A DNA stretch of 64,000 nt from Heterodontus francisci (Eukaryota), in the NCBI RefSeq assembly GCF_036365525.1, contig NC_090403.1, forward strand, positions 26,235,461 through 26,299,460, in the 5' to 3' direction. The position numbers and the translations under genes were made by a program. The first letter of the stretch is position 1, and the number at the start of each line of letters is the position of its first letter. The notes below the pieces were generated by a model, which worked only from the letters and a program-made list of their open reading frames with translations, did not search any database and was not told the origin of the DNA. Positions 1 to 64,000 of this stretch are shown piece by piece.

Positions 1-842
1 CGGGACTCAACATTGAGTTCAACAATTTCAGGTCATAACCATAGCACCCAGTTTTTCAGATACAAGCTGTTTATAATGATTCTGCTATTACTGTTTACAC
101 CTCCTGTCAGACTCTTAAAAAAGGTGTCTCACTTCTCTCTAAGGTCCTGACCCTGTACTGAGTAGCAATTGCACAAAAAAGACTTTGGATAAAACTCCCA
201 CTTTATGTGGAACACCTTTATTAACTCACCAAGCAATGGTATATACTTACAACACCGGTTGCCTAGTAGACCTGCATACAGGAGCTCATTCCCGGGTGGT
301 CCACTGAATGACTTCTCCTGCACGACTTCCTGTGACTGACCAAGTCATGCTACCAGGATGCAGCAATAATGTCCTTGTGAGCTGTGGCTTTATACCCCTT
401 TCTGACCCTGGTGCCTCGACATATAAGGTAATGTTTTTAATTGGTTCGTCCGATTGGGTTTCCGTGCCTTATCAATCCCACCCTGGCTATTCAAGACTGC
501 CTGCATGTGGTCATATCCTGCTGTCAGCAGAGGGAGTTCTTAGGTGCATATCACCCATAGATGTGATATCTGCATCTTGATAAGGCAAGAAGGAAAACAT
601 TCACACATATTTTAAAAGGCCATTGTCCCTGAATGTGGTTGTAGACAGGCTGTTTGATGTTCTAACAGCCCAGGCAATCACATCAGTGGCATATCCTGAT
701 TTGTCTGTCTATGTATGTATGTGTGAGGGTCCTAGTTCACTTACATTGTCTTTTATTTTTAAAAAATCCAAAATGGACCCCAGTGATGATGTCTTCAGTC
801 AGAATTGTTCTCCCTTCATCCCAATATCGTTCACCTCCACAT

Positions 843-1680
843 TGTGACAGAAACCACACCTGCCAAATGGAAGCATATGGAACACTATTTGAACATTTAC
901 TGTACATTGAACATTATTTGTTTAAAAAGACCACAGAGCTGAATGGCTGAAAACAGAGCTGCACATTTGCATTCTGAAAGACATAGAGAGACAATGGGAG
1001 TCCTCCCTGATTTAATTAGCCAGATGGATTTTGTCAACAGTGATGTTCAAAAGACATTGAGAGTCATTGTCTGTGTAAGAGCCAAAGTTCCACCAACCCC
1101 ACCGAGTGTGTCTCGTAAGCTTTGAAGAATCAACAATCCTCACAGGCGATGCTGTTTCAAACAAAGAGCTGGTCACATGACTAACCTGCTGTCCAACCTG
1201 GGAATTGGTTGAATTGTGCCTCACAGAAAAGTTTTGGGCAGACTGCAATTTTGAAGACCAAAGAGAAGAAAGGTCTCTCTCTCTTTCTCTGTGACGCAAA
1301 ATTCCAGGGACCTATGGAAGCAACTTAAGCCTCAAGACAGAAGACCTCTGCAGCCTTCTGGTACCAGCGAAACAGGTTTGAAAGTGTGCATTGGGCCCCG
1401 AGAACTGCAAGACTTAACTTCAATCAAAGACTTTACATCCAACCCAAAAACAGTAACTGAATTCCATCTACTACTCCAAACCTTCTCCCTTTAATTCTTT
1501 CTCCTCCTCTTTATCTATTTATTTGTGTGTTTATCGCGTATGTATGCTAGTATGGTTATGACACGGGTTCACTAAGGTGAAGCTAAAACACAGTGTTTTA
1601 AAAAGTTAAACCCTGTTATGGCCAAACCAGGAAAGGGGTGAGAGGGGAGCCTGAGACCCCTTCCACACCCAGTCGTAACA
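843..1680. mobile_element. Solo LTR (TG...CA) with 4-bp target-site duplication
   Basis: Starts TGTGAC at 843 and ends GTAACA at 1680. ACAT lies on both sides (839-842, 1681-1684). No internal coding sequence. Confidence 0.6.
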
Positions 1681-1799
1681 ACATCTTCACCGCCAGGTGA
1701 GCCCCACATGCTGGTCCACACCACAAATGGTTACATTTTACTTCTGAACAGAAACACAGAAGATATTAACAAAGGCCTCACAGCATAACAATAATATAA

Positions 1800-2110
1800 G
1801 AGTTATCCAAATGCCTTACGTTCCTCCAGATCCATCTTTTGTTTCTTTACTTCACCCATTATCATCCCTTTTGCCATTTAATCTCTCCTACCTTCCACCC
1901 TATCTTCCATTTTGGTCTTTCCTCCCCTCCCTTCTTTCCCTGCCTCTGTGCTTGCTTAAAACATATTACATCACCAACTTTTTTCAGTTCTGATGATCTG
2001 AAATGTTAACACTTTCTCTCTCCACAGATGCTGCCTGACCTGCTGAGTATTTCCAGCATGTTCTGTTTTTAGTTTGGTTTTCCAGCATCCACAATATTTT
2101 GCTTTTGTAC
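1800..2110 (+). mobile_element. Short repeat, probably derived from a Penelope-like terminal sequence
   Basis: Ends in CACAGATGCTGCCTGACCTGCTGAGTATTTCCAGCA...TTTTGCTTTT, shared with copies at 13717-13940 and 14859-14990. Confidence 0.5.
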
Positions 2111-2114
2111 TATA

Positions 2115-3400
2115 AACCCTGCACTGACAGTGGAGCAGAAGGAAATGGCTTTGCAAAAGAGTCAATCACAAGAGTAGAGGGTGCAAGCTGCTACACAGAG
2201 CTGATGAAGTGCAGAAAAATAAAGAGGCAAGGACATGGAAATACTTGTAGACTAGGACAAGGACTTTGAATTTAATGCACTGGGAGATGAGAATCCAATG
2301 GACATTGGTGAGGGAACAGGTCATAGGGAAATTAGACTTACTGTAGTACTTGCTGCAGGTAGACACATTTTAGTTGAATTAGAGTTTATGATGAACAGAG
2401 TTTAGGAGCTGACAAAAGGAGTTTTGCACAATTCAGACATGGAGGTGACAAAAAGTTGATAAAGGTTTCATTGACAGTGAGGGAGAGCACGGAGTGGAGG
2501 GAAATTATGCTGCAGAGAGAAGGGAATTCTTGGTGCTGGATAATATATTGGGCTTGAAATTCAACTCATGGTCAGATAGAACATAGACAAGGCACATGGT
2601 TGGATTCAGCCCGAGTGAGTTGCCAGGGAGGGGGATGTAATTTGACACTAGGGTGTGGAGTTTTGATGTGATTTAATTAAGGTCGCTTTGGGCATTACTG
2701 ATTATTAGTTGGGAAAAATTCTGCCTCATCTATGATCTACTGTATGATAATATTATTGTGATCCAGGAGTGAAAGGTGATGGTGCAAGGACAAAGTCAAA
2801 AATCACCAACACACATTCAGAAGTTGATCCTATGTCTATGAATGATGGTACCAAAGGAAGCATGGAGATGAAAGAAGAAACATAGAAACATAGGAAATAG
2901 GAGCAGGAGTAGGCCATTTGGCCCACTGAGCCTGCTCTCCCATTCAAACAGATCATGGCTGATCATCTACCTCCACACCATTTTTCTCCACTATCTCCAT
3001 ATCTCTTGATGTCGTTAGTATTCAGAATCTATCACTTTCTGTCTTGAACAATGATTGAGCTTTCACAGCTCTCCAAGAATTCCAGAGATTCACCACCCTC
3101 TGAGTAAAGAAATTCCTCCTCATTGCAGAGGACAAGGGACAAGGAATGATCTTATGGATATCCAAAGTGAGTGTGCAACCATTTTAAGAAGTGTGAGGGC
3201 TACATTGGAACATGTAGGTGTGTGGCTAAGGAAAGACATTGCCACAGAAGTGAATCACTGAGAAGAAATAGTGGGGAAGGATGGAATGGTAGATCATATG
3301 GCACACAACAGAGAGAAATCGAGGAGGTCAAAGAGGGATAGTGTGTCTTTGTGAGAAACGGTGTCTTTGATGATGTTGACCAGGGCAGTCAACTCCCCAT
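2115..3400 (-). mobile_element. Degraded L2-like LINE 3' region with a nested CR1 tail (~2875-3120)
   Basis: ORF 2166..2366 HWILISQCIKFKVLVLVYK resembles the L2 ORF2 C-terminal HWLP..RI.FK.L.L.YK motif. Many stops. Confidence 0.5.
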
Positions 3401-3632
3401 GGTGTCTCTGAATCTCTTTCTCCTGCTCAAAATGGAATATTGAGTAATAGAAAGGACAAACCTAATGCTGCTGAATGGGAATGATGGAATCAGCAGATGG
3501 GAACTTGAGTATTTGAGTGTGTGAGAGGATCAGAAGTATTTATAATAAAAATGGCAAAATCAAATGCATTAACAGGCCAGAGAAACAAGTATCTCTTCAT
3601 AAAGCATGAGGAACAGATATTATTGATGCATA

Positions 3633-4150
3633 TTTATTTAAAATCAACTAAATAGTTTCACTTTTTAAAAAATTGTCCTTTCCATAACTGAATGCATTTC
3701 AAGAAACCTATATTTCTTACTGAACTGATTTTATACATTGTGTAAAAACGGTGGCATTTTATTGTATGAAGACATCAAAACAATAAATATGACTCAACTC
3801 AGATGAGATAAGGAGTGAAAGTGTGGTGGACCAATACAGGGAGCTGATGCTGGAAACCAGAAATTGATGTAATGTGCCCCAGAGAGCGAACCTGAAACTT
3901 TTCATTGTAGCAACTGCCAGTGCATAAAGTAAGGGACAGAAACAGGATTTTTCTCCATTCCCCCCACCCCCCCACCCCATTGAAACCTTTAACATTTCAT
4001 CACAAGAAATCATCACACCACTAAATATTTAAAAATGTGAATAATTAACGATAGAACAATATCAGTCACATAACTGCAAATCGGGTCATTCTAATAATGC
4101 AATATAATTGCAGGCTATTTTCATTTCAAATAAACAATCATATCAAAGAA
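3633..4150 (-). other. Orphan copy of an IFN-type 3' UTR with poly(A) signal
   Basis: Aligns by eye to 11400-11940 (shared AAACTTTTCATTGTAGCA, AACATTTCATCACA). AATAAA on the minus strand at 3633-3638. Confidence 0.6.
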
Positions 4151-4299
4151 GACTAAAGAAATACTGTGTTGGTGAAATCGTTTGCATCAAATAATTTAGT
4201 TTTGGCATTTTGATTGCCCATCCAATGCTGGTGGAATTGGTTATGGGCAGAGCTGAGAGAAAAATGGATCTTTCAAATAAATGTCTACAATTGTAAGCT

Positions 4300-4690
4300 A
4301 ATTTTGAAGAATATTATAATAATTATAGAAGTATTGAAGGGAGGCAAAAAGTGAATCAGGAAGCTTAAGAGGGAAGGAGGGTTTTGATAGAATAAATAAG
4401 GAGAAACTGTTTCCAATGGCAGAAGGATTGGTACCTAAAGGACAGGGACTTAAAATAATTAGAAAAAGAAGCAGAGGCGAGATGAGGAGACATTTCTTTA
4501 TGCAGAATTGTTACAATCTGAAATGATGGTGGAAGCAGATTTAATAACTTTCAAAAGGGAATTGTATGAACAGTGAAGTGGAATCCTTTGCAGGGCTTTG
4601 GGTAAAGGGCTGGGAAATGGAAGTAATTGGATAACTCTTTCAAAGAGCTGGTACAGACACGATGGGTCAAATAGTCTCCTCATATGCTGG
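4300..4690 (+). mobile_element. CR1 LINE 3' fragment, degraded
   Basis: Similar to the 3' ends of the other CR1 copies in the window. Confidence 0.6.
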
Positions 4691-4694
4691 GAAG

Positions 4695-5080
4695 ACAGTG
4701 GTGTAGTGGTAATGTCACTGAACTAGTAATCCAGTGACCTAGGCTAATGCCCTGGGGACATTGTTTCAAAAATTCCATCATGGTAGCTGGAGGAATTTAA
4801 ATTCAACGAATTAATAAAAATCTGGAATTGAAAGCTAGGCACACCAACAGTGCCATAGAACTATCATCAATTGTCATTAAAAACCCATCTGGTTTACGAT
4901 TGTCCTTTAGGGAAGGAAATCTGCTATCCTTACCTAGTCTGGCCTGCATGTGACTCCAGACCCACAGCAATGTGGTTGACTGTCAACTGCCCTCTGAAAT
5001 GGCCTAGCAAGGGCAATTAGGGAGGAGCAACAAATGTTGGCCTTGCCAGCGACACTCACATCCCCTGAAAGAATTTTAAA
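4695..5080 (+). mobile_element. SINE-like element with tRNA-like head
   Basis: A-box-like TGGTGTAGTGG start. Body similar to 28170-28445. Confidence 0.6.
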
Positions 5081-6032
5081 AACCTATGATTCTATCTGGA
5101 AAGCACTGGTGGGAAGCATTAAGGGAAATAGCAAGGACTCTTATCAATTCATAGAGTCGTGGAATGGCTTCAACACAGAAGGAGGTCATTCAGCCCATTG
5201 TGTCTGTGCCAGATCTCTGCAACAGCAGATCAGCTAGTCCCACTTCCCCACCCTTTCCAATAACTCTGAAAATTTTTTCTCTTTAGGTGCCCTTTAAAAA
5301 GCCATGATTGAATCTACCTTCACCACATTCTCAGGCAGTGCATTCAAGAACCCAACCTCTCGCTGCATAAAAAAGTTTCTCCTCATGTCACCAAAAGTTC
5401 TTTTGTCATCCACCTTAAATCAGTGACCTCTGGTTGTTGACCTTTCTGCCAATGGGGATAGTTTCTCTCTATCTACTCTGCCAAAACCCCTCATAATTGT
5501 GAATTCCTCGAACAAATCTCCTCTCAATCTTCTCTTTTCTAAGGCGAACAGTCCCAGCTTCTCCAATCTATCCATAAAACTGCAAGGTTCCTCATCCCTC
5601 ATTATTCTTTTTTTACACCGTCTCTAAAGCCTTTACATCCTTCCAGAATTACTCCAGTTGAGGCCTGTATACTATATGTCTCTATGTATAAAACTGAGGA
5701 TCTCGTATGCCTTTTTAACTGCTTTATCAAACGGCTCTGCCACCTTCAACAATTTGTGCACAGATACTTCCAGGTCTCTCTGTTTTGAACCTCCTTTAGA
5801 ATTGTATCATTTATTTTATATTGCCTCTCTTAATTTTTCCTGTCAAAATGTATCATTTCACACTTTTCTGCATTAAATTTCATCTACCATGTGTCCACCC
5901 ATTCCATTAGCCTGTGTATGCCCTCTAGAAGCATATCACCATCCTCTTCACAGTTCAACATACATCCAAGTTTTGTGTCCTCTACAAATTTTGAAATTGT
6001 GTCCCGTACACCCAAGTCTAGGTCATTAATAT

Positions 6033-7593
6033 TGTTGTGAATGCTGGACTTTGTAGTATGCTTATATTTTAAAAGCTGTGATTTTAATGCAGTGTAAAAT
6101 GAACATTTGGAGGAAGCATGTGACCTCATTCAAAATTTGATGGAGACAAGTCAGGAGTCTTGGTTACCATGAGAACAAGGAACCCAGATCAAAGATCTTT
6201 TTGAAAGTAGGGTGCAAGGTTGTAACACCTAAAGGATAATGAGTTTCACTCTCCCAGACTCACAGATTATAAACAGGGAGCCAGGGTTCTAGAATGCAAA
6301 TTTGACTTGCAAATTTTAACACCTGGAAACAAAGGAAGGCCCAGGTGGTTTTGCTATAGTCAGACTTATGGTCTCTGAGAATTGTCAAAGGCAAACAACA
6401 ATTGACTTTTGATCTGGAAAAATTTGTGAGGCTTTCCTAGGTCTGGAGGCTTAATTGAGGAAAGGGTTAACAGCAGTCAGCTGCACAACCAAAAGGGAGA
6501 GAGAGAAGCCAGTGGGCTGCTTTCAGATCACAGTCACAGCAAAAAGCTGCTAAGATTTGTACCTGGTTCGAAAGTTGAGATTTGCAGAGCAGAAAAGACC
6601 AACGGGGTCATCAGAGAGTGCCTTAATACTGGAAGTCCAGATGAATGGCTTGGAAGAAGTGAGCAAAGAGGACGTTGGCTTTGAGAAGAAGACTGGGAGA
6701 TCCAACCCATTACAGCTGGGAGAAGTTTGGGACTTTTAATTGCAAGAATACCTTTTCAATGAGAACACTGTGTAATGTATTGAAGAACATAAGAACATAA
6801 GAAATAGGAGCAGGAGTAGGCCATTCAGCCCCTCAAGCCTGCCCCACCATTCAATAAGATCATGGCTGATCTGTCCCAGGCCTCAACTCCTCTTTCGGGC
6901 CTGCTCTGCCTAATCCTCAACTCCCCGAACTTTCAAAAATCTGTCTACCTCCTTCTTAAATACATTTAGTGATCTAGCCTCCACAACTCTCTGAGGCCGA
7001 GAATTCCAGAGATTCACCACTCTCTGAGAGAAGAAATTCCTTTGCATCTCAATTTTAAGTGTGTGTCCCCTTATTCTGTAACTATGTCCCCTAGTTCGAG
7101 ATTCCCCCACTGGTGAAAATATCTTCTCAACATCTACCCTGTAAAGCCCCCTTAAAATCTTATATATTTCTATAAGATCACTTCTCATTCTTCTAAGCTC
7201 CAATGAATAAAGGCCTAAGCTGTTTAGCCATTCTTGATAAGACAGCCCCTTCATCCCAGAAATCAGCCTAGTGAACCTTTTCTGAACTGCCTCCAATGCT
7301 AGTATATCCTTCCTTAAATATGGTGTGGTGCAAATTTAAATATAATATAATAAATATGATTTAAATATATGCAGTGTGGGATTTTTGAGCATGTTAACAA
7401 GTTAATGGGAAATACCTTTCTTTGTAATTTAGTGTATTAGCTACCTACTAAGTACTGTTTAGTTAGTGTTGATTTTTAGCTTAGTTGTTATAGTAAAAGT
7501 CTTAAAATATGAAATCTTGTGTAATTCTTTAATAGATCTGGAGAGTTCATATCTCTTGCTTTAAAGTTAACAGTCTCTACTGAGGTCATAACA
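6033..7593. mobile_element. Solo LTR (TG...CA) with ATAT duplication, containing a CR1 3' fragment
   Basis: Starts TGTTGTG and ends CATAACA. ATAT at 6029-6032 and 7594-7597. Confidence 0.6.
6785..7322 (-). mobile_element. CR1 LINE 3' fragment
   Basis: ORF 6910..7296 EAVQKRFTRLI...LGLYSLELRRMRSDLIEIYKIL...FFSQRVVNLWN, followed by a short-repeat tail. Confidence 0.85.
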
Positions 7594-7861
7594 ATATATA
7601 TCAAGAAAAGCAGTGGTCCTAATACCGATCCCAGTATAATTCCTTCCTGTCGAAAAACAACTGTTCACCTATCTGTCTCCTATCGCTCAGCCAACTTCAT
7701 ATCCATGCTGCACTGTCCCTTTTATTCCATGAGCTACAACTTTGCTAGAAAGTGCATTATGTGGCAATAAACACCTTTTGGATGTCCATGTCCACCACAT
7801 CAACCGTAGTACCCTCATCAACCTTCTCTGTTATCTCATCAGAAAACTCAATCAAGTTAGT

Positions 7862-8212
7862 TTATTTTTTTAAATTAATTTTTTATTTTAGAGATACAGC
7901 ACTGAAACAGGCCCTTCGGCCCACCGAGTCTGTGCCGACCATCAACCACCCATTTATACTAATCCTACATTAATCCCATATTCCTACCACATCCCCACCT
8001 TCCTTCAATTCCCCTACCAGGGGCAATTCATAATGGCCAATTTACCAATCAACCTGCAAGTCTTTGGCTTTGGGAGGAAACCGGAGCACCCGGCGAAAAC
8101 CCACTCGGTCACAGGGAGAACTTACAAACTCCGCACAGGCAGTACCCAGAATCAAACCCGGGTCGCTGGAGCTGTGAGGCTGCGGTGCTAACCACTGCGC
8201 CACTGTGCCACC
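7862..8212 (-). mobile_element. HE1/V-SINE-like tRNA-derived SINE
   Basis: Minus strand starts TGGCACAGTGGCGCAGTGGTTAGCACC with B-box-like GGGTTTGATTC. Homologous to 15085-15408 and 48536-48895. Confidence 0.8.
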
Positions 8213-9249
8213 ATGGTTTGCCTTTAATAACTCAATGCGAGATTTCCTTAATTAATCCACAGTTGTCCAAGTGACTATTAATTTTGTCTAGGATTACTGG
8301 TAAAAGCTTTCCCACCACTGAGGTTATACAGATTGGCCTGTAGTTCCTGTGTTCATCCTTACACCCTCTGGCACCACCCTGTATCTAACAAGGATTGGAA
8401 GATTATAGCCAATACCTCTGCAATTTCCTCCCCTACTGGCCACTGTACCCTCGGATGTATCCCATCTGGTTCTGATGACTTACCAACTTTAAGTACAGCC
8501 AGCCTTTCTAATACCCCCCTCTTTATTCATTCTTAGCCCATCCAGTGTCTGAACTCCTCCCCTTTCACTTATCAGCACTTTAATCTAAAATTTGTAACAA
8601 TTTACATTTTTGCACTTTCCTTCTGCGCAACCTGATTTCATGTTTGTGTCACACTATTCGTCGTAACTTCTTCTCATTATAAATTCCTATGCCGACCTTG
8701 CTCACAGTTCTTGTCTATGTGAATTTGACAGACTGAATTCGCAAACTGGCCACTAGCTCAGATAGTTCAAAAGAAAATTGTAGGAACATTGATTGCAGTG
8801 AGTTGGAGGTAGGTATAGGGATTAGTAGTGGAAAGATGACGGGGTAGGATAGGGCAATAGTGGGGGTAAATGTGCCTGTGAACTTCCATGTGCAAAAAAA
8901 AATCACAGGAGTTTGACTAATAGTTCAAGCCACAGATCTTACTTCCTCTGTTACAAATTTTGATGAAGCATTTTTTCTGTCAGCATTCAGCATCATAAAT
9001 TGCTATGTCAAAATTTGCAATTCAGTTTTGAAACATCAGCTGTCATGATGTCGTTGCAGCCTTTGGCCATGAGGATGTTGCTTCATGTCTTCAAATGCTT
9101 GCCCTGGAGAGAATAGTGTGGAGTGAAGGAAGGATTTGTAGGCTGATTACCAGTCCACACTTGTGCATTACTTTCATAGCTATAACCAGCTGAGAGGGTG
9201 ACCAGCAAGGTTTTATGGGGTCCCACAAACATACAATGGGGAGACGGTA

Positions 9250-9695
9250 ATAGAACCATAGAACCATAGAAAAATTACAGCACTGAAGCAGGCCATTCAA
9301 CCCATTGTGTCTGTGCCAGCTGGAAAAACTAGCCACTCAATCTAATCCCACTTTCCAGCACCTGGCCCATAGCCTTGCCAGTTACAGCACTTCAGGTGCA
9401 TGTCCATGTACCTTTTTAAAGAATTGAGAGTTTCTGTTTCCACCACCATTCCTGGCAGTGAATTCCAGACACCCACCACCCTCTGGGTGAAAAAGCTTTT
9501 CCTCATGTCCCCTCTAATCCTTGTACCAATCACCTTAAATCTGTGCCCCCAGTAATTGACCTCTCTGCTAGGAGAAACAGGTCCTTCCTGTCTACTCTAT
9601 CTAGGCCCCTCATAATTTTGTACACCTCTATTAAGTCACCCCTCAGCCTCCTCTGTTCTCAGGGAAACAACCCTAGCCTATCCAATCTTTCCTCA
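9250..9695 (-). mobile_element. CR1 LINE 3' fragment
   Basis: ORF 9342..9533 RGDMRKSFFTQRVVGVWNSLP...GYGPGAGKWD. Confidence 0.85.
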
Positions 9696-10822
9696 CCTCC
9701 CCCACAGGACACAAGAATATGCTGGATGACAACACAGAATTCAGAGCCAGAGGAGCACTCGCCACTTGTTGTGATTGTGTGGAGTGGGATTTGAACCCTC
9801 CAACTTCTGAATCTAGGCAGGCATGCTAGCTCTGTTCCAAAGGCCCACATTAGCCTCTGATGTGATTCTGTAGAATAGGTTTCTGAAGTCTCTCCATCTT
9901 GCAGATAAAAAAAATGTATTTTTATAAATTTACTGTAGGGAAAGGCAGGAACATTTTGCTAATAATACGTAAGCAGATAGTCAGTGAAAACCGGGACCAT
10001 TTATAGATGAATGATGACAAATTGTGACTTGAGTGTGATTAGGTGACAATGGGCAGTATCATGCCTTTGTTTTTACAGGTGAAAGTGGAACCAATGGAGG
10101 ATGTAGAACTATCAAGATAAATATACGAAAGAAAGGCTGAGGTGAATAACAATGGAACCAAGGGGAAGGAGGGATTAATTTGTGAAACATACTGCAAGTT
10201 AGGAATCACCAGGACCAGATGATTTGCAATCTAACATCCTGAGTGCAGTAGGGGAAAAGAGATAAGAAATAAACCACAATTTTCAATAACCTTTTGAAAG
10301 AGGCATTGTGTTAACATTTTGCAGGGTGTGAAGAAATTATAAGACTTTTAGTCTTACCTCAGCTGTGGTTAAACTTATGGAGTTCAGATTATGGGCTGAA
10401 CAGTTGGAAAGACATGGGCTTATTAGAGGCAGTCAGCATGGATCTGTTAAGAACAGGCTGTGCTTGAATTATGAATGTCCATTTCCAATTAATGCCTCCA
10501 ATTTCCCCTTTCTCTTTCTCTTTAGCACCTCGGGCTTGATCCTCTCTACTTTGGGGGGAGAATACAGAGTTGAACAATAGAAGAGCAAAAGAGTGGTCCT
10601 ATCTAGGAGATAGAAAATCGGCCCCATTGGGTTCAAAAGCAATTCTCATGTTTTGCCTGGTGAGGGAGCATCAAGCATAGGAGAGAGGAAAATAGAACAG
10701 AGAGAGTATCAATAACAGGCAGCAGATAGGGCAATCCGGATCATTTATAGTGAATATAAAAGACTGATGGACACAAATGAGAAATAAATATTGCTCCAGT
10801 AAACGTGTAATATTGAAAACAG

Positions 10823-12002
10823 TTTATTTGCTTTCAGTCAGCATAAAACATTTTCAGTTTACAAAAAGCAGTCAATTTCCTGAATCTTATTAAATATCAA
10901 TAAATTAACATATTTTGAACTCAATTCACACATTTTATAAAATTGTAATATTTCATTACATGAAGCCTTCATATCAAAAATTAGAATAGCTTGAAATGAG
11001 TTAAAGTGTTGGCCACTGGCAGTGCAGAAATATAAAGACGTATATGTAAGATATAAATATAAAGAAATATTGCGTCAGGGATGAGGTCAGGGCTCATTGG
11101 TCTGCAACCCCACCCTTTAGCAGGACAGTACCCTGGAAGCCAGAGCTGAATATTGGCCACAGCATTTCCATTGCAGAGTTGCCACTGGAAGTTCAGCATT
11201 TAGGATAAAGAGTTTCACAGAGCTAAACGGCAATTAAATAGTTTACCTTCGGAGTAGAGCTTGACCCGACAACTTTCTGACTCTGAGTGTTATCACTGAG
11301 TTAAGCTGACAGCATTGTCTAATTAATAACACTTTACATATACATAAAAAGAATACTTCTTTAAAATAACATATTATCGCTGTCATTCTGTTGTAAACAT
11401 GTCATTGAAAAATATTCAGTTCCTTCTCATTTTTGAATTTACACATTGGTAAAAATTGTAATATTTATTGCGTGAAGATATCATGGCTATCAATTTAACT
11501 CAATTCAGATGAGATGGAAAGCCATAATCTTACTGAATGGCGCAGCAGCTTTGAGGGGCTGTGTGGTCTCCTCCTGCTCCTAATTCGTGTGTATGTACTT
11601 GTATGTAAGAGTAGAGTCAGCCAGGTGGGCCAGTTCAGAGAATTGACAATGGAAAACCAGCAAGTCGAATAAGGTGTCCAACAGAGCAAACCTGAAATGA
11701 AACTTTTCATTGTAGCAGCTGCCAGCTCAGAAAGGAAGGGAGAGAAACGGCATTTTTCTAAGACTTCTCGCATTGAAACATTTAACATTTCATCACAGGA
11801 AAATATCAGAACAACAATTTTCAATAAATTAGAATAAATAACCAAATATGAAAGAGTATCAAGATATTCTTTGCTCTCCACAGCTACCAAGCTGCAAGTC
11901 GTCTCATCAGAGCAATGCCATGTATGTTAAATATAATTATTTTTTATTAATAGAAGATATTTTGGATCAAATATCCCAGTCTGTTCTAAACATGTCTTTT
12001 TT
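10823..12002 (-). promoter_or_regulatory. Predicted 3' UTR of IFN gene A, with AU-rich elements and poly(A) signal
   Basis: AATAAA (minus) at 10823-10828 in the same context as the signals of B-D. Scattered ATTTA motifs. About 600 nt longer than the B-D UTRs. Confidence 0.5.
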
Positions 12003-12101
12003 TTAGTTTCTTCTGCTGATTCGTGCCGTTATTAAAAGGATCTGTTGTAAACGGGCTCTGGTCTCAGTGCGGATTATTTCCCAGGCACAGTTACTGAATC
12101 T
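12003..12101 (-). CDS. IFN1: Type I IFN gene A exon 4 (RFSNCAWEIIRTETRARLQQILLITARISRRN*)
   Basis: Acceptor tttcag at 12102-12107, CAWE motif, TAA stop at 12003-12005. Confidence 0.92.
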   Translation of the reverse strand, partial: RFSNCAWEIIRTETRARLQQILLITARISRRN

Positions 12102-12209
12102 CTGAAAAGGAGAAATATTCAGGAAAAGCAATTAGAAAATGAACGGATTTAAATGGGGTGAAATAAATTACATGTCAGTAATCACATAGTCAAATGTCAA
12201 TTATCCCAC

Positions 12210-12449
12210 CTTCTGTTTGAGAAACTTTCTCAGTTTCCTAAAGTATTGGTGAATGGCAGCGTTTCTCCTCAGCCTGGACTCTGATCCCGGTTTCCAGACA
12301 CATTCTTTCAGCTCTCCGAGCTGCCGATCCAGGAGAAGACGAAAGTTTTCCACCTTGTCCCGGGGCCATGTGACTGAGGCCAGGTTCATGCTGTAGATCT
12401 TGCTGATGTGACGCAGAGTTTGATAGACAATCCGGATCCCGTCCTGGGC
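12210..12449 (-). CDS. IFN1: Type I IFN gene A exon 3 (80 aa, AQDGIRIVYQTL...YFRKLRKFLKQK)
   Basis: Within ORF 12201..12464. cag acceptor, gtggga donor. W...KVENF, QL.EL.EC and YF..L..FL patterns typical of type I IFN. Confidence 0.93.
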
Positions 12450-12562
12450 CTGTGCACAATACATACAATGACATTAGAAGGGGCCTGATTCCATTTAACC
12501 AGCCCGGGATGGGGCAAATTTCATAGCCAATCAATCACTGCTGCTAATGAGAAACTGACTAT

Positions 12563-13390
12563 TTACATAGCATCAATGAAGTTGTTGTGCCTCTGCAATT
12601 GATCATTATATTGCCCGATTTCAATAACAAGACTGTTCTTGCTTAGTGGGTCAGGCTTGCACTGATACAAGCTATACAGTCCAACAGGCACTGAAAAAAA
12701 ATAAAATCCCATGGGATCCAGGGAAATGCAGCAAGGTGGATACAAAATTGGCTCAGTGGCAGGAACCAAAGGGCAATTGTTGACGGTGTTTTTGCGACTG
12801 GAGGGCTGTTTCCAATGGCGTTCCGCAGGGCTCAATACTGGGCCCCTTGCTTTTTGTGGTATATATTAACGATTTGGATGTAAATGTATAGAGCATGATC
12901 AAAAACTTTGCAGATGACACAAAGATTGGCCATATGGTAGATAGTGAGGAGGATAGCTGTAGACTGCAGGAAAATATTTATGGTCTGGTCAGATGGGCAG
13001 AAAGGGAAGTGTGAAGTGATGTGTTTGGTAGAGGAGGAACCCTCACAACATTTAAGAAGTATTTAGATGAGCACTTGAAATGCCATAGCATACAAGGCTA
13101 CGGGCCAAGTGGTGGGAAATGGGATTCGAATAGTTAGGTGCTTGAAGACCAGCACAGACATGATGGGCCAAAGGACCTGTTTCTGTGTTGTATAACTCTA
13201 TAACATTAGGTCAAACAGGGCACAGGAATACATGATTAATGGGAAAATACCGAGAAGTGTAGAGGAAGTGAGGGACTTTGGAGTGAATGTCCACAGACCC
13301 CTGAAGGTAGCAGGACAGGTCCTTAAGGTGGTTAAGAAGGCATATGGAATCCTTTCCTTTATTAGCCAAGTTATAGAATATAGGTATAGG
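12563..13390 (+). mobile_element. CR1 LINE fragments in intron 2 of gene A
   Basis: [10 protein letters not shown]-like and FADDTK-coding DNA at ~12815-12925, plus a 3' tail piece. Confidence 0.75.
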
Positions 13391-13716
13391 TATAGATATT
13401 TTAAAAAGAAAAGAGTTAACAAAGTGAACATTGGTCCTATAGAAAGTGAGTCTGGGAAATTATTAATGGATAATAAGGAGATAGCAGATGAATTGAACAG
13501 GTATTTTGCATCGGTCTTCAATATAGAGGATTCAAGTAACATCCCAGAATTAGTTGTAAATCAGGAAATGGAAAGGAGGGAAGAACTCAAGAAAATTACA
13601 ATCACCAGGGAAGTGGTACGGAATAGATTGTTGGGGCAGTGGGCTGAAAAGTCCCCGGGGCCTGATGGACTTCATCCTAGGGTCTTAAAAGAAGTGGCTA
13701 GTGAGATAGTTGATGC

Positions 13717-13940
13717 AAACAAGAAATACAGGAACCACTCAGCAGGTCTGGCAGCATCTGTGAAAAGAGAAGCAGAGTTAACGTTTCGGGTCAGTGAGCC
13801 TTCTTCGGAACTGTTCGGTCACTCACCCAAAACTTTAACTCTGCTTCTCTTTTAACAGATGCGGCCAGACCTGCTGAGTGGTTCCAGCATTTCTTGTTTT
13901 TATTTCAGATTTCCAGCATCCGCAGTATTTTGCTTTTATA
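13717..13940. mobile_element. Short inverted-repeat insertion (Penelope-terminus-like) with 15-bp duplication
   Basis: TGAGATAGTTGATGC at 13702-13716 and 13941-13955. The left ~80 bp is the reverse complement of the right arm. Confidence 0.75.
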
Positions 13941-14858
13941 TGAGATAGTTGATGCGTTAATTTTAATTTTCCAAAATTCCCTAGATTCTGGGAAGGTTCC
14001 GCTAGACTGGAAAATAGTGAATGTAACTCCTTTATTCAAAAAGGGAGGGAGACAGAAAGCAGTAAACTACAAGCCAGTTAGTGTAATATTTGTCGTAGGG
14101 AAAATGTTAGAAGCTATTATTAAAGATGTTATAGCAGGGCACTTAGAAAAATTGAAGTTAATCAGGCAGAGTAAACATGGTTTTGTTTAAGGGAAATCAT
14201 GTTTACCCAATTTATTGGAGTTCTTTGAGGGGGTTACTTGTGCTGTGGATAAAGGGGAACCAGTGGATGTATTGTACTTAGATTTCCAGAAGGCATTTGA
14301 TAAGGTGTCACATCAAAGATTATTGCAAAAAATAAAAGCTCATGGTGTAGTGGATAACATATTGGCATGGATAGAAGATTGACTAGTTAACAGGAAACAG
14401 AGAGTAGGCATAAATGGGTCATTTTCTGGTTGGCAAGATGTAATGAATAGTGTGCCACATGGATCTGTGCTGGGCCTCAACTTTTTACAATTTATATAAG
14501 TAACTTAGATGAAGGGACCGAGGGTATGGTTGCTAAATTTGCCGATGACACAAAGCTAGGTAGGAAAGCAGGTTGTGAAGAGGACATAGGAGGCTACAAA
14601 GGGATATAGATAGGTTAAGTGAGTGGGCAAAAATCTGGCAGATGGAGTATAATTTTGGAAAATGTGAAGTTGCCCATTTTGGCAGGAAGAATAAGAAAGA
14701 AGCATGATATCTAAATGGTGAGAGATTGCGGAGCTCTGAGATGCAGAGGGATCTGGGTGTCCTAGTGCATGAATTGCAAAAGGTTAGTATACAGGGACAG
14801 CATGTAATTAGGAAAGCTAATAATCATTTATCACAAAGGGAATTGAATACAAAAATAG

Positions 14859-14990
14859 AAGAAGGGTCACTGACCCAAAACGTTAACTCTGCTTCTCTTT
14901 TCACAGATGCTGCCAGACCTGCTGAGTGGTTCCAGCATTTCTTGTTTTTATTTCAGATTTCCAGCATCCACAGTATTTTGCTTTTATTAT
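14859..14990 (+). mobile_element. Short insertion of the same family with 12-bp duplication
   Basis: ATACAAAAATAG at 14847-14858 and 14991-15002. Confidence 0.75.
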
Positions 14991-15084
14991 ATACAAAAAT
15001 AGGTAGGTTATGCTTCAGCTATACAGGGCATTGGTGAGACCACATCTGGAGTATTGTGTACAGTATAGATTGCATTAGAGTCAT

Positions 15085-15408
15085 AGTGAGATACAGCACT
15101 GAAACAGGCCCTTCAGCCCACTGAGTCTGTACCAACCAACAACCACCCATTTATACTAATCCTACATTAATCCCATATTCCCTACCACATCCCCACCATT
15201 CTCCTACCACCTACCTACACTAGGGGCAATTTATAATGGCCAATTTACCTATCAACCTGCAAGTCTTTGGCTGTGGAAGGAAACTGGAGCACCTGGCAGA
15301 AACCAATGCAGTCACAGGGAGAACTTGCAAACTCTGTACAGTCAGTACCTAGAACTAAACCTGGGTCGCTGGAGCTGTAAGGTTGTGGTGCTAACCACTG
15401 TGCCGCCC
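15085..15408 (-). mobile_element. HE1/V-SINE-like SINE
   Basis: Homologous to 7862-8212 and 48536-48895. Confidence 0.8.
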
Positions 15409-15924
15409 TTATTTAAGGAAGGATGTAAATGCATTGGAAGCAGTTCAAAGAAGGTTTACTAGACTGATACCTGGAATGGGTGGGCTATCTTATGACGAAA
15501 GATTGGACAAGCTCGGCTTGTATCCGCTGGAATTTAGAAGAGTAGGAGGCGACTTGATTGAAACATATAAGATCCTGAGGAGTATTGACAGAGTGGATGT
15601 GGAAAGGATGTTTCCCCCTTGTGGGAGAATCTAGAACCAGGGGTCACTGTTTAATAATAAGGGGTCGCCCATTTAAGACAGAGATGAGGAGAAATGTTTT
15701 TCTCTCAGAGGGTGAGTGAGTCTTTGGAACTCTCTTCCTCAAAACGCAGTGGTAACAGAGTCTTTGAAGATGTTTAAGGCAGAGGTAGATAGGTTCTTGA
15801 TAAGCAAGAGGGTGAAAGGTTATCAGGGGAAGGTGGCAATGTGGAGAAATCAGTTCAGCCATGAACTTATTGAATGGAGGAGCAGGGCCGAGTGGCCTAT
15901 TCCTGCTCATAATTTGCATGTTCA

Positions 15925-16520
15925 TATATATGCTGGAACTGTACAAATCATTGGTTAGGCCACAGTACTGAGTACTGTGTGCAGTTCTGGTCACCACCTT
16001 ACAGAAAGGATGTAATTGCACTAGAGAGTGTAGAGAGGAGATTTATGGGGATGTTGCCGGGACTGGAAAAAATGCAGCTATGAGGAAAGATTGGATAGAC
16101 TTGGATTGTTCTCCTTGGAACAGAGAAGGCTGAGGGGAGATCTGATTGAAATGTACAAAATTTTGAGTGGCCTGGATAGAGTGGAGGTGAAGGGCCTATT
16201 TACCTTAGCAGAGAGGTCAGTGACTAGGGGGCATAGATTTAAAGTGATTGGTAGGAAGATCAGAGGGGAGATGAGGAAAAAGATTTTCACCCAGAGGGTG
16301 GGAGGAGACGGTCTGGAACTTACTGCCTGTAAGGGTAGTTGAGGCAGAAACCCTCAACTGATTCAAAAGAAGTCTAGATATGCACCTCAAGTGCTGTAAC
16401 CTGCAGGGCTGTGGACCAAATGCTGGAAGGTGGGATTAGACTAGGTGGATCGTTTTTCAGCTAGCATAGACACAATGGGCCAAGTGGCCTCTTCCTGTAC
16501 CGTAAAAATTCTGATTGTAT
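15925..16520 (+). mobile_element. CR1 LINE 3' fragment
   Basis: ORF 16091..16342 DRLGLFSLEQRRLRGDLIEMYKIL. Confidence 0.85.
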
Positions 16521-16629
16521 GAAGGTCTGCCACATAGTTTGAGGTCAAATAGTCTAAGACTACTTGCTGATGGCGAGCTCACACCCCATCTGGTCCAGTC
16601 CATGTACAGATCCAATTTGCCCCATAATT

Positions 16630-18910
16630 ACAACAACTTGCATTTATTTAGCGTCTTTAACTTCGTGCAATAGCTCAAGGAGGTTTACAGGAGTAGTATG
16701 AAAACATTTTTTACACCCAGCCATGAAAGGAGATTGTAGGACAGGTGACCAAAACCTTGCTCAAAGAGGTAATCTTTAAGGAGCAATTTAAAAGAGGAGA
16801 GAGAAGTAGAGAAGGTTAATTCCAGAACTTAAGGGCCAGGCATTGAAGGCACAGCCACCAATGGTAGAGCAATGAAAATTAGGGAAAATTGGAAGAGATC
16901 GCACAGGCTTGAAAGAAGTCACAGAAGAAGGAGGGAAAAGGCCATAGAGAGATTTTAAAACAAGCTTGAGAATTTTTAAAAATCGAAATATTGCTAGACT
17001 GGGAGCCAATGTAGATCTGCGAACACGGCGGGTGATGGTTGAAAGGGACTTGGGGCTACATTTTCATTTCACGGTCAGGAACCTGACATGGGCTGCATTT
17101 TAAAAGTCCGACGCTGAAATAGGTGACGGCCGGAAAACTTTGCGGCCCGCACACAGAGGGCCCATGTCGCAGAGCTGCCGCGATTCCAAACACGGTGGCT
17201 CATTAGCCTGACTGGGGCAGCCGCCCCCTAATGACATGGAGGGGGCAGGCGAGCCATCCCTGGCAACCCCGTCCAGTGCCAATGCACAGGCGCTGGTGTC
17301 ATTTTTAAAAGGCTTACAGCCCTAACTGATCATTTGAATTTTTAAAGACATCGTTAATGTAAAGTTTATAAAAATGAATAAACAAAAATTCCATACCCTC
17401 TTCCAACCCCCCAAGGGCATAACACATCATTTCTGCCCTCCCCCCACCCCCGAACACCTACCGTTAATATTTGACATTCCCCGCCCCAGGGAGTTCAGAA
17501 CCTTTATCCTTTACTCCTTCCCATCATCCCCCCAACCAATCCGAAGCATTTTAACCCTGATCCCACCTCCCGCACAGAGACAATCACTTCCTTCCCCCTA
17601 CCCACAGGTGTTGCGCCTCATTTCCCTGAACAGGGATTCGAAGGCATGGCATTGCCAGTCCCGTTGCTGAGTGGCGGAGCGGCTGCCACAAGGCCTCACC
17701 ACCACCGCCGGTATGGGGCCTGCTGGCATCGGGGTTGGTGGCAGGCCTCATCCGTTGCTATCTTCATTCCCCCCCACCAGCGTTCCTGGCATCGGATAGC
17801 CTTTAAAATCCAGCCCTGGGGCTAGTTTCAGCTCCTGACCCAGTATGGCATGGTCCAATCATGCCCACTGGTATTTTTAAAGGTTCAGCCAATTAAAGGC
17901 CAGGGAGTGGGCTGGTCGTCCAATCAGGGATGGAAGGTAGGCCCCCAAGGCTGGGGAACCAATGGGAGGCCCTCCAGTACTCGCAGATTGGCAACCCCAC
18001 CAGCTGAGGTGGGAGTGCCAATCTGGACATGGAGAGGCCAGGTAAGTTTTTTTTGGTTTTTACAACAGCCACAGCTGCCTCGGCATGATTCTGGAGGGGC
18101 AACCCTTCCAGAGACAGCCAGTGACTGCAGCAGTGGCTCAATGACCGTTACAGATGTGGGAGTCCCTTGCGTGAACAATCATGGCCACTCCACCCGCCCC
18201 CAGCTTCCTGTCTTCAACCCAACACATTGGACTGGATGCAGTACAGGCCAATGAGGGCTGATCATATTTCCAACTGGAAATCCCAGTTGGCGTAGGAATG
18301 GGGCCTTAAGAGGCCCCTTAATTAAATCAATTTCCAGTTAATTGACTACCCACCGCTTGCTGGCAGTCAGCCGATTTGACCCCAACACAGCCTCTTTGAA
18401 AATGTCTTGGGTCAGGATCATGACGGGGAACCAGCATGACGGCTGGCGGTGCCAAATTATGGGCCTTCCTGCATCCAATCCGGACCCTGGCCTTGAATGA
18501 AGGTCCTGTCCTTGGTGTCAGTTAGGATATTTGGATATGGTCAATTTGGAATATATTGCAGCAGATACTTGGGTGAGCACAAGTTTACAGAGGGTTCATG
18601 GTGGGAGGCCTACCTGGAGAGTATTGGAATAATCAAGTCCAGTGGTAACAAATGCATGATTGAGAGTTTCAGGATTAGATGAGCTGTGGCAAGGACGGAG
18701 ATGGATGATGTTATGAAGGTTGAAGCAGGCAGACTTGGTGATGGGGTTGGAAGCTCACCTCATGGTCAAATAGGAGGCCAATGTGGTGAATATTCTGGCT
18801 CAGTCTCAGACATTGGCTCAGAACAGTTTTGAAGCTGGTGGCTAGGGAATGGAGTTAAAGGCAGTGACTGAAAGCAATGGCTTTGGTCTTCCCAATATTT
18901 ATTTAATTGC
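16630..18910 (-). mobile_element. Degraded L2-like LINE 3' end, split by GC-rich insertions (17052-18495)
   Basis: FKILKLVLKSLYGL-like reading near 16950. L2-like DNA resumes after ~18500. Confidence 0.45.
17052..17816. mobile_element. Possible non-autonomous DNA transposon (GC-rich, imperfect TIRs)
   Basis: GGGCTACATTTT at the left end and AAAATCCAGCCC at the right end. Abrupt GC and CpG rise. Confidence 0.4.
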
Positions 18911-19486
18911 CAATTAGTCAATTGTACCATGGCAGTGCACATCCCAAATTGAAAATAGTGGTACAGCAGCGGCCATAGAGTAGAGGCAAAGAAAAGTGGA
19001 AGTGTAAATTGTGTGGAACCCGTGGGAGAAAGGTGCCAGCTTGAATTGAATGGGAAGACTGGTGGTGTGAACTGGAGATAACTGTTAAGGAGTGAGATGA
19101 TTAGAGGAACAGAGATGGTTATGGGGAGTAAGATGGTTAGGGGGGCAGCGGGTGAGATGATCTGCTGGTGTGAGTAACTTTTGGAGGGTGCTGAAGATGT
19201 AGCAGATGCCTCTTTAAAGAGTGCATTACACTTCACTGAGATTCCACTCCATGGTTCAGATTTAGGGACCCAGGAAGTAAACCTCTCTCCAGGAATCTTA
19301 CACTATGCACCCTGACTTAGAATGGGACCTGACTCTTAGTTCTACTGACATTTTCACATCAATCATTGACCAACATTGGGATTAAATTTCCTGATTTTTA
19401 ATTTCTGGCAAGATTGTTGATCTTAACCATACTTTCAATAAACCTCCTGTTTCAATAGATTAAAATAAATCCCAGCATTCACTCAC

Positions 19487-19576
19487 CTGTAAACCCCGCG
19501 ACAGCTTCACCAGGTTCAATGGCTTGGTTTTCAGCGCGACCCTCTCTCTTACACACTGTCGGGGTATGCGACCACC
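19487..19576 (-). CDS. IFN1: Type I IFN gene A exon 2 (GGRIPRQCVRERVALKTKPLNLVKLSRGLQ)
   Basis: Acceptor tttttctctcag, donor gtgagt, 90 nt, GG..P..C pattern, second conserved Cys. Confidence 0.92.
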
Positions 19577-19750
19577 CTGAGAGAAAAAACAATCACTGTT
19601 ACAGAATACACAGAAACTGAGATAGGGGAGAATCACTGAATATTAATTTAATAATGTTGCAAAACCGAAAACTATTTCTCTGACATAACTTTTCAAAACA
19701 AACCGGCCCTGTGTGATTCAGATGCAGCTCTGAATGCAGGTTGCAGTCAC

Positions 19751-19783
19751 CATTTCATTCAGTTTGCTCTGTGCCTCTGCGTT
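19751..19783 (-). pseudogene. Relic of a second IFN exon 1 3' end (NAEAQSKLNEM) within intron 1 of gene A
   Basis: Matches NTETLSKLNEM of exon 1, is followed by donor-like GTGACT, and lies 174 nt from exon 2. Confidence 0.75.
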
Positions 19784-20226
19784 TCGGATTACAATTCCCC
19801 TCAAAGCTGATTGCCCTTTGACTCAAATTTGATCCAAGCTCGCTGCAGATTCAGTGACTTCCTCTACCCTCAGAGTGATTCCTTCCTCTCCTCAGTACCA
19901 CATTCCCCTCTTTTTTGAGTATCACTTTCCTGAAAACTCATAGCCCGATCCCACTCTCTGTATCTGATTCCTCAGAGTTTGATACCCCTGTTACACTGGG
20001 GGTCTCGCTAGTCTTAGTTTCAGGAGAATTTTGTTGTTGGATAACGCAAAGAGTAACTGAAGAGAAGTGCCCTGGTAATAAATACGCCCTGGTAAATAAT
20101 GGAGAATCAGTGCCTATTAATTGGGTGAAATTGCAAGCACCCAAACTATTTCACCTGATAACGACTTTTCACGACAAACAGACCCCATGTGGTTCCAAAC
20201 CAGCTCTGAATACAGGTTAAACTCAC

Positions 20227-20358
20227 CATTTCATTCATTTTGCTCAGAGTCTCTGTGTTGAGAACTTGCTGCAACTGCAACCTCTCACAGCCCAGACACA
20301 GGGTCCCGGGCAACAAGACCAACACCATCCAAAATCTCCAAACACTGGGCAAAGCCAT
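20227..20358 (-). CDS. IFN1: Type I IFN gene A exon 1 (MALPSVWRFWMVLVLLPGTLCLG|CERLQLQQVLNTETLSKMNEM)
   Basis: ATG at 20358, hydrophobic signal peptide, donor gtgagt at 20221-20226. Confidence 0.93.
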
Positions 20359-20457
20359 CCCAACCGACCCAGAGTAAAACACTGATCTGAAGGATGAGCG
20401 ACCGACAGCTTTGTGGTTCAGCGCCCCAAACGCTTCTTTTTCACTGAATTAAACTCT

Positions 20458-20698
20458 GAAAGTGGAAATGCAGCCGATTCTGATCCAGGAGCGACCGTCT
20501 GTGTTGCTGAATGGTGTGAGAGTGCGGCTGGATTCTGCTGGGAGCTCTCACTGGCACTGCTATGCTGTCGGATTTAATGTATGGCATTACATTCGAAAAG
20601 TGAAAATATTCTGCAGGATTTTTGGAGTTTGTGCTATTTCTTGCTGATGTAAGGAATCGAAAAGCTGGAGAGTCCGAGGCAGCGACTGGAAAATCCCC
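20458..20698 (-). promoter_or_regulatory. Proximal promoter of gene A: IRF-type motifs and NF-kB site
   Basis: GAAAGTGGAAA 20458-20468, GAAAAGTGAAA 20595-20605, GGGGATTTTCC (minus) 20688-20698. Confidence 0.6.
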
Positions 20699-20740
20699 GT
20701 TAGAAAATCACAACCAGTGCTCGATTCCAACTCATTGTTG

Positions 20741-21341
20741 TAATGGAGGGATACAGCACAGAAACAGGCCCTTCGGTCCATCGTGTCGTTGCCAACCATC
20801 AAGCACCTAACTATTCGAATCCCATTTTCCAGCACTTGGCCCGTAGCCTTGTATGCTATGGCGTTTCAAGTGCTCATCTAAATACTTAAATGTTGTGAGG
20901 GTTCCTGCCTCTACCACCTCTTCAGGCAGTGTGTTCCAGACTCCAACAATCCTCTGAGTGAAAACATTTCCCCTCAAATCGCCTCTAAACCTCCTGCCCC
21001 ATACCTTAAATCTATGCCCCCTGATTATTGAGCCCTCCACTAAGGGAAAAAGTTTCTTCCTATTTAATCTATCAATACCCCTCATAATCTTGAATACCTC
21101 AAACACGTCCCCCCTCAGCCTTCTCTGCTCTAAGGAAAACAACCCTAGCCTTTTCAGTCTCTCTTCATAGCTGAAATGCTCCAGCCCAGGCAACATCCCA
21201 GTGAATCTCCTCTGCACCCTCTCCAATGCAATCACATCCTTCCTATGGTGTGTTGCCAAGAACTGTACACAGTACTCCAGCTGTGGCCGAACTAGCATTT
21301 GGTACAGCTCCATCATAAACTCCCTGCTCTTACATTCTATG
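20741..21341 (-). mobile_element. CR1 3' fragment unique to the gene A upstream region
   Basis: Open CR1 frame LVRPQLEYCVQF...GYGPSAGKWD. Absent at the matching site upstream of B, C and D. Confidence 0.9.
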
Positions 21342-21779
21342 AGTGCGTTCGGATCACCGGGGCATGAAGGTGGTGCAGAGGGAGAGTCTGTATTGGGGGG
21401 AGTGTGAACATGTATTGGGGGCTGTATTTTATAATCCGGTTTATAGAGACACCGACAGCGGTAATCCGGTGCCGCGGCTTTTAATGCTGACATTCGGCTC
21501 CAGAAAGAGCGATTCCCTTTTAAATCCACTCTCTCCCCGGTGTGCTCACATCGCGCTTTTCCTGTTCACAGTTCGCAGGTTGGACATTGCAGAGATCCCG
21601 GGTCACAGCCCAGGGTCACCGCTTGATGCCGAATGTCACCGCTCGGATTCACCTGTCGAAGAATCTGCTCATGAAGTGGAAGAAGTTTGTCATTTCTGGG
21701 CTCATTTCTGCGGTCATTTTCAGAGTTTATTTGAAAGAAAATTTAATCTGCTTCGACTCTGAGTCCCAAAGTGATCCCG

Positions 21780-22030
21780 CTCCCTTTTCTTTCATCATTT
21801 CTTTCTTGTCTCCCTCCCGGGAAAGTGTCCGTGTCAGTTTCTCTGTGGAAATGAACCTTGTGTCAATTACATCGAAAGTGAAAGTGCCTCAGGGAAAGTG
21901 ACGAGTTTTGTCATTTCCGAAAGGGAGGAGAGTTTGTAAACAGAGCGGGTCACACTGAGAGGGCTGAGGGGGAGCTGCAACAGGGTTTGGGATATCCGGG
22001 ATATCCCCGATTCCAAAGGGAATGTCACAA
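21780..22030. promoter_or_regulatory. Distal IRF/NF-kB motif cluster upstream of gene A
   Basis: GAAAGTGAAAGTG 21874-21886, further GAAAGTG/GAAATG hexamers, tandem GGGATATCCGGGATATCCCC 21989-22008. Confidence 0.65.
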
Positions 22031-23089
22031 AATCAATCTCATCTGAAACTGTGATCAAAAACTTCCGTCCGGGTGGATGTGGGACTGAGATCCCACGAGC
22101 ACCAGCTTGAGACGGGAGAAAAACTGCAATTTAGAATAATGCTGATGGTAACAGGATAATGGTGAATAAAACTGTAGGAATTGTAAATAGTTTCGAATGG
22201 AGGCGGAAGGAGGGTTCGGGAATTTAAGGAGGAATGTTTAAAACACTGGTGGGTAACATAAAAGGAAGTAGCAAGGACTCTTAGCAGCACGTCCATTATA
22301 ATCTTACTCCGTGCCTTTATCATTCTGCATAATTGGACTTCCTAATGTCAACATCTTGTCACCCCATTGGGGTAGAGATTCCGCTTTGTAGGAATTCATG
22401 GGGAGAGCAAATAGATGGGTTTGTCCCCAATTTTGCCTCATTGCGCTCCGAACGAAATTGTATGTTTTGAGATCTTGTTCTCGAGTTTCCGCTCAAATTC
22501 GTTTGCCAATCCCCAAACGCAAAATCTGCCATGAACCAACAAATCGGTCAGGGATTTCAAATGTAGTTTTAATAAAACTGCCTTAAAATGTTCGATTAGA
22601 TATTTAAGAGTGGAAACAGTTGCAGTTTGATTCATACAGCAGAAAATGGATTTATCACAAAACGTAAGCATTTTAAATGACACTATCAATCCTGCACCTG
22701 TGAGATTTTAAATGACCGAAATTGGCATTTTAAAATATATAGGCCCATTTGTTAGTTTTATTTGGGTGCAATAGTCATTTTCTTCGCAAAGTAAACTTGC
22801 CGAATCTTGTCCTTATTGCCCAAATGAAGCACTTTAAGATTTGGATCCTCCGGAGAGGCCTGCAATTACAATGGTGATTAATTTATCCTGGCAATAAAGC
22901 CACTATTTTGGCACAACCAGCTTCCAGTGCAATCTTTTTTGTGAACTGGCGTTGAGAGTGGAAACTCAATTTGCCCTGGACGTAATTTGCAGGTAACAGC
23001 GGTCAATCTTTCACAGTTATTTCACTGACTTTGGGCAAGTTGCACTGAGAAAACCAGGACAAATAGTCATGTGGTAAGTACAGAACTTG

Positions 23090-24228
23090 TGAACTGCTGA
23101 AAATAGAGACATATTGTGGAAGCTTTTGTTCTTGCACTCATCAGGACAACAGGCAAGAATAACCAATGTAAGGGGAAACAACAACTTATTCTGTATGAGA
23201 ACAGAGTGCTGATTGGTTGGCAAGTGAAATCTGATTGGTAGAGGCTTTGCCATGGAGCATGCACCAGTTTATGGTGACTGACAGTTCACTGTCAAGCTTT
23301 GTTTGAAATTTAAACCAGGCAGCTTGACTGTGGTTGTTCAAGGCATTTCTCTGAGGAATGAACCAGCAAATGGCTGAAACAGCGGCAATGCGTGTACATG
23401 TTCATTCTGTGTGCAACGAACAGAACCCTGTGTAATAAGATATGTAGCTTCCAGTACACACAAATGCGCCACACTGTGAGCCCGACTGACAATCTTCAAT
23501 TAGTTGTCAGTGTAATTCTTAGCACACTGCGGATTATTTAGCAAATGTTGTCCAATTGCAGAATCACATCTAATGTTGGACTCTGTGTTCTGAGTTTTGC
23601 AACCAAGCGCTGGTTGGTTACGTCCTGTCCGTTGCCTGCTGCAAACAGTGGAAGGGACATGTTGTTTGATACAATTCACCAGTCTTTGGGATATACAGCC
23701 TAAATACTTAGCATCACACTGGCATTGAAATTCATACATCACACAACTCACTTGTGTGATAGGTAGGATGATGTTTGCCTTCACAGCAGCATCAGGTTAG
23801 TGGTGAACACCACTGCATAGCGAACTTTACCTGTTGATCAATGTTTTGGGATACATTACCTCCAGGGTAATTTGAGGTAGACTGGGCATTTCTCATGGCC
23901 ACAAATGATGGCCTTACGCACGTTTCTCTGTTTCCGTGATTTCCAGTGAGAAATGATCTGATCAGGGTCACCAATGTCACACAGGATTTCATTGATTCAC
24001 CCTATTTCAGCATCAAGCTTGCATGGTGAGCAAATGGCTCGGGCCCTATTTACGAGGTTGACCATGAAGTCAATCTTATAGCGCGTGGAACTGTAGGAAT
24101 CCCAATGCGTGTATTGAACAATGAAGTATAAGATGTTGTTTTCCCTTACATTGGTTATTCCTGCGTGTTGTCCTGATGAGTGCAAAATGAAAAGCTTCGA
24201 CAACATATCTCTATTTTAAGCAATTCTC
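23090..24228 (-). mobile_element. Penelope-like element relic (GIY-YIG endonuclease, RT C-terminus, inverted ~100-bp termini)
   Basis: YEFQCQCDAKYLG...QRL...IKQH and SAIGQHL in ORF 23500..23784, NLVNRARAICS. 23090-23190 is an inverted match to 24125-24228. Confidence 0.85.
24166..24205 (+). ncRNA. Minimal type I hammerhead ribozyme motif (Penelope-type)
   Basis: TGTTGTC-CTGATGA-GTGCAAAAT-GAA-AAGCTT-C-GACAACA. 7-bp helix I, intact core, palindromic helix III. Confidence 0.7.
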
Positions 24229-25713
24229 GAAAACTAGGACAAGCGAGTGGAAAGTCCTGTTTGCTTTTTGTTAATTCTAAATTCCTATCCACCATTTATT
24301 TTGAGACTTGCATTATAAAATTGATGGTCTGAGTGCATAAAGGAAGGCACTTCAGATGAAAAGAGGTAGAAATTATGATGTTATTTCGTGGGTGGGAGAC
24401 AGAGGAATGAATAGAGGTTCTATGGAATGTTCGGGATGCAAAGTGGCAATAAACTGAACCATTTGGTCGCTGCGTAAAAGATAATGGGAGATTGACTAAC
24501 AATTTAGGTGAAGCTGTTTGTCAGCATTTATCATTGTAAATTGCTATGTCAGCATTTGAAATCCAATTTTGACATGGCAACTGCCAAACTGCCATGATAT
24601 AATTGCAGCCTTTGGTCATAAGGTTGCTCTTTCCATATCTTCCTATTATTCGCTTGGAGAGAATAATGCGAACGAATGGGAGGATTTGCAGGATTTTTAA
24701 CAGTCTGACAAATGGTGTCTTGAGCATTCCTTCCATGGCCATAAACATACCAATTGACAGATTGATCAGTCCAAGACAACAGGAGAGTATTATAGGCTCT
24801 CATAAACCATGCGGAGTATGGGGAATCCATTGGGTACATGTGCCCACGTGGATGTCAACCCAGAATTCAGAACCAGAATTTGGATCCTCCGTTGAGACAC
24901 TCTGGGACATCCCATCCTCTGACCCGAGGCAGTAATCATAATACTAAGCCAAAGGTTCACTCCAGGCCCTGGCGTGATCCTGTGGAATAAGTCCCTGAAG
25001 TTTTCCAACATGCATAGAAAAAACGTATTGATCAATTGACTGTGGACAAAGCCAGGGGAAATGTATTAATAAGAAATGAGAGGATAGTCAGTGAAGGGCT
25101 GTGTGCACTTGTGGATGAATGAAGACTTGTGTTTGAACAAATGGTAGAAATATTGAGATGAATACACAAAAGCAAGGATGAAGTGCATATCAGTGGACCA
25201 AAGGGAAGGGAGGATAAAAACAAGTAAGTGTGAATGACAGTAGAAAATACACCAGGTCCAGATCATATGCAGTCTAAGAAACTATGAAATAAGGTCAATG
25301 AGAGAAAGAACAAATCATAATTTTCCTATCAACTTCAGAAACAAGTATTGTGCCAAAGGATTGCAGGGTGGCAAGATATTAGACTTAATTCAGCTGTATG
25401 TAACTCTATGGAGTCCATAGTATGGGGTGAAATAATTGAGAAGTCGGAGAAGCATGAGGGACAGTCAACACGAATCTGTAAATAATAACAATGAGAAAAG
25501 AGTGGAAAATCAGGAAAATTGGGTTTGAAATGGATTGACAGCTTTGAGCAGTGAGGGAAAATCAGACAGCAGAGAGAGGAGACTTGAGCAGAGATTGTAT
25601 CAGTAATAGACAGCAAGGAGGAAAATCCAGAGCATTTATAGTGAGTATGGAAAACTGATCAACACAAATGAGAAATAGATATTATTCTTGTAAATGTGAA
25701 TTATTGAAAACAA

Positions 25714-26303
25714 TTTATTCACACCAACATATGTTCATTCAGTATAAAAGATTTCCAGTTTACAAAAACATTGTCTATCCCACAACTCTTAATAAATATC
25801 AATAAGTTAATTTTTAAACTCACTTTACACATTGTATAACACTGTAACATTTCATTATGTGAACAAATCACAACAATAAATATCAATGAATTAGGATAAA
25901 TTGAGATGGATTGTAGTTTGGGCTGTTTGGAGAGCAGAATTGTCAAGGTCAGTGTAACTCAGGGTTCATTGATCTGCAACCCGACACTCTTGAAAGCCCA
26001 ACAGTGCATTCAAAACCAGACTCCCCACAATGAGCCCTTTCGCATTTCATCACAGGAAATTATCACAGCAATAAATATAAATAAATTAAAATAAATAAGT
26101 AAATATGAAACAATATTAAGCCAGTCATTCTTCTCTATCGGTCATTTTGCTGCCAATGGCATCATTACAGCAATCCAATTACATTAAAATATTAAATAAA
26201 ATAAATACTGTTAAATAAAATATATGTAGTTATACATTTAAGGCATTTAAAATAAATATTTATTTTTTTCCAGTCTGTACTAAAACATGTCTTTGGAAAG
26301 TCT
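25714..26303 (-). promoter_or_regulatory. 3' UTR of gene B with ATTTA-rich instability elements and AATAAA (25714-25719)
   Basis: Dense TAAAT on the plus strand at 26070-26260. Same layout in C and D. Confidence 0.65.
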
Positions 26304-26402
26304 TCAGCTTCTTCTTCTGATTTTTGCTGTTATAACAAGGATCTGTTGTAAACAGGCTCTGGTCTCAGTGCGGATTATTTCCCAGGCACAGTCACTGAAT
26401 AT
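26304..26402 (-). CDS. IFN1: Type I IFN gene B exon 4 (IFSDCAWEIIRTETRACLQQILVITAKIRRRS*)
   Basis: Acceptor ccttcag, CAWE motif, TGA stop. Confidence 0.92.
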   Translation of the reverse strand: MFSDCAWEIIRTETRACLQQILVITAKIRRRS

Positions 26403-26509
26403 CTGAAGGAAGGAAATATTCGGGAAAATCCATTAGAGAATCAATAGATTTAAATGGGGAGAAATGAACTACATGCTAGTAATTACACAGAAAATACCAA
26501 TTGTCCCAC

Positions 26510-26749
26510 CTTCTGTTTGAGAAACTTTTCCAGTTTCCTGAAGTATTTGTGAATGGCAGTCTTGCTCCTGGGCTTGAACTCTGATCCCAATTTCCAGACA
26601 CATTCTTCCAGCTCTCCGAGTTGCCGATCGAGGAGAAGACGAAAGTTTTCCACCTTGTCTCGGGGCCATGTGACTGAGCCCAGGTTCATGCTGTAGATCT
26701 TGTTGATGTGACGCAGGGTTTGATGGACAATCTGGATCCTGTCCTGGGC
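26510..26749 (-). CDS. IFN1: Type I IFN gene B exon 3 (80 aa)
   Basis: AQDRIQIVHQTL...YFRKLEKFLKQK with canonical splice sites. Confidence 0.93.
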
Positions 26750-26949
26750 CTGTGCACAATAGACACAATGACATTAGAGGGGGTCTTATACCTTTTCGGT
26801 TTAAAGTAGTTATGGAAAGGAACAAGGAATAGGTCAACAGTAAATAAGCAACGGGAGGCTTTAATAGTGAAGACATCTTGGGTACAGATTGGGTTCATTC
26901 CTATGAAGCAGAAAGTAAGGACATGCAAAAATTCATGCTTCGTGGATAT

Positions 26950-27960
26950 AGAGATTGAATAGATAGTGAAAAGGAAGGCTTATCATAAATATTAGGCTCA
27001 TAATAACGTGGGGAACGAAGCTGAATATAGACAGTACAGAGAAGAACTATCAAAGAAATGAGGGGCAGAGTGCATAAAAAATCGACTAGCTGCAAACAAA
27101 AAAGGGAAGCTACAAATCTTTTATAAGCATGTAAAGGGAAAGAAGGGTTAGTAATTAGTGGCCGAAAAGCAATTTTCTTCTGGTGCAGGGGGTACAGCTG
27201 AGGATCTAAACGATTAATTTGCACGTGACTTCACTAAATAGGATGGTTCAAATATCACAGTAAAGTTGGGTGTTTGGCAGAGGTGGGGGTAGAAGAAAAA
27301 TTGGATCGGGTGAAAATAGATACAGAGGAGGTGCTTAAAAGATTGGTAGCACTCGAAGTAGGAAAGTCACCCAGTCTGGATAGAATATTTCTGAGGTTGC
27401 TGAGGAAAGTCAGTGCTTAAATAATGGAAGTTCTGGCCACAATTTTCCAGTCCTCATTGGATGTGAGAGTGATGCCAAAGGACTGAAAGTTTTCACCCTG
27501 TTCAAAAAAGGAGGTAAACTTGACAACCACAGGCTAGTTAGGCTATCATGGGTGGCGGGAAGTTTGTAGACACTATTTTTCCAAGGTAAAATGAGTTGTC
27601 ACTTACCAAAATATGACTTAGTAAATGTCAACCAGTAAATATTTGTTAAGGTAAAATCATGCTTGCCTAACTTGATTGAGTTATTCGATCAAGTAGCAGA
27701 AAGGATTGCTGAGGGAGGTGTGGTGATTGTTGTTTATATAGATTTTCGAAATGTCTGTATACGGATTTGCTGAATGGGTGGTGAAAAAGATCAATAATTG
27801 GTTTGAAAGGGAAATTATATAAATAGTTGAAGAGGAAAGGTTTGCATGGTTATTGGAAAATGGTGAGTGGAGTGGGAATAATTGGATAATTCATTCAAAG
27901 AGCCTGCACAAGCATGATGAGCCACATGGCCTATTCTGTACCTTTCAATGATTCCATGAC
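26950..27960 (+). mobile_element. Old degraded CR1 LINE in intron 2 of B (also ~37790-38795 and ~51290-52290)
   Basis: KSPSLDRIFLRLLRKV...LATIFQSS...PKD-like RT N-terminus and a CR1 tail. Confidence 0.7.
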
Positions 27961-28169
27961 GTAACCTGCCCTGATGGTGCAAACCACACATCCAATCATT
28001 GTTGCACAGGAGTGAGATGGTGAGAGGAAGGCAGATTGTTACATTGTGTAAGATGAATGGGTGAGTTTAGATAATTAGAGGAAGTGAGATGATGAGAAGC
28101 AAGGTAATTTGACAAGATTCATGGTTAACATAGATGGAGGGTGTGAAATGATTAAAAGAATGATTAGGG

Positions 28170-31100
28170 GACACTGGCGTACTGGTAATGTTACTTGAAT
28201 ACTAATTCAGACGCCAGGAAAAAGCTCTGGGAACATGAGTCCAAATCCCACCATTGCGGCTGGTGGAAATTAAATATAATTATTAAATCTGCAGTTAAAA
28301 GCTAGTCTCATTTATGGTTACCATGAAACTAATGGATTGTCATTAAAAACACATCTATTTCATCAATGCCCAATCTACTGTCCTTACCTGGTCTGGCCTA
28401 TATGTGACTCCAGACCCGACTCTGAAAGGGCCTAGCAAGCCAGTCAATTGTATCAAACCACTGTAGAAAAGTTGAATAAGAATAAAACTGGACAGATTGA
28501 CCACAGCACCAGAAATGACAATGGCAGACCCTGACCAGTCAACCCTGCAAAATCCTCCTTCCTATTATCTGGGGAACTGTGCCAAAATAAAGAGAGCTGT
28601 CCCACAGATTACACAAGTATTGGCCTGGCAGAGTCATACTCACTGAATTAAAACCATACAGCCATTGTCCCAGACTACTCCATCATCATCGCAGTGGGAC
28701 AAGATATACCCACCAGAGTTAGTTGCACAGTAGTAAACAGTCGGGAGGGAGTGTCCTCAACATTGACGCCAGACCCCATGGATTCTCACACCATCAGGCC
28801 AAACATGGGCAAGGAAATCACCTGCTGATTACCACCTAGTACCTCCCTCAGACAATCAAACTTGCTCTGCCACACAATAAGATCATGGCTGATCCGATTG
28901 TGACATTAACTCCACTTTTCTCCCTAAACCACCACCACCCCCATATCTCTTGACTCCCTTGTAGATCAAAAATCTGTCCAACTCAGCCTTGAATATGTTT
29001 GGTGAATCACCCACCACTGCTCTCTGGGGAAGAGAATTCCAAATATTAAAGACCCTCTGAAAGAAGAAAGACCTCCTCGTCTCCATTTTAAAAAGAGACT
29101 CCTTATTTTAAAATTGTGCCCCCTTGTTCCAGATTAATCCACGAGGAAAAACATCCTGTCAGCATCTACACTGTCAAGCCCCCTCAGAATATTATATGTT
29201 TTAATAAGATCACCTCTCATTCTTCTAAACTCCAATGAGTATAGACCCAACCTCCTCAACTTTTCCGCATAAGACAACCCTTTCATCCTAGGAATCAGCC
29301 TAGAGAGCTTTTGCTGAGCTGCTTCCAATGCATGTATATTCCTCAGATGATGAATCAATACTCCTTCATGTTTAACACCACTTTGAGGAAGCAGTGTTGG
29401 TAGTAATGGCACAGAATGAACTCTTGGTGGAGAACTTCAATGCCCATCACCAAGAGTGGCTCAGTAGCAGCACTACTGACCGAGCTGGTCCAGTCCTGAT
29501 GGATGTAACATCCAGACTGGGCCTGCAGCAAGTGGTGATGATCCAGGAAAAAGGAAATTTGCCTGACATCGCCCTCACCAATCAACCTGTTGCAGATGCA
29601 TCTGTCCATGACAGTATTGGTCGGAGTGAGTACCACATAGTCCTTATGGAGGTGATGTCCTGTTTTCACTCTGAGGATACTGTCCATTGTGTGCAATGGC
29701 ACTACCACGGTGCTAAATGGGATACATTCAGGACAGATCTAGCAGCTTAAAACTGGGCATCCATGAGGCACTGTGAGTCATCAGCAGCAGCAGAATTGTA
29801 TTCAATCGCACTCTGTAACTGCATGGCCTGGCATATCCCTCACTCTACCATTAGCATCAAGCCAAAGGATCAAACCTGGTTCAATGAGGAGTTTAAGAGA
29901 GCAAGCCAGGAGCAGCACCAAGGATATCTAAAAATGAGATATCAACCTGGTGAAGCTACAACACAGGACTACATGCATGTTAAACAGCGGAAGCAGCATG
30001 CCATAGAGCTAAGAGATCCCACACGAATAGAGCAGATCAAAGCTCTGCAGCCCTGCCACATCACGATGTGTATGGTGCTGGACAATTAAACAAATAACAG
30101 CAGGAAAAGGCTCCACAAACATCCCCAGTGTCAATGTTGGGGGAGCCCAGAACATTAGTGCAGAAGACAAGGCTAAAGTATTTGCATCCATCTTGGCCTC
30201 CTCGTGAGGACCCCAGCATCATAGATGCAAATCTTCAACCAATTCAATTCACTCCACGTGATATCAAGAAATGGCTGAAGGGACAGGATACAGCAAAGGC
30301 TATAGGGCCTGACAACATCCTGGCAGTAGAACTGAAGATTTGTTCTCCAGAATAAGCTGCACTCTTAGCCAAGCTATTCCACTACAGCTACAACACTGGG
30401 ATCTACCCAACAATGCAGAAAATTGCCCAGGTGTGTCATGTGCACAAAAGACAGGACAAATCCAATCTGGCCAATTTCCATCTCATCAGTCTGCTCTCGA
30501 TCATCAGCAAAGTGCTGGAGGGTGCTATCAACAGTTCTATCAAGTGGCACTTACACAGCAATAACCTGTTCACTGATGCTCAGTTTGGGTTCCACCAGGG
30601 CCATTCAGCTCCAGACCTCATTACAGCCTTGGTCCAAACAAGGACAAAGGAGCTGAATTCAAGTGGTAAGATGAGACTGACTGCCTTGACATCAAGGCAG
30701 CATTTGACTGAGTGTGGCATCAAAGAGCCCTAGCAAAATTGAAGTCAATGGGAATCAGGGGGAAAACGCTTCATTGATTGGAGTCATACCTAGAACAAAT
30801 GAAGATGGTTGTGGTTGTTGACAGCCAAACATCGAAGCTCCAGGACATCGCTGCAGGAGTTTCACAGGTTAGTGTCCCAGACCTAACCATCTTCAGCTGC
30901 TTCATCAATTACATTCCCACCATCAGAAGCTCAGAAGTGGGAATGTTCACTGATGACTTTTTTCAGTACCAACCGTGACTCCTCAGGTACTCAACAGTGC
31001 ATCTCCACTTGCAGCTGGACCTGAACAACATTCAGGCTTGGGCTGATAAGTGACAAATAACATTCATGACCACAAGTGCCAAGCAATGACCATCTCCAAC

Positions 31101-31640
31101 AAGGGAGAATCCAACCATCTCCACTTGATATTCAACAACATTACCATCACTGAATATCCCACTATCAACATCCTGAGGGTTATCATTGACCAGAAACTTA
31201 ACAGGACCAGTCATGTAAATACTGTGGCAACAAGAGCAGCTCAGAGGCTGGTAATTCTGAGGGAGTAATTCACCTCCTGACTCCCCAATGCCAGTCCACC
31301 ACCTACAAGGCACAAGTCAGGAATGTGATGGAATACTCTCCACTTGCCTGGATGAGTGCAGCTCCAACAACACTCAAGATGCTCGACACCATCCAGGATG
31401 AAGCAGCCCAATTGATTGACACCTGATCCAACACCTTCAACATTCTCTCCCTCCACCAGCATTGCAGTGTGTAACTTGTACAAGATGCACTGCAGCAACT
31501 CACCAAGAATTCTTCGACAGCACTTTCCAAAGCTGCAACCTCTACCACAGCAGCTGCTTGGCAACACTATCACCTGCGTGTTCCCCTCCAAGCTACAAAC
31601 CATCCTGACTTGGGAGTATATCGCCGTTCCTCCACTGTTA
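28170..31640 (+). mobile_element. Degenerate near-full-length LINE (AP endonuclease + RT) in intron 2 of B, antisense to the IFN gene
   Basis: NFNAHHQEW, KAIGPDNI, ISLLSIISKVLE, QFGF..GHSAPD, MFTDD. Multiple stops and frameshifts. Confidence 0.85.
28870..29343 (-). mobile_element. CR1 3' fragment nested in the intronic LINE (also ~39700-40170 and ~53200-53665)
   Basis: LRRLGLYSLEFRRMRGDLI, FFFQRVFNIWNSLP. Confidence 0.85.
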
Positions 31641-31847
31641 GAATTAAGGAGAAAGTAAGTGCTGTCATTGTGAGTGATATAGTTAGTGAGTGAATGACTG
31701 AGTAGTTCTGCTGTCCTTCTCACACCAATGGGCGGAAAACACTGGATTTAAATTTCCTGGTGTTGAAATTTCTGATCAGGTTGATGATCTTACTCATACT
31801 GTCAATAAAACTCCAGTTCGAATAAAATAAACCCAGTGTTCACTCAC

Positions 31848-31937
31848 CTCGAATCCCTTCGAAAGTTTCATCAGGTTCAAGGGCTTGGTTTTCAGTGAGA
31901 GCCTCTGTTTTACACAGCGTCGAGGAAAGGGACCGCC
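31848..31937 (-). CDS. IFN1: Type I IFN gene B exon 2 (GGPFPRRCVKQRLSLKTKPLNLMKLSKGFE)
   Basis: 90 nt, ctcag acceptor, gtgagt donor. Confidence 0.92.
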
Positions 31938-32112
31938 CTGAGAGGAGATAACAATCACTGTTACAATCAGCCCCAGAAACTGAAATACTACAGAATCACT
32001 GACTATTAATTAGCAAAATTATAAACTGCAAACTATTTCTCCTGAAATGGGTTTGCACAACAAACAAACCCTGTGTGGTCCGGTTATGGTTCTGAATGTG
32101 TTTTAAACTCAC

Positions 32113-32244
32113 CATTTCATTCAGTTTGCTCAGAGTCTCTGTGTTGAGAACTTGCTGTAACTGCAACCTCTCACAGCCCAGACTCAGGGTCCCGGGCAAC
32201 AAGACCAACACCATCCAAAATCTCCAAACACTGGGCAAAGCCAT
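32113..32244 (-). CDS. IFN1: Type I IFN gene B exon 1 (44 aa, signal peptide)
   Basis: ATG at 32244, gtgagt donor. Lies within ORF 31996..32313. Confidence 0.93.
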
Positions 32245-32342
32245 CCCAAGCGACCCAGAGTAAAACACTGATCTGAAGGATGAGTAACCGACGGCTTCGT
32301 GGTTCAGCGCCAAAACGCTTCTTGTTCACTGACTTAAACTGT

Positions 32343-33300
32343 GAAAGTGGAATTGCAGCCGATTCTGATCCAGGAGCGACCGTCTGTGTTGCTGAATGGT
32401 GTGAGAGTGCGGCTGGATTCTGCTGGGAACTCTCACTGGCACTGCCATGCTGTCGGATTTAATGTGTGGGATTACATTCGAAAAGTGAAAATATTCTGCA
32501 GGATTTTTGGAGTTTGTGCTATTTCTTTCTGATGTAAGGAATCGAAAAGCTGGAGAGTCCAAAGGCAGCAACTGGAAAATCCCCGGTAGAAAAACATTGA
32601 ACCAGCTCTCGATTCCAGTTCAACGTTGTGTGGGTTCAGATCACCGGGGCATGAAGGGAGAGTCTGTATTGGGGGGAGTGTGAACATGTATTGGGGCTGT
32701 ATTTTATAATCCGGGTTTAGAGAGACACTGACAGCGGTAATCCGGTGCCGCGGCTTTTAATGCTGACATTCGGCTCCAGAAAGAGCGATTCCCTTTTAAA
32801 TCCATTCTCTCCCCGGTGTGCTCACATCGCGCTTTTACTGTTCACACTTCGCAGGTTGGACATTGCAGAGATCCCGGGTCACAGCCCAGGGTCACCGCTT
32901 GATGCCGAATGTCACCGCTCGGATTCACCTGTCGGAGAATCTGCTCTTTAAGTGGAAGAAGTTTGTCATTTCTGGGCTCTTTTCTGCGGTCATTTTCAGA
33001 GTTTGTTTGAAAGAAAATTTAATCTGCTTCGACTCTGAGTCCCAAAGTGATCCCGCTCCCTTTTCCTTCATCATTTCTTTCTTGTCTCCCTCCCGGGAAA
33101 GTGTCCGTGTCAGTTTCTCTGTGGAAATGAACCTTGTGTCAATTACATCGAAAGTGAAAGTGTCTCAGGGAAAGTGACGAGTTTTGTCATTTCCGAAAGG
33201 GAGGACAGTTTGTAAACAGAGCGGGTCACACTGAGAGGGCTGAGGGGGAGCTGCAACAGGGTTTGGGATATCCGGGATATCCCCGATTACAAAGGGAATG
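32343..33300 (-). promoter_or_regulatory. Promoter/enhancer of gene B (IRF and NF-kB motifs, TATAAAA at 32702-32708)
   Basis: GAAAGTGAAAGTG 33150-33162, GGGATATCCGGGATATCCCC 33265-33284, proximal GGAAAATCCCC. Confidence 0.6.
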
Positions 33301-34364
33301 TCACAAAATCAATCTCATCTGAAACTGTGATCGAAAAATTCCGCCCGGGTGGATGTGGGACTGAAATCCCACGAGCACCAGCTTGAGACGGGAGAAAAAC
33401 TGCAATTTAGAATAATGCTGATGTTAACAGGATAATGGTGAATAAAACTGTAGGAATTGTAAATAGTTTCGAATGGAGGCGGAAGGAGGGTTCGGGAATT
33501 TAAGGAGGAATGTTTAAAACACTGGTGGGTAACATAAAAGGAAGTAGCAAGGGCTCTTAGCAGCACGTCCATTATAATCTTACTCTGTACCTTTCTCATT
33601 CTGCATAATTGGACTTCCTAATATCAACATCTTGTCACCCCATTGGGGTAGAGATTCCGCTTTGTAGGAATTCATGGGGAGAGCAAATAGATGGGGTTGT
33701 CCCCAATTTTGCCTCATTGCGCTCCGAACGAAATTGTATGTTTTGAGATCTTGTTCTCGAGTTTCCGCTCAAATTCGTTTGCCAATCCCCAAACGCAAAA
33801 TCTGCCATGAACCAACAAATCGGTCAGGGATTTCAAATGTAGTTTTAATAAAACTGCCTTAAAATGTTCGATTAGATATTTAAGAGTGGAAACAGTTGCA
33901 GTTTGATTCAGACAGCAGAAAATGGATTTATCACAAAAAGTAAACATTTTAAATGACACTATCAATCCTGCACCTGTGAGATTTTAAATGACTGAAATTG
34001 GCATTTTAAAATATATAGGCCCATTTGTTAGTTTTATTTGGGTGCAATAGTCATTTTCTTCGTAAAGTAAACTTGCCGAATCTTGTCCTTATTGCCCAAA
34101 TGAAGCACTTTAAGATTTGGATCCTCCGGAGAGGCCTGCAATTACAATGGTGATTAATTTATCCTGGCAATAAAGCCACTATTTTGGCACAACCAGCTTC
34201 CAGTGCAATCTTTTTTGTGAACTGGCGTTGAGAGTGGAAACTCAATTTGCCCTGGACGTAATTTGCAGGTAACAGCGGTCAATCTTTCACAGTTATTTCA
34301 CTGACTTTGGGTGAGTTGCACTGAGAAAACCAGGACAAATAGTCATGTGGTAAGTACAGAACTT

Positions 34365-35250
34365 GTGAACTGCTGAAAATAGAGACATATTGTGGAAGCT
34401 TTTGGTCTTGCACTCATCAGGACAACAGGCAAGAATAACCAATGTAAGGGGAAACAACAACTTATTCTGTTTGAGAACAGAGTGCTGATTGGCTGGCAAG
34501 TGAAATCTGATTGGTAGAGGCTTTGCCACGGAGCATGCACCAGTTTATGGTGACTGACAGTTAACTGTCAAGCTTTGTTTGAAATTTAAACCAGGCAGCT
34601 TGACTGTGGTTGGTCAAGGCATTTCTCTGAGGAATGAACCAGCAAATGGCTGAAACAGCGGCAATGTGTGTACATGTTCATTCTGTGTGCAACCAACAGA
34701 ACCCTGTGTAATAAGGTATGTAGCTTCCAGTACACACAAATGCGCCACACTGTGAGCCCGACTGACAATCTTCAATTAGTTGTCAGTGTAATTCTTAGCA
34801 TACTACGGATTATTTAGCAAATGTTGTCCAATTGCAGAATCACATCTAATGTTGGACTCTGTGTTCTGAGTTTTGCAACCAAGGGCTGGTTGGTTACGTC
34901 CTGTCCGTTGCCTGCTGCAAACAGTGGAAGGGACATGTTGTTTGATACAATTCACCAGTCTTTGGGATGTACAGCCTAAATACTAAGCATCACACTGGCA
35001 TTGAAATTCATACATCACACAACTCACTTGTGCGATAGGCAGGATGATGTTTGCCTTGACAGCAGCATCAGGTTAGTGGTGAACACCATGCGTGTTGCTA
35101 CTGCATAGCGAACTTTACCTGTTGATCAATGTTTTGGGATACATTACCTCCAGGGTAATTTGAGGTAGACTGGGCATTTCTCATGGCCACAAATGATGGC
35201 CTTACGCACGTTTCTATGTTTCCGTGATTTCCAGTGAGAAATGATCTGAT
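34365..35250 (-). mobile_element. Penelope-like relic, truncated by deletion
   Basis: Copy of 23090-23965. The right terminus is missing. Confidence 0.8.
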
Positions 35251-36554
35251 TAGGGGGTCTGTGGAATGTTCGGGATGCAAAGTGGCAATAAACTGAACCA
35301 TTTGGTCGCTGCGTAAAAGATAATGGGAGATTGACTAACAATTTAGGTGAAGCTGTTTGTCAGCATTTATCATTGTAAATTGCTATGTCAGCATTTGAAA
35401 TCCAATTTTGACATGGCAACTGCCAAACTGCCATGATATAATTGCAGCCTTTGGTCATAAGGTTGCTCTTTCCATATCTTCCTATTATTCGCTTGGAGAG
35501 AATAGTGCGAACTAATGGGAGGATTTGCAGGATGATTAACAGTCTGACAAATGGCGTCTTGAGCATTCCTTCCATGGCCATAAACATACCAATTGACAGA
35601 TTGATCAGTCCAAGACAACAGGAGTGTATTATAGGCTCCCATAAACCATGCGGAGTATGGGGAATCTATTGGGTACATGTGCACACGTGGATGTCAACCC
35701 AGAATTCAGAACCAGAATTTGGATCCTCCATTGAGACACTCTGGGACATCCCATCCTCTGACCCGAGGCAGTAATCATAATACTAAGCCAAAGGTTCACT
35801 CTAGGCCCTGGCGTGATCCTGTGGAATAAGTCTCTGAAGTTTTCCAACATGCATAGAAAAAATGTATATTGATTAATTGACTGTGGACAAAGCCAGGGGA
35901 AATGTATTAATAAGAACTAAAAGGACAGTCAGTGAAGGGCTGTGTGCACATGTGGATGAATGAAGACTTGTGTTTGAACAAATGGTAGAAATATTGAGAT
36001 GAATACACAAAAGCAAGGTTGAAGTGCATATCAGTGGACCAAAGGGAAGGGAGGATAAAAACAAGTAAGTGTGACTGACAGTCGAAAATACACCAGGTCC
36101 AGATCATATGCAGTCTAAGAAACTATGAAATAAGGTCAATGAGAGAAAGAACAAATCATAATTTTCCTATCAACTTCAGAAACAAGTATTGTGCCAAAGG
36201 ATTGCAGGGTGGCAAGATATTAGACTTAATTCAGCTGTATGTAACTCTATGGAGTCCATAGTATGGGGTGAAATAATTGAGAAGTCGGAGAAGCATGAGG
36301 GACAGTCAACACGAATCTGTAAATAATAACAATGAGAAAAGAGTGGAAAATCAGGAAAATTGGGTTTGAAATGGATTGACAGCTTTGAGCAGTGAGGGAA
36401 AATCAGACAGCAGAGAGAGGAGACTTGAGCAGAGATTGTATCAGTAATAGACAGCAAGGAGGAAAATCCAGAGCATTTATAGTGAGTATGGAAAACTGAT
36501 CAACACAAATGAGAAATAGATATTATTCTTGTAATTGTGAATTATTGAAAACAA

Positions 36555-37137
36555 TTTATTTACACCAACATATGTTCATTCAGTATAAAAGATTTCCAGT
36601 TTACATTGTCTATCCCACAACTCTTAATAAATATCAATAAGTTAATTTTTAAACTCACTTTACACATTGTATAACACTGTAACATTTCATGATGTGAACA
36701 AATCACAACAATAAATATCAATGAATTAGGATGAATTGAGATGGATTGTAGTTTGGGCTCTTTGGAGAGCAGAATTGGAAAGGTCAGTGTGACTCAGAGT
36801 TCATTGATCTGCAAACCTACACCCTTGAAAGCCCAATAGTGCATTCAAAACCAGACTCCCCACAATGAGCCCTTTAGCATTTCATCACAGGAAATTATCA
36901 CAGCAATAAATATCAATAAATTAAAATAAATAATTAAATATGAAACAATATTAAGCCAGTCATTGTTCTCTATCGGTCATTTTGCTGCCAATGGCATCAT
37001 TACAGCAATCCAATTAAATTAAAATATTAAATAAAATAAATACTGTTAAATAAAATATATGTAGTTATACATTTAAGGCATTTAAAATAAATATTTATTT
37101 TTTCCAGTCTGTACTGAAACATGTCTTTGGAAAGTCT
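36555..37137 (-). promoter_or_regulatory. 3' UTR of gene C with AU-rich elements and AATAAA (36555-36560)
   Basis: Homologous to the gene B UTR. Confidence 0.65.
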
Positions 37138-37236
37138 TCAGTTTCTTCTTCTGATTTTTGCTGTTATAACAAGGATCTGTTGTAAACAGGCTCTGGTCTC
37201 AGTGCGGATTATTTCCCAGGCACAGTCACTGAATAT
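37138..37236 (-). CDS. IFN1: Type I IFN gene C exon 4 (IFSDCAWEIIRTETRACLQQILVITAKIRRRN*)
   Basis: CAWE motif, TGA stop. Confidence 0.92.
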   Translation of the reverse strand: MFSDCAWEIIRTETRACLQQILVITAKIRRRN

Positions 37237-37343
37237 CTGAAGGAAGGAAATATTCGGGAAAATCCATTAGAGAATCAATAGATTTAAATGGGGTGAAATG
37301 AACTACATGCTAGTAATTACACAGAAAATACCAATTGTCCCAC

Positions 37344-37583
37344 CTTCTGTTTGAGAAACTTTTCCAGTTTCCTGAAGTATTTGTGAATGGCAGTGTTGCT
37401 CCTGGGCTTGGACTCTGATCTCAATTTCCAGACACATTCTTCCATCTCTCCGAGTTGCCGATCGAGGAGAAGACGAAAGTTTTCCACCTTGTCTCGGGGC
37501 CATGTGACTGAGCCCAGGTTCATGCTGTAGATCTTGTTGATGTGACGCAGGGTTTGATGGACAATCTGGATCCTGTCCTGGGC
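37344..37583 (-). CDS. IFN1: Type I IFN gene C exon 3 (80 aa)
   Basis: Open frame with canonical splice sites. Confidence 0.93.
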
Positions 37584-39004
37584 CTGTGCACAATAGACAC
37601 AATTACATTAGAGGGGGTCTTATACCTTTTCGGTTTAAAGTAGTTATGGAAAGGAACAAGGAATAGGTCAACAGTAAATAAGCAACGGGAGGCTTTAATA
37701 GTGAAGACATCTTGGATACAGACTGGTCTCATTCCTCTGAAGCAGAAAGTAAGGACATGCAAAATTCGAGCTCCGTGGATATAGAGCTTAAATAGATAGT
37801 GAAAAGGAAGGCTTCTCATAAATATTAGGCTCATAATAACGTGGGGAACGAAGCTGAATATAAACAGTGCAGAGAAGAACTATCAAAGAAATGAGGGGCA
37901 GAATGCATAAAAAATTGACTAGCTGCAAACAAAAAAGGGAAGCTACAAATCTTTTACAAGCATGTAAAGGGAAAGAAGGGGTAGTAATTAGTGGCCGGAA
38001 AAGCAATTTTCTTCTGGAGCAGGGGGTACAGCTGAGGATCTAAATGATTAATTTGCACGTGTCTTCACTAAATAGGATGGTTCGAATATCACAGTGAAGA
38101 TGGGTGTTTGGCAGAGGTGGAGGTAGAAGAAAAATTGGATAGGGTGAAAATAGATACAGAGGAGGTAGTTAAAAGATTGGTGGCACTCTACGTAGGAAAG
38201 TCACGCAGTCTGGATAGAATATGTCTCAGGTTGCTGAGGAAAGTAAGTGCTGAAATAATGGAAGTTCTGGCCACAATTTTCCAGTCCTCCTCAGATGTGA
38301 GAGTGATGCCAAAGGACTGGAAGTTTTCTCCCTGTTCAAAAAAGAAAGAGGGTAAACTTGACAACCACAGGCCAGTTCGCCCTTCATGGGTGGCGGGAAG
38401 TTTGTCGACAGTATTTTTCCAAGGTAAAATGAATTGTCACTTACCAAAATATGACTTAGTAACTGTCAACCAGTAAAAATTTGTTAAGGTAAAATCATGT
38501 TGCCTAACTTGATTGAGTTATTGTATCAAGTAGCAGAAAGGATTGCTGAGGGAGGTGTGGTGATTGTTGTGTATGTAGATCTTCAAAATATCTGTATACG
38601 GATTTGCTGAATTGATGGTGAAAAAATTCAGTAATAGGTTTGAAAGGGAAATTGAGTAAATAGTTGAAGAGGAAAGGTTTGCATGGCTATGGGAAATAGT
38701 GAGGGGAGTGGGAATAATTGGATAATTCATTCAAAGAGCCTGCACAAGCATGATGAGCCACATGGCCTCTTCTGTACCATTCAATGATTCTATGACTTAA
38801 CCTGCCCTGATGGTGCAAACCACACAGCCAATCACTGTAGCTCAGGAGTGAGATGGTTAGAGGGAGGCAGATTGTTACATTGTGTAAGATGAATGGGTGA
38901 GTTTAGATAATTAGAGGAAGTGAGATGATGAGAAGCAAGGTAATTTGACAAGATTCATGGTTAACATAGATGGAGGGTGTGAAATGGTTAAAAGAACGAT
39001 TAGG

Positions 39005-42000
39005 GGACACTGGCGTACTGATAATGTTACTTGAATACTAATTCAGACGCCAGGAAAAAGCTCTGGGGACATGAGTCCAAATCCCACCAGAGTGGCTGGT
39101 GGAAATTAAATATAATTATTAAATCTGCAGTTAAAAGCTAGTCTCATTTATGGTTACCATGAAACTATTGGATTGTCAATAAAAACACATCTATTTCATC
39201 AATGCCAAATCTACTGTCCTTACCTGGTCTGGCCTATATGTGACTCCAGACCTGACTCTGAAAGGGCCCAGCAAGCCATTCAGTTGTATCAAACCACTGT
39301 CGAAAAGTTGAATAAGAATAAAACTGGACAGATTGACCACAGCACCAGAAATGACAATGGCAGACTCTGACCAGTCAACCCTACAAAATCCTCCTTACTA
39401 CTTATCTGGGGACCTGTGCCAAAATAAAGAGAACTGTCCCACAGACTGCACAGGTTTGCCTGGCAGATTCATACTCACTGAATCATGCCATAGAGTCATT
39501 GTCCCAGACTACTCCATCATCATCGAAATGGGACAAGATACAGCCAGCAGAGTTAGTTGCACAGTATTAAACAGTGGGGAGGGAGTGTCCTCAACATTGA
39601 TGCCAGACCCCATGAATTCTTACACCATCAGGCCAAACATGGGCAAGGAAATCACCTGCTGATTACCACCTAAAACCTCCCTCAGACAATCAAACTTGCT
39701 CTGCCACACAATAAGATCATGGCTGATCCGATTGTGACATTAACTCCACTTTCCTCCCTTAACCAGCACCACCCCCATATCTCTTGACTCCCTTGTAGAT
39801 CAAAAATCTGTCTAACTCAGCCTTGAATATGTTCGGTGAATCACCCACCACTGCTCTCTGGGGAAGAGAATTCCAAATATTAAAGACCCTCTGAGAGAAG
39901 AAAGACCTCCTCGTTTCCATCTTAAAAAGAGACTCCTTATTTTAAAATTGTGCCCCCTTGTCTATCTCATGAAGAAAAACATCCTATCAGCATCTACGCT
40001 GTCAAGCCCCCTCAGAATATTATATGTTTCAATAAGATCACCTCTCATTCTTCTAAACTCCAATGAGTATAGACCCAACCTCCTCAACCTTTCCTCATAA
40101 GACAACCCTTTCATCCTAGGAAACAGCCCAGAGAGCATTTGCTGAACTGCTTCCAATGCATGTATATCCCTCAGATGATGAATCAGCACTCCTTCATGTT
40201 TAACACCACTTTGAGGAAGCAGTGTGGGTCGTAATGGCACAGAATGTACTCTTGGTGGAGAACCTCAATGCCCATCACCAAGAGTGGCTCAGTAGCAGCA
40301 CTACTCACCGAGCTGGTCCAGTCCTGATGGATGTAACATCCAGACTGGGCCTGCAGCAAGTGGTGATGATCCAGGAAAAAGGAAATTTGCCTGACATCAT
40401 CCTCACCAAGCGACCTGTTGCAGATGCATCTGTCCATGACAGTATTGGTAGGAGTGAGTACCACATAGTCCTTATGGAGGTGATGTCCTATCTTCACTCT
40501 GAGGATACTGTCCATTGTGTGCAATGGCACTACCACGGTGCTAAATGGGATACATTCAGGACAGATCTAGCAGCTGAAAACTGGGCATCCATGAGGCACT
40601 GTGAGCCATCAGCAGCAGCAGAATTGTATTCAATCACACTCTGTAACTGCATGGCCTGACATATCCCTCACTCGACCATCACCATCAAGCCAGAGGATCA
40701 GACCTGGTTCAATGAGGAGTTTAAGAGAGCAAGCCAGGAGCAGCACCAGGGATACCTAAAAATGAGATATCAACCTGGTGAAGCTACCACACAGGACAAC
40801 ATGCATGTTAAACAGCGGAAGCAGCATGCCATAGAGCTAAGAGATCCCACACCAATGGATCAGATCAAAGCTCTGCAGCCCTGCCACATCACGTTGTGTA
40901 TGGTGGTGGACAATTAAACAACTAACAGGGGGAAAAGGCTCCACAAACATCCCCAGTGTCAATGTTGGGGGAGCCCAGAACATTAGTGCAAAAGACAAGG
41001 CTAAAGTATTTGCATCCATCTTGGCCTCCTCGTGAGGTCCCCAGCATCATAGATGCAAATCTTCAACCAATTCAATTCACTCCACGTGATTTCAAGAAAT
41101 GGCTGAAGGGACAGGATACAGCAAAGGCTATAGGGCCTGACAACATCCTGGCAGTAGAATTGAAGACTTGTTCTCCAGAATAAGCTGCACCCTTAGCCAA
41201 GCTTTTCCAGTACAGCTACAACATTGCGATCTACCCAACAAAGCAGAAAATTGCCCAGGTGTGTCATGTGCACAAAAGACAGTACAAATCCAATCTGGCC
41301 AATTTCCATCCCATCAGTCTGCTCTCGATCATCAGCAAAGTGCTGGAGGGTGTGGTCAACAGTTCTATCAAGTGGCACTTACACAGCAATAACCTGTTCA
41401 CTGATGCTCAGTTGGGGTTCCAACAGGGCTATCCAGCTCCAGGCCTCATAATAGCCTTGGTCCAAACATGGACAAAAGGGCTGAATTCAAGTGGTAAGAT
41501 GAGTGACTGACTTGACATCAAGGCAGCATTTGACTGAGTGTGGCATCAAAGAGCCCTAGCAAAATTGAAGTCAATGGGAATCAGGGGGTAAACTCTTCAT
41601 TGATTGGAGTCATACCTAGAACAAATGAAGATGATTGTGGTTGTTGACAGCCAAACATCGAAGCCCCAGGACATCGCTGCAGGAGTTTCACAGGTTAATG
41701 TCCCAGACCTAACCATCTTCAGCCGCTTCATCAATGACCTTCCCACCATCAGAAGCTCAGAAGTGGGAATGTTCACTGATGACGTTATTCAGTACCAACC
41801 GTGACTCCTCAGGTACTCAAGCAGTTCATCTCCACCTGCAGCAAGAGCTGAACAACATTCAGGCTTGGGCTGATAAGTGACAAGTAACATTCATGACCAC
41901 AAGTGCCAAGCAATGACCATCTCCAACAAGAGAGAATCTAACCATCTCCACTTGATATTCAACAACATTACCATCACTGAATCTCCCACTATCAACATCC

Positions 42001-42468
42001 TGAGGGTTATCATTGACCAGAAACTTAACAGGACCAGTCATATAAATACTGTGGCAACAAGAGCAGCTCAGAGGCTGGTAATTCTGCGGGAGTAATTTAC
42101 CCCCTGACTCCCCAATGCCAGTCCACCACCTACAAGGCACAAGTCAGGAATGTGATGGAATACTCTCCACTTGCCTGGATGAGTGCAGCTCCAACAACAC
42201 TCAAGATGCTCGACACCATCCAGGATGAAGCAGCCCAATTGATTGACACCTGATCCAACACCTTCAACATTCTCTCCCTCCACCAGCATTGCAGTGTGTA
42301 ACTTGTACAAGATGCACTGCAGCAAATCACCAACAATTCTTAGACAGCACTTTCCAAAGCTGCAACCTCTACCACAGCAGCTGCTTGGCAACACTATCAC
42401 CTGCGTGTTCCCCTCCAAGCTACAAACCATCCTGACTTGGGAGTATATCGCCGTTCCTCCACTGTTAG
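39005..42468 (+). mobile_element. Degenerate LINE (APE + RT) in intron 2 of C
   Basis: Duplicate of 28170-31640. Confidence 0.85.
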
Positions 42469-42674
42469 AATTAAGGAGAAAGTAAGTGCTGTCATTGTGA
42501 GTGATGTAGTTAGTGAGTGAATGACTGAGTAGTTCTGCTGTCATTCTCACACCAATGGGCGGAAAACACTGGATTTAAATTTCCTGGTGTTGAAATTTCT
42601 GATCAGGTTGATGGTCTTACTCATACGCTCAATAAAACTCCAGTTCGAATAAAATAAACCCAGTGTTCACTCAC

Positions 42675-42764
42675 CTCGAATCCCTTCGAACGTTTCATCA
42701 GGTTCAAGGGCTTGGTTTTCAGTGAGAGCCTCTGTTTTACACAGCGTCGAGGAAAGCGACCGCC
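42675..42764 (-). CDS. IFN1: Type I IFN gene C exon 2 (GGRFPRRCVKQRLSLKTKPLNLMKRSKGFE)
   Basis: 90 nt with canonical splice sites. Confidence 0.92.
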
Positions 42765-42939
42765 CTGAGAGGAGATAACAATCACTGTTACAATCAGCCC
42801 CAGAAACTGAAATACTACAGAATCACTGACTATTAATTAGCAAAATTATAAACTGCAAACTATTTCTCCTGAAATGGGTTTGCACAACAAACAAACCCTG
42901 TGTGGTCCGGTTATGGTTCTGAATGTGTTTTAAACTCAC

Positions 42940-43071
42940 CATTTCATTCAGTTTGCTCAGAGTCTCTGTGTTGAGAACTTGTTGTAACTGCAACCTCTCA
43001 CAGCCCAGACTCAGGGTCCCGGGCAACAAGGCCAACACCATCCAAAATCTCCAAACACTGGGCAAAGCCAT
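42940..43071 (-). CDS. IFN1: Type I IFN gene C exon 1 (44 aa)
   Basis: ATG at 43071, gtgagt donor. Confidence 0.93.
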
Positions 43072-43169
43072 CCCAAGCGACCCAGAGTAAAACACTGATC
43101 TGAAGGATGAGTAACCGACGGCTTCGATGTTCAGCGCCGAAACGCTTCTTGTTCACTGACTTAAAATCT

Positions 43170-44125
43170 GAAAGTGGAAATGCAGCCGATTCTGATCCAG
43201 GAGCGACCGTCTGTGTTGCTGAATGGTGTGAGAGTGCGGCTGGATTCTGCTGGGAACTCTCACTGACACTGCCATGCTGTCGGATTTAATGTGTGGCATT
43301 GCATTCGAAAAGTGAAAATATTCTGCAGGATTTTTGGAGTTTGTGCTATTTCTTTGTGATGTAAGGAATCGAAAAGCTGGAGAGTCCAGAGGCAGCAACT
43401 GGAAAATCCCCGGTAGAAAAACATTGAACCAGCTCTCGATTCCAGTTCAATGTTGTGTGGGTTCAGATCACCGGGGCATGAAGGGAGAGTCTGTATTGGT
43501 GGGAGTGTGAACATGTATTGGGGCTGTATTTTATAATCCGGTTCAGAGAGACACTGACAGCGGTAATCCGGTGCCGCGGCTTTTAATGCTGACATTCGGC
43601 TCCAGAAAGAGCGATTCCCTTTTAAATCCACTCTCTCCCCGGTGTGCTCACATCGCGCTTTTCCTGTTCACACTTCGCAGGTTGGACATTGCAGAGATCC
43701 CGGGTCACAGCCCAGGGTCACCGCTTGATGCCGAATGTCTCCGCTCGGATTCACCTGTCGGAGAATCTGCTCTTTGAGTGGAAGAAGTTTGTCATTTCTG
43801 GGCTCTTTTCTGCGGTCATTTTCAGAGTTTGTTTGAAAGAAAATTTAATCTGCTTCGACTCTGAGTCCCAAAGTGATCCCGCTCCCTTTTCTTTCATCAT
43901 TTCTTTCTTGTCTCCCTCCCGGGAAAGTGTCCGTGTCAGTTTCTCTGTGGAAATGAACCTTGTGTCAATTACATCGAAAGTGAAAGTGTCTCAGGGAAAG
44001 TGACGAGTTTTGTCATTTCCGAAAGGGAGGACAGTTTGTAAACAGAGCGGGTCACACTGAGAGGGCTGAGGGGGAGCTGCAACAGGGTTTGGGATATCCG
44101 GGATATCCCCGATTACAAAGGGAAT
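43170..44125 (-). promoter_or_regulatory. Promoter/enhancer of gene C (IRF and NF-kB motifs)
   Basis: GAAAGTGAAAGTG 43976-43988, tandem kB-like site 44091-44110. Confidence 0.6.
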
Positions 44126-45190
44126 GTCACAAAATCAATCTCAGCTGAAACTGTGATCAAAAACTTCCGTCCGGGTGGATGTGGGACTGAGATCCCACGA
44201 GCACCAGCTTGAGACGGGAGAAAAACTGCAATTTAGAATAATGCTGATGGTAACAGGATAATGGTGAATAAAACTGTAGGAATTGTAAATAGTTTCGAAT
44301 GGAGGCGGAAGGAGGGTTAGGGAATTTAAGGAGGAATGTTTAAAACACTGGTGTGTAACATAAAAGGAAGTAGCAAGGACTCTTAGCAGCACGTCCATTA
44401 TAATCTTATTCTGTACCTTTCTCATTCTGCATAATTGGACTTCCTAATGTCAACATCTTGTCACCCCATTGGGGTAGAGATTCCGCTTTGTAGGAACTCA
44501 TGGGGAGAGCAAATAGATGGGTTTATCCCCAATTTTGCCTCATTGCGCTCCGAACGAAATTGTATGTTTTGAGATTTTGTTCTCGAGTTTCCGCTCAAAT
44601 TCGTTTGCCAATCACCAAACGCAAAATCTGCCATGAACCAACAAATCGGTCAGGGATTTCAAATGTATTTCTAATAAAACTGCCTTAAAATGTTCGATTA
44701 GATATCTAAGAGTGGAAACAGTTGCAGTTTGATTCAGACAGCAGAAAATGGATTTATCACAAAAAGTAAGCATTTTAAATGACACTATCAATCCTGCACC
44801 TGTGAGATTTTAAATGACTGAAATTGGCATTTTAAAGTATATAGGCTCATTTGTTAGTTATATTTGGGTGCAATAGTCATTTTCTTCGTAAAGTAAACTT
44901 GCCGAATCTTGTCCTTATTGCCCAAATGAAGCACTTTAAGATTTGGATCCTCCGGAGAGGCCTGCAATTACAATGGTGATTAATTTATCCTGGCAATAAA
45001 GCCACTATTTTGGCACAACCAGCTTCCAGTGCAATCTTTTTTCTAAACTAGCGTTGAGAGTGGAAACTCAATTTGCCCTGGATGTAATTTGCAGGTAACA
45101 GCGGTCAATCTTTCACAGTTATTTCACTGACTTTGGGTGAGTTGCACTGAGAAAACCAGGACAAATAGGCATGTGGTAAGTACAGAACCT

Positions 45191-47923
45191 GTGAACTGCT
45201 GAAAATAGAGACATATTGTGGAAGCTTTTGGTCTTGCACTCATCAGGACAACAGGCAAGAATAACCAATGTAAGGGGAAACAACAACTTATTCTGTTTGA
45301 CAACAGAGTGCTGATTGGTTGGCAAGTGAATTCTGATTGGTGGAGGCTTTGCCATGGAGCATGCACCAGTTTCTGGTGACTGGCAGTTAACTGTCAAGCT
45401 TTGTTTGAAATTTCAACCAGGCAGCTTGACTCTGGTTGGTCAAGGCATTTCTCTGAGGAGTGAACCAGCAAATGGCTGAAACAGCGGCAATGTGTGGACA
45501 TGTTATTTCTCTGTGCAACGAACAGAGCCCTGTGTATTAAGATATGTAGCTTCCAGTACACACAAATGAGCCACACTGTGAGTCCAACTGACAATCTTCA
45601 GTTAGTTGTAAGTGTAATTCTTAGCACACTGCGGATTATTTAGCAAATGTTGTCCAATTGCAGAATCATATCTAATTTTGGACACTGTGTTCTGAGTTTT
45701 GCAACCAAGGGCTGTTTGGTTACGTCCTGTCCGTTGCCTTTTGCAAACAGTGGAAGGGACATGTTGTTTGATACAATTCACCAGTCTTTGGGATGTACAG
45801 CCTAAATACTTAGCATCACACGCATTGAAATTCATCCATCACACAACTCACTTGTGTGAAAGGCAGGGAGATGTTTGCCTTGACAGCAGCATCAGGTTAG
45901 TCGTGAACACTTTAGCTTTACCTGTTGATCAATGTTTTGGGATACATTACTCTTCCTCTATAAAAACAAAGGTGACCGCGGTGACTGCAACAACTACCAT
46001 GGAATCTCCCTGCTCAGCATAGTGGGGAAAGTCTTTGCTCGAGTCGCTCGAAACAGGCTCCAGAAGCTGGCCGTCCACGTCTACCCTGAGGCACAGTGCG
46101 GCTTTCGTGCAGAGAGATCGACCGTTGACATGCTGTTCTTCCTTCGTCAGATACAGGAGAAATGCCGTGAACAACCGATGCCCCTCTACATTGCTTTCAT
46201 TGATCTCACCAAAGCCTTTGACCTCGTCAGCAGACGTGGTCTCTTCAGACTACTAGAAAAGATTGGATGCCCACCAAAGCTACTGAGTATTATCACCTCA
46301 TTCCGTGACAATATGAAAGGCACAATTCAACATGGTGGCTCATCAACAGAGCCCTTTCCTATCCTGAGTGGCATGAAACAGGGCTGTGTTCTCGCACCCA
46401 CACTTTTTGGGATTTTCTTCTCCCTGCTGCTTTCACATGCGTTCAAGTCCTCTGAAGAAGGAATTTTCCTCCACACAAGATCAGGGGGCAGGTTGTTCAA
46501 CCTTGCCCATCTAAGAGCGAAGTCCAAAGTATGGAAAGTCCTCATCAGAGAACTCCTCTTTGCTGACGATGCTGCTTTAACATCTCACACTGAACAGTGC
46601 CTGCAGAGTATCATCGACAGGTTTGCGGCTGCCTGCAATGAATTTGGCCTGACCATCAGCCTCAAGAAAACGAACATCATGGGGCAGGACGTCAGAAATG
46701 CTCCATCCATCAATATTGGCGACCACGCTCTGGAAGTGGTTCAAGAGTTCACCTACCTAGGCTCAACTATCACCAGTAACCTGTCTCTAGATGCAGAAAT
46801 AAACAAGCGCATGGGAAAGGCTTCCACTGCTATGTCTAGACTGGCCAAGAGAGTGTGGGAAAATGGCGCACTGACACGGAACACAAAAGTCCGAGTGTAT
46901 CAAGCCTGTGTCCTCAGTACCTTGCTCTATGGCAGCGAGGCCTGGACATCATATGTCAGCCAAGAGCGACATCTCAATTCATTCCATCTTCGCTGCCTTC
47001 AGAGAATACTTGGCATCAGGTGGCAGGACCGTATCTCCAACACAGAAGTCCTCGAGGCAGCCAACATCCCCAGCTTATACACACTACTGAGTCAGCGGCG
47101 CCTGAGATGGCTTGGCCATGTGAGCCGCATGGAAGATGGCAGGATCCCCAAAGACACATTGTACAGCGAGCTCGCCACTGGTATCAGACCCACCGGCCGT
47201 CCATGTCTCCGCTTTAAAGACGTCTGCAAACGTGACATGAAATCCTGTGACATTGATCACAAGTCGTGGGAGTCAGTTGCCAGCGTTCGCCAGAGCTGGC
47301 GGGCAGCCATAAAGGCGGGGCTAATGTGTGGCGAGTCGAAGAGACTTAGTAGTTGGCATGAAAAACGACAGAGGCGCACGGGGAGAGCCAACTGTGTAAC
47401 AGCCCCGACAAAAAAAAATGTCTGCAGCACCTGTGGAAGAGCCTGTCACTCCAGAATTGGCCTTTATAGCCACTCCAGACGCTGCCCCACAAACCACTGA
47501 CCACCTCCAACCGCTTACCCATTGTCTCTCGAGATAAGGAGGCCAAAGAGACCTTTCCAGGGTAATTTGAGGTAGACTGGGCATTTCTCATTACCACAAA
47601 TGATGGCCGTACTCACGTTTATAAGTTTGCGTGATTTACAGTGAGAAATGATCTGATTCGGGTCACCAATGTCACGCAGGATTTCATTGATTCACCCTAT
47701 TTCAGCATCAAGCTTGCATGGTGAGCAAATGGCTCGGGCCCTTTTTACGAGGTTGACCATAAAGTCAATCTTCTCGCGCGTGGAACTGTAGGAATCCCAA
47801 TGCGTGTTTTGAACAATGAAGTATAAGTTCTTGTTTTCCCTTACATTGGTTATTCCTGCGTGTTGTGCTGATGAGTGCAAAATGAAAAGCTTCGACAACA
47901 TGTCTCTATTTCCAGCAAATCTC
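45191..47923 (-). mobile_element. Penelope-like relic, interrupted by an RTE insertion
   Basis: Copy of 23090-24228. Hammerhead motif at 47861-47900 has a mismatched helix I closing pair. Confidence 0.8.
45951..47550 (+). mobile_element. Young 5'-truncated RTE-clade LINE with an open RT frame (ORF 45932..47500, 522 aa)
   Basis: GISLLS, QCGFR, FIDLTKAFD, QGCVLAP, LLFADD, RLRWLGHV and a C-terminal C..C...H zinc motif. Absent from the other units. Confidence 0.93.
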
Positions 47924-48535
47924 AAAAACTAGGACAAGCGAGTGGAAACTCCTGTTTGCTTTTTGATAATTCTAAATTCCTATCCACCATTTTTTTGAGA
48001 CTTGCATTATAAAATTGATGGTCTGAGTGCATAAAACAAGGCACTTCCGATGAAAAGAGGTAGAGATTATGATGTCACTTCGTGGGTGGGAGATAGAGGA
48101 ATAAATAGAGGGTCGATGGAATGTTCGGGATGCAAAGCGGCAATAAACTCAGCCATTTGCTCTCTGCATAAAAGATAATGGAGATTGACTAACAATTTAG
48201 ATAAAGCTGTTTGTGAGCATTTATCATTGTAAATTGCTATGACAGCATTTGAAATCCAATTTTGACATGGCAACTGCCAAACTGCCATGATATAATTGCA
48301 GCCTTTGGTCATAAGGCTGCTCTTTCCATATCTTCGTATTATTCCCTTGGAGAGAATAGTGCAAATTAATATAAGGAATTGCAGGATGATTAACAGTCTG
48401 ACAAATGGCGTCTCGAGCATTCCTTCCATGGCCATAAACATACCAATTGACAGATTGATCAGTCCTAGACCACAGGAGAGTATTATAGGCTCCCAAAAAC
48501 CATGCGGAGTATGGGGAATCCAATGGGTACATGTG

Positions 48536-48895
48536 GCGGCACCGTGGCGCAGTGGTTAGTACCACAGCCTCACAGTTCTAGCGACCCGGGTTGAAATGTG
48601 GGTACTGCCTGTGCGGAGTTTGCAAGTTCTCCCTGTGTCTGCATGGGTGTTCGCCGGCTGCTCCGGTTTTCTCCCACAGCCAAAGACTTGCAGGTTGGTC
48701 GGTAAATTGGCCATTATAAATTGTCCCTAGAATATGTAAGTGGTTGGGAAATATAGGGACAGGTGAGGATGTGGTAGGAATATGGGATTAGTGTAGTTTT
48801 AGTATAAATGTGTGGTTGATGGTCGGCACAGACTTGGTAGGCCGAAGGGCCTGTTTCAGGGCTGTATCTCTGAAATAAAAATAAATAAATAAAAA
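48536..48895 (+). mobile_element. HE1/V-SINE-like SINE unique to unit 3
   Basis: GTGGCGCAGTGGTTAG head, A-rich tail, absent at the matching site in the other spacers. Confidence 0.85.
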
Positions 48896-50059
48896 ATGTG
48901 TCCACCCAGAATTCAGAACCAGAATTTGGATCCTCCATTGAGACACTCTGGACTATCCCATTCTCTGACCCGAGGCAGTAATCATAATACTAAGCAAAAG
49001 GTTCACTCCAGGCCCTGGCCTGATCCTGTGGAATAAGTCTCTGAAGTTTTCCAACATGCATAGAAAAAATGTATATTGATCAATTGACTGTGGACAAAGC
49101 CAGGGGAAATGTATTAATAAGAACTAAAAGGACAGTCAGGGTGCATTAGTGGGTGAATGAAGACTTGTGTTTGAACAAATGGTAGAAATATTGAGATGAA
49201 TACACAAAAGCAAGGATGAAGTGCATATCAGTGGACCAAAGGGAAGGGAGGATAAAAACAAGTAAGTGTGAATGACAGTAGGAAATACACCAGGCCCAGA
49301 TCATATGCAGTCTAAGAAACTATGAAATAAGGTCAATGAGAGAAAGAACAAATCATAATTTTCCAATCAACTTCAGTAGCAAGTATTGTGCCAAAGGATT
49401 GCAGGGTGGCAAGATATTATATGCCTCTTAGACTTAATTCAGCTGTATGTAACTCTATGGAGTCCATAGTATGGGGTGAAATAATTGAGAAGTCAGAGAA
49501 GCATGAGGGACAGTCAACACAAATCTGTAAATAATACTTGTGCTTGTGGAATACCTTTAAAGTTTTCAATAAGCTCACATACAAATCGACAGAAATGCAA
49601 TCAGTGTTAAAGATATAGATTTTCAGAAGGTGTAAGACACTCCCACTTTTCACTCATTCTCATTCATCACACCCATTGACTGATTTCCCTGTCTGTACTC
49701 TGTGTCAGATACTCCAGTCATCTCCTGCCGCCACCCATCCTTTTCTTCGTCCATTTCCAATTGATGGCTTTATTTTGCCCTTTCCTGTTTAACACCTCAG
49801 GCTTAATCCTCTCTCATTTGGAGTGCGGATATGAAGTTGAGAAAAAAGTGGAAAATCAGGTAAATTGGGTTTGAAATGGATTGACAGCTTTGAGCAGTGA
49901 GGGAAAATCAGACAGCAGAGAGAGGAGACTTGAGCAGAGATTGTATCAGTAACAGACAGCAAGGAGAAAAATCCAGAGCATTTATAGTGAGTATGGAAAA
50001 CTGATCAACACAAATGAGAAATAGACATTATTCTTGTAAATGTGAATTTTTGAAAACAA

Positions 50060-50641
50060 TTTATTTACACCAACATATATTCATTCAGTATAAAAGATTT
50101 CCAGTTTACAAAAACATTGTCTATCACACAACTCTAAATAAATATCAATAAGTTAATTTTTAAACTCACTTTACACATTGTATAACACTGTAACATTTCA
50201 TTATGTGAACAAATCACAACAATAAATATCAATGAATTAGGATGAATTGAGATGGATTGTAGTTTGGGCTCTTTGGAGAGCAGAATTGTAAAGGTCAGTG
50301 TGACTCAGGGTTCATTGATCTGCAAACCTACACCCTTGAGAGCCCAATAGTGCATTCAAAACCAGACTCCCCACAATGAGCCCTTTAGCATTTCATCACA
50401 GGAAATTATCACAGCAATAAATATAAATAAAATAAAATATTAAATATGAGCAATATTAAGCCAGTCATTCTTCTCTATCGGTCATTTTGCTGCCAATGGC
50501 ATCATTACAGCAATCCAATTACATTAAAATATTAAATAAAATAAATACTGTTAAATAAAATATATGTAGTTATACATTTAATGCATTAAAAATAAATATT
50601 TATTTTTTTCAGTCTGTACTAAACATGTCTTTGGAAAGTCT
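50060..50641 (-). promoter_or_regulatory. 3' UTR of gene D with AU-rich elements and AATAAA (50060-50065)
   Basis: Homologous to the gene B and C UTRs. Confidence 0.65.
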
Positions 50642-50740
50642 TCAGTTTCTTCTTCTGATTTTTGCTGTTATAACAAGGATCTGTTGTAAACAGGCTCTGG
50701 TCTCAGTGCGGATTATTTCCCAGGCACAGTCACTGAATAT
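50642..50740 (-). CDS. IFN1: Type I IFN gene D exon 4
   Basis: Identical to gene C exon 4. TGA stop. Confidence 0.92.
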   Translation of the reverse strand: MFSDCAWEIIRTETRACLQQILVITAKIRRRN

Positions 50741-50847
50741 CTGAAGGAAGGAAATATTCGGGAAAATCCATTAGAGAATCAATAGATTTAAATGGGGTGA
50801 AATGAACTACATGCTAGTAATTACACAGAAAATACCAATTGTCCCAC

Positions 50848-51087
50848 CTTCTGTTTGAGAAACTTTTCCAGATTCCTGAAGTATTTGTGAATGGCAGTGT
50901 TGCTCCTGGGCTTGGACTCTGATCTCAATTTCCAGACACATTCTTCCAGCTCTCCGAGTTGCCGATCGAGGAGAAGACGAAAGTTTTCCACCTTGTCTCG
51001 GGGCCATGTGACTGGGCCCAGGTTCATGCTGTAGATCTTGTTGATGTGACGCAGGGTTTGATGGACAATCTGGATCCTGTCCTCGGC
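50848..51087 (-). CDS. IFN1: Type I IFN gene D exon 3 (80 aa, AEDRIQ...YFRNLEKFLKQK)
   Basis: Open frame with canonical splice sites. Confidence 0.93.
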
Positions 51088-52496
51088 CTGTGCACAATCG
51101 ACACAATGACATTAGAGGGGGTCTTATACCTTTTAGGTTTAAAGTAGTAATGGAAAGGAACAAGGAATAGGTCAACAGTAAATAAGCAACGGGAGGCTTT
51201 AATAGTGAAGACATCTTGGATACAGACTGGTCTCATTCCGATGAAGCAGAAAGTAAGGACATGCAAAATTCGAGCTCCGTGGATAGAGAGCTTAAATAGA
51301 TAGTGAAAAGGAAGGCTTCTCATAAGTATTAGGCTCATAATAACGTGGGGAACGAAGCTGAATATAAACAGTACAGAGGAGAACTATCAAAGAAATGAGG
51401 GGCAGAATGCATAGAAAATAGACTAGCTGCAAACATAAAAGGGAAGCTACAAATCTTTTATAAGCATGCAAAGAGAAAAAAGGGTTAGTAATTAGAGGCC
51501 GAAAAGCAATTTTCTTCTGGAGGCAGAGGGTACAGCTGAGGATCTAAATGATTAATTTACACGTGTCTTCACTAAATAGGATGGTTCAAATGTCACAGTA
51601 AAGATGGGTGTTTGGCAGAGGTGGGGGGAGAAGAAAAATTGGATAGGGTGAAAATAGATACAGAGGAGGTAGTTAAAAGATTGATAGCACTCTAAGTAGG
51701 AAAGTCACCCGGCCTGGATAGAATATTTCTGAGGTTGCTGAGGAAAGTAAGTGCTGAAATAATGGAAGTTCTGGCCACAATTTTCCAGTACTCATTGGAT
51801 GTGAGAGTGATGCCAAAGGACTGAAAGTTTTCACCCTGTTCAAAAAAGGAGGTAAACTTGACAACCACAGGCCAGTTCGCCGATCATGGGTGACGGTAAG
51901 TTTGTCGACACTATTTTTCCAAGGTAAAATGAATTGTCACTTACCAAAATATGACTTAGTAAATGTCAACCAGTAAAAATTTGTTAAGGTAAAATCATGC
52001 TTGCCTAACTTGATTGAGTTATTCGATCAAGTAGCAGAAAGGATTGCTGAGGGAGGTGTGGTGATTGTTGTGTCTATAGATCTTCAAAATATCTGTATAT
52101 GGATTTGCTGAATGGGTGGTGAAAAAGATCAATAATTGGTTTGAAAGGGAAATTGTATAAATAGTTGAAGAGGAAAGGTTTGCATGGTAGTGGGAAATTG
52201 GGGGGGGGAGTGGGAATAATTCATTCAAGGAGCCTGCACAAGCATGATGAGCCACATGGCCTCTTCTGTACCATTCAATGATTCTATGACGTAACCTGCC
52301 CTGATGGTGCAAACCACACAGCCAATCACTGTAGCACAGGAGTGAGATGGTTAGAGGGAGGCAGATTGTTACATTGTGTAAGATGAATGGGTGAGTTTAG
52401 ATAATTAGAGGAAGTGAGATGATGAGAAGCAAAGTAATTTGACAAGATTCATGGTTAACATAGATGGAGGGTGTGAAATGATTAAAAGAATGATTA

Positions 52497-55400
52497 GGGG
52501 ACACTGGCGTACTGATAATGTTAGTTGAATACTAATTCAGACGCCAGGAAAAAGCTCTGGGAACATGAGTCCAAATCCCACCAGAGCAGCTGGTGGAAAT
52601 TAAATATAATTATTAAATCTGCAGTTAAAAGCGAGTCTCATTTATGGTTACCATGAAACTAATGGATTGTCATTAAAAACACATCTATTTCATCAATGCT
52701 CAATCTACTGCCCTTACCTGGTCTGGCCTATATGTGACTCCAGACCCAACTCTGAAAGGGCCTAGCAAGCCACACAGTTGTATCAAACCACTGTAGAAAA
52801 GTTGAATAAGAATAAAACTGGACAGATTGACCACAGCACCAGAAATGACAATGGCAGACTCTGACCAGTCAACCCTGCAAAATCCTCCTTACTATTATCT
52901 GGGGACCTGTGCCAAAATAAAGAGAACTGTCCCACAGATTGCTCAAGTATTGGCCTGGCAGATTCATACTCACTGAATCATACCATACAGCTATTGTCCC
53001 AGACTACTCCATCATCATTGCAGTGGGACAAGATACAGCCAGCAGAGTTAGTTGCACAGTAGTAAACAGTCGGGAGGAAGTGTCCTCAACATTGACTCCA
53101 GACCCCATGGATTCTCACACCATCAGGCCAAACATGGGCAAGGAAATCACCTGCTGATTACCACCTAAAACCTCCCTCAGACAATCAAACTTGCTCTGCC
53201 ACACAATAAGATCATGGCTGATCTGATTGTGACATTAACTCTACTTTCCTCCCTTAACCAGCACCACCCCCATATCTCTTGACTCCCTTGTAGATCAAAA
53301 CTCTGTCTAACTCAGCCTTGAATATGTTCGGTGAATCACCCACCACTGCTCTCTGGCGAAGAGAATTCCAAATATTAAAGACCCTCTGAGAGAAGAAAGA
53401 CCTCTTCGTCTCCATCTTAAAAAGAGACTCCTTATTTTAAAATTGTGCCCCCTTGTCTATCTCACGAAGAAAAACATCCTGTCAGCATCAACGCTGTCAA
53501 GCCCCCTCAGAATATTATATGTTTCAATGAGATCACCTCTCATTCTTCTGAACTCCAATGAGTATAGACCCAACCTCCTCAACCTTTCCTCATAAGACAA
53601 CCCTTTCAAATTAGGAATCAGCCTAGAGAGCTTTTGCTGAACTGCTTCCAATGCATGTATATCCCTCAGATGAGGAATCAGTACTCCTTCATGTTTAACA
53701 CCACTTTGAGGAAGCAGTATGGGTAGAAATGGCACAGAATGTACTCTTGGTGGAGAACCTCAATGCCCATCACCAAGAGTGGCTCAGTAGCAGCACTACT
53801 GACCGAGCTGGTCCAGTCCTGATGGATGTAACATCCAGACTGGGCCTGCAGCAAGTGGTGATGATCCAGGAAAAAGGAAATTTGCCTGACATCACCCTCA
53901 CCAATCAACCTGTTGCAGATGCATCTGTCCATGACAGTATTGGTAGGAGTGAGTACCACATAGCCCTTATGGAGATGATGTCCTGTTTTCACTCTGAGGA
54001 TACTGTCCATTGTGTGCAATGGCACTACCACGGTGCTAAATGGGATACATTCAGGACAGATCTAGCAGCTGAAAACTGGGCATCCATGAGGCACTGTGAG
54101 CCATCAGCAGCAGCAGAATTGTATTCAATCACACTCTGTAACTGTATGGCCTGACATATCCCTCACTCTACCATCACCATCAAGCCAGAGGATCAAACCT
54201 CGGTTCAATGAGGAGTTTAAGAGAGCAAGCCAGGAGCAGCACCAGGGATATCTAAAAATGAGATATCAACCTGGTGAAGCTACCACACAGGACAACATGC
54301 ATGTTAAACAGCAGAAGCAGCATGCCATAGAGCTAAGAGATCCCACACCAATGGATCAGATCAAAGCTCTGCAGCCCTGCCACATCACGTTGTGTATGGT
54401 GGTGGACAATTAAACAACTGACAGGAGGAAAAGGCTCCACAAACATCCCCAGTGTCAATGTTGGGGGAGCCCAGAACATTAGTGCAAAAGACAAGGCTAA
54501 AGTATTTGCATCCATCTTGGCCTCCTCGTGAGGACCCCAGCATCATAGATGCAAATCTTCAACCAATTCAATTCACTCCACGTGATATCAAGAAATGGCT
54601 GAAGGGACAGGATACAGCGAAGGCTATAGGGCCTGACAACATCCTGGCAGTAGAATTGAAGACTTGTTCTCCAGCATAAGCTGCACCCTTAGCCAAGCTT
54701 TTCCAGTACAGCTACAACATTGCGATCTACCCATCAATGCAGAAAATTGCCCAGGTGTGTCATGTGCACAAAAGACAGTACAAATCCAATCTGGCCAATT
54801 TCCATCCCATCAGTCTGCTCTCGATCATCAGCAAAGTGCTGGAGGGTGTGGTCAACAGTTCTATCAAGTGGCACTTACACAGCAATAACCTGTTCACTGA
54901 TGCTCAGTTTGGTTTCCAACAGGGCTATCCAGCTCCAGGCCTCATAATAGCCTTGGTCCAAACATGGACAAAAGGGCTGAATTCAAGTGGTAAGATGAGA
55001 GTGACTGACTTGACATCAAGGCAGCATTTGACTGAGTGTGGCATCAAACAGCCCTAGCAAAATTGAAGTCAATGGGAATCAGGGGGAAAACTCTTCATTG
55101 ATTGGAGTCATACCTAGAACAAATGAAGATGATTGTGGTTGTTGACAGCCAAACATCTAAGCCCCAGGACATCGCTGCAGGAGTTTCACAGGTTAATGTC
55201 CCAGACCTAACCATCTTCAGCCGCTTCATCAATGACTTTCTCACCATCAGAAGCTCAGAAGTGGGAATGTTCACTTTTTTCAGTACCAACCGTGACTCCT
55301 CAGGTAGTCAAGCAGTTCATCTCCACCTGCAGCAAGAGCTGAACAACATTCAGACTTGGGCTGATAAGTTCTTTCTTTCTTTTCTTTTGGGCCTCCTTAT

Positions 55401-58122
55401 CTCGAGAGACAATGGATACGCGCCTGGAGGTGGTCAGTGGTTTGTGAAGCAGCGCCTGGAGTGGCTATAAAGGCCAATTCTGGAGTGACAGGCTCTTCCA
55501 CAGGTGCTGCAGAGAAATTTGTTTGTTGGTGCTGTTGCACAGTTGGCTCTCCCCTTGCACCTCTGTCTTTTTTCCTGCCAACTACTAAGTCTCTTCGACT
55601 CGCCACAATTTAGCCCTGTCTTTATGGCTGCCCGCCAGCTCTGGCGAATGCTGGCAACTGACTCCCACGACTTGTGATCAATGTCACACGATTTCATGTC
55701 GCGTTTGCAGACGTCTTTATAACGGAGACATGGACGGCCGGTGGGTCTGATACCAGTGGCGAGCTCGCTGTACAATGTGTCTTTGGGGATCCTGCCATCT
55801 TCCATGCGGCTCACATGGCCAAGCCATCTCAAGCGCCGCTGACTCAGTAGTGTGTATAAGCTGGGGGTGTTGGCCGCTTCAAGGACTTCTGTGTTGGAGA
55901 TATAGTCCTGCCACCTGATGCCAAGTATTCTCCGAAGGCAGCGAAGATGGAATGAATTGAGATGTCGCTCTTGGCTGGCATACGTTGTCCAGGCCTCGCT
56001 GCCGTAGAGCAAGGTACTGAGGACACAGGCCTGATACACTCGGACTTTTGTGTTCCGTGTCAGTGCGCCATTTTCCCACACTCTCTTGGCCAGTCTGGAC
56101 ATAGCAGTGGAAGCCTTACCCATGCGCTTGTTGATTTCTGCATCTAGAGACAGGTTACTGGTGATAGTTGAGCCTAGGTAGGTGAACTCTTGAACCACTT
56201 CCAGAGCGTGGTCGCCAATATTGATGGATGGAGCATTTCTGACATCCTGCCCCATGATGTTCGTTTTCTTGAGGCTGATGGTTAGGCCAAATTCATTGCA
56301 GGCAGACGCAAACCTGTCGATGAGACTCTGCAGGCATTCTTCAGTGTGAGATGTTAAAGCAGCATCGTCAGCAAAGAGGAGTTCTCTGATGAGGACTTTC
56401 CGTACTTTGGACTTCGCTCTTAGACGGGCAAGGTTGAACAACCTGCCCCCTGATCTTGTGTGGAGGAAAATTCCTTCTTCAGAGGATTTGAACGCATGTG
56501 AAAGCAGCAGGGAGAAGAAAATCCCAAAAAGTGTGGGTGCGAGAACACAGCCCTGTTTCACACCACTCAGGATAGGAAAGGGCTCTGATGAGGAGCCACC
56601 ATGTTGAATTGTGCCTTTCATATTGTCATGGAATGAGGTGATGATACTTAGTAGCTTTGGTGGACATCCGATCTTTTCTAGTAGTCTGAAGAGACCACGT
56701 CTGCTGACGAGGTCAAAGGCTTTGGTGAGATCAATGAAAGCAATGTAGAGGGGCATCTGTTGTTCACGGCATTTCTCCTGTATCTGACGAAGGGAGAACA
56801 GCATGTCAATAGTCGATCTCTCTGCACGAAAGCCACACTGTGCCTCAGGGTAGACGCGCTCGGCCAGCTTCTGGAGCCTGTTCAGAGCGACTCGAGCAAA
56901 GACTTTCCCCACTATGCTGAGCAGGGAGATTCCACGGTAGTTGTTGCAGTCACCGCGGTCACCTTTGTTTTTATAGAGGGTGATGATATTGGCATCGCGC
57001 ATGTCCTGGGGTACTGCTCCCTCGTCCCAGCACAGGCACAGCAGTTCATGTAGTGCTGAGAGTATAGCAGGCTTGGCACTCTTGATTATTTCAGGGGTAA
57101 TGCTGTCCTTCCCAGGGGCTTTTCCGCTGGCTAGGGAATCAATGGCATCACTGAGTTCCGATTTGGTTGGCTGTATGTCCAGCTCATCCATGACTGGTAG
57201 AGGCTGGGCTGCATTGAGGGCAGTCTCAGTGACAGCATTCTCCCTGGAGTACAGTTCTAGGTAGTGCTCAACCCAGCGGTCCATCTGTTTGCATTGGTCA
57301 GTGATTATGTCCCCCGATTTAGATTTGAGGGGGGTGATCTTCTTGATGGTTGGCCCAAGAGCTCTCTTCATGCCATCATACATTCCTCTGATGTTTCCGG
57401 TGTCTGAGGCCAGCTGAATATGACTGCATAGGTGTTGCCAGTAGTCGTTTGCGCAACGCCTAGCTGTTCTTTGTGCAGTACTTCTGGCTGCTTTAAGTGC
57501 TGCGGATGTTAAATCGCTGGGGGCTTTCTTGTGACAAGTAACATTCATGACCACAAGTGCCAAGCAATGACCATCTCCAACAAGAGAGAATCTAACCATC
57601 TCCACTTGATATTCAACAACATTACCATCACTGAATATCCCACTATCAACATCCTGAGGGTTATCATTGACCAGAAACTTAACAGGACCAGTCATATAAA
57701 TACTGTGGCAACAAGAGCAGCTCAGAGGCTGGTAATTCTGCGGGAGTAATTCACCTCCTGACGCCCCAATGCCAGTCCACCACCTACAAGGCACAAGTCA
57801 GGAATGTGATGGAATACTCTCCACTTGCCTGGATGAGTGCAGCTCCAACAACACTCAAGATGCTCGACACCATCCAGGATGAAGCAGCCCAATTGATTGA
57901 CACCTGATCCAACACCTTCAACATTCTCTCCCTCCACCAGCATTGCAGTGTGTAACATGTACAAGATGCACTGCAGCAAATCACCAAGAATTCTTCGACA
58001 ACACTTTCCAAAGCTGCAACCTCTACCACAGCAGCTGCTTGGCAACACTATCACCTGCGTGTTCCCCTCCAAGCTACAAACCATCCTGACTTGGGAGTAT
58101 ATCGCCGTTCCTCCACTGTTAG
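52497..58122 (+). mobile_element. Degenerate LINE (APE + RT) in intron 2 of D, split by an RTE insertion
   Basis: Duplicate of 28170-31640. Confidence 0.85.
55370..57530 (-). mobile_element. Young 5'-truncated RTE-clade LINE with an open RT frame (RTE part of ORF 55434..57794)
   Basis: KAPGKD, NYRGISLLS, GVKQGCVLAP, LLFADD, zinc motif and an (AAAG)n tail. Empty site gataagtgacaa in B and C. Confidence 0.95.
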
Positions 58123-58328
58123 AATTAAGGAGAAAGTAAGTGCTGTCATTGTGAGTGATATAGTTAGTGAGTGAATGACTGAGTAGTTCTGCTGTCATTC
58201 TCACACCAATGGGCGGAAAACACTGGATTTAAATTTCCTGGTGTTGAAATTTCTGATCAGGTTGATGATCTTACTCATACTCTCAATAAAACTCCAGTTT
58301 GAATAAAATAAACCCAGTGTTCACTCAC

Positions 58329-58418
58329 CTCGAATCCCTTCGAAAGTTTCATCAGGTTCAAGGGCTTGGTTTTCAGCGAGAGCCTCTGTTTTACACAGTG
58401 TCGAGGAAAGGGACCGCC
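58329..58418 (-). CDS. IFN1: Type I IFN gene D exon 2 (GGPFPRHCVKQRLSLKTKPLNLMKLSKGFE)
   Basis: 90 nt with canonical splice sites. Confidence 0.92.
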
Positions 58419-58593
58419 CTGAGAGGAGACAACAATCACTGTTACAATCAGCCCCAGAAACTGAAATACTACAGAATCACTGACTATTAATTAGCAAAAT
58501 TATAAACTGCAAACTATTTCTCCTGATATGGGGTTTCACAACAAACAAACCCTGTGTGGTCCGGTTATGGTTCTGAATGTGTTTTAAACTCAC

Positions 58594-58725
58594 CATTTCA
58601 TTCAGTTTGCTCAGAGTCTCTGTGTTGAGAACTTGTTGTAACTGCAACCTCTCACAGCCCAGACTCAGGGTCCCGGGCAACAAGACCAACACCATCCAAA
58701 ATCTCCAAACACTGGGCAAAGCCAT
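58594..58725 (-). CDS. IFN1: Type I IFN gene D exon 1 (44 aa)
   Basis: ATG at 58725, gtgagt donor. Confidence 0.93.
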
Positions 58726-58823
58726 CCCAAGCGACCCAGAGTAAAACACTGATCTGAAGGATGAGTAACCGACGGCTTCGATGTTCAGCGCCAAAACGCT
58801 TCTTGTTCACTGACTTAAAATCT

Positions 58824-59780
58824 GAAAGTGGAAATGCAGCCGATTCTGATCCAGGAGCGACCGTCTGTGTTGCTGAATGGTGTGAGAGTGCGGCTGGATT
58901 CTGCTGGGAACTCTCACTGGCACTGCCATGCTGTCGGATTTAATGTGTGGCATTACATTCGAAAAGTGATAATATTCTGCTGGATTTTTGGAGTTTGTGC
59001 TATTTCTTTCTGATGTAAGGAATCGAAAAGCTGGAGAGTCCAGAGGCAGCAACTGGAAAATCCCCGGTCGAAAAACATTGAACCAGCTCTCGATTCCAGT
59101 TCAACGTTGTGTGGGTTCAGATCACCGGGGCATGAAGGGAGAGTCTGTATTGGGGGGAGTGTGAACATGTATTGGGGCTGTATTTTATAATCCGGGTTTA
59201 GAGAGACACTGACAGCGGTAATCCGGTGCCGCGGCTTTTAATGCTGACATTCGGCTCCAGAAAGAGCGATTCCCTTTTAAATCCATTCTCTCCCCGGTGT
59301 GCTCACATCGCGCTTTTCCTGTTCACACTTCGCAGGTTGGACATTGCAGAGACCCCGGGTCACAGCCCAGGATCACCGCTTGATGCCGAATGTCTCCGCT
59401 CGGATTCACCTGTCGGAGAATCTGCTCTTTAAGTGGAAGAAGTTTGTCATTTCTGGGCTCTTTTCTGCGGTCATTTTCAGAGTTTGTTTGAAAGAAAATT
59501 TAATCTGCTTCGACTCTGAGTCCCAAAGTGATCCCGCTCCCTTTTCTTTCATCATTTCTTTCTTGTCTCCCTCCCGGGAAAGTGTCCGTGTCAGTTTCTC
59601 TGTGGAAATGAACCTTGTGTCAATTACATCGAAAGTGAAAGTGCCTCAGGGAAAGTGACGAGTTTTGTCATTTCCGAAAGGGAGGAGAGTTTGTAAACAG
59701 AGCGGGTCACACTGAGAGGGCTGAGGGGGAGCTGCAACAGGGTTTGGGATATCCGGGATATCCCCGATTCCAAAGGGAAT
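58824..59780 (-). promoter_or_regulatory. Promoter/enhancer of gene D (IRF and NF-kB motifs)
   Basis: GAAAGTGAAAGTG 59631-59643, tandem kB-like site 59746-59765. Confidence 0.6.
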
Positions 59781-60480
59781 GTCACAAAATCAATCTCATC
59801 TGAAACTGTGATCAAAAACTTCCGTCCGGGTGGATGTGGGACTGAGATCCCACGAGCACCAGCTTTAGCCGGGAGAAAAACTGCAATTTAGAATAATGCT
59901 GATGGTAACAGGATAATGGTGAATAAAACTGTAGGAATTGTAAATAGTTTCGAATGGAGGCGGAAGGAGGGTTCGGGAATTTAAGGAGGAATGTTTAAAA
60001 CACTGGTGTGTAACATAAAAGGAAGTAGCAAGGACTCTTAGCAGCACGTCCATTATAATCTTACTCTGTACCTTTCTCATTCTGCATAATTGGACTTCCT
60101 AATGTCAACATCTTGTCACCCCATTGGGGTAGAGATTCCGCTTTGTAGGAATTCATGGGGAGAGCAAATAGATGGGTTTATCCCCAATTTTGCCTCATTG
60201 CGCTCCGAACGAAATTGGATGTTTTGAGATTTTGTTCTCGGGTTTCCGCTCAAATTCGTTTGCCAATCCCCAAACGCAAAATCTGCCATGAGCCAACAAA
60301 TCGGTCAGGGATTTCAAATGTATTTTTAATAAAACTGCCTTAAAATGTTCGATTAGATATTTAAGAGTGGAAACAGTTGCAGTTTGATTCATACAGCAGA
60401 AAATGGATTTATCACAAAAAGTAAGCATTTTAAATGACACTATCAATCCTGCACCTGTGAGATTTTAAATGACTGAAATT

Positions 60481-61010
60481 AAGAACAAAGAACAAAGAAA
60501 ATTACAGCACAGGAACAGGCCCTTCGGCCCTCCAAGCCTACGCCGATCCAAATCCTCTCTCTAAACCTGTCGCCTATTTTCTAAGGGTCTGTATCTCTTT
60601 ACTTCCTGCCCATTCATGTATCTGTCTAGATACATCTTAAAAGACGCTATCGTGCCCGCGTCTACCACCTCCGCTGGCAAAGCGTTCCATGCACCCACCA
60701 CCCTCTGCGTAAAGAAATTTCCACGCATATCCCCCCTAAACTTTTCCCCTTTCACTTTGAACTCGTGTGCCCTTGCAATTGAATCCCCCACTCTGGGAAA
60801 AAGCTTCTTGCTATCCACTCTGTCTATACCTCTCATGATTTTGTACACCTCAATCAGGTCCCCCCTCAACCTCTGTCTTTCTAATGAAAATAATCCTAAT
60901 CTGCTCAAGCTCTCTTCATAGCAAGCGCCCTCCATACCAGGCAACATCCTGGTGAATCTCCTCTGCACCCTCTCCAAAGCATCCACATCCTTTTGGTAAT
61001 GTGGCGACCA
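60481..61010 (-). mobile_element. Young CR1 3' fragment unique to unit 4
   Basis: Open frame WSPHYQKDVDALERVQRRFTRMLPG. AAATT duplicated at 60476-60480 and 61011-61015. Confidence 0.9.
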
Positions 61011-61379
61011 AAATTGGCATTTTAAAATATATAGGCCCATTTGTTAGTTATATTTGGGTGCAATAGTCATTTTCTTCGTAAAGTAAACTTGCCGAATCTT
61101 GTCCTTATTGCCCAAATGAAGCACTTTAAGATTTGGATCCTCCGGAGAGGCCTGCAATTACAATGGTGATTAATTTATCCTGGCAATAAAGCCACTATTT
61201 TGGCACAACCAGCTTCTAGTGCAATTTTTTTTCTAAACTAGCGTTGAGAGTGGAAACTCAATTTGCCCTGGACGTAATTTGCAGGTAACAGCGGTCAATC
61301 TTTCACAGTTATTTCACTGACTTTGGGTGAGTTGCACTGAGCAAACCAGGACAAATAGTCATGTGGTAGTACAGAACTT

Positions 61380-62517
61380 GTGAACTGCTGAAAATAGAGA
61401 CATATTGTGGAAGCTTTTGTTCTTGCACTCATCAGGCCAACAGGCAAGAATAACCAATGTAAGGGGAAACAACAACTTATTCTGTATGAGAACAGAGTGC
61501 TGATTGGTTGGCAAGTGAAATCTGATTGGTAGAGGCTTTGCCATGGAGCATGCACCAGTTTATGGTGACTGACAGTTAACTGTCAAGCTTTGTTTGAAAT
61601 TTAAACCAGGCAGCTTGACTCTGGTTGGTCAAGGCATTTCTCTGAGGAATGAACCAGCAAATGGCTGAAACAGCGGCAATGTGTGTACATGTTCATTCTG
61701 TGTGCACCGAACAGAAACCTGCGTAATAAGATATGTAGCTTCCAGTACACACAAATGCGCCACACTGTGAGCCCGACTGACAATCTTCAGTTAGTTGTCA
61801 GTGTAACTCTTAGCACACTGCGGATTATTTAGCAAATGTTGTCCAATTGCAGAATCACATCTAATGTTGGACATTGTGTTCTGAGCTTTGCAACCTAGGG
61901 CTGGTTGGTTACGTCCTGTACGTTGCCTGCTGCAAACAGTGGAAGGGACAATTCACCAGTCTTTGGGATATACAGCCTAAATACTTAGCATCACACTGGC
62001 ATTGAAATTCATACATCACACAACTCACTTGTGTGATAGGCAGGATGATGTTTGCCTTGACAGCAGCATCAGGTTAGTGGTGAACACCATGCGTGTTGCT
62101 ACTGCATAGCGAACTTTACCTGTTGATCAATGTTTTGGGATACATTACCTCCAGGGTAATTTGAGGTAGACTGGGCATTTCTCAGGGCCACAAATAATGG
62201 CCTTACGTACGTTTCTATGTTTCCGTGATTTCCAGTGAGAAATGATCTGATCAGGGTCACCAATGTCACACAGCATTTAATTGATTCACCCTATTTCAGC
62301 ATCAAGATTGCATGGTGAGCAAATGGCTCGGGCCCTATTTACGAGGTTGACCATAAAGTCAATCTTATAGCGCGTGGAACTGTAGGAATCCCAATACTTG
62401 TATTGAACAATGAAGTATAAGATGTTGTTTTCCCTTACATTGGTTATTCCTGCGTGTTGTCCTGATGAGTGCAAAATGAAAAGCTTCGACAACATATCTC
62501 TATTTTAAGCAATTCTC
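61380..62517 (-). mobile_element. Penelope-like relic with inverted termini
   Basis: Copy of 23090-24228. Confidence 0.8.
62455..62494 (+). ncRNA. Minimal hammerhead ribozyme motif
   Basis: Identical to 24166-24205. Confidence 0.7.
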
Positions 62518-64000
62518 AAAAACTAGGACAAGCGAGCGGAAAGTCCTCTTTGCTTTTTGTTAATTCTAAATTCCTATCCACCATTTATTTTGAGACTTGC
62601 ATTATAAAATTGATGGTCTGAGTGCATAAAACAAGGCACTTCAGATGAAAAGAGGTAGAAATTATGATGTCACTTCGTGGGTGGGAGACAAAGGAATGAA
62701 TAGAGGGTCGATGGAATGTTCGGGATGCAAAGCGGCAATAAACTGAACCATTTGGTCGCTGCGTAAAAGATAATGGGAGATTGACTAACAATTTAGGTGA
62801 AGCTGTTTGTCAGCATTTATCATTGTAAATTGCTATGTTAGCATTTGAAATCCAATTTTGACATGGCAACTGCCAAACTGCCATGATATAATTGCAGCCT
62901 TTGGTCATAAGGTTGCTCTTTCCATATCTTCCTATTATTCGCTTGGAGAGAATAGTGCGAACGAATGGAAGGATTTGCAGGATTTTTAACAGTCTGACAA
63001 ATGGCGTCTTGAGCATTCCTTCCATGGCCATAAACATACCAATTGACAGATTGATCAGTCCAAGACAACAGGAGAGTATTATAGGCTCCCATAAACCATG
63101 CGGAGTATGGGGAATCCACTGGATACATGTGCACACGTGGATGTCAACCCAGAATTCAGAACCAGAATTTGGACCCTCCATTGAGACACTCTGGGACATC
63201 CCATCCTCTGACCCGAGGCAGTAATCAAAATACTAAGCCAAAGGTTCACTCCAGGCCCTGGCGTGATCCTGTGGAATAAGTCTCTGAAGTTTTCCAACAT
63301 GCATAGAAAAAATGTATATTGATGAATTGACTGTGGACAAACCCAGGGGAAATGTATTCATAAGAAATGAGAGGATAGTCAGTGAAGGGCTGTGTGCACT
63401 TGTGGATGAATGAAGACTTGTGTTTGAACAAATGGTAGAAATATTGAGATGAATACACAAAAGCAAGGATGAAGTGCATATCAGTGGACCAAAGGGAAGG
63501 GAGGATAAAACAAGTAAGTGTGAATGACAGTAGAAAATACACCTGGTCCAGATCATATGCAGTCTAAGAAACTATGAAATAAGGTCAATGAGAGAAAGAA
63601 CAAATCATAATTTTCCAATCAACTTCAGAAACAAGTATTGTGCCAAAGGATTGCAGGGTGGCAAGATATTAGACTTAATTCAACTGTATGTAACTCTATG
63701 GAGTCCATAGTATGGGGTGAAATAATTGAGAAGTCGGAGAAGCATGAGGGACAGTCAACACGAATCTGTAAATAATACTTGTGCTTGCAGAATACCGTTT
63801 AAGTTTTCAATAAGCTCACATACAAATCGACAGAAATGCAATCAGTGTTAAAGATATAGATTTTCAGAAGGTGTAAGACACTCCCACTTTTCACTCATTC
63901 TCACTCATCACACCCATTGACTGATTTCCCCGTCTGTACTCTGTGTCAGATACTCCAGTCATCTCCTGCCGCCACCCATTCCTTTTCTCCGTCCATTTCC

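Follow-up and report, generated by a model that had tools for sequence, protein, structure and literature searches.

A mosaic terminal gene in an array of intron-containing type I interferons in Heterodontus francisci

Introduction

The available portion of PMC5332411 describes the 4C form of type I interferon, the intron-containing type I interferons of cartilaginous fish (four exons and three introns, with intron 3 lost) and three tandem genes in the elephant shark. Recognised subfamilies include the IFN-f-like genes and a lineage that is sister to the amniote genes (PMC6640115, available portion). In mammals, exchange between paralogues and recent block duplication have been reported for the IFNA/IFNW clusters (excerpts of PMC3244034 and PMC2680415), and the locus studied here resembles these clusters in both respects. 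However, the mammalian IFNA/IFNW genes are intronless, whereas in the present locus an exon donor marks the boundary, which parts promoter and exon 1 from the gene body and belongs to a block of more than 11 kb.

Hybrid genes are known to arise by unequal crossing-over in other tandem families, such as haemoglobin Lepore and anti-Lepore, glycophorin and the CYP11B1/B2 hybrids. In each of them a 5′ regulatory part and a 3′ body that come from different paralogues are joined with the frame intact, and the deletion and duplication products mirror each other. The gene described here, gene A, shows the same join of 5′ regulatory part and 3′ body, and the mirror-image products raise the same question of direction. 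Unlike the Lepore-type hybrids, the product seems to be fixed in the assembly and to have been followed by further amplification, and A has an older internal layer.

We analysed one stretch of 64,000 nt (the window). A search by title or abstract opening, which lacked most subscription papers and is not proof of absence, found no mosaic shark interferon gene.

Results

Four interferon genes

The window holds four related genes, A to D, on the minus strand. The exon models of A (with differences from B) and of B are:

12003-12101, minus strand: exon 4 of A, stop included (11/99 nt differ)
12210-12449, minus strand: exon 3 of A, 240 nt, the fused exon of the four-exon layout (23/240 nt differ)
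19487-19576, minus strand: exon 2 of A, also in two sequencing contigs (21/90 nt differ)
20227-20358, minus strand: exon 1 of A, of the shared type, encoding a putative signal peptide and the start of the mature chain (3/132 nt differ)
26304-26402, minus strand: exon 4 of B
26510-26749, minus strand: exon 3 of B
31848-31937, minus strand: exon 2 of B
32113-32244, minus strand: exon 1 of B

Genes C and D have the same exon models as B. Each of the four has an open frame of 186 aa in exons of 132, 90, 240 and 99 nt with GT/AG introns, and the frame is intact across the exon 1 junction of A. The canonical intron 3 is absent, leaving the four exons and three introns of cartilaginous-fish type I interferons; one contig of run X5 (the RNA status of this run is a guess) joins a B-type exon 2 to exon 3. 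Exon 3 of B, the one exon covered by the scan, matches PF00143 with 42.1 bits against a curated cut-off of 26.8 (E 1.3e-10), the sole family listed. Cysteines at 24, 52, 124 and 159 in all four genes give the four-cysteine pattern of the type I interferon mature chain, and the translations begin with a hydrophobic stretch, by eye a putative signal peptide. Judged by sequence, A to D are four-exon type I interferons of the cartilaginous-fish layout, which they share in their four coding exons, phase-0 GT/AG introns, long third exon, conserved cysteines and tandem clustering. The elephant shark has three tandem genes (PMC5332411, available portion), whereas here at least four lie in units of 11-16 kb and the terminal gene is mosaic.

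A and B are identical at 151/186 aa. Recomputed from the gene models, the differences are exactly those first reported from reading the sequence: 2/44 aa in exon 1, with the three nucleotides given above, and 33 of 142 aa in exons 2-4 (11 + 15 + 7), exon 3 being identical at 65/80 aa. A diverged body thus stands behind a common exon 1 and promoter, as the original prediction had it; its "different IFN subtype" is a label for the 151/186 identity.

An abrupt identity step in intron 1

The fall in identity that had been placed at the exon 1 donor (~20220) was located by window identity and a max-chi scan:

20216-20217, no strand: identity step, 10 nt inside intron 1, the left edge of the tandem array

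A and B are identical in 490/517 columns in 20217-20735 and in 84/120 in 20094-20216 (Fisher p 5e-13). In the max-chi scan the break falls after 20216 and 0/2000 permutations reach its score, over 1435 and over 925 aligned columns alike, and the switch is abrupt and in register.

That no exchange took place, and that exon 1 and the promoter owe their similarity only to a constraint stronger than that on the rest, has a probability close to negligible. The contrast at synonymous sites alone (1/27.7 in exon 1, 17/95.8 in exons 2-4) is not significant (p 0.07), and A falls outside B-D on both sides of the step, as constraint would allow. However, protein constraint is not the cause of the step, because non-coding DNA changes likewise: on the body side the intron-1 copies and the 3′ UTR (177/242 identical) show a divergence of 26-28% between A and B, and on the promoter side it is 7% (proximal) and 2% (distal). 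The kilobases of intergenic DNA that are 97-98% identical effectively refute this explanation. Exon 1 also does diverge between old paralogues, since over 117 nt of it a further paralogue in the contigs shows 13 differing letters and 9 gap letters, with unlike flanks.

Incongruent trees had been expected on the two sides of 20220. The branch lengths do change, but A lies outside B-D both in the tree of exon 1 and proximal promoter and in that of exons 3-4, which goes part of the way to the congruence that would speak against the original prediction; four-gene trees are unable to test topology, because there is a single lineage outside the array. When a decayed copy inside intron 1 of A (see below) serves as the third sequence, A sides with B at 9/10 two-against-one sites in the exon tail and the first 10 intron nt, against 14/46 in the rest of intron 1 (p 0.0008). 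This supports a switch, in a test that is biased because the remnant was free to decay.

The array and its upstream tiers

Upstream of exon 1 of A the window contains:

20359-20741, minus strand: proximal promoter common to A and B-D, the older tier (26/382 differ from B)
20742-21342, no strand: A-only interspersed repeat insertion of 601 nt (alignment; 15 other matches in the window)
21343-32112, minus strand: rest of repeat unit 1, with distal upstream, B 3′ flank and B body (36/1846 differ from unit 2 in 21343-23200)
32113-42939, minus strand: repeat unit 2, starting at exon 1 of B
42940-58593, minus strand: repeat unit 3
58594-64000 (window end), minus strand: repeat unit 4 (window comparison); units 2-4 span exon 1 of B, genes C and D, and flanking DNA of a probable further copy

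In the proximal promoter we take motifs at 20458 and 20595 to be IRF-like and one at 20697 to be NF-kB-like, from a scan with consensus patterns and no chance control.

The repeat unit comprises exon 1, its upstream region and the body of the next gene, so the step at 20216/20217 is the left edge of the array. The colinear upstream similarity had been given as about 6 kb. It is as high as claimed, but it neither ends at 26000 nor runs uninterrupted: the 601-nt insertion breaks it, and it continues at 93-99% per 500 nt through gene B to 32112. For the ~6 kb block we found no bounded short conversion tract, the similarity reaching the next exon-1 donor at 32112. Of the breakpoint proposed at the exon 1/intron 1 junction, the recombination boundary stands; conversion of the whole block does not, as the window contains no right-hand end and homology running through B exceeds the 1-3 kb limit for conversion (PMC2680415, excerpt).

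The upstream region is two-tiered against B-D, with the proximal 0.5 kb about 7% and the distal part about 2% diverged, and the change lies near the 601-nt insertion (p 5e-8). These two age tiers would suit a gene conversion of only ~0.5 kb, in which a B-type copy supplied exon 1 and the proximal promoter; a separate, later crossover near the insertion would then have made the distal upstream similar. A 525-nt tract fits the range quoted in the excerpt of PMC2680415, and conversion among human type I interferons is documented in that of PMC3244034. Even so we consider this very unlikely: it needs two events instead of one crossover with edge isolation and ordinary homogenisation, and no pre-conversion upstream of A is left in the window to mark a right-hand end.

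Sequencing contigs

The stretch 19300-20800 was contained in 4 of the 12 runs listed, from one sample and one study, with no RNA run among them. One contig in each of the DNA runs X1 and X2 (a single sample) reproduces the structure of A: over 1398 nt it contains A exon 2 and a remnant of a second exon 1, which 433 letters separate from the exon-1 tail, and its gaps of 163 and 433 letters equal the distances in the window. As the query was the stretch of B, support for the A junction comes from the pieces that match exon 2, the remnant and exon 1, and from the number of letters separating these pieces. In run X8 (second sample, raw reads) 8 reads matched, none at the A junction.

It might be suspected that the assembly was misjoined where a collapsed repeat ends, as the B-type contig is about seven times as deep as that of A (50.4 vs 7.2-7.5) and the runs may come from the source sample. 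However, in each of the two runs a single contig spans A exon 2 to the exon-1 tail, and exon 1 and promoter of A are no copy of B-D, because they carry 23 private sites in 514 columns; the chance of a misjoin is negligible. The same depth ratio suggests that the array is probably longer than assembled here.

Identity alone gives no direction: the repeat unit begins at this junction, and B-D taking the 5′ end of A would yield the same pattern. We lean slightly towards A as the recipient of a B-type 5′ end by in-register unequal crossover. The reason is that a B-type intron joined to another exon 1 was not found in the contigs. In X1 and X2 the B-type contig is unbroken from intron 2 through intron 1 to the shared exon 1, and at 80% likeness no B-type intron 1 leads to another exon 1 among the listed pieces or nine loose ends. 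The argument is one of absence, from one sample, in contigs that drop rare variants and after a filter that removes records; three pieces fell outside the listing. The claim that gene A is chimeric thus holds for the mosaic boundary, and that A is the chimera is where the contigs lean, by absence.

The opposite direction is possible, if somewhat unlikely: A would have kept its own exon 1 and promoter, and an unequal crossover with an ancestral B at the exon-1 donor would have duplicated A exon 1, A upstream and B body, founding the array and making B-D the chimeras. A single event would account for both the boundary and the phase of the units. The deepest divergence within the array (130/1977, 6.6%) is about that between the A and B proximal promoters (26/382, 6.8%), which this direction predicts and which counts against A as recipient, as does the failure of A to nest within B-D in the tree of exon 1 and proximal promoter. 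The excess of A-private sites beside the edge (23/514 vs 33/3639) fits equally well. Yet under this direction the last gene should also have a foreign exon 1 on its B-type intron 1; the search of X1 and X2 described above found none, so that such a gene must have been lost, converted or filtered out.

Older layers inside gene A

The original prediction had missed the upstream tiers as well as the content of intron 1 of A, which at 650 nt holds two intron-1 copies and the decayed tail of a second exon 1. The introns of A contain:

12450-19486, minus strand: intron 2, 7037 nt, repeat-rich and mostly unrelated to intron 2 of B (alignment)
19577-19750, minus strand: inner complete intron-1 copy with its own GT donor, giving the exon 2 acceptor (127/172 to B intron 1)
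19751-19786, minus strand: decayed 3′ tail of a second exon 1 (30/36 columns equal the exon-1 tail of B; a separate piece in the contig comparison)
19787-20093, no strand: spacer that matches nothing else in the window significantly (one further hit, E 1.3)
20094-20216, minus strand: outer intron-1 stub lacking the last ~45 nt of the B-type intron (84/120 to B; with donor 95/131 to the inner copy)

The outer stub is neither of the B type nor of the inner-copy type. The reading of the spacer as a decayed exon 1 or promoter is not supported, since 169/500 shuffles reach its same-strand score against exon 1 and promoter of B and 35/500 its reverse-strand score. By eye, a gapped extension of the remnant to ~19807 has a gap of 8-9 nt near where the further paralogue lacks 9 letters, which is suggestive only.

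Intron 2 of A had been described as entirely different from that of B in its TE content. It is largely unrelated, but both ends align (40/47 and 112/144) and one faint colinear piece links 13482-13677 to 27195-27392 (E 0.009). The remaining A-B matches are to repeats of which the window has several copies. What had looked like an intron-2 relic at 4489-5012 proved to be a multi-copy repeat, as did a match at 13967-14477.

Discussion

The mosaic structure of A is real, and it is most probably an ordinary result of unequal crossing-over rather than a new kind of system. With A as recipient, the history might be as follows. A stands at the end of the tandem array of type I interferons with introns. 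In an unequal crossover with a B-type copy, in register and resolved within the short conserved stretch that surrounds the exon-1 donor (at 20217 or just upstream of it), the old intron 1 and exons 2-4 of A would have come to lie behind an exon 1 and promoter of the B type, together with the complete B-type intergenic unit. Later exchange among the array units may have held the distal upstream at about 2%, and the terminal 0.5 kb, isolated by the 601-nt insertion, may have drifted to about 7%. An earlier, separate event, either an internal duplication or a fusion with a neighbour, would have left the two intron-1 copies and the dead exon-1 tail. A would then be induced via the same IRF/NF-kB-type promoter and secreted via the same leader as B-D, with a different body from exons 2-4.

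It might even be imagined, although we think it rather unlikely, that the 5′ end of A was replaced twice: the inner exon-1 tail died, and later the B type took the place of the exon 1 that belonged to the outer stub. On this view exon 1 and promoter would form an exchangeable module in intron-containing interferon clusters, and the diverged body, put under the inducible promoter of the amplified family, would have been retained by selection. The leftover donor may also permit a 306-nt stop-containing cassette exon at 19751-20056 that tunes the output of A.

For practical work, a tree, subtype name or qPCR primer derived from exon 1 or from the whole protein will misplace A or fail to separate it from B-D. 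For the family, the locus provides a clean example of how, in interferon clusters with introns, regulation and the receptor-binding body can come apart at an exon boundary, a route closed to the intronless genes of mammals.

Results

Gene models place four tandem type I interferon genes (A to D) on the minus strand of the window, each intact, with four exons and 186 aa, and with A at the left edge of the array. We found a match to PF00143 (Pfam) above cut-off for exon 3 of B, the only exon scanned. Four exons with a single long third exon are shared with the type I interferons of cartilaginous fish, for which the consulted portion of PMC5332411 describes this layout. Judged by this feature alone, the source would be a cartilaginous fish. 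In the coding exons of B, C and D each pair shows 8 non-synonymous against 1-2 synonymous differences, counts too small for calling selection.

A had been predicted to carry a B-type exon 1 and promoter on a divergent gene body. The counts behind this prediction proved exact: exon 1 has 3 differences between A and B in 132 nt (2 in 44 aa), and exons 2-4 have 33 in 142 aa. The sharp fall in identity at the exon 1 donor was also recovered, with 490/517 identical positions in 20217-20735 versus 84/120 in 20094-20216. A max-chi scan sets the break after 20216, 10 nt inside A intron 1, with a score that 0 of 2000 permutations reached in each of two alignments. Non-coding sequence on the body side is 72-85% identical: 94/130 and 127/172 for two copies of intron 1 in A against that of B, 112/144 and 40/47 for the ends of intron 2, 87/105 for intron 3 and 177/242 for the 3' UTR. 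The 3' flanks stay colinear at about 70% as far as 8669, hence A and B are old duplicates. Exons 3-4 (12003-12449 versus 26304-26749) show about 9/73 synonymous differences versus 45/172 differences in intron 1 (p 0.018), a closeness that possibly reflects an older partial exchange or constraint.

Upstream of the step, sites private to the A unit occupy 23/514 columns in 20227-20741 versus 33/3639 beyond an A-only 601-nt insertion (p 5e-8; only columns filled in all four units, as far as 25480). A and B differ at 26/382 sites in the proximal promoter; in 21343-23200 they differ at 36/1846, against 37/1846 for B and C. In a scan with consensus motif patterns, run without chance control, A shows two IRF-like matches, about 100 and 237 nt above its start codon, and one NF-kB-like match at 339 nt, all common to B and C; D is without the second IRF-like match (~58960), which A, B and C have about 236 nt above the start.

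The shared upstream block had been traced as far as 26000. The similarity is there, but it runs on through the body of the next gene.

Repeat units, each delimited by consecutive exon-1 donors
20227-32112: repeat unit 1
32113-42939: repeat unit 2
42940-58593: repeat unit 3
58594-window end: repeat unit 4, incomplete, stopped by the window end

Each unit comprises exon 1, its upstream region and the 3' flank and body of the next gene, and therefore the array has its left edge at the step inside A. Units 1-4 align at 92-99% identity in well-aligned 500-nt bins; the last bins of unit 4 are misaligned. Since unit 4 closes with another 3' flank, and since contig depth is 50.4 for B-type sequence against 7.19 and 7.49 for A (about seven times, a depth and not a copy number), further copies probably lie beyond the window. 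One contig from run X5 (presumed RNA, a guess) splices B-type exon 2 to exon 3; its exon 3 start is one letter off B and C and fits neither A nor D, and we regard it as another copy or allele. Unit 3 alone contains a 1.6 kb element in two copies of opposite orientation (45955-47551 and 55383-56979, 95%). A relic of another interferon 3' UTR and downstream flank lies at 3593-4203 (309/426 identical to B's); no exons 3-4 were found beside it, and repeats follow from about 4377.

Intron 1 measures 650 nt in A versus 175 in B-D.

Layers of A intron 1, read from the working donor (minus strand)
Outer stub: directly after the donor of exon 1, homologous to the B intron over its first 130 nt
Spacer: 307 nt, after the stub, no significant match anywhere in the window
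Remnant: 36 nt, after the spacer, the decayed tail of an exon 1, carrying a GT of its own
Second intron-1 copy: complete, after the remnant, provides the acceptor of exon 2

The two copies and the B intron are about equidistant (95/131, 94/130, 127/172). Given the remnant and the complete second copy, A exon 2 once lay directly downstream of another exon 1. A exon 2, remnant and exon-1 tail share a single 1398-nt contig in each of two DNA runs of one sample, possibly the source (X1 and X2), with gaps of 163 and 433 letters that equal the window distances. Pairing a pyrimidine-rich spacer AG with the GT donor of the remnant would give an in-frame cassette of 306 nt (19751-20056) that contains several stops, judging from sequence a possible poison exon. 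A short palindromic, MITE-like repeat family occurs in A intron 2 (13717-13939 and 14858-14993) and at 1994-2114.

Exon 1 is not frozen by constraint, since that of a further paralogue outside the window, which has its own intron, differs at 13 letters and is gapped at 9 in a 117-nt comparison with 32105-32221. This exon is 9 nt shorter and has a 31-letter word in common with B in its leader-coding part; the paralogue's 5' end is probably unlike.

Discussion

The predicted chimera at exon 1/intron 1 holds as a mosaic boundary. The older layer in intron 1 had been missed: its arrangement implies that a duplication or fusion preceded the exchange. A deletion-type crossover at the step would make A the chimera; Lepore is an example of a hybrid gene from unequal crossing-over. 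We lean slightly towards A as the recipient, because the B-type contig passes without a break from intron 1 to the shared exon 1, and because none of the contig pieces or loose ends shown joins a B-type intron to another exon 1 (one sample, 3 pieces unshown), an argument from absence only. The same absence counts against a duplication-type crossover at this spot, which would make B-D the chimeras and found the array in one step; that the oldest within-array divergence (130/1977) is about the same as the A-B promoter divergence speaks for it, and we consider it the less probable direction. A short gene conversion followed by a later crossover seems improbable. Trees on the two sides of the breakpoint (exon 1 plus proximal promoter; exons 3-4) differ only in branch length, and A falls outside B-D in both. 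For this reason, and because synonymous sites alone give a contrast of p 0.07 between exon 1 and the rest of the coding sequence, we make no strong claim on direction.

Gene conversion occurs among human type I interferon genes, according to the consulted part of PMC3244034, and the relevant section of PMC2680415 weighs block duplication against conversion, with a conversion limit of 1-3 kb. Type I interferon genes undergo fast birth and death, with expansion in cartilaginous fish, as stated in the portion of PMC6640115 consulted. None of the titles and abstracts listed in a literature search dealt with this case. In conclusion, the mosaic boundary at the edge of this tandem interferon array is real and well-defined, and it was probably produced by a familiar mechanism.
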